Positions 1-64,000 of a stretch of 64,000 nt of DNA are shown one piece after another. Made by a program: the position numbers and the translations under genes. The notes beneath the pieces are model-generated. The model was given only the letters and a program-made list of their open reading frames with translations, was not told the origin of the DNA and searched no databases. The DNA is from Epiperipatus broadwayi (taxonomy: Eukaryota; Animalia; Onychophora), in assembly GCA_028023455.1 (NCBI GenBank), contig JAQFVV010000009.1, positions 13,764,001 to 13,828,000 on the forward strand. Reading direction: 5' to 3'. The first letter of the stretch is position 1; each line of letters opens with the position of its first letter.

Positions 1-629
1 AATAGTTTACAAATACCTTAATTATTTTAATCCATTATTATAAACATTAATAATAAATGCTGTACTGTAGTATACAATAATTACATTTTAAATATTTAAA
101 CAAAAAATCAATATAATGATGTTAGTAAATTTATACAAAATAATAATAATTTGTATCTAATAGTTAGAAGATAATCTGTTGTTAAAAATCAAACTTTAAC
201 AATTTTCTTTTTATTTATTTTTTCGTTTTATTTACTGAAAACAGATATGATAATCTTATAAATGATTCTATTTTGTTTTTCAAAGTCTTTATTTTAAATA
301 TTTTTCTGGAATATATTATATACTTTATGCATTTAAGAACATGTTAAAGTAAAATGTAAATATATATTTTCCCAGTCAATAATCATATACACTCATTATA
401 TATATATATATATAAGTAGATTTATAATAATGATAGGAAATATAGTGTTGTATTATTATTATTTGTTTACTTAATCCAACAATAACATTAATTCAAGGAG
501 GCTAGGAGACCTTTATTACCTGATGAATGATATTGCATCCATACTTGTAATTATTATATAATTGTTCAATATAGAGATTTTACTTATTTAAAAAATAATT
601 CTCATTATTAATAAAATTTTGTATTTTAG

Positions 630-761
630 GAATAAAAATAGCATTATGTATACTTTGCTATATGTATAAGAATCCAAGTGTAAGAGCTTTGGCACAAGAT
701 CACAGGAATGATGTGTTGTCTAACACTGTTGCTATAGTTTGTGGCAAAATAGGAAGTTTAG
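630..761 (+). CDS. Internal coding exon of a Mn-type cation diffusion facilitator (MTP-like metal transporter), TM4-TM5 region
   Basis: Acceptor ttttag|GA at 629/630 and donor G|gtaag at 761/762. Translates IKIALCILCYMYKNPSVRALAQDHRNDVLSNTVAIVCGKIGSL. DHRND is the DxxxD TM5 motif of Mn-CDFs. Phase 1 at both ends. Upstream exons lie outside the window. Confidence 0.93.
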
Positions 762-2416
762 GTAAGACTTTAATTTTTATTAGAAAATTATAAAAATTTG
801 AAAATTACAATTAGAAAAAAATGAGAAAATATTTATTTTGAATCTTTTAGCATAGTTATATTTTATTAATCCAAGTTATGGTTAAAATGAAAGGTAAAAG
901 TAATTAATTTAATTACTATTAACATTTATAACTAAATTAATCATTATTATTCTTTAATTTTTCTTCATTTTTTTTTTTAATTTTTCTATCACAGTTAGAT
1001 TTGTAAAGAATTCATCATCATGAAACTTTCGAACCTGCTGTCACCTCTCTACACTAAATGTGTCAATGGATTGTGTACTTTTGTAACCATATTTTCACAC
1101 TCAGCAATTGTGATACCATGGGATTTTTTTCCCCCTAGAGTTAGATTTATATTCATTTATGAAGAAATGCTATTAATGATAATGACTTTATAATAATAGG
1201 CAGGAATATTGAATTTAGAAGTGTTTGTGTGAAATGTAATTAAACCAGTATCATTATTATAAAATTTACTCCAATTGAATTTAAAAATATCTTCATGAAA
1301 ATCATCAAAAAAACTATTATAGAAAAGAGTTGAAAAAAAAAGTGCTGGCCTAAAGAAAGATAATTTGTCCAAAAATATTATTGTTATATTAAAATAAATA
1401 AATTCCCAAATTAAAAGATTATAGTAAGCAATAGCAGATGATCAAGTATATCTTTTTTTGCTAGTTACTCCCTACCTTTGGGAAAATAATTTTACTTATG
1501 TTTCATATAATGTATGTAGTATATAGTTGTAGCAGCATTATGATTATTGGGCATGAAATATGAACTAAAGCTGAAAATTTTAGTAAACATCCCAAAAATT
1601 TTGAAGCAAGATCTGAATGGATTTCAGATTTTAAAGAACAGAATTCCTTAAAATTGTGTAAAACTTTGAAAATAATACTTAAAACTTTGAAAATAATACT
1701 GTATTCAAGACTGAAAGTGCAAATAAAACATTTTTAATATTGATCAAATAGACTTGTTTTTCAAGAACACCTTTTACAAAATCTTTATGATTAAAACTTT
1801 CATATTATGAAGTTAAAATGTTTTAAACCAGAGACAATTCTTACCAAAACAAATATGGATAGGTTAATAAAATATACTTTTAATAATTGTGACAATGTCT
1901 AAACCTAGATGTGTTTGGGGGTTTTTTTCAGGGGGGGGGGGGCACTGTTGTATGAATTAAATTAGCTTTTTTTTAATTTGTCAGGACCTAAACTTATTTT
2001 AATGAATACAGTGCTTTCTTTGATATGTGCAGCATGGTGAGTAATTATTGAAATTACCATTTTACTGATCCACCAAAGAAAAAAATTTAACTAGAATATT
2101 TATTTTAAATATTAAAAAAATTTAAAAATTATAATTGTTATTAATATAATTAAAAATTCATTTAATTCTTTATATAGATAATCTTTTTCCTTAAAATTAA
2201 ATTGTTTTGGAGTGGATTGAATATGACTTAACTAAAAAAAAAGTTCTTCATTATATTAAACGAATTTTCCTGCTAAATGAATAAAATAGCCCAATGCATC
2301 AAGTTCTCCCTAAACTAAACAATAGCCAGATGATGAGTGTTTTGTTTGCAAGTTAATAATAACTAGATACCCATTTGGAAACAGGTTGATTGTGAACTCA
2401 ACTCCATATCTTACTT

Positions 2417-4707
2417 AACATATTTATAAAAAAAGGAATTATTAAAAATAATTGTAAATGGTCCAACACGTCTATATTTTTAAGCTTATCAGATATGTTC
2501 TCTGCTAATAAGTTAAAGCAGAGCCAGATTGCTATTGTTTTACCGAATGTTAAATTTTACTAATGTATTAATGATCATCCTGCTTTGTATTTTATTTTTA
2601 AGAACAAGAGAGTCAAACTGATTAGACACCAAGATCAGCAGAGAAAATCTGATTTTATTTTTGATTTGTGTTTTTTAGTTTTGATCTTTTGTCAAGGAAA
2701 AGCGAGAGAAACTTTCCTTGTCAAAAGTGAAAATTGATGAAATGGAACTCCTTAATCAGTCAAGGTGGTCTGAGTGAAAACCAAGATAAAAATTAAAAAT
2801 AAAATTTAAAGATTAAAATAAGTGATAGGAAATACTAAGGTGTACAAAGCTGCATGCATAGTTTTAATCCATTAGCCATGAAAGTAGAATTGGCTGACGC
2901 AACAGTTAGAAGGGGGTACACAAATTTATACTGTAATGAGTGTGCTATAGCTGTTCACCGAGTGCTGAGGGGGGTTACTAATGTAGAATCGTAGAGAGAA
3001 GCATTAATATAGAGAATAATTTAATACAGAAGGGTAAATAATATAGAATCGTAGAGAGAAGAGAATAATCTAATATAGAATGAGAGAAATGTCATCGAAA
3101 ACCTCAGTTTGATAATACATCATCTGATATAGAAGAGACAAGCAAGGGGGCTTTTTCTTGCATGGTTTCAGTGCCAGGTTGTTCATCTGACTAATGATTG
3201 TTAGCTATAAGCTTCCGAAGCTGGTTAATAAGGCCGTATCTCCGAGAGAGACGCTGATCGTCCAATATAAAAGAAATAAGCAAAAAAGGAACAGAGCTGA
3301 GCTTGGCTTCAAATCAGAGTCTCACAAAAAGCTATATAAGAGAAGTAACAGTCTGCTGAAGCTGTCCTAATGAATAAAATATTGGTAGAAACCTAAAGAA
3401 AATGAAAATGTCTATATTAGTCAGTGTGATGAACATGGAGTGTAAGCCCATGTCAATGCACCAGCCCAACTCCTTCCAAGCCATCACCATGTAGCTATTA
3501 ATACCAGCTGATGAAGATGATCATATAAATGCCTACATCTTGCTGAAGTGAAGAGAAGTCCTCATTACCCTGTTGTCCAGTTGTGTAGCGCACTCTGAAA
3601 CCCTGAAGTCCAGATGGAGAAGTCTGATGGAGAAATCTGAAGATGCCAGATTGTATAATTTCTTTTATTCATTTATCATTTTATTTGAATATTACTTACA
3701 TGCTTTAACAAAAATTAAAAAAAAAGAATCTTATTGATATATGTATTTTGGTACAGTACATGTATGTTGAATTGTTTATCCGCAAAACGCGAGATTGTTT
3801 CCTGCTTTAGGTTTAAATTGCCTAGATGAGTTTTATTTTGTTATTGCTTATAACACATATATACGCATATATAGCATGAAGAAATGTAAATTGATTTAAA
3901 TTATAGTTTTGCTTTTCTCTCCACATGTGCTTGATTTATATACAAGTGCATGCTTATAAAATTTTTAAGTTGTGGAAAGTTATGCGTAAATAGACATATG
4001 TGTATAACCATATTTTTTTGGTGTTATATAATATAACCGTAATGCTTCATGTATGCATGTGTGGGTAGAAGTTCAGACAACTTCGCAATAACGGAGGGAA
4101 TTCCATATCTAAATTGAATATTTTTCTTAATTTTTTTTTCGTATTATAATGCTGGGGGTTTTAGAGAATGTATTTTTCTTTATGTATATAAATGGTGACG
4201 GGTTGTCTGGGGTAAATAAATATTTGTTTTTGTTTTATAAATTATGTCTTCAAGAGTGTCTCATTTATTTTTTTCTCTCTCCAATAATACTAAATACATT
4301 TTACGATAGTGGCTTAATCCACCAGTAACCTGAGATAATTATTGGGGGAGTTAGAATTTTGCTGTCGTGCGGATATCTTTATTTGGTTATTTCATATTTT
4401 GTTTTCCAGAAGTGGCACATAAAGGCCACATTCAAATTCGGCCCTTTCAAAGATATGCAATGACTAACGCACTGATATCTATAAGCCGGACAATAGAGTT
4501 TTAACAAGGAAGAGATTAAGAAATATAACTAGCTTTGGTTTGATCTCATTTAAAAATTCAACAGGTTAACTTTAAGATATCATATACAGAGTTTATTATT
4601 GAATTTGTAAGGATGCCGTATACTCTGATGCGCGACAGTCAGTTCATGTTTGGTCCCATGTGCGTGGTAAGAATCTACAGGGTATAGGGGAGGCGTCAAC
4701 CAGTACA
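2417..4707 (+). repeat. 5' LTR, lacking about 370 bp at its 5' end
   Basis: Collinear with 8010-10297 from aacatatttataaaaaa onward and ends ...cagtaCA. Many substitutions and indels relative to the 3' LTR. Confidence 0.85.
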
Positions 4708-4714
4708 GAAGAAT

Positions 4715-4734
4715 TGGCGCCAAACATGTAGGGC
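4715..4734 (+). promoter_or_regulatory. Primer-binding site, tRNA-Lys-like
   Basis: TGGCGCCAAACATGTAGGGC 8 nt after the LTR end resembles the complement of the tRNA-Lys 3' end (TGGCGCCCAACGTGGGGC). Confidence 0.6.
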
Positions 4735-5223
4735 CTGATTCAACGCGTCCAGCATAGCAAAAAAAAAATTACATATATTAAAAATTAAATAAAAGGATTA
4801 GTTGGAGAGAGAGATGAGATGTTGTGTATATATATGAAGACCATATAAATGTAAAATGGTTGGAGGACTTCCAGTCAATTTGTTAGTTGATTTTGTTATT
4901 TAAGAAAAAGAGAAAAGGGCGATAACGGAGATGGAGATTTTTTTTTAATATTAGAATATATATTAAAGTTTTGTTTCGATTTGATTTGTTTCTTGTTGAG
5001 ATAAAATCACAGACATAGATAAAAATATAGAATAGCTAGAGCGTAGGTTGTAGGAGATAGATAAATGGTGAGTGGAATAGGATGGAGTTAGGTGCAGTTT
5101 CAAAAATTTTGTTATTGATAATAAGAGACATGTATTAATTGTATAAAATTGCGGCAAGGCAATTTAAGAGTATTTAATAAAAACAGGGTGTCTTACGTGT
5201 TGACAAAATCGTGCTCTAGAAAA

Positions 5224-6530
5224 ATGGAGCAATATCATATATGTGAAAAGGATGATACTGCAAATGGAGAAGCAGTGGAAAAAAAATTAGACAGAAAGGC
5301 AGGCATGAAATAGAAACAGGTAGTGATCAGCAAGAGGAGGAAAAACAAAGGAGAAAGTGAGGGCTTAATGGTAGTGGTGACCAAACTAATGAGTAATATA
5401 TCACAACAGATAAATGACATGAGGAGTGATATGTGACAAAAGATGAATGAGATGAAGGGTAGATCTGATAATTTGGCACAAAATATAGAGAAATATGTCA
5501 CACAAAAGATGAATGACATGAGGGATGATATAGCAAAGGATATGTCTCAAAAGCTGAATGACATGGATGAAATATCGCAAGAAATGGAAGCAAGGCTTCA
5601 AAGTATAGAGGAGATAGCAAGGAAAAATGAGATATGCAGGGACCTTTTTCAAAGCACCAGTAATAAGGTAGAAGAAGTAGAGACCAAGCAACAGTTAATG
5701 AAAGAAAAGTACAAGGACTTGTGACAAGATGTCAACCAAAAGATTGAAGAAGTGGTAAAAGGCTGTGTTGGCAAAATGAAAAAGCTGGAATAGCTGTTAG
5801 TAGAAAATGATAGTAAGATAGAAAGTTTACAGCAGAATTTCTGAGGCAGAATTTCTGAGAGTTGGTCAGCAAGATTGAGCAATATATGACTGAACCCCCA
5901 TTCATCAATGCCATTAAAGAGGAGCAGACTGCAAGGATGGACAAAATCGAGATCTGGGTGAGCAAAAACAAAGAAAGCATGACTAAAATCCATAGAACAA
6001 TAAATAAATTGGATGAAAAAGTTAAGGACCTCAACATAACAAAGAATGAGAAAGCAGTAGCAAAAGGGGGGGGGGGTAACAGAAGTAAAAGGAATAAAGG
6101 AATGGGAAGTTAAGGATGCTGCTAGCAAGACTAGTCAGGAGCATAGGGATCATGATATAGAAAAAAAAAGCTATTCTTGGGAGAATAAATTAGAGATAGG
6201 AAAGGATAGGTCCTCTCAGTCAAAGGTGAATCAGTTCCTAAAGATCAGAGTATTCCAGGGACAAACTGGGGAGACTTCCATAGAACAACTGAATAGCCTG
6301 GAAAAATATTTTCAGATAAACCGGATACCTGAACCAAGCAAGTTAGCCATTGCATGTAATCATCTACAAGAGGATGCACAGTCACGGTGAGACTCCTTAT
6401 TTCACTATCTGCCACATTTGAGGGCTACAGAGAAGCTCTGTTAAGATACTTCTGGAGTGAAGAGCACCAGGAGACCATGTTATACCAGATGATGCAGGAG
6501 AAGTACAAGACAAATGGGGGTGAATAATTT
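5224..6530 (+). pseudogene. gag: Decayed gypsy gag (N-terminal coiled coil plus capsid domain)
   Basis: ATG at 5224 is in frame with the 5443-5724 coiled-coil ORF but interrupted by stops. Later segments read LKIRVFQGQTGETSIEQLNSLEKYFQINRIPEPSKLAIACNHLQEDAQSR* and RYFWSEEHQETMLYQMMQEKY, matching the F.G...LE.YF...A...L...A..W...FWS...Q capsid pattern. Confidence 0.75.
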
Positions 6531-7625
6531 TTCCAAGTTCTTTAGATGGGCATGCTAAATGTGTGCAACACATCAGAGGATCAGATTGTGAGGATAATCT
6601 ACCTTTTCAGATTAAGCAGATATTATGGCCAATATAGAACCAGTGACAGAGCTTTTAAACACTGGATATAAGTCAGCAAGAACAACCACCTGATGAAGTT
6701 AGAGAGGACATAGGCATTAATGCTATGAGGTGGGGTAGGAATAGGACTACCTATATGAATGACCTTTTGGCATAGGAAGACCAGACCTAGAAGCCCCAGT
6801 CCAGTGCTATACATTGACCCTGTTGGAAATAAGATCGATGAACTGTTATACGGAGGAAGGGAAAGGAGCCCAGGCCACCTTTGCCTAGGTCAGCATGTAG
6901 TAAAAGCTAGTGTTAAGTGTAGAGAATAATTGGAGCCAGTCAGTCATGTCGTTTGATGGTTGGGGATGTGGACTTGTAGTTTTCCATGTATTATGTATAT
7001 GGGTTGGTCTGTGTTGGTATTTTTTTTACTCTAGTGTTGGAGATGATGAGAGTTCAGAGGGGTTGCTGGAGATCTCTGTGTAGTTAGGAATTTCTGTGGC
7101 ACTATGGCAAATTATATATTCGAACACAAAAAGGTGTATGGGAGTGATGATAAATTCCTGTATGACCAACACTTTGTGAAGCATACATGTTACGACAAAG
7201 GAAGCTGGCATGGTGCAGCTCTTGGTTAAGAGAGATACCCTTAATCTGAGAATGCAAAAGATCCTGTAAGCCTCCAATAAGAAATGAGCATGGATGCATT
7301 TACTTTATATTCATATTTTAATTACTTTGCATAGTTGTTGTAGGATTCTAGATAAAATAGGGATCTTTATGCCAATGCTCTGTGTCTCTTATTGTTTCTA
7401 TCTTGGGGATTGGGAAATGGTGTAGTCTTAGCCTGGCATTTTAATGCTTGGTGGATGAAGGTTTGCATCTCTGGCAGTTAGGTGTTATGTCTGTTGTATA
7501 CTAATGATTATGACAGAGGGAGAAATATAAATACATATGAATATTTTTATTTTTGTTGTCCTAGAGTTAAAGTGTAGTTGGCTAGTGAAGACATTAAATG
7601 GTTAATCCCATGTCAATGTCTTAAT

Positions 7626-7638
7626 AGAAATGGGGGGG
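7626..7638 (+). promoter_or_regulatory. Polypurine tract
   Basis: AGAAATGGGGGGG lies 3 nt before the TGTGACAGG start of the 3' LTR. Confidence 0.7.
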
Positions 7639-7641
7639 TAT

Positions 7642-10297
7642 TGTGACAGGCATTCTTGGAGTGACACACACAAGGTGGCTGTAGCTAAAGCTACAATTGA
7701 TTATATATAGAAAATATTAGAATTAATTATATATAGAAAATATTAGTGTGTATTAATTTAAATTATATTTTATCACTATTATAATAAGAAGTCTGGTACG
7801 AACTATATAAACGTATTGTGAAACGAATGATGATAGTCTGTATATATCTTACCCACACGCAAGAGTAAATTAAATATTCAAACTTATAATTTGTAATTTT
7901 ATGTGTGTTATAATTATATTGTATATGCGAGTAATATTTTTATGTATTATTTTTAACTGTTGCAAATATTTCACATTTGCAAATTTGTAAAAGTTTGTTT
8001 ATATGTTGGAACATATTTATAAAAAAGGGAATAATTAAAAATAATTGTAAATGGTCCAACCCATCTATATTTTTTAAGTTTATCAGATATGATGTCTGCT
8101 AATTTATTAAAGCAAAGTCAGGTTGCTATTGTTTTACCGAATGTTAAATTTTATTATTGTATTAATGGTCATCCTGCTTTGTATTTTATTTTTAAGAACA
8201 AGAGAGTCTGAGGCATTTAAATGCCAAGATCAGCAGAGAAAATCTTTTTATTTTTGATTTGTGTTTTTTAGTTTTGATCTTTTGTCTGGGAAAAGCGAGA
8301 GAAACTGTCTTTTGTGTCAAAAGTGAAAATTGATTAAATGGTACTCCTTAATCAATCAAGGTGGTCTGAATAAAAACCAAGATGAAAATTAAAGATAAAA
8401 TTTAAAGATTAGAATAAGTGATAGAAAATACTAAGGTATAAAAAGCTATATGCATAGTTCCAATCCCTTATCCACGAAGGTAGAGTTGGCTGCTGCAATA
8501 GTTCCAGGTGGGGTACTCAAATTCATAGGGTAATGAGTGTGCTATATAAACTGTTCACCATATGCTGAGGGCGGTTACTAATGTAGAATTGTAGAGAAAA
8601 GCATTAGTATAGAGAATAATTTAATACAGAAGGGTGAATAATATAGAATCGTAGAGAGAAGCATTAATGAAGAGAATAATCTAATAAAGAATGAGAGAAA
8701 TGTCATAAAGAACCATAGAGATTAATAATACTTCATCTGATATAGAAAAGACAAGCAAGGAGGTTTTTTTTTTGTGTGCTTACAGAAGTGTTGCATTGGT
8801 GCGCCAACTTCTGTTCATCTGGCTGATGATTGTTGTTAGCTATAAGCTGCAGAGACTGGTTAATAAGGCTATATCTCAGAGAGAGACACTGATCATCCAA
8901 TGTAAAAGAAATAAGCAAAAAAGGAACAGAGCTGAGCTTGGCTTCAAATCAGAATCCCACAAAAGCTATATAACAGAAGTGGCAATCTGCTGAAGCTGTC
9001 CTAAGAAAGAAAACATTGGTAGGAACCTAAAGAAAATGAAAATGTTACATTAGTCAGTGTGACGAACATGGAGTAGAAAGAAACCCATGTCTTGCACCAG
9101 TCTGACTCTTTCCAAGCTATCACTATATAGCTACTAATACCACCTGAGGAAGATGATCGCGCCCTATTGTCCAGTTGTGTAGTGCACTCAGAAACCCTGA
9201 AGTTCAGATGGAGAAGTCTGAAGATGCCGGATGGTATAATTTCTTTTATTCATTTATTATTTTATTTGAATATTATTTATATGCTTTAATTAAAAAAAAA
9301 AAAAAGGAATCTTAATTGATATATGTATTTTTGATACAATAGATGTATGTCGAGTTGTTTATCCACAAAGTGCGGGATTGTTTCATATGAAACCATCCTA
9401 CCAAATTAGGTTTAAATTGCCTTGATATATGTACGTGTTTTCTTTCATTTTGTTATTGCTTATAGCACTTATATGTGTATAGCATAAAGAAATGTAAATT
9501 GATTTAAATTATAGTTTTGCTTTTGTCTCTACATGTGCTTATTTATATACAAATGCACTTCTTATAAAATGTTTAAATTGTGGAATGTTAGGCGTAAATA
9601 GACATATGTGTATAACAATATTTTTTGATATTATATACATGGGTAGGTCGAAGTTCAAAACATTTCACTCAAGGGTATTTATATGAAAATAAGAGAGGGA
9701 GTTCCATATCTAAATTGAATATTGTTCTTAATATTCTTTTCATATTATATTGCTGGGGGGTTCAGAGAATGAATTTTTCTTTATGTATATAAATGGTGAC
9801 GTGTTGTTATGTCTTCACAAGTGCCTCATTTATTTTTTTCCCCAATAATACTAAATACATTTTAATCCACCAGTAGCCTGAAATAATTATTGGGAAGTTA
9901 GAATTTTGCTGTCATGCGGATATCTTTCTTTATTTGGTTAATTCATATGTTTCGTTGGTAGTTGTATGTCCTTTCAGGAGGAGTTTTCTCTTTCTGGAAG
10001 TGAGCACATAAAGGCCAGGTTCAAATTCGCCTTTCGAAGGTATGCGACGGCCAATGCACTGATATCCATAGGCAGGGCAATAGAGTTTTAACAAGGTACA
10101 GATCAGTAAATATAACCAACATTGGTTTGATCTCTCTCATTTAAAAAATTCAATAGGTTAACTTTAAGGTATCATATACAGAGTTTATTATTGAATTTGT
10201 AATGATGCTGTACTCTGATGCATGACAGTCATTTCATGTTCGGTTTTGTGTGCATGGTAAGAATTCACAGGGTGTAGGGGAAGCATTGACCGATACA
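7642..10297 (+). repeat. 3' LTR, complete, about 2.65 kb, TG...CA
   Basis: Starts TGTGAC after the PPT and ends cgataCA at the point where similarity to the 5' LTR stops. Confidence 0.85.
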
Positions 10298-11002
10298 GTA
10301 TGTATGCATGTATTTACTGTCACAATTGCTAGGTAAAACTTTCAAAAAAAAATTGCATTTCAGTCAAGTTCAGGATTTGTTTGTTTGGTGCATGTTGAGG
10401 GGAGAGATAATCAACACAACTGATTATCAAATATTTATCAGTAAATAGGTATCTAACTAAGAATAAACAAAAATGGAAAACACAACTTTGTCAACAAACA
10501 ATTATTAATCATGGTTAGTATAACCTTCTCCACTATTTCTCTAAGAATAAGCTTTTGAAAAAGCTTTTATCTGTAGTTTTTTTTTCTTTTTATCTATATA
10601 TGTGTCAATATGTTATTTATGGATAGCTTAATTTTTTACAGGAATTAAGTTAGTTAATCTAAATTTTTGTAAATATAACTGCAATATTTTTTTTTATATT
10701 TATTAAAAAACAAAAGAAAAATAATTTTACTGTGAAATATATTATATAATTTTTTTAAAATGAATTTTAGTATTTAAAAAAAAAAAGATCTCTATATTAA
10801 TTCCTATTTGTTCTTTCTGCATAAATCCAATTTTTAATTCAGGAGGAACAAGAAACTAATATATTTATACATTTAGCATTTAATATTCATTAACATAGAG
10901 GCTAAACTTTCCATACAGTAGCTCCACTCAGTGCAAGCCAGAGTACTCAATGGATGAACAAAGGTTTTTGCATCAAATCCCTATCTAGTACCTACTTATC
11001 CA

Positions 11003-12662
11003 TGGAGATGAGTAGGAATTCAGGTAGATCGTTATATATGAGTTTTATAGGTGTAGAGAAAGCATATGATAGAGTAATGGTAAGGTTAGCCAATTTGGGT
11101 ATGGATGAAGCTTTAGTAAATATTATTAAGAAATTATATGAAAATAATTATTATACTTACCAGTTAGGGGATATAGAATCAGTTAAAGTTAAAAATGGGG
11201 TGGGATTAAGGCAAGGATGCCCTATATCACCTATTTTTTTGTTGTTGTTTTTGAGTGAAATGGAGAAAGCAATAGAAAGACTAGGAAGAGGGGTAGAGAT
11301 ACCATTAATAGGTGGCAAGGGAGTATATATTTTGTCGGATCTTTTTTTTTTTGCAGATGATATCTTTTTGTGTGCAGAAAGAAGAGAAGATATGGAAATT
11401 ATGTTGAGGACATGTGCAAGGGTGGGTAAAGAGATGGGGATTAAATTTTGTGAAGAAAAATCAAATATAACGATGGTTAATACTAGGGAAAGAGAAGATG
11501 TAGAATTTTTATTGGGGGATATAAAGTTAAGTGTGGTGGATAGATATATGTATTTGGGAATCATCTTATGTAATCAGGAAAATTGCTTGGATGAATGGGA
11601 GAAAAAAATGATAAATGAAGCAAAGAAAAGAAAGGGTTTGATAAAGAAACTAAGAGTATTTTCATATAATAAATATGATGTAGCTAGAATAGTATGGAAG
11701 GGAGTTGCAGTAGCAGGGTTAACATATGGTAATGATGCATTATGTGTTAGTAAAAGGGTTTTAGATTATTTAGAGAAAGTACAAAGGGAAGTAGGAAGAC
11801 ATGCATTAGATGCAGAGATGTGGACAGCAAAGGAGGCAATTCAAGGAGAAATGGGATGGTCAAGTTTTTATATGAGAGATGCAAAAAGTAAAATGCAAAT
11901 GTTTGGTAGGTTGCAGTTTATGGATAGTAAAGGAATAGCAAAAATAGTGTTCAATTGGGTTATGAGTAAAGGGCAGGTAACAAGATGAGTGAGAAAGGTA
12001 ATGCGGTATGTGGAAGATTTGGATAAAGAATTTATATCAGTATACTTGTATAAAAGGTGGGATGATTGTGTTAGTAGGATTGTTGAGTGTTATAGTGGTA
12101 AGGAATGTGATAAAAGAATAGAAGCATTAATAAAAAATAGGGAGTTGGAGAGATGGAGAACTAATATGGAAGGTAAGAAGAGTTTAAATATATATAGAAG
12201 TAAACGGAATATTGGATGCGAGTTAATTTATGATAATAGTAAGGAAAGTAGTTTATTATTTAAGGCTCGAACATGATCTTTAGCAACAAGAGAATATACA
12301 TGTAAATGGAAAATCATGGATAATTTAGGGTGCTGATTGTGTAAGGAAGGTATAGAAAAATATTAGGCACCTGTTGATTGAATGTAAATGCTTGAAAGCA
12401 GAAAGGATATAGATAATGAAGTTGAGGATAGACATGAACAAAGTGACTATACAGAAAGTGAGTTATTAGTTTTTATGTTGGGTTTGCGAAGAGATAAGGG
12501 GGATTTAGATATAAAGGCCATAGAGTTGACAAAGTTTATGTTGTGGAAATGGGATGGGGCAGAATATGGGAAGACTTAAGAGTGGGGAATGGAGAATAAA
12601 ATGGCTAACAGGTTTATCTGGGCATAATTGCTGAGATATTCGTGACTTCGTTTAAGGAGAAG
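11003..12662 (+). mobile_element. 5'-truncated non-LTR retrotransposon (LINE): RT, thumb and C-terminal CCHC knuckle, pseudogenised; clade possibly RTE-X-like
   Basis: RT motifs FIGVEKAYDRV, GLRQGCPISP, FFADDI and YMYLGI. In-frame stops at 11986 and 12274. A frameshifted C-x2-C...H-LLIE-C motif lies near 12330-12385. Clade assignment is from memory and uncertain. Confidence 0.9.
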
Positions 12663-12663
12663 C

Positions 12664-12712
12664 CAAATAGACTAGTTTCTACCTCTTGGCTTTCATCAGT
12701 GAGGAGCCTTGG
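12664..12712 (-). ncRNA. Hammerhead motif with intact core and disrupted stem I
   Basis: Minus strand reads TCCAAGGCTCCTCA-CTGATGA-A-AGC-CAAGA-GGT-A-GAAA-CTAGTC-TATTTGG. Confidence 0.55.
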
Positions 12713-15474
12713 ATCTGAGAGCACTGCACCTAGATCTTAGAATCTAATGCAACCATCCAGCAGCCACCTTTTTTTGGGTCCAAAATGAAAACACAATAAT
12801 GTTTTCAATTCAAGCTCATTAGCTTATATAGTTGTATAGATCTGAACTCAATTCAGCATCCATACTTTTTGGTGACTTTGGTTCTTTAATAATCACAGTC
12901 ACCATAATCCTATTGGCAGGATTGGTATTAAAGGACTAAACATCACATCATCACCATTCTTTACACTCGCACAAGCTGTTTACACACAGGCTAGGGATTT
13001 TATGCCTTCTTGCATCCATTTATTACTCTGGCTTGCAATATAGAGAGTTTAGCTTCTGTGTAAACAACTTGTGCAAGCATAAAGAATAATCGTCATATAA
13101 TATTCATTAATAAATAGATCATATTTATTTTTTTATTAAATGACAACAAATTTAGTAAGTGAAATTAATAATAAACAATCATAGCAAGATTATTAAGTAA
13201 AAAATATTGGAATTGCTAATTCATTCTTTTTTTATAACTTTTTATTAATTAAGTTCTTTTTATTTCAAATGATTTGAATATTTTTTTATGTGATTTGAAT
13301 ATAGACTGCTTTCAAAACACTAAGAATATTCTACATATTATCTTTTGAATTGGAAAGAATATTGCAAAAATGATTTTGTTTGTGCTTTTAATTATTTTAA
13401 GCTGTTAACTTTACCATTGTATTTTTCTACCTATTTTATTAAAATGCTATAAATTTAAACCATTGACATAAAAATGATTAATAAAGGTAGATTAATACAT
13501 AAATCTGTTCAACAGTGGGTTTTATTTCAAATGACTGCTTTTTTTTTATTATTATAACATTCATTGGTGCTATTGTATAATATGAATAAACATCTATGGT
13601 CAACCAATTATTTTTAAACATTGTCATAAAACTCATCTATTAATTAAGTTAAATGCTTTTACTAAATTATTAAAAACAGTTTATAAATTATATTTGTGGC
13701 CATAATATTTTTCTTGCATTTACTTTAAAAAAAAAAGTGTATCTGAAATGTTTTTTATAACTACAATTATCATTATTTAGTGTCTATTGTGCATTTAAAT
13801 ATATATATATATATGGGGGGGGGGGGCAATAGCTTTATATTAAATGCTGCCACCCAAAACAAATTCTTATAATACAATACAGATATATTTTTGAGACCAG
13901 ATCATCAGTTTAGTTAAGATGAGAACACATTTTTTACAAAGAACATATAAGTAGTAATGCTATATGTACTATCTATTTTGAAAATGTGGTGAATATCAAT
14001 ACAAACAATACTTTATGTAGTAAATCTCCTAATATATTGCACAACAGAGACCTATTTCATCATTTTGTTTAAAATTACCTGGATACATTTTTATCAATCT
14101 TACTTAAAATATATTTATTATAGAAAAAGGAAGTAAAATATGTTTATACTAAGAAATACATGGAGGAAAAAAAACATTGTTTCATTAAATCTTTAAGAAT
14201 TTACACCTTGCAAGTGTTTGAGCTGTAAGAAAACTTCCAGCTATGAAAACGATCTTTCGAAACCTGACAAGATTGTTTACATTGATGATTTATTGTTGCA
14301 TATCATTTCTTTTAATAGTTTATATTATTTAATTATATCAATTCATATTTTAAATATATTTTAATATACATTTAATTGTAATATTGTAGAAGGAACTATT
14401 CTTGACACATGCACTAAAATTGACACACATTGTTTTAAAATCATAATACATTAAACAAAATAATTATTTAAATTTAATTAGTCTAATAATTATATCAAAC
14501 CATTTAGAATATATAGTTTCAGTTATTTCTTGATAATTATAGATTAGCATAATTTAAATAATTAATTTGTTGTTTAGTATATATATTTACTGTAAAATCA
14601 GCATAATAGAAAGTTCTTAAAAATTTTGTTTGAAATTAAATAATAATTTGAAATTTTATATATATAATTAAATTTATTTTTTATTTGAATGTTACATCAG
14701 ATTTTTATATTTATAATATATAATTTCTCATATATTAATTTCTTTGCATAAGTTTCTGTATATATGTATTTATATATATAAATGTTGGACTTATTTTAAT
14801 ATTCTTTCTAAGTTTTGAGTGTAAATGACAATTGAAAAGGTTTACAGCAATTATTGACTTTGTATAGATGCTTACTGAAGTATAGATTAAGTTGATGAAG
14901 ATCATATCTTTAAATTAAGAACTTTAATTATAAGCAATATTAGATAAATTTAGTTGTGACTGTTGCTAACAATTTCAGAGCTTGAATTTTTCATAAATCT
15001 ACTAGTAAGAATTATTACATTATTATTTTTTGAAAAAGTATTGAAAAATAATATAAAAGATCAAAGTTGATATTTTTTTAATATTAATGAATACAATATC
15101 AGACATTAAAGAAAACATTTGGCAGCTAGCTCTTGATATTTTCTAACCTCCTTTTAAATAATCTATAAAATTATCAAAAACTATAATAATTATATTAAAG
15201 TTAATGCTTAAAAAAATAAAAAATTAAACTGTCAAATAGAAATTTTAAAAATGTAAACATGTTCAAATCAAAGAATTTTATTTTAAAATCACTTTATGAT
15301 AAATAAATATTTTACTAAAATTATCCTGGTTTTTTTTTTTAAAAAAAAAAAGAATGGTTGTGTATTAATGGTTTTTATTTGACCTATGTAATCTGATCTT
15401 TCTAAACACTTTATGTTTATGTGACACTTAGATTAAATACACATTTAAGAAGACATAATAGTATATCCATTTGC

Positions 15475-16560
15475 TAAAATAGGCAAAACTCTCTCATACA
15501 GTAGGGCCACTCAAAGCAAGACAGAGAAATTAATGGATGCCAGAAGGCTTGTGCATAAAATTCCTATCTAGTGCCTACTCATCCAATATCCCCAAACTAG
15601 TTTTTGGCTTATGGTCTTCGTCAATGCGGATTCTTGGATCTGAGAGCATGGTACCTAGATCTTAGGATCTAATGCAGCCTTCCAGCAGCCACCTTTTATC
15701 TCTACATAACTACAAAACTATGAGAATAAAATTGGAAAACACACACAAATATTTTCAATCTAAGCTCAATAGCTTATATAGTTATATGGGTCTGAACTCA
15801 GTTCAGCATCCATACATTTTGGTGTCTTTGGTTCTTTTATAACCATAGCCACCACCTTCCTATAAGGCAGGATTGGTATTAAACCTTAAAACATCACTAT
15901 TTTCCATGCTTGCTCATAACTTGTTAAAATAGGCAAAACTCTCTTCATACAGTAGTGCCACTCAAAAGCAAGACAGAATAATCGGTGGATGCCAGAAGGG
16001 TTGTGCATAAAATCCCTATCTAATGCCTACTCATTTACTTATTTTAATGACAGTTATGAGCAAGCATGGGAAATAGTGATCATGTGATGCTTTAAGGTTT
16101 AATACCAATCCTGCCTTATAGGAATGGCTATGGTTAAAAAAGAATCAAAAATACCAAAATGTATGGATGCTGAACTGAGTTCAGACCCATATGACTATAT
16201 AAGCTACTGAGCTTGGATTGAAAAGATTTATGTATTTTCAAATTTTATTCTCATTGTTTTGTAGTTATGTAGAAATAAAAGTTGGTTGCTGGAGGGTTGC
16301 ATTAGATCTTAAGATATAGGTGCAGTGCTCTCAGATCCAAGGCTCTTCACTAATGAAGACCATAAATCAGAAACTAGTTTGGGGATATTGGATGAATAGG
16401 CACTATATAGGAATTTTATGCACAAGCCTTCTGGCATCCATTGATTACTCTGTCTTGCTTTGACTGGCACTACTGTATGGAGAGAGTTTTGCCTATTTTA
16501 ACAACAGTTATGAACAACCATGGGAAATAGTGACCATGTGATGTTTTGAGGTTTTATATC
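15475..16560. mobile_element. Family X array: 1.25 head-to-tail units (15475-16034) followed by 1.1 inverted units (16052-16560)
   Basis: taaaataggcaaaactctc recurs at 15475 and 15925 (450-bp period), and agttatga recurs at 16052 and 16506 on the inverted arm. Both arms carry degenerate hammerhead cores. Confidence 0.9.
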
Positions 16561-18190
16561 CATTTGTTATATTCATGACCTGGATTTCAACTTCAGACTG
16601 GGTGAAACTCAGTGTATCTATTTTTAATTAGAATTTCTAAGAAGTAAATTCATTATAAACTTCATCATCTAACAGTTGACTAACCTAGGGAATAATTTCT
16701 ACTTCATTTTACCTCTTTGGGGACAATTGGAGAGGTATTTAGTCTGCAGTGGACTATTTAAAAACTGTTTTGCCTTATTATTGACTTATTTAAATATATA
16801 CCAGGGACGAAGTGTCCATGTATTGAACAGAATGAATGCTTCCATAGTAAAATTCACTAAAACTTTCTAAAGCTTTAATTAAAATTCAATTTAAAAAATT
16901 TACTTTCACTTTTTTTTGCCACCAGTTGAATTGTTTTTATATACAGAAAAAATGAAATTGACTAATGCAATTCCATAGATTATAAAAAGTTCAAACAATG
17001 CTAAGATCTAATTTACTGTTAAAACTTTTAAGAATGTTAAAAGGATTTGGAAGATAAAAATATATTGATAATATGTTTATTCTCTGGTTTACAGCTAAGA
17101 GAATTTCAGTTTTTCTAGAAGTGTGCAATATATATACATTAGGCACTATTACATAAAAATTGATGTGACAAGTGAAATAAAAACATTATAAAAAAAGAAG
17201 TATGCTTCTATTCCTAAAAAAAAGTCACACTTCGTCACTGATATATACCTATAATTTATCCTATTATAAGTTGCACATTTATATTGCATTTTATGAAGGA
17301 TATATATATATTGTGCCATGACATTTTGCACTATCCGTATTTTTTTTACAAAAATTACAAAATAAGATGGCCATACAAGGGTGTCACTATGTATATAACC
17401 TAGAACCAGATTGCGAAAACACATTTGACAACCATGGTTATTTGTTTATTTATAAACGGCGATCATTCAATATAATTTTAAAACATAATTTGGGTCAGAT
17501 TTAAATTCTATAAAAGGAATCCTTAACTGCTTAAATAACAATTAAATTAAAACAAACAATTAAGGTTGAATTATTTATTACACTTTTCTTTATTTTTGTA
17601 TTTAACCAAACTATCTCGATCTATTGCACCAACACTTAACTGAAATTTAAAGTTGATTTTATCTTATATGTTTGATATTTGATGTGTGGATGAATGAGGT
17701 GATAGTGTGTGTTGATAATGGATGGTGAGGTTGACATATGGTGAATGAGATTATTGGGAGGGTTATGATCAGTAGAATAAATCCATCAACGGTAGATTAA
17801 GGATTGAGTAGTATGAAAATAATTATGTAGGATAGTGTGGGTAATTTATGTTGTTCTAGATAGACAGCCAATGAGATTGGTTATAGAGTATCAGAATTAT
17901 ATATATGTCGAGGAGGATTATGAGTTGGTGGATGGGTTAATTTTTGTGGGGGGGGGAAGGGGGGACTACATATATTAAAAGTACCAAATAATTATGGAAA
18001 AATATAAACTAGGAATGAAACTCCAGGGTGACTTACTAATAAGAGTGTGCAGGATAGCGACACGCAAACCCTCTCTCACAAATGTTAAATACTATTCAAA
18101 ACCTATTGGCTCTTCTAGATCGAATACACAATCTTTATTTTGATATTTATATATATTGGTAGTATAATAACAAAAAAAAGAATTAAACCA

Positions 18191-18523
18191 CTAAACATCA
18201 CATGATCACTATCTCATACTAGCATATAATTGTTATTAAACAATTCAAAACAAAGCAAAACTCTTCATATAGTAGTGCCATCTTGTGCTAACAAGAGCAA
18301 TCAATGGATGCCAGAAGGCTTGTGCATAAAATCCCTATCTAGTGCCTACTCATCCAAGGCTCTTCACTGATGAAGGCCACAATCCAGAAACTAGTCTGGG
18401 GATATTGGATGAGTAGGCACTAGATAGGGATTTTATGCACAAGCCTTCTGGCATCCATTGATTGCTCTTGTTAGCACAAGATGGCACTACTATATGGAGA
18501 GTTGCTTTGTTTTGAATTGTTTA
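18191..18523. mobile_element. Family X foldback copy
   Basis: Near-perfect inverted arms 18237-18357 and 18405-18523 share copy-specific variants (tcttgtgctaacaagagc). The loop is 18358-18404. Confidence 0.9.
18353..18409 (+). ncRNA. Minimal type I hammerhead ribozyme motif, predicted cleavage after C18396 (GUC)
   Basis: TCCAA-GGC-TCTTCA | CTGATGA | A-GG-CCACAAT-CC-A | GAAA-CTAG-TC | TGGGGA-TA-TTGGA. Conserved core boxes, 6-bp stem I plus 5-bp extension, and palindromic stem III ACTAGT. Confidence 0.75.
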
Positions 18524-18779
18524 AAAAAAAGAATTATTATGAAAATAACAAAAGATATATTGATTAATTTGAGTTAGTAAAATACACATAATTAATAAAC
18601 CCCGTAAAACCCTCTCTATTGTTGAAACTTATTTCTCTTTATAGTTAAGTGAATGTGTTCCATTATTATATTAGGCCATTATACACCAAAAAAAAAAAAA
18701 AAATTCTTAGAGAAAATCGTCATAATTACCCTGATCTGTGTAGTTTCTTGATCCTGAGGGAAAAAGTTATTATATGAAT

Positions 18780-19060
18780 CTTAATCCCATGGTTGGCATG
18801 GATTTTCCATTTTGTCCAATTTCCTTGGCTAGCTCTACATATTTAAATGTCACTATGTCAGCGTTTATGTTGGAAGTTCCAGGTGGTGGTGGAAGGAGAA
18901 TTCCCCCAAGGGGAAAGTTCTGGTGACTCTTAGCCTTCCAACATTCTGTGCACTCTCTAATTTCTTTTGTTTAATTTGTCTTTTCAATATTTTAAACTGT
19001 ATGTGAGTCCGAGCCGAATCAAAACCAAATGGTCAAGCACTATCTCAAGCAAAATACCAA
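18780..19060 (-). pseudogene. Possible fragment of a gypsy integrase zinc-binding region
   Basis: Minus strand reads KEIRECTECWKAKSHQNFPLGGILLPPPPGTSNINADIV, resembling the C-x2-C...K...G...P.....DIV segment of LTR integrases. Short and degenerate. Confidence 0.4.
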
Positions 19061-19888
19061 ATAGTCTAAACAAAAGACTACCCTGTAATTTATAGTTTTC
19101 AGGTCCTTTCAAAGTCTGGATTCACACTTTTATTTTATGTCCTTTTTTGGTCATATTTTGCCTTTAATCCCATAGAAACATTCCAAATCGATGAGCGTAA
19201 TAGATAACAAAAATACCTTCGCTATCAGAAGTCCATACTTTTTTTTCTTTTCCCTCTGTCCCTTTTTCCAAGAATTATTTTAATTTAGAAACAAACAAAA
19301 AAAATTTTATCAAAATTAAATTTCAAGATTTAATTTTAACTGAATAGTTTTCCATAAAAAATGACTTTTATTTCAAAATAATATATACGCACATATATAT
19401 AAATATGAGATGGCAGAAAATACCAGCTCAATATATAAAGAAATAGAACCTTATAGTAATATTGCACTAATAGTAATTTTTATTTTCTTCTGTAAATTAT
19501 TATAATTTAAACTTTTTTTAAAATGAAATTCATAAACAGCACAAATCATGTACTGTTATGGAATTGAATGTTTGTTCTTTCTGTTTAATTTGGTTTCTCA
19601 CCTCAAGAATAATTCATTATATTTTTTTTACTTGGAGTGATTACTGTTTTCTTTAAATATTTCAGTTGTGAAGTATTTTTTAATAATTATGATTTTTGTT
19701 TTTTAATGCATTGAGAAAATACACTTTGAAATTTATTTTTTTTTTAAAAAAAAAAAAGACATCTGTTTATTGCATATCTTTTAACTTAGAGATAAGCTGA
19801 ATTCATCTGAATGTATTTATGTATGTATACATTTATTACCATATATTCATGTTTGTCTATTATAAATAAAGACTGTTATTGTTTGCAG

Positions 19889-19972
19889 GAGCTAATTGGA
19901 AATATGCTGATCCTATTGGAGGTATTGTCATTAGTATATATATTATAGCAAGTTGGTGGTTTACTGGAAGGG
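19889..19972 (+). CDS. Internal coding exon of the same CDF/MTP-like transporter (TM6)
   Basis: Acceptor ttgcag|GA and donor G|gtaag, 84 nt, phase compatible with both neighbours. Translates (G)ANWKYADPIGGIVISIYIIASWWFTGR, matching the DPxGA/G-I TM6 segment of CDFs. Confidence 0.92.
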
Positions 19973-22449
19973 GTAAGAATATTTTATATTTTATTCTTGA
20001 ATTTTCTCATTTGTACTGATGCTTTTATTTTATTTTATATCATTGTTCAAAAAAAAGATTTTAACAAAAAATTAAGAAGTTACAAAGAGTATTTCCAGAA
20101 AGAGAAAAACATTGATTATATAAAGACAAATCTGTACACAGAATAAACATATTATCTTGTAAATAAGTGAATAAATTAGAATAAATGAGGGGAAATGTAG
20201 ATATTTTATAATGTCTTTTCCGAGTATGTGTCTAGAACAAATTATAAATAAATATTATCTACTAAATAAAGATAGAAACATATCTGTTAGGTTTAAAAAA
20301 ATAATAGATACTATTAGAAAATGTTAAAAAAGTAAAAACATCCAATTGTTAATGGTAATTCAAATTGATGTAGAAAGTTAATTAAAGAGAACTAAATTAA
20401 AAGGTAGAGATTATGTTAGTCAAACTACACTTTTAAGTTATCATCATCATCATCTCGTAGCCAATATGCTCAAGTTAAATATAGAACTTTTTGTATTAGA
20501 GATTCAAAAATTATAGTGAAACGTTATTCTATATAAGCTATGGTAGAAAGTATAACTCATTCTAGCATTCTTGAAGATAACTATTTATATTAAACACAAT
20601 GAATAATATCTTATTCAAATTTTTAGTTGTTACTAACTTCAGACTATCATCATGCTAACAGAAATAGAAAAAAAAAATATTACAAGATTGTGTCCAAGCA
20701 ATTGGTTATATGATTGCTTTTGTTCTATGTAGTTTAATACAGTAGTAGAAATTTAGACCCAAAACTTAAAGATCTCTAGATTAATTTTAAAATCGAAAAA
20801 TCTTCTAGTGCATTATATTATATTACTTCCAAGTAACATGAATATTTCTCATAGTTATATTTGATTTTGTCCTCCATATTCACAGCTCAATTAATTATTA
20901 TTTATCATATTCGTTTTTTCTGATAGATGGTGATGTTTGAATACTAAAGTTCCAGGCTGACTAACAATTCCATCCTATTAGCTAAGCAGTTTTTTTTTTT
21001 TGTTTTTCTTATCTGGGAATCAATACAGGATATGTTGGATTTCAAGGTTATCGCTCATCACTGAACTAGTCTGTGGACAGTGATTAACTAGTTATTATTC
21101 TAGACAAAAACTTAATTGAACCAAATAGAAAACAAATAAAGTCTGCAATAATAATTTAAGCATTAATTGACATAAAAATAAATATCATAAAAACTATGCT
21201 AACTTTGAGCAGCCTTGAATATTCATTAATTTTTAAATATCAGTTTAAATTACTAATTTGACATAATTTTTATAGCATGATTTTAGCTGAAAATGAATCT
21301 GCTAAATGTAAAAATATTTGCAATATTCATATTACTATACATACATGTTATAATAAAATTCCATCTATCATCAGCATAATGTGTGTATAGATAAATTATC
21401 ATTTATCTGAATATTATAAATGAAGGCATTTTGTAGAAATAGACAAAGCTTATAAATATTATTTAGCTTTCTAGTCAAGAATTTAATAAAGTTTCATTTT
21501 TTTTCAATACATAAATTTTGAATGAAATATTGTTGTCCACTATTGAAGAACTTCATTGTACAGTAGTTAAAACATCAGCCTGCCATAATCACAAACTGAG
21601 TGAGTTAATCTTGGAAATTTTTTCAAGTGTAACATTTTTCCTTCAGGTCATTATTCCTCAACTATTTCATGGATAATAATAAAATTAACATAAAGATTTT
21701 TTTTTCTTAATATGGTATTTATAGTTTTACTAATGCAAGTTGATTTTCCACATGAATAAGCATTTATCATTAGATTTTTTTAAGTTGATATCTTAAAAGA
21801 TTTTTTTAAGTTTCAATTCAGTGAATAACTAGATAGCACTTTTTGACCATTATGAATTCTTTAACATATTTAAACTTTATCATTAGAAGAATATAACTTC
21901 GTAAATCATGTAAACTTTTTGATTTGCATCCTATTTCAATGTTCAAAAATTTATTATGCCTTAATGGATTTATTTTACTTCAAATAAGAAACGAAAACAT
22001 TTAGTCCTTTTATTGATATCTTAAATCAGTTTGAATATTTTAAGTAATTTATGAATAATAATAATAAATTAATGATAGCTATCTTGTTACTGTATTAAGA
22101 ATAATAATTTACTGTTTTCCCAGAGTTATCTATTATATGCTTGAATATTCAAGGGAGACTAGATTTGTAGAACATGCCCAACCTAGTTTCTAGCTATTGT
22201 TTTTTTTTTTTTTTAAATTGAACTTCCTCATCTTCAATCGTCTTTGTTTCTATTATACTATCCATGTTAAGGATCTGAAATTTTAAGATTTTGAACCAAA
22301 CAACTTTTTTGTATTGTTATATGTCTTATATTTAGGAGAAATTATGTTTTGTTTTAAATCTATGTATTCATAAAAGCAAGTTGATTTAGGTTCAATATTT
22401 TAAGAGTTGGGTGTGTAGATATAATGCAGAAATTTAGATGTGGCATTAC

Positions 22450-25400
22450 TGTAGCAGTCGATCTTAGCCCAAGATCGAGCTCCACTGTTCTACCACTTAA
22501 CCCACTGGTTTTTTCGTCATATTTATATAAACTAGTATATTTCTGAGAAGCGTCTATAAAAGTTTATAAATATAAATCTCAAATAAATATTTTCTTTAAT
22601 TTTAAACATTGACTTTTATGAATGTGACTCAGATATATACATATATTAACGGAGCTTTTATATATATAAAAGCACAAACAAATCTTTTAAATAATTTTGT
22701 ATTTTTATTCTTAATTATATGTCATTTGTTTTATAAATATTTTCTTCATATAAGTACACAAAATATTCAAGATGGAAGATGGCTGTCCAAGAATAATTAA
22801 AGGGGTGGGATTCATGATTTTAAAAAGAATTTTTTAACTAAAGTTAATGAAAGTAAAATTTAAAAACAAAGCTAATTGATTTTAATTAGAGATTAACATT
22901 TTTTATCAAATCTATTTCCAATCTGGAAATTGATTTGAAATTATTTTTGGACAATTATCTAACGATTCCATCTCCACTACCAATAGCTAAAATATTTCTG
23001 TTAATTGAAGATAAGTTTTAATTAAAAAAACATTATTTGAACACCTTAGAGTTTTGTATAAATAGGGCCAAAAATTTATTGTGCCAGAGAGAGAGAGAGA
23101 GTTAGGTCAATAGTCTTTAAACGACTTGCTGTCTGTGTAATTTTTGAGGGGCTTCAGAGGCCTTCCTCTCCGTCTTCGGCTCCAATCTTCGCCGTGCATG
23201 ATGTAGCTTCTACAATTCAAGTGTTCCCGTGCCGTCCAAGAACCGCCGAGGCCAAGAGACATGTCAAAGAATGCCGTCTGCCATACAAAATTTGTCTGTA
23301 TTCCCTAGAATGCTCAGGTAACCAGCCCAAAGTCATTATAATCATATTACCTAAATTATAATTTGTAAACTCTCTTTAAATTAATGTTTTCTGTATATTT
23401 AATCTCTTTAACTCGCTCATCGGCGAGTACATTAAAACTAATAATTATTTCTTTTCTTTATATCGATTCTCTATAACATAAATTAATGCTACTATAAAAC
23501 ACTTCGTTCAACTCACGCTTCTTGCTTTCTTTTATAAATTAGTGCGGTTATAATTTACTTTAACTGATATTTTTATATTTTTCACTAAACTTTTATTTTT
23601 AAATGCAAATCAAACCCGGTTTTACGAACTAAAGGGGTGGGGGTAATGACTTCTTATTTATTTATTTCTAAATAGTTCGTAAGTCTGAGTTTTTCTTGTA
23701 AAATGAATATATGTTTTTTTCATTTAAAATATTATACCGTAAAATTATACCAAATGTATAAATATTTTTCAATCTGGGATGGATTTTGGTATACGTTAGT
23801 TTTATTAAGTTCTTTATTCATCAGCATCGCCAAAAAGACTGGTGAACAAATTCTATTTTGTTGTTCGCACTTTTAAGTGCACAAATTTTAGTTTATATAT
23901 GTTAAACAAAATAATGATTCAAGAAAGGGGAGAAATGTAAACTTCATCAATTGTAGTTTTAACTTTTAATCAATGATTTTATCTCACAGGGATCATTATT
24001 TTAACATGTCATTACGTATTTGTTAAACTATTTAAGGCTTTATATTTAGTCTTTAAGTCCAATGATTTTATATTATAATAGTGTTGTTAGCATAGGCCAC
24101 TCTTCATGTTAAGCTTTATCTAGAGACATGCGTCAGAACGCCCGAGTCGTCTCATCTTCGTTTCAGGTCGTAAACAGGTCGATGAATGTCCCTAGACCAC
24201 ATCTATATATATATACTCGCGTAACGAGAGCAATGCATGGGATAATTCCGACAAAGTTCGGCCCAGTGCATCTCCGTCCGAGGACCTTTTGTCAACCGAT
24301 TCCACAAAATGTAGGGTGGCAAGTCGGCTAGACTGTTTTTCTTCCATAATACGATAAAGCACCTCCAAATATTGGATCCGCAAATATTTGGCTATTATGC
24401 TAACACCGCAGTTTCCCTATAGTTCGTTTTTCTTTTAGCCTGTTTGACAAAATAAAACTAATGATATGTAATAATGAAACGTTTTCTCTTTGTAATATTT
24501 TTAGTTGGAGTTTAAATCCAACCTCTCATGAAGCTGCCCTCCCCTTTATTGAATAAGCCATTCGCCGTATTAACAAAGTTTCGCTATATTCTTATTCTTA
24601 AATGTCGAAAATGTAAAATAAATAAATGTTTTTAAGTATATTTTGATCACAAAGTATACTCATTTTAGTGTTGTAAATAAAGTTCATAAATGAAAATATG
24701 TATCCAATGCCAAGGGCATTATATTCAAGTCCTATAATCAGCGAAACTCTTATTATTATATTTTTACATCTATTTCTAAATGTATAAACGTCTACCAGTC
24801 ATCCAGATAAATTTATTTTTGTACATTGAATAAAATCCTATTTGAAATATACGTCAGTATTGTAATCGCCGCACTAAATTGATATCTATTGAAATAAAAT
24901 AATTGTAAAAGATCATCAAATATTTGTAACCAAAATTAAAGTTTTAAATGCGTGAGTTGAATCTAAATAAAATCTTGAATTTTTGTCAAAATAAATATTT
25001 ATATATTTTTAAACTTAATTCAGTTGTTCGAATCTCCTTAATATTTATATTTATGTATTTTAAACTTAATATCTTGGGTTCACTCGATCCTCATCATCAT
25101 CATCAGCTGAGTCTTATGCAAAACGATGTAGCACCGGGCCCAGAAATAATTAATTTATGTGGTATCACCGTAGAGTGTTGTCTGTAGTGTTATAGATTTG
25201 GGGAATGGGCAAATAGGTTAGAATTCATGATTGCTCCTGAACCTGTGTATCTCGGGCATGATTGGATTCGGGGTACTTTTGCTTAGATTCCAAATCTTGT
25301 TGAATGGACATACATTTTCGACTGGTACAGTAGATTTTTTTTTCTTGGATTTTTTTTTTTTTAAGTTTAAAATAACACCTGTCAGCAAATTTATATGAGG

Positions 25401-28400
25401 GCGCCAGCTGACAAGGTCCCACAGAATGTACAAGTAAAAGCTGGGTCACTCAACTCTCACCTACAAGAAATACATATTTTGTAAGAATTGTCTTACTTTA
25501 AAAAAATGTGTTGATGATTACAATCTTTTTTTACATATATATACTACATTTTTATATACATATGACATTTAATAATTATATTACTGGATGTATAAACTTG
25601 AGAGAGAAAGATTACAATGAAAGAGCATACAAACTCGGGGGGTAAAAAAATCTTACATATATATTATTCATTATTATTTAAAATAGAAGGAAAAAAAAAC
25701 ATTATATGTACATATTAAATGCTCTACAGGGTATTGCAGGGTGTGGGAATTTCAAATAGTTCCACAGATGGGCGTCCAAATCCAAGAAAAAAAAAATCTA
25801 CTGTACCAGTCGAAAATGTATGTTCATTCAACAAGATTTAGAATCTAAGCAAAAGTACCCCGAATCCAATCATGCCCGAGATACACAGGTCAGAAGCAAT
25901 CATGAATTCTAACCTATTTGCCCATTCTCCAAATCTATAACACTACGGACAACACTCTACGGTGATACCACATAAATTAATTATTTCTGGGCCTGGTGCT
26001 ACATCGTTTTGCATGAGACTCACCTGATGATGATGATGAGAGATCGAGTGAACCCAAGATATTAAGTTTAAAATACATAAATATAAATATTAAGGAGATT
26101 CGAACAACTGAATTAAGTTTAAAAATATATAAACATTTATTTTGACAAACATTCTAGATTTTATATATATTCAACTTCACGCATTTAAAACTTTAATTTT
26201 GGTTACAAATATTTGATGATCTTTTTACAATTATTTTATTTCAATAGATATCAATTTAGTGCGGCGGTTACGATACTGACGTATATTTCAAATAGGATTT
26301 TATTCAATGTACAAAAATAAATTTATCTGGGTGATTGGTAGACGTTTATACATTTAGAAATACATGTAAAAATATAATAATAAGAGTTTCGCTGATTATA
26401 GGACTTGAATATAATGCCCTTGGCATTGGATACATATTTTCATTTATGAACTTTATTTACAACACTAAAATGAGTATACTTTGTGATCAAAATATACTTA
26501 AAAATATTTATTTATTTTACATTTTCGACATTTAAGAATAAGAATATAGCGAAACTTTGTTAATACGGGGAATGGCTTATTCAATAAAGGGGAGGGCAGC
26601 TTCATGAGAGGTTGGATTTAAACTCCAACTAAAAATATTACAAAGAGAAAACGTTTCATTATTACATATCATTAGTTTTATTTTGTCAAACAGGCTAAAA
26701 GAAAAACGAACTATAGGGAAACTGCGGTGTTAGCATAATAGCCAAATATTTGCGGATCCAATATTTGGAGGTGCTTTATCGTATTACGGAAGAAAAACAG
26801 TCTAGCCGACTTGCCACCCCACATTTTGTGGAATCGGTTGACAAAAGGTCCTCGGACGGAGATGCACTGGGCTGAACTTTGTCGGAATGATCCCATGCAT
26901 TGCTCTCGTTACGCGAGTATATATATAGATGTGGTCTAGGGACATTCATTGCCCTGTTTACGACCTGAAACGAAGATGAGACGACTCGGGCGTTCTGACG
27001 CATGTCTCTAGATAAAGCTTAACATGAAGAGTGGCCTATGCTAACAATGCTATTATAATATAAAATCATTGGACTTAAAGACTAAATATAAAGCCTTAAA
27101 TAGTTTAACAAATACGTAATGACATGTTAAAATAATGACCCGTGTGAGATAAAATCATTGATTAAAAGTTAAAACTACAATTGATGAAGTTTACATTTCT
27201 CCCCTTTCTTGAATCATTATTTTGTTTAACATATATAAACTAAAATTTGTGCACTTAAAAGTGCGAACAACAAAATAGAATTTGTTCACCAGTCTTTTTG
27301 GCGATGCTGATGAATAAAGAACTTAATAAAACTAACGTATACCAAAATCCATCCCAGATTGAAAAATATTTGTACATTTGGTATAATTTTACGGTATAAT
27401 ATTTTAAATGAAAAAAAACATATATTCATTTTACAAGAAAAACTCAGACTTACGAACTATTTAGAAATAAATAAATAAGAAGTCATTACCCCCCCCCCTT
27501 TTAGTTCATAAAACCAGGTTTGATTTGCATTTAAAAATAAAAGTTTAGTGAAAAATATAAAAATATCAGTTAAAGTAAATTATAACCGCACTAATTTATA
27601 AAAGAAAGCAAGAAGCGTGAGTTGAACGAAGTGTTTTATAGTAGCATTAATTTATGTTATAGAGAATCGATATAAAGAAAAGAAATAATTATTAGTTTTA
27701 ATGTACTCGCCGATGAGTGAGTTAAAGAGATTAAATATACAGAAAACATTAATTTAAAGAGAGTTTACAAGTTATAATTTAGGTAATACGATTATAATGA
27801 CTTTGGGCTGGTTACCTCAGCATTCTAGGAAATACAGATAAATTTTGTATGGCAGACGGCATTCTTTGACATGTCTCTTGGTCTCGGCGGTTTTTGGACG
27901 GCATGGGAACACTTGAATTGTAGGAGCTACATCATGCACGGCGAAGATTGGAGCCGAAGATGGAGAGGAAGGCCTCTGAAGCCCCTCAAAAATTACACAG
28001 ACAGCAAGTCGTTTAAAGACTATTGACCTAACTCTTTCTCTCTCTCTCTCTGGCACAATAAATTTTTGGCCCTATTTATACAAAACTCTAAGGTGTTCAA
28101 AGAACTGTTTTTTTAATTAAAACTTATCTTCAATTAACAGAAATATTTTAGCTATGGTTAGTGGAGATGGAATCGTTAGATAATTGTCCAAAAATAATTT
28201 CAAATCAATTTCCAGATTGGAAATAGATTTGATAAAAAATGTTAATCTCTAATTAAAATCAATTAGCTTTGTTTTTAAATTTTACTTTCATTAACTTTAG
28301 TTAAAAAATTCTTTTTAAAATCATGAATCCCACCCCTTTAATTATTCTTGGACAGCCATCTTCCATCTTGAATATTTTGTGTACTTATATGAAGAAAATA

Positions 28401-28688
28401 TTTATAAAACAAATGACATATAATTAAGAATAAAAATACAAAATTATTTAAAAGATTTGTTTGTGCTTTTATATATATAAAAGCTCCGTTAATATATGTA
28501 TATATCTGAGTCGCATTCATAAAAGTCAATGTTTAAACTTAAAGAAATTTTTTATTTGAGATTTATATTTATAAACTTTTATAGACGCTTCTCAGAAATA
28601 TACTAGTTTATATAAATATGACGAAAAAACCAGTGGGTTAAGTGGTAGAACAGTGGAGCTCGATCTTGGGCTAAGATCGACTGCTACA
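22450..28688. mobile_element. Giant foldback element, Ginger-like termini, no transposase ORF
   Basis: Arms 22450-25352 and 25778-28688 are reverse complements around a 425-bp spacer. Termini are TGTAGCAGTCGATC...GATCGACTGCTACA. TTAC is duplicated at 22446-22449 and 28689-28692. Confidence 0.9.
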
Positions 28689-29762
28689 TTACCAATAAGT
28701 GTCCATTGATTACTCAAATTTACAACAGATGGCTCTAGAGTAGATTGAAATAAGTTATTACTTTTTATTGATAAAAAATGAAAAATCATACAATCTTAGT
28801 AAGTTCATTGAAAATGAAGCTGACGTTGTGATGTGTCTAATTCTGAAAATGTCTTTGGTCCAAGATTTTAATTGTCATGAAAGAATATTAGTAATCAACA
28901 ATGTAAAGCAGATAAATAATAAAAAATTATTTTTGTCTATACAAAAATAACTTTTCTAATAAGTTTTCTAAATTAAAAAGTTACTATAATAGCCATGTTA
29001 GCAAACGTAGCTCTACTCTTGTCTGTGTCTTGCAAAATGTAGATATCCACAACTATTTCCAATGATTTCATTGTAAATAAAATGATTTTAATTAATTTAT
29101 GGAATCTCAAAAAAAAAAATATTATATTTACAAATCTTAACAAACACTAATTGCCAGTCCTGGAAATATTCGCCATTACTTTTGAGTTAGGATTTAGCTT
29201 TATTTTTAAAATATAACCTTGAAATCATTATAATACATGATATCGTAATTCCTGTATTACTTTAAGCTCCATTGTTGGCAAAATTATTATGGTTTAAAAT
29301 AAGAGCCAATTTTTACAGGTAGAATAATATTTATTCTTTCCAGTAAAATTTTCTTGGACATCATAAATTAATGATTTTTCCATATAAATTTGATATTAAT
29401 TTTTTTAACCATTTTTTATAAAATACACTTTTTGAATGCTTAATTGCAACCGAACACAACCTTTACCAAAGTGATATTTGGTAGAATGGTTTAACTTTAT
29501 CCAATTTGTGGTGGTAAAAATGCTATTGATTCAAAATCCAGCATTAGTTCTAATAATTTATCTGAAAAATTGACAAAGAAATTAGAAATTTTGCCCTATT
29601 TAAAAAATCATTTAAATTTTTATATAAATTCTTCACAGATATTTATTATATTGAAGGCCATATTGTCAGTTAAATAGTTGATTGTATAATATTGTAATAT
29701 TTGATTGAATAAAGCACAATACACTACTTTAAATGACAAAGATTTACGTGTGTATATATATA

Positions 29763-29968
29763 AAATCATAAAAACCAGTTAACACTTAGACAATCCCAAT
29801 AACAATCAACAATTTCTAACTGTTGTCATGGCAATCTCCTTTTAATAATAAGGGTGAAATTCTACCTGTTATTAATAGTCTAATATACTGTACTTATATA
29901 GACACTAAAGATTGCAACTAGATCACAGAGATTGAAATTATTGATACAAAGAAGTTTAAATAAACCTC
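29763..29968 (-). repeat. Partial inverted copy of the 34599-35415 repeat (family Z)
   Basis: gattgcaactagatcacagagattgaaattattgatacaaagaagtttaaataaacctc is the reverse complement of the start of the 34599 unit. Confidence 0.75.
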
Positions 29969-32900
29969 TTTATGCATATATGCAGCAATACTTTTCAAAA
30001 CAAATTTTGCCATAGACTATTAAAAATATTTTCTTTCTAAATTTAGATAAGTAAAAAATTATGTAAAAATCTATGGACATTAGACAGTAATTTTGGATGT
30101 GAATATAGCATCTCCATCTAAAATCCATTGACTACTCTTTTAATAAATTAATAGGCTGAAGTACTGTTTCTAAGACTATTATATATATATATTACCAACG
30201 TCAATATAGATTGAGGAAATGTCAAATAAAAATCAGAAATCTTACTCATTATTAAAAAAATAGTAACCTGTTTTGTTTTTTTTTAACGATTTTGAATTTT
30301 GTTAGTTGTCATAATCACAGATTATAATCTTTGAATTCTTGTCTGACAATTAAAAAACGTCTCAGAATTCAACCTTTTCTTTCATATAAATTTAAATAAT
30401 AGTTTGAATAAATAATTTGTAAGGAATTATATATATATATATAAAGAATATAAATTATTCTTTATAAATTATTTATTCAAAACTTTTATCAATTGAGTTA
30501 TTTACTTAATAGCAATGCCTAAAAAAAATCATAATTTTGATTCTGATAATCAAATTGTTGGGAAACTTTTCAGAGATCTATATTTACTAGTTGGTGTATA
30601 ATTTATTTTTAGAAAGAATATACATATATTTTGAATATTTATTTAAATACTTACTCATTTAACTCAATACATTTGCCTATACATTAGTCATTGAAAAATT
30701 GGCTAAGAACAGAGTATAAATATCTTATTGGCCATTGCAAATAATTTTTTTTATATTAGAAATAACTTATGACTATAATTTCTCTGCCTAAAAGCAGATA
30801 GAAATAACTAGACTAAAGAATATCTCAACTTTTGTAGGTATTAGTTTGTCCTTGCTATTCTTTCACACTGTTCTGGTATCTCAATATTTGGAGCTAGCTA
30901 CATTACAAACATTCTACATCATTAAGATGTATATTTACCTTAATATCACAAAACAATAAATAAATATATACATTTTTTATCAAAGTTTATAGTATATATC
31001 AACTGCCAAAGCTATGGATTTTAATACATGATATTTATTTAAGTTTAGATTATTTTTTTATAATTCAATTATTTAGAAATAATTTAGTAAATAACTTTTA
31101 TATCTATCTAAATTCAAGTTATATATATTTCATGAATGTGCTCTTTTTTAATATTATAATAATATATTATTTAAAAAGAGGGTATATATTATATAATGTA
31201 AATTTTTGGAAAACAATATAAACTCAATGCTTTTTACATTTAAAAAGCAGATAGGTGCTCTGTATGTTCAAGAAAGTAATTCTTTTTCTACACTATTTTA
31301 AACATATTTTAATGATTTTAATTAGTGGATCATGATTTGCTTTAGATATTATACCATCAAGAACATTCTTTGTCCCTGAATATTGTATAAATTACTTAAA
31401 GATGTGAATGAACAATGTTTTAGGGATTTATTTGTATATCTCTTTAACAAAAGTCTTTTTGGTTTATTTAGCCATTTATAGCTTTATCCTACTTCATTAA
31501 CTATCCTCTTCAAAATTTTCTTTATTAACAGATAGTAGAGAGTGACTTTTGGCTTTAGATTTTCTTCAGATCAGAAGTCATTAAAAATTTGGCCATTGAT
31601 ATTTCAGACAAAATTATGGGAAATTATGACTATGTAATTTTACTACTCTATTGTATTTTGCAAGTTTAGAATACTTTTAAAAATTATTAACAAAATATGC
31701 ATTGATAACTATATATTAAAAGTATTGTGCTATAGTAATTAGCACACTTATCTGCCACACACACAATCTGAGATTCAAATCCTAGTAAAATAAGATTTTT
31801 TTTTTGATATTTCATATAAGTTTAAGATTATTTGTAGTTGTTGTGCCCAAGTCAGCCAGTTATTGGCTAATAAACTGGTGTCTAGCTTTTCTCAGCTATA
31901 GGATAAAACAAAGAATATATATATATATTGTAAAAGATGGCTTACAACCAATCTTCACACCTGTCCCAATTTATTTTTCACAATGTTTGAATTCAGACCA
32001 AGTGGTAGGCAAATAATTTATCCTACATACCTGCTTATATACATATAGTATATATATAAACCTACATATAAATTGATATTTTTGAGAAATGAATTCTTTT
32101 TTTTTTTTTATCTATTGTGAGAAAGCAAACAAATTCATTATATACAGGAAGTATATATGTATATAAACTAATATGTTTGTCTATTTGTAGAAGTTAATTG
32201 TTTTTCTTTTATTCATTTAATATCATTAACTAAAATACTAATGAATTGACTTATAGAACCAACATAATCAAAGATCAAAATTATATGTGGTCAAAATTGT
32301 TGATAGATGATCGAATTTGGAATAATGAAGATTAAATAATAATAATAATAATGTTTTATAATTTGTTTTTTTTTATTAAGTTGTAACAATAGGTTTTAGC
32401 TGGCATGATAAAAAGTAGCGTTCTTCACTTGAAAACTAACCATTGAACCGATAGCACATAAGTAAAACCTTTTGCGTCTAAAAACAGTAAAGTTTTAATA
32501 TCTGTATTTTCAAGCAAATATAAAATCTTTATTTTGGATAGTAGGAAAATTGAAATTTAAACTTTAATTTATAATTACCAGGAATGAACTAATGACATAA
32601 TTTATTCTGCAAGCTGGAAATTATTATTATAGAAATCATAAAAAAAAAACCTGAAAATATTAGAAGTTAATTGTTTTTTCAAGCCATTTTCATATATTTG
32701 TTAGAGCTACAGTATAATTAATAGTGATTGATAAAATGGTCATTACAATGAGTCAGGGATAAAAGACCAGTGCTGTAGGACTTTCCAAAGCTAGCTTCGA
32801 TGTCATTATGAAATTATCCATCAAGATGTCTATTTAAAGAACGCTAGTGTACGTCAATCTTCCATGGATTTATATACATTCATGAGAGATATTTCGTATG

Positions 32901-33821
32901 TGTTTGTTTTAATCAAGAGACATGAAATTCATAAATAGCAATAGAGTTGGTGAACAAGAAGAGCATGCATGGAGATTGACATTTACCTTCCTCAAGATAA
33001 ATATATTTTGTTTTGATTCACTTGATTATTATTTTTTTTTGCTTTTGTCATTTCTATTTGAAAGTTTATGTATTGTAATTTTTTTTTATTGGGTATTCAA
33101 AATTTATTTTTCAAATTCGATCACCTGCAATTTAAAAGTGGAAGCAGTGGATGGATAAATATCATATGTTGATATATTTTTAAAAAAATAGGAATCATAT
33201 TCAATTAATATATATTATTTTTAATAAAAGAAAATTTATAGATTCCTCTGGAAATTCAACATTGATCCATCAAGGTGACCTCAAGTAAGATTTTTATATA
33301 TTTAACATTGAGGGCAAACTTTAGGACAAACAAAACTATTTTGTTTACTAATAAGTTTTGATAATATTTACTTGTAATTTTGTTTTATTTCTGAATGCAC
33401 AATTAACCCACATGAATAAATGTTTTTCTGTTTCGTATCTATCATTAATTTACTAGGACTTGCGCACACATATAGATGGGAGTGGGGCTATATATATATA
33501 TATTAATATAAAAAAAATGGTTATAAATATATTTACCATAACCTAAGAATATCATTCTAATAATTACATTGATGGTGTAGTTTTAGAATTAGTGAACTTT
33601 CATTTTGTTTTGTTTTATGTATATAGTTAATGAATTATATAATATAATTTTGTATGTAATATACTTCAATTTATTTTGTTTCTGTTGTGTGAAGCGATCA
33701 AAATGATAGAAAACCATTCTTGATAACCGAATATTTATTTATTTTATTATTTTTTGTTTGTAAATATTTATTATATATATTGTTAATAAACGTATTAAGT
33801 TGTTTAAATCAATCTGATCTC

Positions 33822-34050
33822 TGTTTGATCATCACCATCATCATCATGCATTTATACCACTAGATGTTTGATCATCACCATCATCATTGCGCATTTATAC
33901 CACTAGATGTTTGATAATCACCATCATCACTGGGCATTGATACCACTAAGTGTTTGATCATCACTGTGCATTGATACCACTAGATGTTTGATCATCACCA
34001 TCATCGTTATGAATTTACACCATTAAAGGTTTGGTGATCATCATTATCAT
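33822..34050. repeat. Minisatellite, about 43-bp unit, 5-6 copies
   Basis: tgtttgatcatcaccatcatca...catttataccactaga repeats in tandem with indels in the (cat)n core. Confidence 0.9.
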
Positions 34051-34598
34051 TATGTATTGCTCTTTTAAATAATTGATCATCATCAGTATTTTTCTATATC
34101 TATGCTTATACATAGGCATATTTGGTTAATAATTGAGTAAGCCCATCCCTGAAGAGAGCTGACTGCAAGAACTCCCTGAGTTTGAATTCTGTGGTGTAAT
34201 GGGGCCTAAAAAGGGAGATGTAATGAATATGCACTGGTCTAAGTTACATTGAAATATTGTTAGTAAATTATAAGTTAGTATATTGAAAGTAGATGTTGTT
34301 TGGAACTGGGCATTTCGTTGTGACATCTTTAGCATCCTATTCGAAGGCCCAGGTCTGACAGCTATGAAATGCGCTCCCTTTGTTATATGCCATTCCTGAT
34401 TCTGTAACATCTGACACACCCAAATGTGCCATCGAATCATAAATTTAGGATATGACTTGTAGGTTGGTTGACACATTTCATTCAAATCATCCAACTACTT
34501 AGTTGTATTCACGTCATCATATGGTGTACCCTGCGGTTCCGTTATATAATATATATATATATACAAGTGTAATAATACTCAAGGCTAAATGTTTAATG

Positions 34599-35415
34599 GA
34601 GGTTTATTTTAAACTTCTTTGTATCAATTATTTCAATCTCTGTGGTTAAGTTGCAGTCTTTAGTGTCTATATAAATATATTGGACCATAGGAGATTGTCT
34701 TCAACAACAGTTTGAGATTGTTGATTGTTATCTATATTGGGATTGTCTAAGTGTTGACTGATTTCAGATGGTTACATATAAACCCAGTTAGTTTTGAGCA
34801 TTGTCTCACTTATTATTTAAATAATACTTTGGATGCAATTTGAAAATTATAATTGCAATTTGTAATGTTATAATTGACTATTTATTAGTCTGCATTCATA
34901 ACAGGTTATATTTTCTTGTTTAAAGGTGGTTTATTTAAACTTCTTTGTATCAATAATTTCGATCTCTGTGGTCAAGTTGCATTCTTTAGTGTTTATGTAA
35001 ATATATTGGACCATAAATAAAGGCGGGATTCCATCTTTATTGTTAAAAGAAAGTTGCCTTGACAACAGTTTGAGATTGTTGATTGTTATCTATATTGGGA
35101 TTATCTAAGTGTTGACTGGTTTCTAATGATTACTTATAAACTCATTTAATCTTGAGCATTATTACACTTATTTTTTAAGTAATACTTTAGGTGCAATTTG
35201 AAAATTATAATTGCAATTTGTAATGTTATAGTTGACTATTTATTAGTCTGCATTCAGAACAGATTATATTCACCTGTTTAAAGGTTTACTTCTTTGTATC
35301 AACAATTTCAATCTCTGTGGTCAAGCTGCAATCTGCCTTGACAATTGTTTGAGATTGTTAATTGTTATCTATATTGGGATTGTCTAAATGTTGGCTGTTT
35401 TCTAATGGTTTTATA
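34599..35415 (+). repeat. Tandem repeat family Z, about 330-355-bp unit, about 2.4 copies
   Basis: acttctttgtatcaa..atttc.atctctgtggt.aag recurs near 34615, 34940 and 35287. Confidence 0.85.
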
Positions 35416-35429
35416 TATATATATAACAG

Positions 35430-38400
35430 AAGATTATCACAGGTTTATAGATTTTAAGTATTGAAAATTTAATGAGGATAGTCTGTGTATTTTTATAAAT
35501 AATTTTTCAGCAGTAGTGTAATTACTAATTAAAAATAGATATTGCAAATTGAAATTACATCATATAACAATCTTTTTTTTGGCTGAAATATTATTAAGCT
35601 AAAAGGAAATTTTATTCTTAGCTAATATCAAAGATTTTTTAGGATTGTAAATCAGACTATACTATTTATGTCTGAGAAGATTTAAGTATAACAACTTTCT
35701 AATTGCATTCACAATTAATTTAAATTATCTTATAAAAAATTATATGTTTTAATCAGATGGTTTTCACAGATTTATACATTTAAATTTAACAGGAATACTT
35801 TGTATATTTTTATAAGTAATTTTTCAGCAATTATGTAATAAAGCAAAATACCAATTAAAAACAAGCACTGCAAACTGAAATTACATTATTTAGTTTTTTT
35901 TTTCTAAAATTATAAAGTTAAAGTGAATTCTGCTTTTAGCTAATTAGATTTAAAATGTTTGGTAAATCAGATAATAATATTTATAGTGTGAGGATTGAAA
36001 ATATAAAAACTTTCTAAATTTATTCACAATTAATTTAGGCTCTCCAATAAAGAACTATAGCTTTTAAACATAAGTTTTTTCACAGGTTTATACATGTAAA
36101 TGTTGGAAGTTTGACAGGAATATTCTATATATTTTTGTAAATAATTTTTCAGTAATGGTGTAATAAAGCAAAACATTAATTAAAAACAAGCAAGCTAAAA
36201 TCATATCATTTAATATAGTATTTCTCAACTGACTACATGTTGCAGACCTATAAATTTTTTTATTATGGACCACATGAAGTATTGAACAAAAAAAATGGAA
36301 GAAAGGGCAGGTGTTTTTATAGTAAAATATTATTATAGTGTTTAACAAATTTAATATATATATATGTATATTCAAAGAATGTTAAAAAAAACATAGAATA
36401 ATCGACAAAACTATATAAAAGTAAACTAATTAACAAAATATTAAACTAATAATAAACAAAATCTGAAAAAAAATAAAGATTAGTATTTAAATAACTGAGC
36501 AAAATATAAAATCAAAAACTAATGTTATTGTTGCTGATTCTTTTCAGTAATTAGCTTATCAAGTCTTGGAGACATCTTTGTGAACTGCTAAGCACAAAGT
36601 TGTATTTATTAATAAAGAATTTCTTTTGATTTTATGAGTGTCATTGCCGAAAATGTCGATTCACATAAGTATATGGTCGAAAACTGCAATAATATTCTTA
36701 AGGCTTTTTTGTGTAATTCTGGGTATTAAGTTTTAATTTTAATACAGAATTGAGTTCAACTTGTCAAATTAAATAATAACTTTAATGTACCATCACAACT
36801 TAAGTCTACTTATTTTTCCTGTTCCAAATCAGTAAAGTTATTTTCTTGTTTAATGAACATATTTAAAATGCACATATCGCTTTTCCATGTGTCTTCTTCT
36901 GTGGAGAATATTGATCAAACACACAACAAAATCCTGTTAAATGTTTATAAGCAATATTTTTCACTTTGTCGATATTTATATCAACTTCATTTATCATTTC
37001 TGAAAATGAATGGAATATGTCATAATTTTTTCCTTCTACATGCTTATAGTTTTTTAAGTTTTCTTGAATGTCTCAATTTTATTTCATAAATCAAAAGTAA
37101 TACTATTTTCTTGCAAGTTGAACTTTAAGTCATTTATTAATGAAAATATATCTGACAAGTAAGCCAGTTTAACAATCCAATTGTTATCACAGAAAATATT
37201 TTCAATTCTGAATTTTTTGTTTCTAGAATTGTTTCAACTTCTTTTGTTAATGCATAAAGTTTTGCTAATATTTTCCTCTTGACAGCCATCGTATTTCTGC
37301 ATGAAGTCAGGAGACACTTTTTTAGTAGCTAAATGCAATGTATAACACAATGAGTAAAAATCAATTTGTCATACAACTACTTTAAATTTTTTTTTTTGCA
37401 ACTGCTGAATGTTGTCCAGTCATACTTGCTGCTTCATCAGTACATAAGCCAACACAATTTTTTGAATTAAATGAGTTCTTTTCAATATAATTATCAACTG
37501 CTTTAAATATATCCAAACTGGTTGTGCGATTAGGAAGTTCAACACAATAAAACAATTCTTCTTTTAGATCATTGATTTTGTAATTAACATAACAAATATA
37601 ACATAAAAAAGTATGGCATTGTGGGTAACATCAATAGATTCATCTATTTGAATGACAAACAATGATTTTCTTACTTTTTGAATTAATTGACCTTTATCAT
37701 CAGTCACCTATTCATTAAATCTACATTGAATAGTATCATTAGAAAATGGCAGCTTTCATTTTGTCTCCAGCAATTGTATCTAGGATTTTAGAAATAACAT
37801 CTATTAAACATGATTTAATTAAGTTTTCGGCAATAGAATATTGCTTTTTGCATATGCAATCCTTGAAGTAATTAAATATAATGCTTTTACAAGAGTCTTA
37901 TGGACTAAAATAAATTTTTAAAAGATCATTTTAGTTTTTTCAATTCAGCACTTTTATGTTCAAAAAAAATCAGTAGATTTGAATATTTGATCTGTAAATG
38001 ATACATTAATTTTGCTGGTTTCATACATTCATTAAAATTTCTTTGCAAATTATGCATTGAGGTGTGGATAAATTTTCTTCCAACTCAGGCCAAGAAACGA
38101 AACCAAATTTTAAATAATCGGGATTGAATTGACAAACAACAGTACATTTTTGTTTTGCCTGAGGCAAATCATTTTGTGATTTAACAATATTTTCATTAGC
38201 ATTAAGAGTATTTATATTTGGTTTTTGAAAAAAGTCTGCAATAGTTTTTAATGTTTTCTTGTTATTATTCATTTTTAAATGACTAAAATTTATCAAAAAA
38301 GTAAATATTAAGTATTTAATATCCTTGCTATCATTGTGTGCCATTACAATTCTGATTGGCTGACTATGGCAAACTATACAGTATATACGACTGACAACTG

Positions 38401-39240
38401 TTAGGTTATTTTTGTATATACCAAAGTCCATTCACCGCTTGAAATGCACATGCACAGAATTGTTAATGGAGCAGTGTTTTTCTGTGAGATGACTCATACT
38501 AAGAAATAGAAATTGTAGTGTTTTGTTTCTTAGTTTATTTTCTATGAATTCTAGGAATAAAAAACAATTAACAAATAAAAGAAAATCTTAGAACTGAATT
38601 AAAGATAAATTTAATACAATTAGTCATAATTTAAAAGATTGTAAAAGAAAATATATAATATGAATAAATTTATAAGCTTTTTGCAGACCACTAAAATTTT
38701 TCTGCAGACCCACCCTTTGAGAAACATTGATCTAGTAATTTATTTTTGTCTGAAGTATGTTAACGTAAAAGTGAAATTTACTTTTAGATACTATCCAAGA
38801 TTTTATAAGGATCTTTATAAATCAGAACACAGCTTATTACTGTTAAATTTTAATATAAATACTGTAAACCTATGAAAATCATTTGTTTAAAATCTATAGC
38901 TCTTTATGGGAGAATATAATTTTATCTGTATTTAGAAAGTTGTTATACTTTCAATCTTCCTATTATTGCTTTTATTAATACAATTCTTATAAGATTTTGA
39001 ATACTAGTTAAAAGCTGAATTCATTAATAGTTTAAAATATTTAAGACAAAATATTAATTGTCATAATTTCAGCTTGCAATGCCTGTTTTTAATTGGTGCT
39101 GTGCATGATGTGTTTCTATATTTAATTGTTTCACTGCTAATAACATTATTTATAAAAGTTCAGATATTCATGTGAAATGTTCAACATTAATTTATATAAA
39201 TACATGTGTAAATTAAAAATATTTAAACTGTGATAAAATA
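35430..39240. repeat. Tandem repeat family Y, about 320-bp unit, interrupted by the hAT element and ending in an inverted copy (about 38858-39240)
   Basis: tcacag.tttata recurs near 35435, 35763 and 36080. The unit resumes after 38737. tttagaaagttgttatactttcaatcttc and aatttcagcttgcaatgcctgtttttaattgg are reverse complements of unit segments. Confidence 0.75.
36216..38729 (-). mobile_element. Decayed hAT (Buster/Charlie) DNA transposon with ZBED5/SCAND3-like transposase remnant
   Basis: TIRs TAGTATTTCTCAA and TTTGAGAAACATTG. Degenerate 8-bp TSD ATTTAATA / ATCTAGTA with central TA. Minus-strand peptides QFNPDYLKFGF...PQCIICKEIL, QIDESIDV, EELFYC and CVGLCTDEAASMTG, with many stops and frameshifts. 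Confidence 0.9.
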
Positions 39241-41171
39241 TAAAAAATATATTCCACAAGTATGTATAGGCGTCAGACAAATAATATAGTAATAAACTTA
39301 CAAAAATTGTTAAACCAGATTTTTGATGCAGAGCATCTTTATCAAAGTAAGACTATAATTAATTTTAGCAAATCTACATATATATATATAAATTTAAATT
39401 GAATCATACCCATTATAAATTGGAACATTAATTTTTATTAGAAGGAAGGCTATTCTAACATTAATGGATTTTTTTGAAATAATTACGTGTTGACTTTTTT
39501 TCTTCAGACAAATACTTTTAGTGTCACCAGATTTAAATAAATAACCAGTTTCTTTCCTGTGTTAAAAAAATACAGAATTATATGCACTATTGTTTTTAGC
39601 TCTTATTATGTAGGTAAATATGCTGAACAGTTCTAAAATTTAAATTTGTTTGTGACTATTCATAATATCTAACATTCAAATTTGGCAATCCAGGACATAA
39701 ATCATCCTTAGAATAATTAATTAGTCTATTAAAGATAAAGGACAATGAAAACCAATATTAAACTCTTTATTCAAAATTGAAATTATTTTTCTATGCAAAT
39801 TAGGAATATAGAGCATATCAATCCATGGTTTTGTAATATACTTAATTTGCAGAAAAAACTAATTTTAATTTTAAATAAGGAATTTAATATTAGTTTTCAA
39901 TATCCTTTATCTTTAAATAGACTAATTAATAATTTGAAGGCTAAGCTTGAAAATAATAATAAAACAGGGGAGACACAAACAAATTTAAAGACTAGTATTA
40001 CTTGATATATAATTAATTCAAAAAATTTTATTAGTGTTAGAGCCAATATTTTTTCTTTTAATAAGAAATAGTGATTTATAATGGGTATAAAATAATTTTT
40101 ACAACAAGTTGGTTAATTTTAACAGCCAATAACATTCCTCTTTTCAATTACACATGTTGATCATTTTATATTGAAATATGTTTTCTAAAATTAACTGTCT
40201 TCTTGCTATGGAGATGGTGCTCTGCATTAAAATCCAGGCTTAGCAATTTTTTGAAGATTATTGCAGTATTATTTATTACATGGTCACATATTCTTATGGA
40301 AAATAATTTTTTGTATAAATATATTTATCCACATAAATAACAAATATAAAAAAATGAAATTTGTCAAACAAGAATTTTGCAATTAGAACTTAGCTAATCT
40401 TTTATCTTTTTCATTTATTAAATCATGAAAAACAAATTTTCAGCATAATAAAACTGTTTATGTAAAGAATAAAACCGTTTCCTAATTCTAGTTGGTCAAT
40501 TCATAATAACTCCTGAAATATATTTATGTCACTGCACTTAAATTTTATCAAAATTTTTAAAACTCTTTAAAATGGAAAAGTCATTCTCATATCATTTTTA
40601 GTTATTATCTTTCTTAAAGAATTCTCATATATTTGTGCATCATTTTCTTTTTTTCTTATGCCTTCTGCATTTTAGTGCAATACTAATGACCAATTCAAAA
40701 ACAAAAGATTCATGAATCAAATCACAAACTATTTTTAATTTTGATACTCAATGCCACATGACTACTTGAGCAATTAACCATTTGACTCCCTTTCCTCAAG
40801 CTAATGATTGAGGGAATTTATCCTATTTTGGACGGGATAAAATTCTTGATTATCTGATATAGTATTAGATGAAATAGTAAAAACATCCATCTTATTAATA
40901 TTATAGTTTTGAAATCAGCACAGAAAAGAAAATATATCTAGCATATTATATATATTGTGATATATGAAGACCAATCTAAGTTTAATAATATGTACAATTT
41001 AAAATTTATTAGTTTATTACAAATTAAAAATTAACTGTGATAAAATTGAATACCTTATAAGGATCAAATTTTGAATTTGCAATAAAACAACATTAAAGTT
41101 GATTTTTTTTTTTTGTTGTTCAAGCACACTATATTAGAAATTAATAAGATTTAATGCACAATAGTTTAGAT

Positions 41172-41517
41172 CAGGGGTTCCCAGCCTTTTTGCACTTAAG
41201 AGCATATTCTATAATACTGGCCAGGTGACGGGCACCATTTATTTTTTCAATGTAAATTTATAGTTGGATATTGTTAATAATACACATAATGTACAAAAAA
41301 TATTTATTTCAAAAATAAAATTTTAACATATAATTAACGTTTATATTTTTACGCTGTAAAAGTATAGTATGCCCTACAATTTGATTACAATAAAATACAA
41401 TAATTTATAAGAAATTTAAAAAATTAAATTTATTTGTATCAGATAAATAATTTTTTATCGAATTTGGATAGTGGCAGGCACACGTAAAATGGTCTGCAGG
41501 CGCCATGGTGACCCCTG
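41172..41517. mobile_element. hAT (Buster/Charlie-type) MITE, 346 bp
   Basis: Ends CAGGGGTTCCCAGCC...GGTGACCCCTG with a perfect 8-bp TSD GTTTAGAT at 41164-41171 and 41518-41525. Confidence 0.92.
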
Positions 41518-41836
41518 GTTTAGATGTTGCTGAATGATTTTCATAATAGAAATAATAAATTCATATTTGTGTTAACTAATATCTATTCTTAAAAATATAA
41601 TCTTACTTTATTGCTTGAAATGTATGTGTATGCATGTATGTTTATTATTCCTATTACAAATTTAAAGAAATATTATTTTATAAAATTTCATTTAATATTA
41701 AAAAAAAAAGAAATCATTTATTATGATGCTAAATAAATAACAGAAATTATTTATTTTAATATGTATCACTTATATACTTTTAATTTATTGAAATTATAAT
41801 ATTTAATTTTAAAATATTTATTTAATATTATTATAC

Positions 41837-42207
41837 AAAATTAACAAAGCGTATGACACACTTGAATGAGAAGCTATAAAGATACACAGAAATTATTACA
41901 TGCTAAGCGCTTTTGAGGTCTTTTGCCTCATATTCATAGCGGTACTGTGAGCTGCAGAATGAGGAAATAGGGCTATAAAGATACACAGAAATTATTACAC
42001 GCTAAGCACTTTCGAGGCCTTTTGCCTCATATTCATAGCGGTACTGTGAGCTGCAGAATGAGGAAATAGGGCCCTATTTCCTCATTCTGCAGCTCACAGT
42101 ACCGCTATGAATATGAGGCAAAAGGCCTCGAAAGTGCTTAGCGTGTAATAATTTCTGTGTATCTTTATAGCTTCTCATTCAAGTGTGTCATACGCTTTGT
42201 TAATTTT
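41837..42207. repeat. Spacer-less palindrome centred on GGG|CCC (42071/42072) with a 99-bp tandem duplication in the left arm
   Basis: Units 41873-41971 and 41972-42070. The right arm is the reverse complement of one unit plus the 41837-41872 flank. Confidence 0.95.
42103..42143 (+). ncRNA. Candidate variant minimal hammerhead ribozyme (A3-U8 core); mirrored on the minus strand in both tandem units
   Basis: CGCT | ATGAATA | T | GAGGC-AAAAG-GCCTC | GAAA-GTGC-TT | AGCG. Stem I 4 bp, stem II 5 bp, stem III self-complementary (AGCGCT in the outer unit). Confidence 0.5.
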
Positions 42208-44378
42208 TTATATTAAATTATCGAATGAGAAGTCTTAAAATCTTTAATATTATTATGTAATTTGAAATATTTTTTATTGATAAAGAATACTATAACTTCT
42301 TAAAAAGGCATTCTCAAATGCAAAATTAGTGATTGTGAGAATCTTTAAACAATAGGAATTTTCCCCAAGGACAAATAGGTTAAAGTTTTGTGTGAAAAAT
42401 AGAATCTTAGTACATTGCTATAGCAATGGTGACTTAAAGCATGGCATGAAATAGGAATTTATAAGTAGAACAAAATCATATGGATAGATAGGAATTTCTT
42501 GATATATTCTGTACTTGTATTTGAAAGGTTACACTGAAGTTGCAATGCCAGAATAATAGGCTAGAAAATAAAAACATTTGCTTTTTGAGGGCAGTGGCCT
42601 TCTGTATTGCCCAAAATTAATAACATCTAATTATAAAACATCATTTACACAAGATTGTTTCAAGTAATATGAATGGAGAATGTTTAAAATAAATTGATTA
42701 AAATACCCAAAAGAAAAATGCTGCTGAACTTTGTTAAATCTTTATACTGCAAAAAGGAGAAAATAAAAGCTACAATACTAGTAAACAACTTGGATTTCTT
42801 GGACGTGTATCATCTTAAAATTTTTCTAAGGAAATGTCAAGGGAATTACTTCAGTACAAAATATAAACTATTTAAAGAACTTATTTGCTCATTAATACTT
42901 TTTTATGTATATAATTGTTTACTATTAAATATGTAATCTTCATAATATATTGTTAATATACAGATATATTTTAAAGAGAACAATCTCAAAGCCTATATTT
43001 ATATTTGATACATTATATTATTTATTTGTGTGAACATTTGTTATTTTTTAATTAAGGTTGTTTAAAATTTTCTATTTAAGATTAATATTTATGATTATTT
43101 ACTATATAATACTATGTTTTATTTATCTTTAGAATATTTTCCAGTCTTCATGATTATGAGTTTTCTTGGGTATTTAATGTTGTATTATCATATAGTAGAG
43201 CAAACCACCTATATTTATCTATGCATGCTTTGTTGTAAAGCCACCTATATTTTATAGAATTATATATTAAACAAATTTGAGGTATAGGAATGGCCATGTT
43301 TATACTATATAATAAAATTATATAATATTTGCATTAAGGAAATGCAAATAAAGATGTTGATGCAGTTGTATTGTAGAAAAATAAAAATTAAGTAAAGCAT
43401 TAAATTTTTGTGCATATAATTATTTTTATTAAAGCACATTTTTTGCTTTCCTTCTTTAATACATTTAGGTTCTTTAACAACATGCAGTGAAACATTTATA
43501 CATATTAAGATATAAAAGTATATCTGAGTTTAAAATTTTATTTCGTATTCAAGATCCAAGGAAGTGTCCTATTATTTATTCATCTATTTATTATTATCAT
43601 CTGATTTTTCTATTATTATTTTGTATAAATAAAGCATATTTTATATTTATTTAATTTAATTTGACTTTCATATTTTATTTATATCACATGTTTGAGTAAA
43701 TTTATGTAACTGTAAAATATAAATTTAATTGAAGAAAAGTATAGTTATTTAGTTATTGTATTTTATTATTTATAACATAGTTAAGCAAACATGTATATTA
43801 TAAAGATAAACTTATTTACATAAGTTTCATTATTAAATTTATATTTTACAGTTACATAAATATTTAGTTGTTAAATGATATAATTGATACAATAAAATGC
43901 CTTTTGTTATCCAGCCATATGTTAAAAAATTTGTATTTATTTATTTATCTGTGCTCATCTATTAATAAAAGATGGGGGGGGGTCACATTTTTAAATTTCA
44001 ATTAAACTTAAAAGGGTTTACCAAAAAATACTTGTAATAAAATATTTTATAATAATTTGTATTTTTTTTTTTTGAGTTAAAATTAGAGAAAATAACTAAT
44101 GCAAAGTTTAAACATAAGCAAATTCATTTCTCTATCTTTTAATCTTTGTAAAATCTCAATCAGAAATTCTTATTAACTATTCGTTTAAAATATTTATATA
44201 TTTATATGCACACACACCCAATTAAAATGTTATTATATATATATTACAGTAGTATTTCATTTATATTATAAAATTTGTCAAGTTTTTAGATAACCATTCT
44301 ATTTAAGATATTTCCCTATATAATAATGTATTAAAAAATTATAATATTCAATAATTTATTATTTTTCTTTCATTATAG

Positions 44379-44683
44379 ATCAAATTAAATTACTGACAGG
44401 TCATACAGCCAAACCAGAGTTTCTGCAAAAAATTACATGGATATGTTTAAATCACCATGAAAAAGTACAGCAGATAGATACAGTTCGTGCATTCCATTTT
44501 GGAAATAATTTTATTGTAGAAGTAGATATTGTTCTTCCTCATGATATGACTTTGAAAGAAGCTCATAACATTGGTGAACCATTACAGCAAAAATTGGAGC
44601 GACTACCTGAAGTAGAAAGGGCTTTTGTTCACCTTGATTATGAATTTAGTCATAATCCTAATATTGAGCATAAGCTTGTGTGA
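44379..44683 (+). CDS. Terminal coding exon of the CDF/MTP-like transporter (cytosolic dimerisation domain)
   Basis: Acceptor ttatag|AT. Translates (D)[100 protein letters not shown], with TGA at 44681-44683. This closely resembles plant MTP C-termini (DTVRAY..G....[31 protein letters not shown]). Confidence 0.96.
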
Positions 44684-44718
44684 TATAAAATTATATTTTT
44701 TTAAGTTGTAAATATGTA

Positions 44719-44724
44719 AATAAA
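44719..44724 (+). promoter_or_regulatory. Candidate polyadenylation signal of the CDF gene
   Basis: AATAAA 36 nt after the stop codon. The hexamer is common in such AT-rich DNA, so support is weak. Confidence 0.3.
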
Positions 44725-46659
44725 TAATCTTGCACAATTTTGTAAAATAAGTTTGCATGAGTGTTTATTTTTTTCCCTTGCAATTCAGAGTATTTTTAAC
44801 TTGATAATTTTTATTAGTCATTCATTACACTAGAGATTATCCAGTAATGAATAATATTTCTGTAGTGTAATATTCACTATACCACTATCACACAGGGTAG
44901 TGACTGGTTTCTTTATTTCCAGAATGATTGTCAACACTTCATGAATTAATTTGTGTAATATGAAAATAAATTACTTTTCTCTACATTATAAAGTTATGTT
45001 AAAAATTTGAGTAATTTTTTTATTTTTATCACTATTTCTTATCCCATTACGATATTTTTTTTGTATTTAGACTGCTTTTAATAAAATTATAAATTGAGTC
45101 TTATTTAAATCTGGGAATTAAACCGGTTATCTACTTTTGATCAGGTTAATTTTGTTAAATGGATTTTATTCAAGATTTTGTTTTTGATATGGTTAATTGT
45201 TTTTAATATTTTTCACCTGTTAATTAAATTATTATTCACTTTATTTATTTACAATCCTTTTTTAATGTTAGAGTTCTTTTGAATTAAAAAAATCAATATC
45301 ATTATCTTCTTTGGATTGTTAGTAGAAGTCAAAAAATCATTATGAAAAATTTGCTGTATACATGAAGTGTAAAACGATTTTAAAAAAAGATACTATAGAA
45401 AAAGTTTGTAAAGTTTTAAAACACAATTAAAAAATGAGAATATTCTGGTTTGACAAATCTGCCTTGTCTAATATTTATGGGATTCTGTATATAAGAAAAA
45501 ATTTGATATTTCATGAATTGTGTATGAAAGTGCTATTGTAATTGATTAAAAATGTACAGAATGTTTTTAAATTTTTGTCGAACTGAGAAGTTCATTTATA
45601 ATACATAAAGATTTGTTTTAAATAACAAACATAGAGAAAAAGCAAAGAGTTTCATGTTACAAGTTGTAAATATTTAAACACATTTTTAATTAAATAAAAA
45701 ATAAACTTTTATTATATATTAAAGAAACCACATTATACATAGTGACTTAATTATATATATGTAAAACTTAATTGAACACTATAAATATGCAGTCTATTAT
45801 TATTGCAGTTTTACATATGGTAATATTACCTGAAATATCAAACCTTTTGCAAGTCGCATTTCCTGAAAAGTTGATGATGTCAGTTTTCATTGATAGATAT
45901 GCATGTTCTGCAAGAGAATTAATTTTTCATCAAACATAAATAAGATCTTAAATTTCCATAGAAATTGTAAATTAATAATATTAATAGATTGTAAATATAT
46001 ATAATAATTTCACAGATAATTTTAAAATGAAATATCATTGATATTAATTGGTGTCAGAAAAATCAATATTTATTTATTATTACTTAAAAATAAATGAAAA
46101 ATTGTATTAATATATAGTTAATTTTTTATCTTACTTGTTTTGTTTTTTCCTGTTTTCTGATTTTGAATTAAAAAGTTTTATTATACATAAAAATCAAAAT
46201 ACAATAATAATAACAATATTTGAAGTAATACTCTACTTTTCAATGATGACATACTAAAAGAATGAATATAAATTATGCAATTCACAATCCTTCTCAGGAG
46301 ATTACATCCTTGATAAAGAGTGTTTCACTACTTATTTTTATTTCATTTGCTTATTTATTTATATTATTATTTTTATTCATTATATTTATTTCTTATTTGC
46401 CATATTTTTTAACAAGCACTTATTCACAATAATCAGGTGGGAAATTTTTATATTTTATTAGCTCAACTGAAATGTGGTTGTCTAGATTATTAATCTAAAT
46501 ATAAATATAATAGTGGAAATTAATTATAGAATTAAATTCAGATGGAATGCTTTTTAGTAATAAAGTTTAATATTACAGGAAATCTACCTATATGTTGTCT
46601 TATTAGTGCTTACATATACATCTGAAATTCAGACACCTAATAGAAAGTAATAGTGCAGA

Positions 46660-46930
46660 GAAATGTTAGGATTGATATGGATGGTTTGAAAATGGAATAT
46701 ATAGAGATCAGAGAAAAATTAAAAGGCTGGAATGGAGATGAACTGGATATATCAAGAGATAATAAATTGTCAACTAAACTCTTTAATCTAAACTTTCAAA
46801 AATTTTAAGATCTAGAAAAAGATTATATATGAGATGCATTGATATAAAAAAAAAAAAAGTTTGCTGGAATGGTAAAGGATTCAAGAAACGATTTAGTTTA
46901 GAGACCTGATTCTATAGTGGGTTGACAATA
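46660..46930 (+). mobile_element. Short decayed 3' fragment of an RTE-clade LINE
   Basis: Frameshifted peptides MLG...IR...KRLEWR.TGYI.RDNK resemble the RTE C-terminal MLG...KW.WAGH.R..DNRW region. Confidence 0.45.
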
Positions 46931-49900
46931 GTTGAAAATAGTAATAATTTATAAATATTATTGGTTTAAGCTTTTAGAAGAATATATAGTATATGTAAAC
47001 ACAAATTATTAATCAGTTGATATTTAATGTGTGATTTTGAAATAAAGAAGATGTGTAATTGTTATAAAAATTTGAGTCCTTTCAAGTAAACTGATCAAAG
47101 AATATTTGCCTTATTTAATTATTTGTTTTAATTATATGTGCTATTATATATTGTGCCATTACAATTTAGTCATTAGCTAAATTTGTAGTAATGTGCATGA
47201 AAGAAAACATGGAACAAAAATCATCATCACATTTTTATATAGTAAAGGAAGCTGTAGGGCACACAAGTTTAAACCCTACAAGATCCAGTTCTAAAAACTT
47301 AAGACAGAAAGAGAGTGGGGCAACAGTTATGTTCTTTATTTGTTTGTGTGTTGATAAAAAACTCAAAAAGAATAGTACACACATTTAATTATTCAATATT
47401 TAATTTTTTTTGTTAAAAAAGTAAAGTAATAACACATATATAGGCAGTGTGTGTGTAAGCTATTTAATTATCATTGCATATTTCAAATATTAAACTCTCT
47501 TCAAAGCTAACCTGCATTTGCTAAATTCTAATATTTTATTCTATTTCTATTTTTGTTTTTCTATGATTATAATTTGGGGTTTAAAAGTTGTAGTTTGGGG
47601 TTTGAAAGTTAATGATTTAATTGTAGATATTAAAACTAAATTTCTAAAAAGCATTTAGATTATTTTATAGGCCAGTTTTATAAATGATTTGAATAATAGG
47701 GTGTGTGTGTATATTGCGAACATAAATTACATTTTTTTATTTATTACATATTGAAGAAAAAAAGAAGAGTTAAAACTTAAATTATTTGCTTCACAATTTT
47801 GTGTTAAGGGAGAAAGATTACTTAAGCTTGGTGAGAACTTTAATTTTAAAGTTGTCTCATCTTAGATCAAAGAGAAGAGATGGAATATTATGGGAGTGCG
47901 ATTTTTACCAGCAGAGTGAGAAGGGAAACGTTTAAGATAATTTTACTTGAAAAACAAATTAAGCTTTCCAAAAATCATGTAAGTGCAAGTTTCTTATATT
48001 GTTTGTTACTGATTACTCTAACTGAAAAACAAAGTATAAAACCTGCCTGGAAAGTCATCTGAAAAGGATTTTAAAATATTGAAACTAAGGAAGACAAGCA
48101 TTTTTAATTCGGCCAGATATCCTTTTTAATATCATTTTTTTTAATATAAAGTTTTTGAAGATGGAAAATATAAGGATGGCGGGCTAAGAAAAATATAAAT
48201 CTCATCTGGGGAAAATCCCTGATTCATCCCAGAGCTAGCATATCATATAGGAAGGAAAAAAAATAATAAAAATGTCATGTCTGAAATGAAATTAAAATAT
48301 TCTACATCTGATGACTGAAAGAAATGCGATATTTTCAGTGGGAGAAAACATTCACCTGCATTTGAAAGCTGAAGGAAAATGATTAATCGACTGATAAGTA
48401 TTAAATCATCTAGTACAAATTGAATCATCTAGTACAATTATTCCAATGACTGAATTTAAACCCAGTAAGAAAATTGTGAGGGAGAGAACAACTGATATAC
48501 TCTAATGGAAGAATTATGCTTAAGAAGAAGAGAAGAAAAAGTTCCAGTGGCAAATAATATCACCACCATGAAATAATTACAAGCCTCAAGAAAAAGAAAC
48601 CTTCCAGCAAACTGCGGAAATTGATTGCTGCAAACGTATAAATATTAAACAAGCTAAGTTTGAACCTGTGGGACTGGTAATAAGAATTTTCGTTATCTAT
48701 TTTCTTTTTATGATCTCAAAGACTATCCATAACATTTTAGAGATGAAGTTTTCTATTTTTTCTCTTAGAACTTTAAAACAATCATAATCGATTGAAAACA
48801 AAATTTTCTTCAATAAGAATAGTTATAACCTTGAGTAATAATTTTATGTATGTTAAAACCATTATACCCAGCTTATTAATGAAGTTTATTTTCTAAAAGG
48901 TATTATTGTATACCAATCTAAAATTATGAAATGTTTGTTAATATGTAAAAGATTTTATTATTATTATTTTGTTTTTAAATGTTTAGTTATAAGGGGATAA
49001 ACATACACAGAAATATAACCATACTTGCCACATGTATATGATGTATGAATGTGGAAAAATAGATAGCATTTAAAATATTAGATTACTTTTGTTTGATTTA
49101 AAGAATATCGATCTCCAAGCTTAACGGGAAGGGGGAGAAGCAATTTAAAAACTTGTTTCTGGAAATCTTTTTCTTTTCGGTTTAACTAACATTTTTCTAC
49201 TTCATCATTCTATTTTATGGGTTAAGTTTAGATGTATAAAGATCAAAAGTATGTGTGCCAAAGAGTGAATATTTTTTTTTAAATGAAATATTTTCTTGCG
49301 AAGAGAAAACTTTAGCAAACTTAGCATCCAATTTAATATACATTATATATATTTGACGGAAAAGGGGGGTGCAATTTAATCAATTGTTATTATCATTATT
49401 AGTCATATAAATTCTTAGTTTTATCTTTAAATTGTTTGTATATGTCGGTAATGCATTAATAAATATTAAATTGTTTTATTAAACGAGGTGTATATATTTA
49501 ATTGAGAGTATTCTTTATTAGTTGTGATCATTCATCATCAATGGTTAATATTAATTATTTAAGATCTAATTTGATATACTAAGATTAAAAAAGAGTTATG
49601 AATTTCTTTAAAAATTAAGTTTTATGATTAGGCTTAGTACTAAAGCTGTGGATGGAACTATTATCATCGTCATCATCATCCCGTTTTAATTAATGAGCTA
49701 GATAAATGTTTAAAGGTCATAGATAAATAAGTGATTTCATGGTATTTAGTTGACATTCGTGAATAATAATGACTACCATTCCATCATCTACATCATGCAA
49801 GGATGTGTGAATTGCCATTCTAAATTAATAGTATAATCTGAGCTAGTAAAACTTATAAAGATATTGAAATGCATTTATTATGTTAAGATCTAGGAAATGA

Positions 49901-52161
49901 TTTCTGTCTGATGAATTTTATATACTCCACTTTAGTTTAAGGATGTTTTATGTTTACCTAAATGTTAGTGCATACAGTGATATGGGTCTAAAAGCAAAAT
50001 CCTCTATTTTTGTTAGAAATAAAGTACTAAAAAGGGATTCAAACCCAGTACATGTGAAAAGATAATAAGATATAACTGTGTCTAAGTTCAGATAATCTAG
50101 TGGCGCCCTGCTAGACCATATTCACTTGTTATTTACTTAAATATGCACTTGACATCAAAGGAAGAGATGAAAATGGATAAAATCTACTGTCTGTATACCT
50201 GAGATATTTTATTGAGTTACCAGTGTACTCACCTACTTGATGTTATTTCCTGAGTTATAATAGTTTGTTCTTAATAATTGGTTTATAGTTTCTACTTGTT
50301 TATTGATGATACAATGCCTGCCTAACTCGGATTTGAAATAGGTTAGATACCAGATAACTGAGATGACTAGCCTCTAAGCATTATTGTTTCCAATCATTGA
50401 TATTATAATATATTTAAAATCTCAAGTAGAAAAGGTTGAATTTAAGCCACCGATATTTTTATTGATAATTAATATTTACTTGAGTATTGAAAGTAATAAA
50501 TTTTGATGACTATTTACAACTTATGAGTCCCCTTGATATGATTGATGACTCATCGTCTGATCTTTTGTTTAAAAGCCACTACTCAGGTATTATTATAATT
50601 TTTCTCATAATTTAATTTAAGTTACAATGCATTTTGATTCATAGCTTATACTCAGCAGATGGTAATATTTTATAAAATACAATTCTTTTCTCTTTGATAT
50701 AAAATTTAAGCTACAATTTTTTTTTCCGTTTATTAAGTTATAATATTTGGATTTGTGATATTTATAATATATTCGGATCTTTTGATCTAGTTTATTTATG
50801 TTAAAATATATATGACAATAAGATTTGTTTGATGGTAATTACATTTATTTGATGATGATAATTATATTAAATGATTTTATTATATGTAATAATTTGATTT
50901 AACTGTATTAGATTTTTTAAATTTATACGAATTTATATTTTCTTATATTTAAAATATTCTAATTATTTTGTTAGTTATAATAATTGTATGCTTAAGTTGT
51001 TTCATTATTTTTATAAATAGAGGGTTTAAATCCTAAAAGTATGGAAAGGTGAAGTGATAAAGTAGTAGAATCTGAAGCTCAACGTTTATGGATCATGACT
51101 TACTTCCAACACCTGAACATATAAACTCCTCAGCAACAAAACTATTTGATTATTTTTATTATCCAAATTATATTTAATTAAGCTACTTGTTTTTGAATTT
51201 AATGAAAACATATTTGTAAACAGAAAGCATCTGACACGTTTGTTTTGTTCCTTTTCACAAACAACTCTAGACTCTATAAAGCAGTGTTAGACAATTGGAA
51301 TTTTAAAAAAATGAGAATTCTTTGTGATTAGCAATGCTGAGCCATAAACTTGTGTATATTAGCTTAGCAATTAATACTGATCGTTATTATATGAATTTTG
51401 AGATGATCCTTTAACTAGAACTTTGCAATTACCAGCTATAAATTCACTGAAGCATCAATAAACTTCCAATTTTAATCTCAAAGCTACATAAAAGTTTTTC
51501 CAGAGGCATTATCTAGAGTCATTGAACTACAAATTCGAGAAATGAAGAACTAAACAACAGAATTTATCAAACTCCTGAATTCAATAAATGAAGTTATCTG
51601 CTGGCATCAAAGTAAAATTAGAAAGAATTTTTATAAATAGATACTCATCTATGCAAGTTTCATTCTTTAGCAAATGTTAAACTCTTTTAAATTCTAAAAT
51701 TAACTTTGTATATATTTTCTTTTGTATGATAGTAAATTACTATTATTTGAATATCTTTATATTATCAAACAATTAAACTAATCACATAAAAATAAGGTTA
51801 CCATTTTTGTTTCAAATTTAAAATCGGGACATTTGAAATTGCTCAGGCAGAATGAGTATAGTTGCCTATATAGAATATAAGTTGAAAAAAATGTTAGGGA
51901 GTATGCTTATCTTTTTTTTTTTTGTCCTTAAGTGGATGAATACAACAGATGAAATAAATGTAACATTAGAACAAAGTGGGTTTAATGAAAATAATTTACA
52001 ACAGTACTTATTAACTGAAACACACGGGCTTATTATATAACCTGTGTCTATATAAGTAATATATAGGGTATATCAGCACAGACTTTCACACAACCCACCA
52101 CTCTCAACACTGTCTCATAACACTGATAACACTTGAATCCATATATGTTGAAAAGATTAAA

Positions 52162-52218
52162 TAATCACCAATATACGTATTTCATGCTAAATCAGCAATC
52201 ATCAGTTGGTCCAGATTA
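52162..52218 (-). ncRNA. Minimal type I hammerhead ribozyme motif (third family), predicted AUA cleavage between 52172 and 52171
   Basis: Minus strand TAATC-TGG-ACCAA | CTGATGA | T-TGCT-GATTT-AGCA-T | GAAA-TACGTA-TA | TTGGT-GATTA. Intact core, 4-bp stem II, palindromic ATACGTAT stem III, and stem I of 5 bp plus bulge plus 5 bp. Confidence 0.75.
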
Positions 52219-53783
52219 CCATCTCTACACATATATGCTATAAGTGCTCAGATATATATTAAGATAGCCAAACCTCATACTCTAAAGGACTTATTATAAT
52301 TCCCTAAACTGCACTGGTTACATTTTACAACTAACTAGATTAATAACCAGAAAACCAGTACTGTACTGATAGTCACATAAAAATTAAGTTTTTTATCATA
52401 TCAAGATACTGTAATGATATTTTGATAATAATTGAATTCTAAGATATACTTTATATATTGATTTATATTCTTAATCTATGTATACATTTTTTTAACGTGT
52501 TAATTAAATATTGTTCTGTTATTAACTTTTTTTTTAAAAAAAAAAATTCAAAATAGTGATTATATCAATGATAATTATGATTTTATATTTTTAAGCTGCA
52601 TTTGGCAACTGAAATTTGTAATATATATTTGTCTGAGTATAGACAATTCTATCTCAAATTCATTGATCAATCATACAAAGAGCTGCAATATCCTAGTAAA
52701 ATGAATAATGCTGGTGATAATAATTATGAAAGGTAACTAAGTATAGTGGAACCACAGTATATGCTACATTTTGTTCTAAGCTCTCCTAACAGAATATTGT
52801 TTATTGAACTGCTAATGCACAGTAACTTTTCAACATACATATATAAATAAATCATATGATATAATATAGAATATCTTTATATAAGAGCAATAATTATATA
52901 TTAATAATAATAATATATAAAAGCTCTTCTGCAAGTATTAATTTTTGCTTTTTTTCAATGTGTTGTAACTATTTTACAATTATTATATATGTACAATTAT
53001 TGCTGTTATGTAAAGATATATTGTATGATTTATTTAAATATATGTAAAAGCAGCATAATGGATTAAACTTTCTATTTTTGATGAACATATGTAAATATAA
53101 TACAGTCACTTTTTTTATATGTATAGTATGCTTTTGTAAAAGAAAATTATATTATAAACAAAATGTTTAGAAAATAATAATAATATAGTTATTAGCAAAA
53201 AATTAACGGACACATTTTATTCCCTGAAAAATTTAGAATAAGAAGAAAAAAAAGTATTGTACAGGATTTTTATTTCTTAAATAAATTAGATAGTGAAATA
53301 TCTGACTTTCATCCAATTAAATAAACTCTGAATAATATTCTTTTTTTCAATAACTTTTTTTCTTATAGAAATTTAATAGTAGTCTTATTATTAAGAAATT
53401 ATGACCTGATTGTTTTGATGTTTTTTAAATCAAAACTTTAAGTATGTTCTAAAATTTTGTAAAACTTTTAGCATTAGGCTTAGAAAATATTTTATTATGT
53501 GGAATATTGCAGAAAAGAAAATATATTTGCTTTCAACATAAACCAATGAAATTTTATTATTAGATATGATCATATACTGCACTCAGACAAAAAAATGAAA
53601 CCTCTCATAATTTAAAGTTTATTTACAGATTTTTTAAAAATGTGATTATATATGGCTTCAGATAAGGAAAGTGGCTACTCATGTATCATAAAATGTATTT
53701 TAAATTTTTGTTTGTGTGTTTGTTATATTTGTTGTTTGTTTTTTTTTTTTTTTTGGATAGCATATATTTGAAGTTATGTAAAT

Positions 53784-54283
53784 CACTAGACATCAAATGA
53801 TCACTATTTATACTTACACAAGCTGTTTAAACAGAGGCAAAACTAAGCATAAAGGATAGTGATCATGAGATGTTTAGTGTTTTAATACCACTCCTGCCCA
53901 ATAGGATTATGGTGACTGTGGTTATTAAAGAACCAAAGACACCAAAGAGTATGGATGCTGAACTGAGTTCAGATCCATGCAACTATACAAGCTACTGAGC
54001 TTGAATTGGAAACATTATTGTGTTTTCATTTTGTATTCAAAGCTTTATAGTTAAGTAATGATGTAAAAGATGGCTTCTGGGGGGTTACATTAGATCCTAA
54101 GATCTAAATGCAGTGCTCTCAGGTCCAAGCTCCTCACCAATGAAAGCCACAAGCTAGAAACTGGTCTGGGGATATTGGATGAGTATGCATTAGATAGAGA
54201 TTTTATGCACAAACCTTCTTGCTTTCATTGATTACTCTGGCTTGCACTGAGTGGTGGTACTGTATGGAGAGTTTAGCCTCTGT
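53784..54283 (+). mobile_element. Family X copy with a short foldback head and a degenerate hammerhead core
   Basis: 53784-53844 is a tail-head junction in one orientation and 53845-54283 is a nearly full unit in the other. The motif at 54131-54172 reads TCCTCA-CCAATGA-A-AGC-CACAA-GCT-A-GAAA-CTGGTC-TGGGGA. Confidence 0.85.
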
Positions 54284-57167
54284 AATTTCATAAAACATAT
54301 TCAGTAATATTTACTACATTATCCCTTTTTTTAACATTAAGAAATTGATTGTCCTTATCAAAAATATTGAAATAATTTTTTTATATTTTATCTGTTATTA
54401 TCAATCCTATACTTAATTTTTTTTTTTTGTCTTTATTTATCATTTTAAAAATCAATTTCTCTCACAATCTATTTATAGATAGATATATACAATTATTTGG
54501 TTTAATTCTAACATGTATATATTTGCTAATAAAAAAATTCAAAAATATAAAACAATAATATAAAATTATTTTTTTATAATAACCAAAAAATGATTACGAT
54601 CACATACAATTCAAAGATACAACAGTGAAATATCAATAAATAACTTGCAATATTCTGTGAACAAAAGAGTAACCGTCATTGGAAATTTCTATTTATGTAG
54701 ATTGACAGCTAATCGTGTTTTCTTGTTGCATTACTTGAATCTCCAAGATGTTATTCAAACACAAAGCCCAATTAAAATAGTTTAACGCTGACATTGGTGA
54801 TGCATAATTTTTATCTTTGAACAAAATTTAAGAAACTCTATTTATTTTATCATTTACAAATTTCAGCATATTGAGATTACCTTAAAAAGTATTTTATTTC
54901 ATAGCCAATATAAAAGAGCAGATTCCATGAATTTTTTTGTCAATGTTTCTGCTAATTAGTTTTAAAATGAATAAAAAATTTGTTTTAAGAAATGAATAAT
55001 TTTTTTTATTAAAACTAGGGGGAGGTAGTCTTTTTTTTTTTTTTTTTACCATTAAAACCATTTCTTTCTCTCTTTTAAAAAAAAATTATTTAGACAAAAT
55101 TTATTTTTTAAAATATGTATCATTTTTGCATCTAATCCATTTCAGTGCTTGAAGGAGCTATTCTTTGCCTCATCTATTGACTCAGCTCTTTATGTAATTT
55201 ATTGCTTGGATCCTTCCTTAGCATTAAGTTCATATTCTCACTTTTTTAAATCATATCTAACTTCTGAAAGAAATACGGATAAAGTTTGTTAGTTGTCTAT
55301 TAGATTTCTACACTTAATGCAAATCATGACAGCCTACTAGATGACTTCTAGAAACTCATTTTTATATATACTTCATTTCACATGTGATTGAAAATTAATA
55401 ATTTTTTTATTTTACTTATATGTATGTTATTAGATCATGTTTTTCACAGTAGACAATTTTTATGCTAAGAATATTTGAGAGATATAGGAATAATACTTAT
55501 AAAGTTTAAAATAACAAGCACAGATAAAATTTACTTTGGTTATCTGTAGTTATGGGGTGGAAACATCTAATATGAATTCTTATTGAATGTAATCTATTAC
55601 TATGAAACTTTAAAAGTATTCTTTGATCTAAAACAAGGAAGATGAACCTGATTTAGATGACATTTACAAACTATTAAATATCTTAACAGTGCATTAAAAA
55701 TGCCTTTAGGTATGTGTCTAATTATAAATAATAAGAGGTATAATTCTAAGTAAATTTAAAATAATTATATATATAATAATAATCTTTTTAACAATGCTTA
55801 TATTTAAAAATAAATTGAATATACTCTTAATATATATTTATTGGTCAAAAGTTGTTTCTGTATTATTATAAATGCAGATTGGCTGAGTTCAAAACCCTAT
55901 GTTGTTGTTTTTTTAATTTTAGACTTTTAACTTGATAGTAGACAAGGAGTTAACTTTGAAACTCAAATCCTCATTCATAAATGCAAAAACCAGAAACTGG
56001 TCCAGAAATAAAATTTTAAATGCTCTTCTAGTAAACACCAACCATTCAAGCTTACTAAAGATAGCACTAGAGCTAAGCTGGGTGGTGATTCATCAGTGGT
56101 ACCTTGCCACTGCTTTTTACTCTCAAATAAATAATTTATTATGGCATCTCAGTATTTTAATTAAATTGTAAATTTCAATTTTATATACTCTAAATGTATT
56201 ATATATATATTGATATGAAGATTTTCATAAGTTACAGATATAAATGACATTTTATGGATTTATCCATGCATGATTTTGATAATAAATATACTAACATTTT
56301 GGTTTGATCACAAAAGCCATCAACTGAGTGATGAATAGAATATTATAACGATGATTGTAGGAATGCTGTAAACATTGATTTATTATAAGATTAAAGTTCC
56401 ACTAATAGAAAAAAAAACAGGTATATAAAATTGAAAAATAAAGTCTTCCAAATAGAAGGAAATTTGAATGTGTCATCACATTTGTTGATACAATGTGGAT
56501 TTTTTAATATTCCAATAGCTTTTTTGATCTTACATTGTGTGATTAAACTGAAATGTCAGTATATTTATTATCAAAATCTTACACAGATGAACTTGAAATA
56601 AATATATATATATAATTAAACATCTAAATACATAGCAACATGAAATAGCTTTAATTTGAAAGGTAACAAAAATTCCTATAATGGCTAAATTTAAATTAAC
56701 ATTATTCAATATATATATATTATACAAAGTTCAAGATATTTGCTATATATTATGGTAAATGTTGGATTAACATTATTATAAGAGTTAACTAAGCCTTACA
56801 TAACAGGATTAAAGGAAATGCATTGCTATGTTAGTTTTCTAATCGTGGATATTTATTTAATTTAGAAAATGTTAAGCTGATTTGTTCTGAATGTAATGAT
56901 TGGGGAAAAAAGATAAAAGAAGCATGTTACATTATCAATGAAAATGTCATTATCAAAAGATCAAATAGCATTCTATTAAGTATTTACTAACCCCTTTAAA
57001 TATAAATAGTGATAAAATGGACTTTATAAATAACTAAAATGTTCTAGTTACTTCAATCGCAACTAAAATAAATACATTTAAGGATTCCTTTTTTTATTAA
57101 CACACTAGTGTACAAGTTGCTCTCTATATATATTGATAATATTTTCACAGGTGAACCCACAAAGTAT

Positions 57168-59400
57168 ATCATCAACCATTATTGATCCATTGCAGGATGA
57201 AAATCCAATTTTAATCCAGTTTTTCCCATTTATAGCATCTTTTCTCTATATCATACTTCTTAATTTCTTCCATTCATCTTACATCTTTCTAAATTTTTTA
57301 CAATATTTTGATGTCCAGTTTGACTGCATTTGTCATCTTATTATCATTTCTTTTAGTAATATGTTCAAATTGGTTCCATTTTAATATCTTGTTTTTTCAA
57401 TGATATTTAATGACAACTATTTGTTCTCTTGCTTATGTATTTCATTTTTGAGCTGTATCTTGTTATTCCCAACATCTATTTTACTGAGTGGTCAGAAGCC
57501 TTTGTATTGCTCTTATTAATTGTACAACTCTAGGATCTATATGTAAGAACACTGATCAAAAACATCTACTAAAAACCGTTTTCAAACTTGTAGGCATATT
57601 TCCTTTTGATATTAAATTATTTTAATCAAAAGCATTTCAAGTTTAATTCTTTGATTAATTTTATCTATTATGCTTTTATATATATTAATAATCTGGCATA
57701 TTTTTAGTCAAGAACTTTTTCTAATTCATTGTTATCAATATTTATTTTCTTATTTTTATCTGATAACTCTTGCAGCATTTTCCAAAGATCAGAAGTATTA
57801 TCAGCTACAAATTTTAGATGATTTAAATATTTATTTAATCCACAAAATATTTCCCATAAAACTACTGTAAAAATGTTTTAGAGATATGGATTCACCTTCA
57901 TTTACCCACCATGTAATCTAACCATCATTCAGAATTTGATATCTTCTATCTATATCCTAATGTTACAATGCTGTAATCACTCAGAAATATTTATAGAATC
58001 AAATGCTTTTTTTTACAATGTACAAACTCAAAGCATAATGGTAACTTGTAGCCAATGAATTTTGCCATCTATTTGTCTTTTTCTTCATCTACTTCTTTTA
58101 ATATATTGATAATAATTCCATCATTTTCTAGAACTTTTCCTTTCTTAATAAATTTAATTTCATATTCTCATCTCTTCATTTAAAATGCTTAGCAATTCAG
58201 AAGATATAAGGATACTTTGTTTTCTGTTCTTTGTAATTATATAATTCTTTGTGAACTCTTCCTCACATAGCATGATATCCCCCCCCCCTTTTTTTTTTTA
58301 CAAAAATTTCCATTTTTTTATTACTGAAATAATTTTGCTTTCAAACTTATTTGCTTTTATAGTTTTCTTTTTCCAATTCATTTATATTTTCTTATATCAT
58401 TATTAACTCTTTTTATTAATATTTTATAAAGTTTCAGATATTTAATTTTTCATAATGAATCATTTTTAAATATTTTAGTATATATATATTTATGACATTT
58501 TATTCATGAATTTCTGCTTTTATGCACCAACTATCTTGGTTGCAGTTCTTAGTAGTATAACAGTTATCTTTTTATTGATCTCAATTAAGTCTGGGCTATC
58601 TTCACAATCTGTTAATATTTTAAAACAATTTCTGTAAAGTCTAATTTAAATTTATTGAAGTGTTTTTAAAGATTATGAATAACAATTTTTAATACTGTTT
58701 TTTTTTAATAGTTTTTATCTCTGTAGTTTTTTCACTAATCAATGATTACTTTCTGTGTGAAATCTATTAATATTATAATCTTGAAATACACATTTTTGTA
58801 GCAAAATATAATTTAATTCTGCTATAAAGGATGAATTTTATTTCCATGTAGCATTTTTCTCAAAGAAAGAATTTATAATTTTTCTACAACTTTCACATTT
58901 GTATGTTCTCTTATTTCTGTCATTATAATCAAATTTACTTTCTTAATCACTTTCATCTTCAATCATTTTCCATTTCTACCATTAAAGCTTTCTGTGACAA
59001 TAATAAAATGTTTGACATGATCAAACAATTTTCATTCATCCATATAAAATCCTAGTTTTTCATCATACTGAGAACTTGATGGGATATTAAATTGAATAAC
59101 TAATCTTGCCACTCAATCTGATATACTATTAATTCCCACAATGTTGTTTTTATAATGAACAATTCCATTTATGCTTTCAATACTTGTACTTTTATAGTAA
59201 AGTACATACTAATTATCTTCACATTTTCTTCTATTTCATAAAATTCAATAATATCCAATTTGATATATAATTCTTCCAATTCATGCAATTGTCCTTAACT
59301 TGAAATATAGGAAACTAAATAAAATATCAAATTGTTGCCTGGGTTTGCAATCATGATATACTTAGCAACATCTGCCTTCACCAACTGCTATTTTGGATAA
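57168..59400 (-). mobile_element. Heavily decayed, internally deleted RTE-clade LINE (endonuclease plus RT)
   Basis: Minus-strand remnants in the expected order: INSISD.VARL, FIIVTESFNGRNGK (GDFNAK-like), KGKVLENDGI, KAFDSI, GESISLNIF, LNHLKFVADN, MLQELS and FILQWINNG**. The 5' boundary is approximate. Confidence 0.75.
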
Positions 59401-59804
59401 TTTTTAGTTTATATATCATAATATAAATATTTAAAAAATCATTCACACACTCATTCATTCTGCATTCAAGAATACAACTGATATTTCAGTTAAGAACTGT
59501 CAGGTAACAGAGAAAAATATATGATGTTTTTTGGTCTTAAACTCAAAAGTAAAAATAAACACTTCATGTTGACTGATGCATGTTAATAATCATTCATGGT
59601 TGATTAGCATATGAATAATTACATAGCAATAACAGCTGTGGTGGTAAGGTTATATGGATTGGGCATTAGAAATTTGCCCTGCTTGCATCCTTTAAGGAAT
59701 GATAGTTTACAATTAAACTGCTTTGTGTAGCATTGACTATTCTAAAATGTGATTGTTAGGATGGAAAAGTTTATGTCTATATATAATTAAAACTCATCAT
59801 AACC

Positions 59805-60900
59805 AACCCCTTTCCTTTTCTCCCCCTCCTCCCCCGCCCCCCCCCCCCTCTCCCTCCCCCCCTTGGGGTCCCGCCGGGGGTGGCGCCGGGGTGCCCGGGG
59901 GGTTTCCTCCGGGCGGGGGCCCCCGGGCTCGGCCTCGCTCGGTTTGGTTTCCCTGTGGGTTCCCGGCTCGCTTTTGATCGGCGGCGGGGCCGTGTGGTGC
60001 CTGGGTTCTCCCCCTGCTTGTTCGGGTGGTGGTCCGAGGGGCCGGGAAAAGGCGCGGGGGCCCCCCACGCCCCGGGGGGGGGGGCCGGGGGGCGGCCCTG
60101 CGCTCCCGGCCCCTCTTTCCCGGGGTCCGGGGGCCCCGTGGGTTGGTGCGGGGGGCCCTTGCGGTGTTCGCTGGTCCTTCCGCCCCGGGCGGTTGCCCCC
60201 CGGCCCGCCGCGGGGGTGTCTCCCCCCCCTCAACTCCTCGGGGCCCTTTTTGTAGTCGGTCTGGGGGCCGTGCCCCTTTCCAGGGCGTCTTGCGCGGCCC
60301 CCCTTCTCCCCCGCGTGCCCCCCCGCCCTTGCCCCCGGCGGGTTGGCGGCCCCCTTGGGGGGGGCGGTCGGGCGCCTCCAAGGGGACCCCCATAAGGGCT
60401 CGGTTTCTTCGGCTTGGGGGGGCAAAGCCCCCGCCCCCTCCCCGGCCCCCCCCTTCGGGTTCTTGGTCCCCTCTCCCGCTTTGGGGTGGGGCGGCAAAGT
60501 TCGGCCCCCTTTCTTCTGTTGGGCCCACCCGGGGGCCAAATCTTTGCCCTCCGGGCTTTGTCTTTTTTACCCGCCCCGCCTTTGCGTGTTCTTATTTGGG
60601 GGGCGCGTGTCTCGCCAGGACCCCCGTACCTCCGTGTTGCCCCTTCCCGAATTTCCTGGGCCTCCTTTTCCCGCCCCGGGTGGCCTCGGTTTTTGCACGG
60701 GAAGGGGGGGGGTGGGTCTCTCTGTGTTTGCCCTTATATCCCCCTCCCTTGGTCCCCGCCTTTCCCTTTACGGGCCCCTTTGTTCTAGCCTGCGGGCGGG
60801 TAGGGGTTGGGCGGCGTTTATCTTCCAGGGGGAAAGGAAGTTGTTCTTGGGGGAAGCCGAAAATATTCAAGGGGGAAACTTCGATTTGCTTCTTGTTACG
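59805..60900. other. Extreme GC-rich, A-poor low-complexity block, probably low-quality sequence
   Basis: Abrupt switch from AT-rich DNA to G/C homopolymer runs, with whole 60-nt lines almost lacking A. Overlapping G/P/R-rich ORFs occur in all frames without recognisable motifs. Confidence 0.6.
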
Positions 60901-63900
60901 GAAGTTTTTGACAAAGTCAAAGGTGTCCGGTTTGTGAAATCCGCGTGTTGTTGCTTCCAACTGTTTTTTCCGTCTTGAAAACCCCGAGATACATTGAGTA
61001 TTCCGATCCGGAATCTACCTCCATGCAGATTTAGTTTGTTATAGCCTCTTGTGTAGTTGTGGGTTTTTCTGTCACTATGGAGTTGTATATTAGGTCCATC
61101 CCCTCAGTTCCGTTCCTCTTTCCTGCCTGCCTGGGTGGATGTGTCTGGTGTCCTGTTTTAATACTTTTGATTGTTTTTGCAAAAATATTTTGTGGAAAAG
61201 GATTTGTGAAATTTAAAATGATTTATGTTTTTAAATGTTTGTATTTGGTAGAAATGCGCGGTGTTGTATTAATATGATGATGAATAAAAATCTGTTGTGT
61301 TATTTGCTGGCATCTAGGTTATGTTTTTCGTGAATGTTTCATCTCTCATCAAAAAATTAGGTGGAGTTTAAATTCCTTAGAGTTCATCGCGAGAAAAATA
61401 ATTTTTTTTGTTGATTGTGTAGATTATAGGGTTGGATTAAAGTATTGTTTAAGTGTTATATTTCTAGTGATGGGGTTCAATATCTAGTTTATACTGAATA
61501 TTTTTTTTATATATTGAAATAAAATTGTTGTATATATATAGTTGTGGGTGTGATGTGATATTGAATATTTAATTATTGTTGAGTTGAAGAAAATATTTTG
61601 TGTTTTGTATAAGTAAAGGAAAAAAAAAATATTCTGAAGTGTTGTGTTCAATAATTATATTATTTATTTATTTTTAATATTTTTTTATGAATTTTATTTT
61701 TGGTATAACACACATATTTAGAGTTCACAAATAAATATTCCATTAATCTGCAATCATTATTACACTAGGATGATAAAAAGAAGCCTAAATATATACATGT
61801 GTGCAATAAAATAATAAACCACAACGGTAATATTATATTTTATAAATAATTATAATAAAACAGAAGTGAAATACTTTCAGTTAATTTCTTAATTAATCTT
61901 TTTCAAATGAAAACCATTTGTATTTAGCAGAAGTAAATGCCATGATATATCCCAACATTCATGACTTTTAACTTTTGCACACTGATATACTTTATTTTAT
62001 TTATATATGATATGTGCAATATTATAACTTTTCTAATACATTTAAAATTAGTAGTAGCAAACAAAGGAAGTATACTTACTGCTCTCTAGAGTGACAAATT
62101 TTAAGTTTCCAATATTTATCATAGCATAAAAGAAATTGTCCTGGCCCTCCTTTGATAGAAAATTAATGCTGTCTTCTGATAAAGTCCAAAAATATTCATT
62201 CTAAGCATTATCATAGCAGTAATAGTTCTATTTGTAAATAATATTTTTAATTACGTGAAATCACATCGGTGTTTTAACAAATAATCTTTTTTGATATGGT
62301 ATTGTGTACATATAAATATATGTATGATAAAATTTTGCAATAAATAGATTGGAATTATCATCAGACAAAAAATAAGTACAATTCACTCATTGCTAGCCAT
62401 TAATAAATAAATTTAGCTATTCTAATGTCAGAAAAAAAAAATTAAGATAAGATGTGTGATGATTATAGAAATCAGTTTGTAAAAGTTGAATACATTTTCA
62501 TGTTCCTTGAACTAGTTGTTTTTTTTTTTACTTCACATCTTGCAACAGTATCTTAATTTCTGCACCTTTTTTTTTCTGAAAGATTTCCAGATTGTATTCA
62601 AACTCGTCCATATCCTATTGAAAGTAATATATATATATATTATTTTAGAGTGTTTTAATGTAACTTTTATAATGCAAATGAGATCTACATCTTCCAAAAC
62701 TGTGTAAATTCATCTTTTATTTATTTTACATATCCAATTCAATGAAGATCTGATATTAAACAATTGGTCATATATTCTGTGTCACATTTTCAGAATATAA
62801 ATATTTTTTAAATGAAAATTTTCCTTTATTTATTTTACATTAATAATGTTTCTTGATTCATTTTTGTATAATAAATTTTGCAGAATAGCAACTCTATATG
62901 TAAAAAATTATCACTATAAAGAAAAATGCATATTTTCAGTTTCTTAAATGTGATAATGCCATATTGAAATTTGATCCAGTTCTATTTTTCTATAAAACAT
63001 TATTATGAATTTTAAACTTAGACATATTCTCAAATTAATAATCATTCAATATAAAAGTTGTTGACATTCTTTCTTTAATAACTGGCTGATAATCACCTGA
63101 GAAGATTAGTCTTAGTAAGTTGCATTAAAAACATTTTGTAGACTATTATATAAATTGTTGAGAGTATTATAATCATCAACAGAAGACAAAAAGATCAAAT
63201 TCATATTTTTTCTTTTAATTAAGCAGTTTAAATTAAAACCCATTTCACATCTTAATACCTGCTAAGCTACCTATTATTATTACAAAGATTTCCGCCATTA
63301 AAATAAAACAAAAATAACGTTTGAATATTAAATGTCTCACATTTTCCAATGCCAGTAATAATATTTTCTCTTGTACCATTTTGTTGAAGCTACATAATAT
63401 GAACAAACTTGTAGATGCTGTATAATATAAACAAATCAGTTAATTTAATTCACTGTTAAAAACGTTGTTGATTAATTGAGATAAATGTCTTAATTTAATA
63501 GATAAAAGCCATATATAAATCACACCTTTACTCATAAAATGTTTTTTGCATTTTTTTTTTTGTTAATTAAAGCTACCTATAATTCTAAAAATTCCCATAC
63601 TTTTGAATCTAATGTGTTAAATCTAATATATTAATATTATATTTTAAAACTTTTTCAGATATCTCTATCTAAATAATATATCTTTAAAAGCTGTCCGTTT
63701 GAGTTCTTGTATTATTATTCAAATATGATGAAAATACTGCTCTAATTTGTTTGAGCTATCATTATTAGCATTAAAGTACTTCCACTCAGGTGTTTGTTGC
63801 AATATGTCAAGAAAAAGTTCTAAAGTGGCCATAACCAACAGATGATTATGTTCTGTGCAGTTTTAATCTACTAATCATTATTAAAACTTTTCAATACATT

Positions 63901-64000
63901 AATAATATAATTATTGTCAGAGAGTCATAATTTTATTTTTGATAAAATAAGGAATAGATTTACTTGTATCTGTCACACACTCCTTAAGAAAATTGTAGAC

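Follow-up and report, generated by a model that had tools for sequence, protein, structure and literature searches.

Two complete LTRs in inverted orientation, flanked by a single target-site duplication, form a 6.2-kb foldback in Epiperipatus broadwayi

Foldback structures, retroelements and their by-products

LARDs were defined in cereals, and TRIMs represent their miniature form. The retrotransposon family described here, from the 5.6-Gb genome of Epiperipatus broadwayi, resembles the LARD type in possessing direct LTRs with TG...CA ends and short inverted tips, a putative primer-binding site (PBS), a polypurine tract (PPT), a fixed 4-bp target-site duplication (TSD), a non-coding interior, a very high copy number and numerous solo LTRs. 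It differs from that type in residing in an AT-rich animal host and in having a PBS located 21-23 nt past the integrated LTR end. Moreover, in the copy contained in the window (the whole stretch of 64,000 nucleotides that was analysed), the LTRs are inverted, with both U3 ends outward.

The arms of the Drosophila Foldback (FB) elements consist of tandem subrepeats and their TSD is 9 bp in length. As in FB, long inverted arms account for most of the foldback in the window, which likewise has no open reading frame (ORF) of note, but TRF detected no tandem subrepeats in its arms (positions 20000-31000 searched) and its TSD is 4 bp. Rearranged retroviral and retrotransposon cDNAs, such as autointegration products, inverted segments and copy-back molecules, are comparable as by-products of reverse transcription that carry inverted segments. 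Classical autointegration gives rise to circles without free LTR ends, whereas the molecule behind the window copy would have kept two usable U3 tips and integrated with a normal TSD. Mu killer in maize derives from a DNA transposon, one end of which it carries duplicated in inverted orientation, and silences the corresponding family. The window pair is similarly a long inverted duplication of the promoter-bearing end of an abundant element, from which hairpin RNA is possible in principle; it differs in deriving from LTRs.

DIRS elements are also retroelements bounded by inverted long terminal repeats. Their inverted repeats are the normal state, a tyrosine recombinase is encoded, an internal complementary region is present and no TSD is made (PMC3950715, PMC7192593); the normal form of the present family, in contrast, has direct LTRs with 4-bp TSDs and no ORF. 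Finally, Ginger2 transposons have TGTNR ends and generate 4-bp TSDs in RTATAY targets (PMC2836005). The foldback shares with Ginger1 and Ginger2 the TGTNR termini, the 4-bp TSD, a Ginger2-like AT-rich target and, by implication, an integrase-type insertion chemistry. Every Ginger copy, however, carries terminal inverted repeats (TIRs) of 40-270 bp, whereas the unit found here is an independent LTR that occurs in a two-arm form only once, and the PBS and PPT of the normal copies in its family signify an RNA intermediate. A limited search of the open-access literature found no description of a TSD-flanked inverted LTR insertion with both U3 ends outward.

Structure of the foldback and of the family behind its arms

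Direct reading of both ends places the foldback at 22450-28688 (6239 bp, termini TGTAG...CTACA), and a repeat search of the window returned a chain of inverted-repeat blocks pairing 22447-25343 with 25788-28691 at 92-100% complementarity. The left boundary reads ...GCATTAC followed by TGTAGCAGTCG, and the right boundary, on the plus strand, ...CGACTGCTACA followed by TTACCAAT. The TTAC at 22446-22449 recurs as the identical four bases at 28689-28692; the duplication is 4 bp long, since a 5-bp version fails (ATTAC versus TTACC). The dimensions, termini and TSD given in an earlier note on this DNA are thus borne out, as is its figure of 93% inverted repeat, which corresponds to the arms and their common 22-23-nt tail as a proportion of the 6239 bp. 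No ORF longer than 79 amino acids is present within 22450-28688, in agreement with the transposase-free interior noted earlier. The left flank is single copy in the assembly, and the two flanks are not reverse complements of each other. No empty-site paralogue was found in our searches, and a short repeat in the right flank stops short of spanning the site. When the reverse transcriptase ORF of the window was used as a tblastn query, only unrelated retroelement remnants were matched. ARAGORN and Rfam gave no matches when run on the window. By eye the U3 tip appears vaguely tRNA-like, a resemblance without support.

The left arm (22450-25329, plus strand) is a complete 2880-bp LTR, TGTAGCAGTCGA...TCGACTGGTACA, with U3 outward, and finds end-to-end matches at many loci that have TSDs of their own. 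It is followed by a 22-nt post-LTR tail (25330-25351, plus strand; GTAGA-T9-CTTGGATT) that ends at the PBS boundary, and then by a run of 11 T (25352-25362) that forms the centre junction and may be filler, microhomology or the copy of an A-tail. The first T of this run may belong to the PBS position, and the run is missing at the corresponding place in a reference interior (L035:8404-10000). The remainder lies on the minus strand. The leader, or internal region downstream of the PBS (25363-25758), extends to internal position ~430-440 as judged from its match to L035, in which window positions 25366-25782 correspond to internal positions 424-20 at 89.5% identity; it is followed by a decayed PBS of the tRNA-Lys1,2 type (25759-25778, TGGACGCCCATCTGTGGAAC on the minus strand) and by the 23-nt post-LTR tail of the right arm (25779-25801). 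The right arm itself (25802-28688) is again a complete LTR with U3 outward, is a 5' LTR by context and is 97.75% identical to the left arm. The order is therefore TTAC, LTR, 22-nt tail, T-run, a reversed 439-nt leader (including the PBS) with the second LTR, and TTAC, such that the LTRs face each other and both outer termini are U3 ends. Leader sequence adjoins the right arm for 439 nt; on the left arm only the 22 nt between LTR and PBS remain before the 11 T, and this arm ends no more than 1 nt from the PBS boundary, where minus-strand DNA begins.

Alignment of the arms over the full 2880 bp revealed 52 substitutions (34 transitions and 18 transversions) and nine small indels, with CpG sites accounting for 15 of the 52. 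Within 23041-23340 there are eight substitutions (seven transitions and one transversion) and a 4-nt (GA)n indel, exactly as counted in the earlier note. When polarised with an outgroup copy, the 52 substitutions divide into 26 per arm; they are somewhat clumped, and one stretch of 355 bp contains none. A CpG-biased mixture of changes, equally shared by the arms, is typical of germ-line decay rather than of read error. In a phylogenetic tree the arms are sister copies (support 100/100) with a shared stem of 0.015 and tips of 0.01 each, and the K2P distance between them is 0.018.

First-look candidates for the arm number more than 5500, and at many loci its full length aligns at 85-95% identity; the features of the family given here derive from a sample of ~85 loci out of thousands. 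In ordinary copies a direct pair of LTRs encloses 1.0-1.6 kb of ORF-free interior, for example in the copy formed by the 5' LTR L035, a 1.6-kb interior and the 3' LTR L017; L039/L022 and L041 are further direct-LTR copies. Nested and adjacent copies are common. Nearly all copies have TG...CA termini with the short inverted tips TGTAGCAGTCGA...TCGACTGGTACA, and the U3 and U5 tips of the LTR differ at one of 12 bases. The PPT, AAGTGGGGAAGTG, abuts the TGTAG of the 3' LTR in L017, L018, L022 and L040. At the other end, the post-LTR tail follows the 5' LTRs of L005, L010, L012, L029 and L035, as well as the right arm, and the PBS comes next, beginning 21-23 nt past the LTR end. The best-kept putative PBS in the family (TGGCGCCCAACTTGGGGC in L005) matches 17 of 18 positions of the tRNA-Lys1,2 PBS quoted in PMC8775094; ARAGORN found no tRNA-Lys gene for comparison in 39 loci. 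The family interiors contain no ORF of at least 110 amino acids, and Pfam detected no gag or pol in the ORFs that follow the variant 5' LTRs L010 and L012.

Solo LTRs with readable ends are each flanked by a perfect 4-bp TSD of their own (19/19). The 18 TSDs tabulated by script comprise nine ATAT, four ATAC, two GTAT and one each of CTAT, GTAC and ATAA, and the nineteenth (ATAC, L028) was read by eye from the flanks. Target sites of the family are of the form NTAN with a palindromic TA core; none of the 19 TSDs begins with T and one ends in A, and in comparison with these TTAC is a rare target type. The 2.9-kb unit occurs alone, with its own TSDs, and also as a direct-repeat pair enclosing an interior with PBS and PPT, an arrangement for which the earlier note had suggested a search. 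It is therefore an LTR, and the foldback arms are 2880-bp LTRs belonging to a high-copy LTR retrotransposon that is LARD-like, non-coding and apparently non-autonomous. A genome-wide search for the centre junction found it nowhere else.

A second, independent case of LTR inversion is present on another contig. This locus (L040, on C12764) reads ATAC, 5' LTR, interior, PPT, U3 nucleotides 1-62, a full inverted LTR and ATGC, so that its flanking duplication has one mismatch (ATAC versus ATGC). Its LTRs are 98.3% identical (K2P 0.017), its junction is also unique, and the inner joint lies at the exact CA end of the inverted LTR, the site that an integrase would use. A simple nested insertion is excluded at this locus, as the host LTR does not resume past the inverted LTR and there is no GGTT duplication.

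Origin of the inverted LTR pair

We consider that the foldback most probably arose (with a probability of roughly 70%) from a single aberrant cDNA that carried two U3 ends, integrated once and was unable to replicate further. Reverse transcription in the particle would have yielded a DNA with U3 at both ends. In one possible route, the growing plus-sense strand leaves its template ~440 nt into the leader and switches to an LTR-only DNA species, whose plus strand it copies back; in another, two DNA fragments of one particle are joined at their inner ends. The sequence does not discriminate between these routes. Integrase would then have taken the two U3 tips, as it could do because U3 and U5 tips are so nearly alike, and inserted the molecule in one concerted step, creating the 4-bp duplication. 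We infer this order of events within the particle and this action of integrase from the arrangement of the locus. Since the foldback has no sense-oriented 3' R/U5, no further retrotransposition would follow and the product is a dead end. One of the two proposals in the earlier note, an LTR-type end duplicated by foldback, with integrase mobilising the resulting unit by its two identical ends, fits this origin well as regards the manner of insertion, but the molecule inserted once and no further mobilisation is seen. The left arm appears to preserve an untrimmed cDNA end. The placement of its breakpoint beside the PBS may be due in part to T/A microhomology rather than to the primer site, and the T-run could come from later slippage.

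It is possible, although unlikely, that the two LTRs were instead inserted independently, tail to tail, and that both 3' parts were subsequently deleted together with the DNA between them. This explanation takes the match of the TTAC copies to be due to chance and the identity of the arms to gene conversion or near-simultaneous insertion. The family is very abundant and its nested and adjacent copies are common, while the palindromic TA core renders chance TSD matches generally far likelier than 1 in 256; TTAC and GTAA are, however, both rare target types, and on the basis of the 19 sampled TSDs the probability of obtaining TTAC and its complement from two independent insertions is about 1%. 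The clumping of the inter-arm substitutions and the 355-bp stretch without differences speak for this explanation, and conversion acting across neighbouring inverted repeats could give independent copies the look of sisters. Against it, the arms group exclusively with one another in the tree, with tips of equal length and 26 changes each. The explanation also requires a deletion end no more than 1 nt from the PBS boundary, and L040 is not explicable as a simple nested insertion. A nested insertion later reduced to a solo LTR was likewise rejected when set against the structure.

Rearrangement in place, whereby a normal element at TTAC was later converted to a palindrome by fold-back repair or a replication template switch, seems to us quite improbable. 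Fold-back inversion at breaks is a known route to palindromes, and the location of the centre junction in a homopolymer run favours template switching. A chromosomal fold-back would nevertheless copy the flank in reverse, in conflict with flanks that are not reverse complements, and an inverted 3' LTR would adjoin the polypurine tract rather than the post-LTR tail. Recombination between inverted LTRs flips only the DNA between them and cannot bring a U3 tip to the old duplication.

Long-read libraries contain fold-back chimeras, and an assembly artefact could take the form of a chimeric or fold-back read or of two haplotypes of one LTR misjoined in orientation. We regard this as very improbable, in accord with the earlier note, given that the 52 differences are CpG-biased, rich in transitions and symmetric between the arms, that the centre is asymmetric (22 nt versus 439 nt), that both outer joints fall exactly at an LTR tip with a duplication and that a second locus with a like structure exists on another contig. 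The other proposal in the earlier note was a giant non-autonomous Ginger-like element, here taken as a cut-and-paste DNA transposon whose TIRs measure 2.9 kb. It is scarcely tenable: the TGTAG ends, 4-bp duplication and AT-rich target do resemble Ginger2, but TGTNR ends with a 4-bp TSD are common to Ginger and Gypsy-type LTRs and are therefore non-discriminating, described Ginger TIRs are indeed far shorter (PMC2836005), the arm is overwhelmingly single or direct-repeated with PBS and PPT, no other copy has the two-arm structure, and no transposase ORF was found in the foldback or in 110 kb around related copies.

Implications for the family and its host

The assignment of the arms to an LTR removes a false lead, in that the foldback is neither a giant Ginger nor a foldback transposon, and structure-based annotation tools will miscall such inverted LTR pairs as TIR elements. 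A rare by-product of LTR-retrotransposon replication, with two U3 ends and a normal target duplication, is documented here at base level. The presence of two independent cases in one genome suggests that insertion by integrase from a pair of identical ends is possible in vivo, and the apparently untrimmed end of the left arm bears on end processing in a family with an odd 21-23-nt gap between LTR and PBS. Inverted LTR pairs of this length could in addition give rise to hairpin RNA directed against a very abundant family, and they may be fragile sites. In a more far-reaching but unlikely scheme, the family would regularly leak two-U3 cDNAs, whose insertions would be natural evidence that a Gypsy-type integrase accepts identical ends, and the 22-nt tail would represent an unprocessed cDNA end from which ~22 nt are normally cut before integration. 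Transcription of the LTR pairs, with their promoter-bearing U3, to long hairpin RNA would then seed small-RNA silencing of thousands of copies, much as Mu killer acts on MuDR in maize.

Structure and kinship of the inverted arms

A repeat search of the window returned a chain of inverted-repeat blocks linking 22447-25343 to 25788-28691 at 92-100% complementarity, and direct reading of the ends places the palindrome at 22450-28688, with termini TGTAG...CTACA and TTAC target-site duplications (TSDs) at 22446-22449 and 28689-28692. The inverted repeat, ends and duplication described in the earlier note are thus confirmed, as is its claim that no transposase ORF is present, the longest ORF inside the palindrome being at most 79 aa. 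Alignment also reproduced exactly its local count of 8 substitutions (7 transitions) and one (GA)n indel between the arms in 23041-23340. No tandem subrepeats were found within the palindrome, and no tRNA or Rfam family was matched anywhere in the window.

The left arm is an LTR on the plus strand (22450-25329), followed by a 22-nt tail (25330-25351) that ends no more than one base from the expected start of the primer-binding site (PBS), with nothing further of the interior. The right arm, on the minus strand, is a 5' LTR (25802-28688) carrying 439 nt of interior: a 23-nt tail (25779-25801), a decayed primer site (25759-25778) and a leader extending down to 25363. Window positions 25366-25782 correspond to internal positions 424-20 of L035, another locus of the same family, at 89.5% identity. 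A run of 11 Ts (25352-25362) separates the left-arm tail from the inverted leader. It follows from the orientation of the arms and their tails that both outer ends are U3 tips and that the centre is asymmetric. A hairpin with an 8-bp stem (TCGATCTT, loop AGCCC, AAGATCGA) occurs at 22457-22477 and 28661-28681, set back 8 nt from the LTR's U3 tip; most copies conserve it. The left flank is single-copy; the right flank opens with 60-80 bp (28698-28760) of a short dispersed repeat for which there are 400 first-look candidates.

A maximum-likelihood tree built from 33 LTR copies pairs the two arms to the exclusion of all others (support 100/100); their common stem measures 0.015 and each tip 0.01. 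Between the arms there are 52 substitutions (K2P 0.018), comprising 34 transitions and 18 transversions; 15 of the 52 lie at CpG sites, and polarisation on the nearest other copy assigns 26 changes to each arm. Such a pattern would be expected had the two begun as identical copies at insertion and then accumulated changes separately. The divergence (K/2 = 0.009 per arm) probably corresponds to an age of a few million years, a conversion that depends on the rate assumed. The paired LTRs of ordinary elements are of greater age, at 0.050 (L035/L017) and about 0.03 (L039/L022).

The LTR family and its neighbourhood

The host assembly, in which the window belongs to contig C9, comprises 5.6 Gb at roughly 25% GC. 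The left arm is matched from first to last base at many other loci (85-95% identity; more than 5500 first-look candidates) and is therefore a free-standing 2880-bp unit, with termini TGTAGCAGTCGA...TCGACTGGTACA. Wherever the ends of a solo copy could be read, a perfect 4-bp TSD of its own was present (19 of 19: 18 tabulated by script, and L028 read from its flanks), the types being ATAT (nine), ATAC (four), GTAT (two), CTAT, GTAC and ATAA. A polypurine tract (PPT), AAGTGGGGAAGTG, stands before some LTR copies; after others comes a 21-23-nt tail (GTAGA, a T-run and CTTGGATT) and then a putative PBS, which in its best-kept form (L005) is identical at 17 of 18 positions to the tRNA-Lys1,2 primer site quoted in PMC8775094. 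As to whether the arm also occurs as direct LTRs, a check proposed in the earlier note, complete elements do exist: in L035 a 5' LTR is succeeded by a 1.6-kb interior that runs on as far as the 3' LTR, L017, and the same layout is seen in L039/L022 and L041. Their interiors contain no ORF of at least 110 aa. Given the solo-copy TSDs, the PPT, the putative PBS and these complete ORF-free elements, the family is a high-copy, apparently non-autonomous, LARD-like LTR retrotransposon.

The tRNA-Lys-type PBS begins 21-23 nt past the integrated LTR end in the window (tails at 25330-25351 and 25779-25801) and in L005, L010, L012, L029 and L035. This offset is unusually long, and because of it unintegrated cDNA should bear some 22 nt of extra sequence, removed at integration. 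The TGT...ACA ends, the 4-bp TSD at NTAY sites and the tRNA-Lys PBS point to a Gypsy-type partner; an autonomous partner was not found by Pfam searches of ORFs downstream of the L010/L012 LTRs or by tblastn with the window reverse-transcriptase ORF. That 344-aa ORF (10954-11988, plus strand, within 4000-14000; RVT_1, E 5.6e-14) is a remnant of another retroelement; it sits in a 10-kb stretch whose GC skew is strongly positive and has a 78-84% identical copy in L037.

Beyond the PBS, L010 and L012 have an interior bearing no relation to the one usually seen in this family. These two loci, like L004/L013 and L015/L019, lie on different contigs and have LTR and flanks in common; the pairs are segmental duplications or uncollapsed haplotigs. 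L031 and L033 are 97.9% identical across 10 kb. The solo LTR L011:1501-4373 has unlike flanks (TGAT left, ATAT right), as expected from recombination between two different elements. Elsewhere in the window, a 47% GC island amid 25% GC (59800-61000) contains C-rich low-complexity repeats and long overlapping ORFs on both strands, with no match in Pfam or Rfam.

A probable single integration and a second inverted pair

The favoured reading is that one aberrant cDNA with two U3 ends integrated once. Two separate insertions might also have produced facing LTRs, and since ATAT is the prevailing TSD and the target has a palindromic TA core, matching outer 4-mers are not in themselves a 1-in-256 event. 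TTAC is nevertheless rare as a TSD: of the 19 in the sample, none begins with T and only one ends in A, from which the chance that a second, independent insertion on the opposite strand carried exactly GTAA is estimated at about 1%. The rare TSD, the sister arms and the breakpoint at the PBS boundary jointly favour a single integration. Chromosomal fold-back repair would have reverse-copied the flank, but the left and right flanks are unrelated; in-place inversion of a 3' LTR would leave a PPT alongside, whereas a post-LTR tail is found; and recombination between inverted LTRs flips only the intervening DNA.

A second inverted pair of sister LTRs, independent of the window copy, occurs at L040:1504-8281 (G000:C12764:179305-186082) in the order ATAC, 5' LTR, complete interior, PPT, U3 nt 1-62, full reversed LTR, ATGC, the reversed LTR being joined at its exact ...GGTACA (CA) end. 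Between its two full LTRs identity is 98.3% (K2P 0.017), and either one matches the window LTR at about 93%. The junction is also unique in the genome. A simple nested insertion was rejected, as the host LTR is not resumed past the inverted LTR and a GGTT duplication is absent. Divergent LTR queries returned no further inverted pair in two more samples of 40 scored matches each; inverted pairs amount to about 2 in 85 loci sampled.

Formation and fate of the palindrome

In both cases one arm would be an LTR-only piece with a natural reverse-transcription DNA end on either side. Its outer bound would be U3 nt 1, the start of plus-strand DNA at the PPT; the inner bound would be, in the window, the unprocessed end at the PBS boundary, where minus-strand DNA starts, and in L040 the CA end as exposed by integrase. 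A growing plus-sense strand could have jumped to the 3' end of the LTR-only plus strand and copied back, or two fragments from one particle could have been joined. Both junctions are located at T/A runs. Speculatively, the T-run could have been added without a template, or could be the copied A-tail of a prematurely ended transcript; TATAAA lies about 27 nt upstream of it on the minus strand. Because the U3 and U5 tips are alike at all but 1 of 12 bases, integrase should be able to accept two U3 tips.

A 151-bp probe across the centre junction, searched genome-wide, found that junction in the window only, the remaining matches covering the leader half alone; the palindrome has not been copied. 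The earlier proposal of a Ginger-like DNA transposon fails on copy structure and on the structure of the terminal inverted repeats, which in Ginger1 and Ginger2 span 40-270 bp (PMC2836005). TGTNR ends and 4-bp TSDs, which had prompted it, are explicitly common to Gypsy LTRs (PMC2836005) and therefore do not discriminate. DIRS and Foldback elements are ruled out by the TSD, the normal-form structure and subrepeats. Renewed reverse transcription of the palindrome would not be completable without a sense-oriented 3' R/U5 region. The palindrome is real: a structurally unusual form of an ordinary LTR-retrotransposon insertion, and a dead end.
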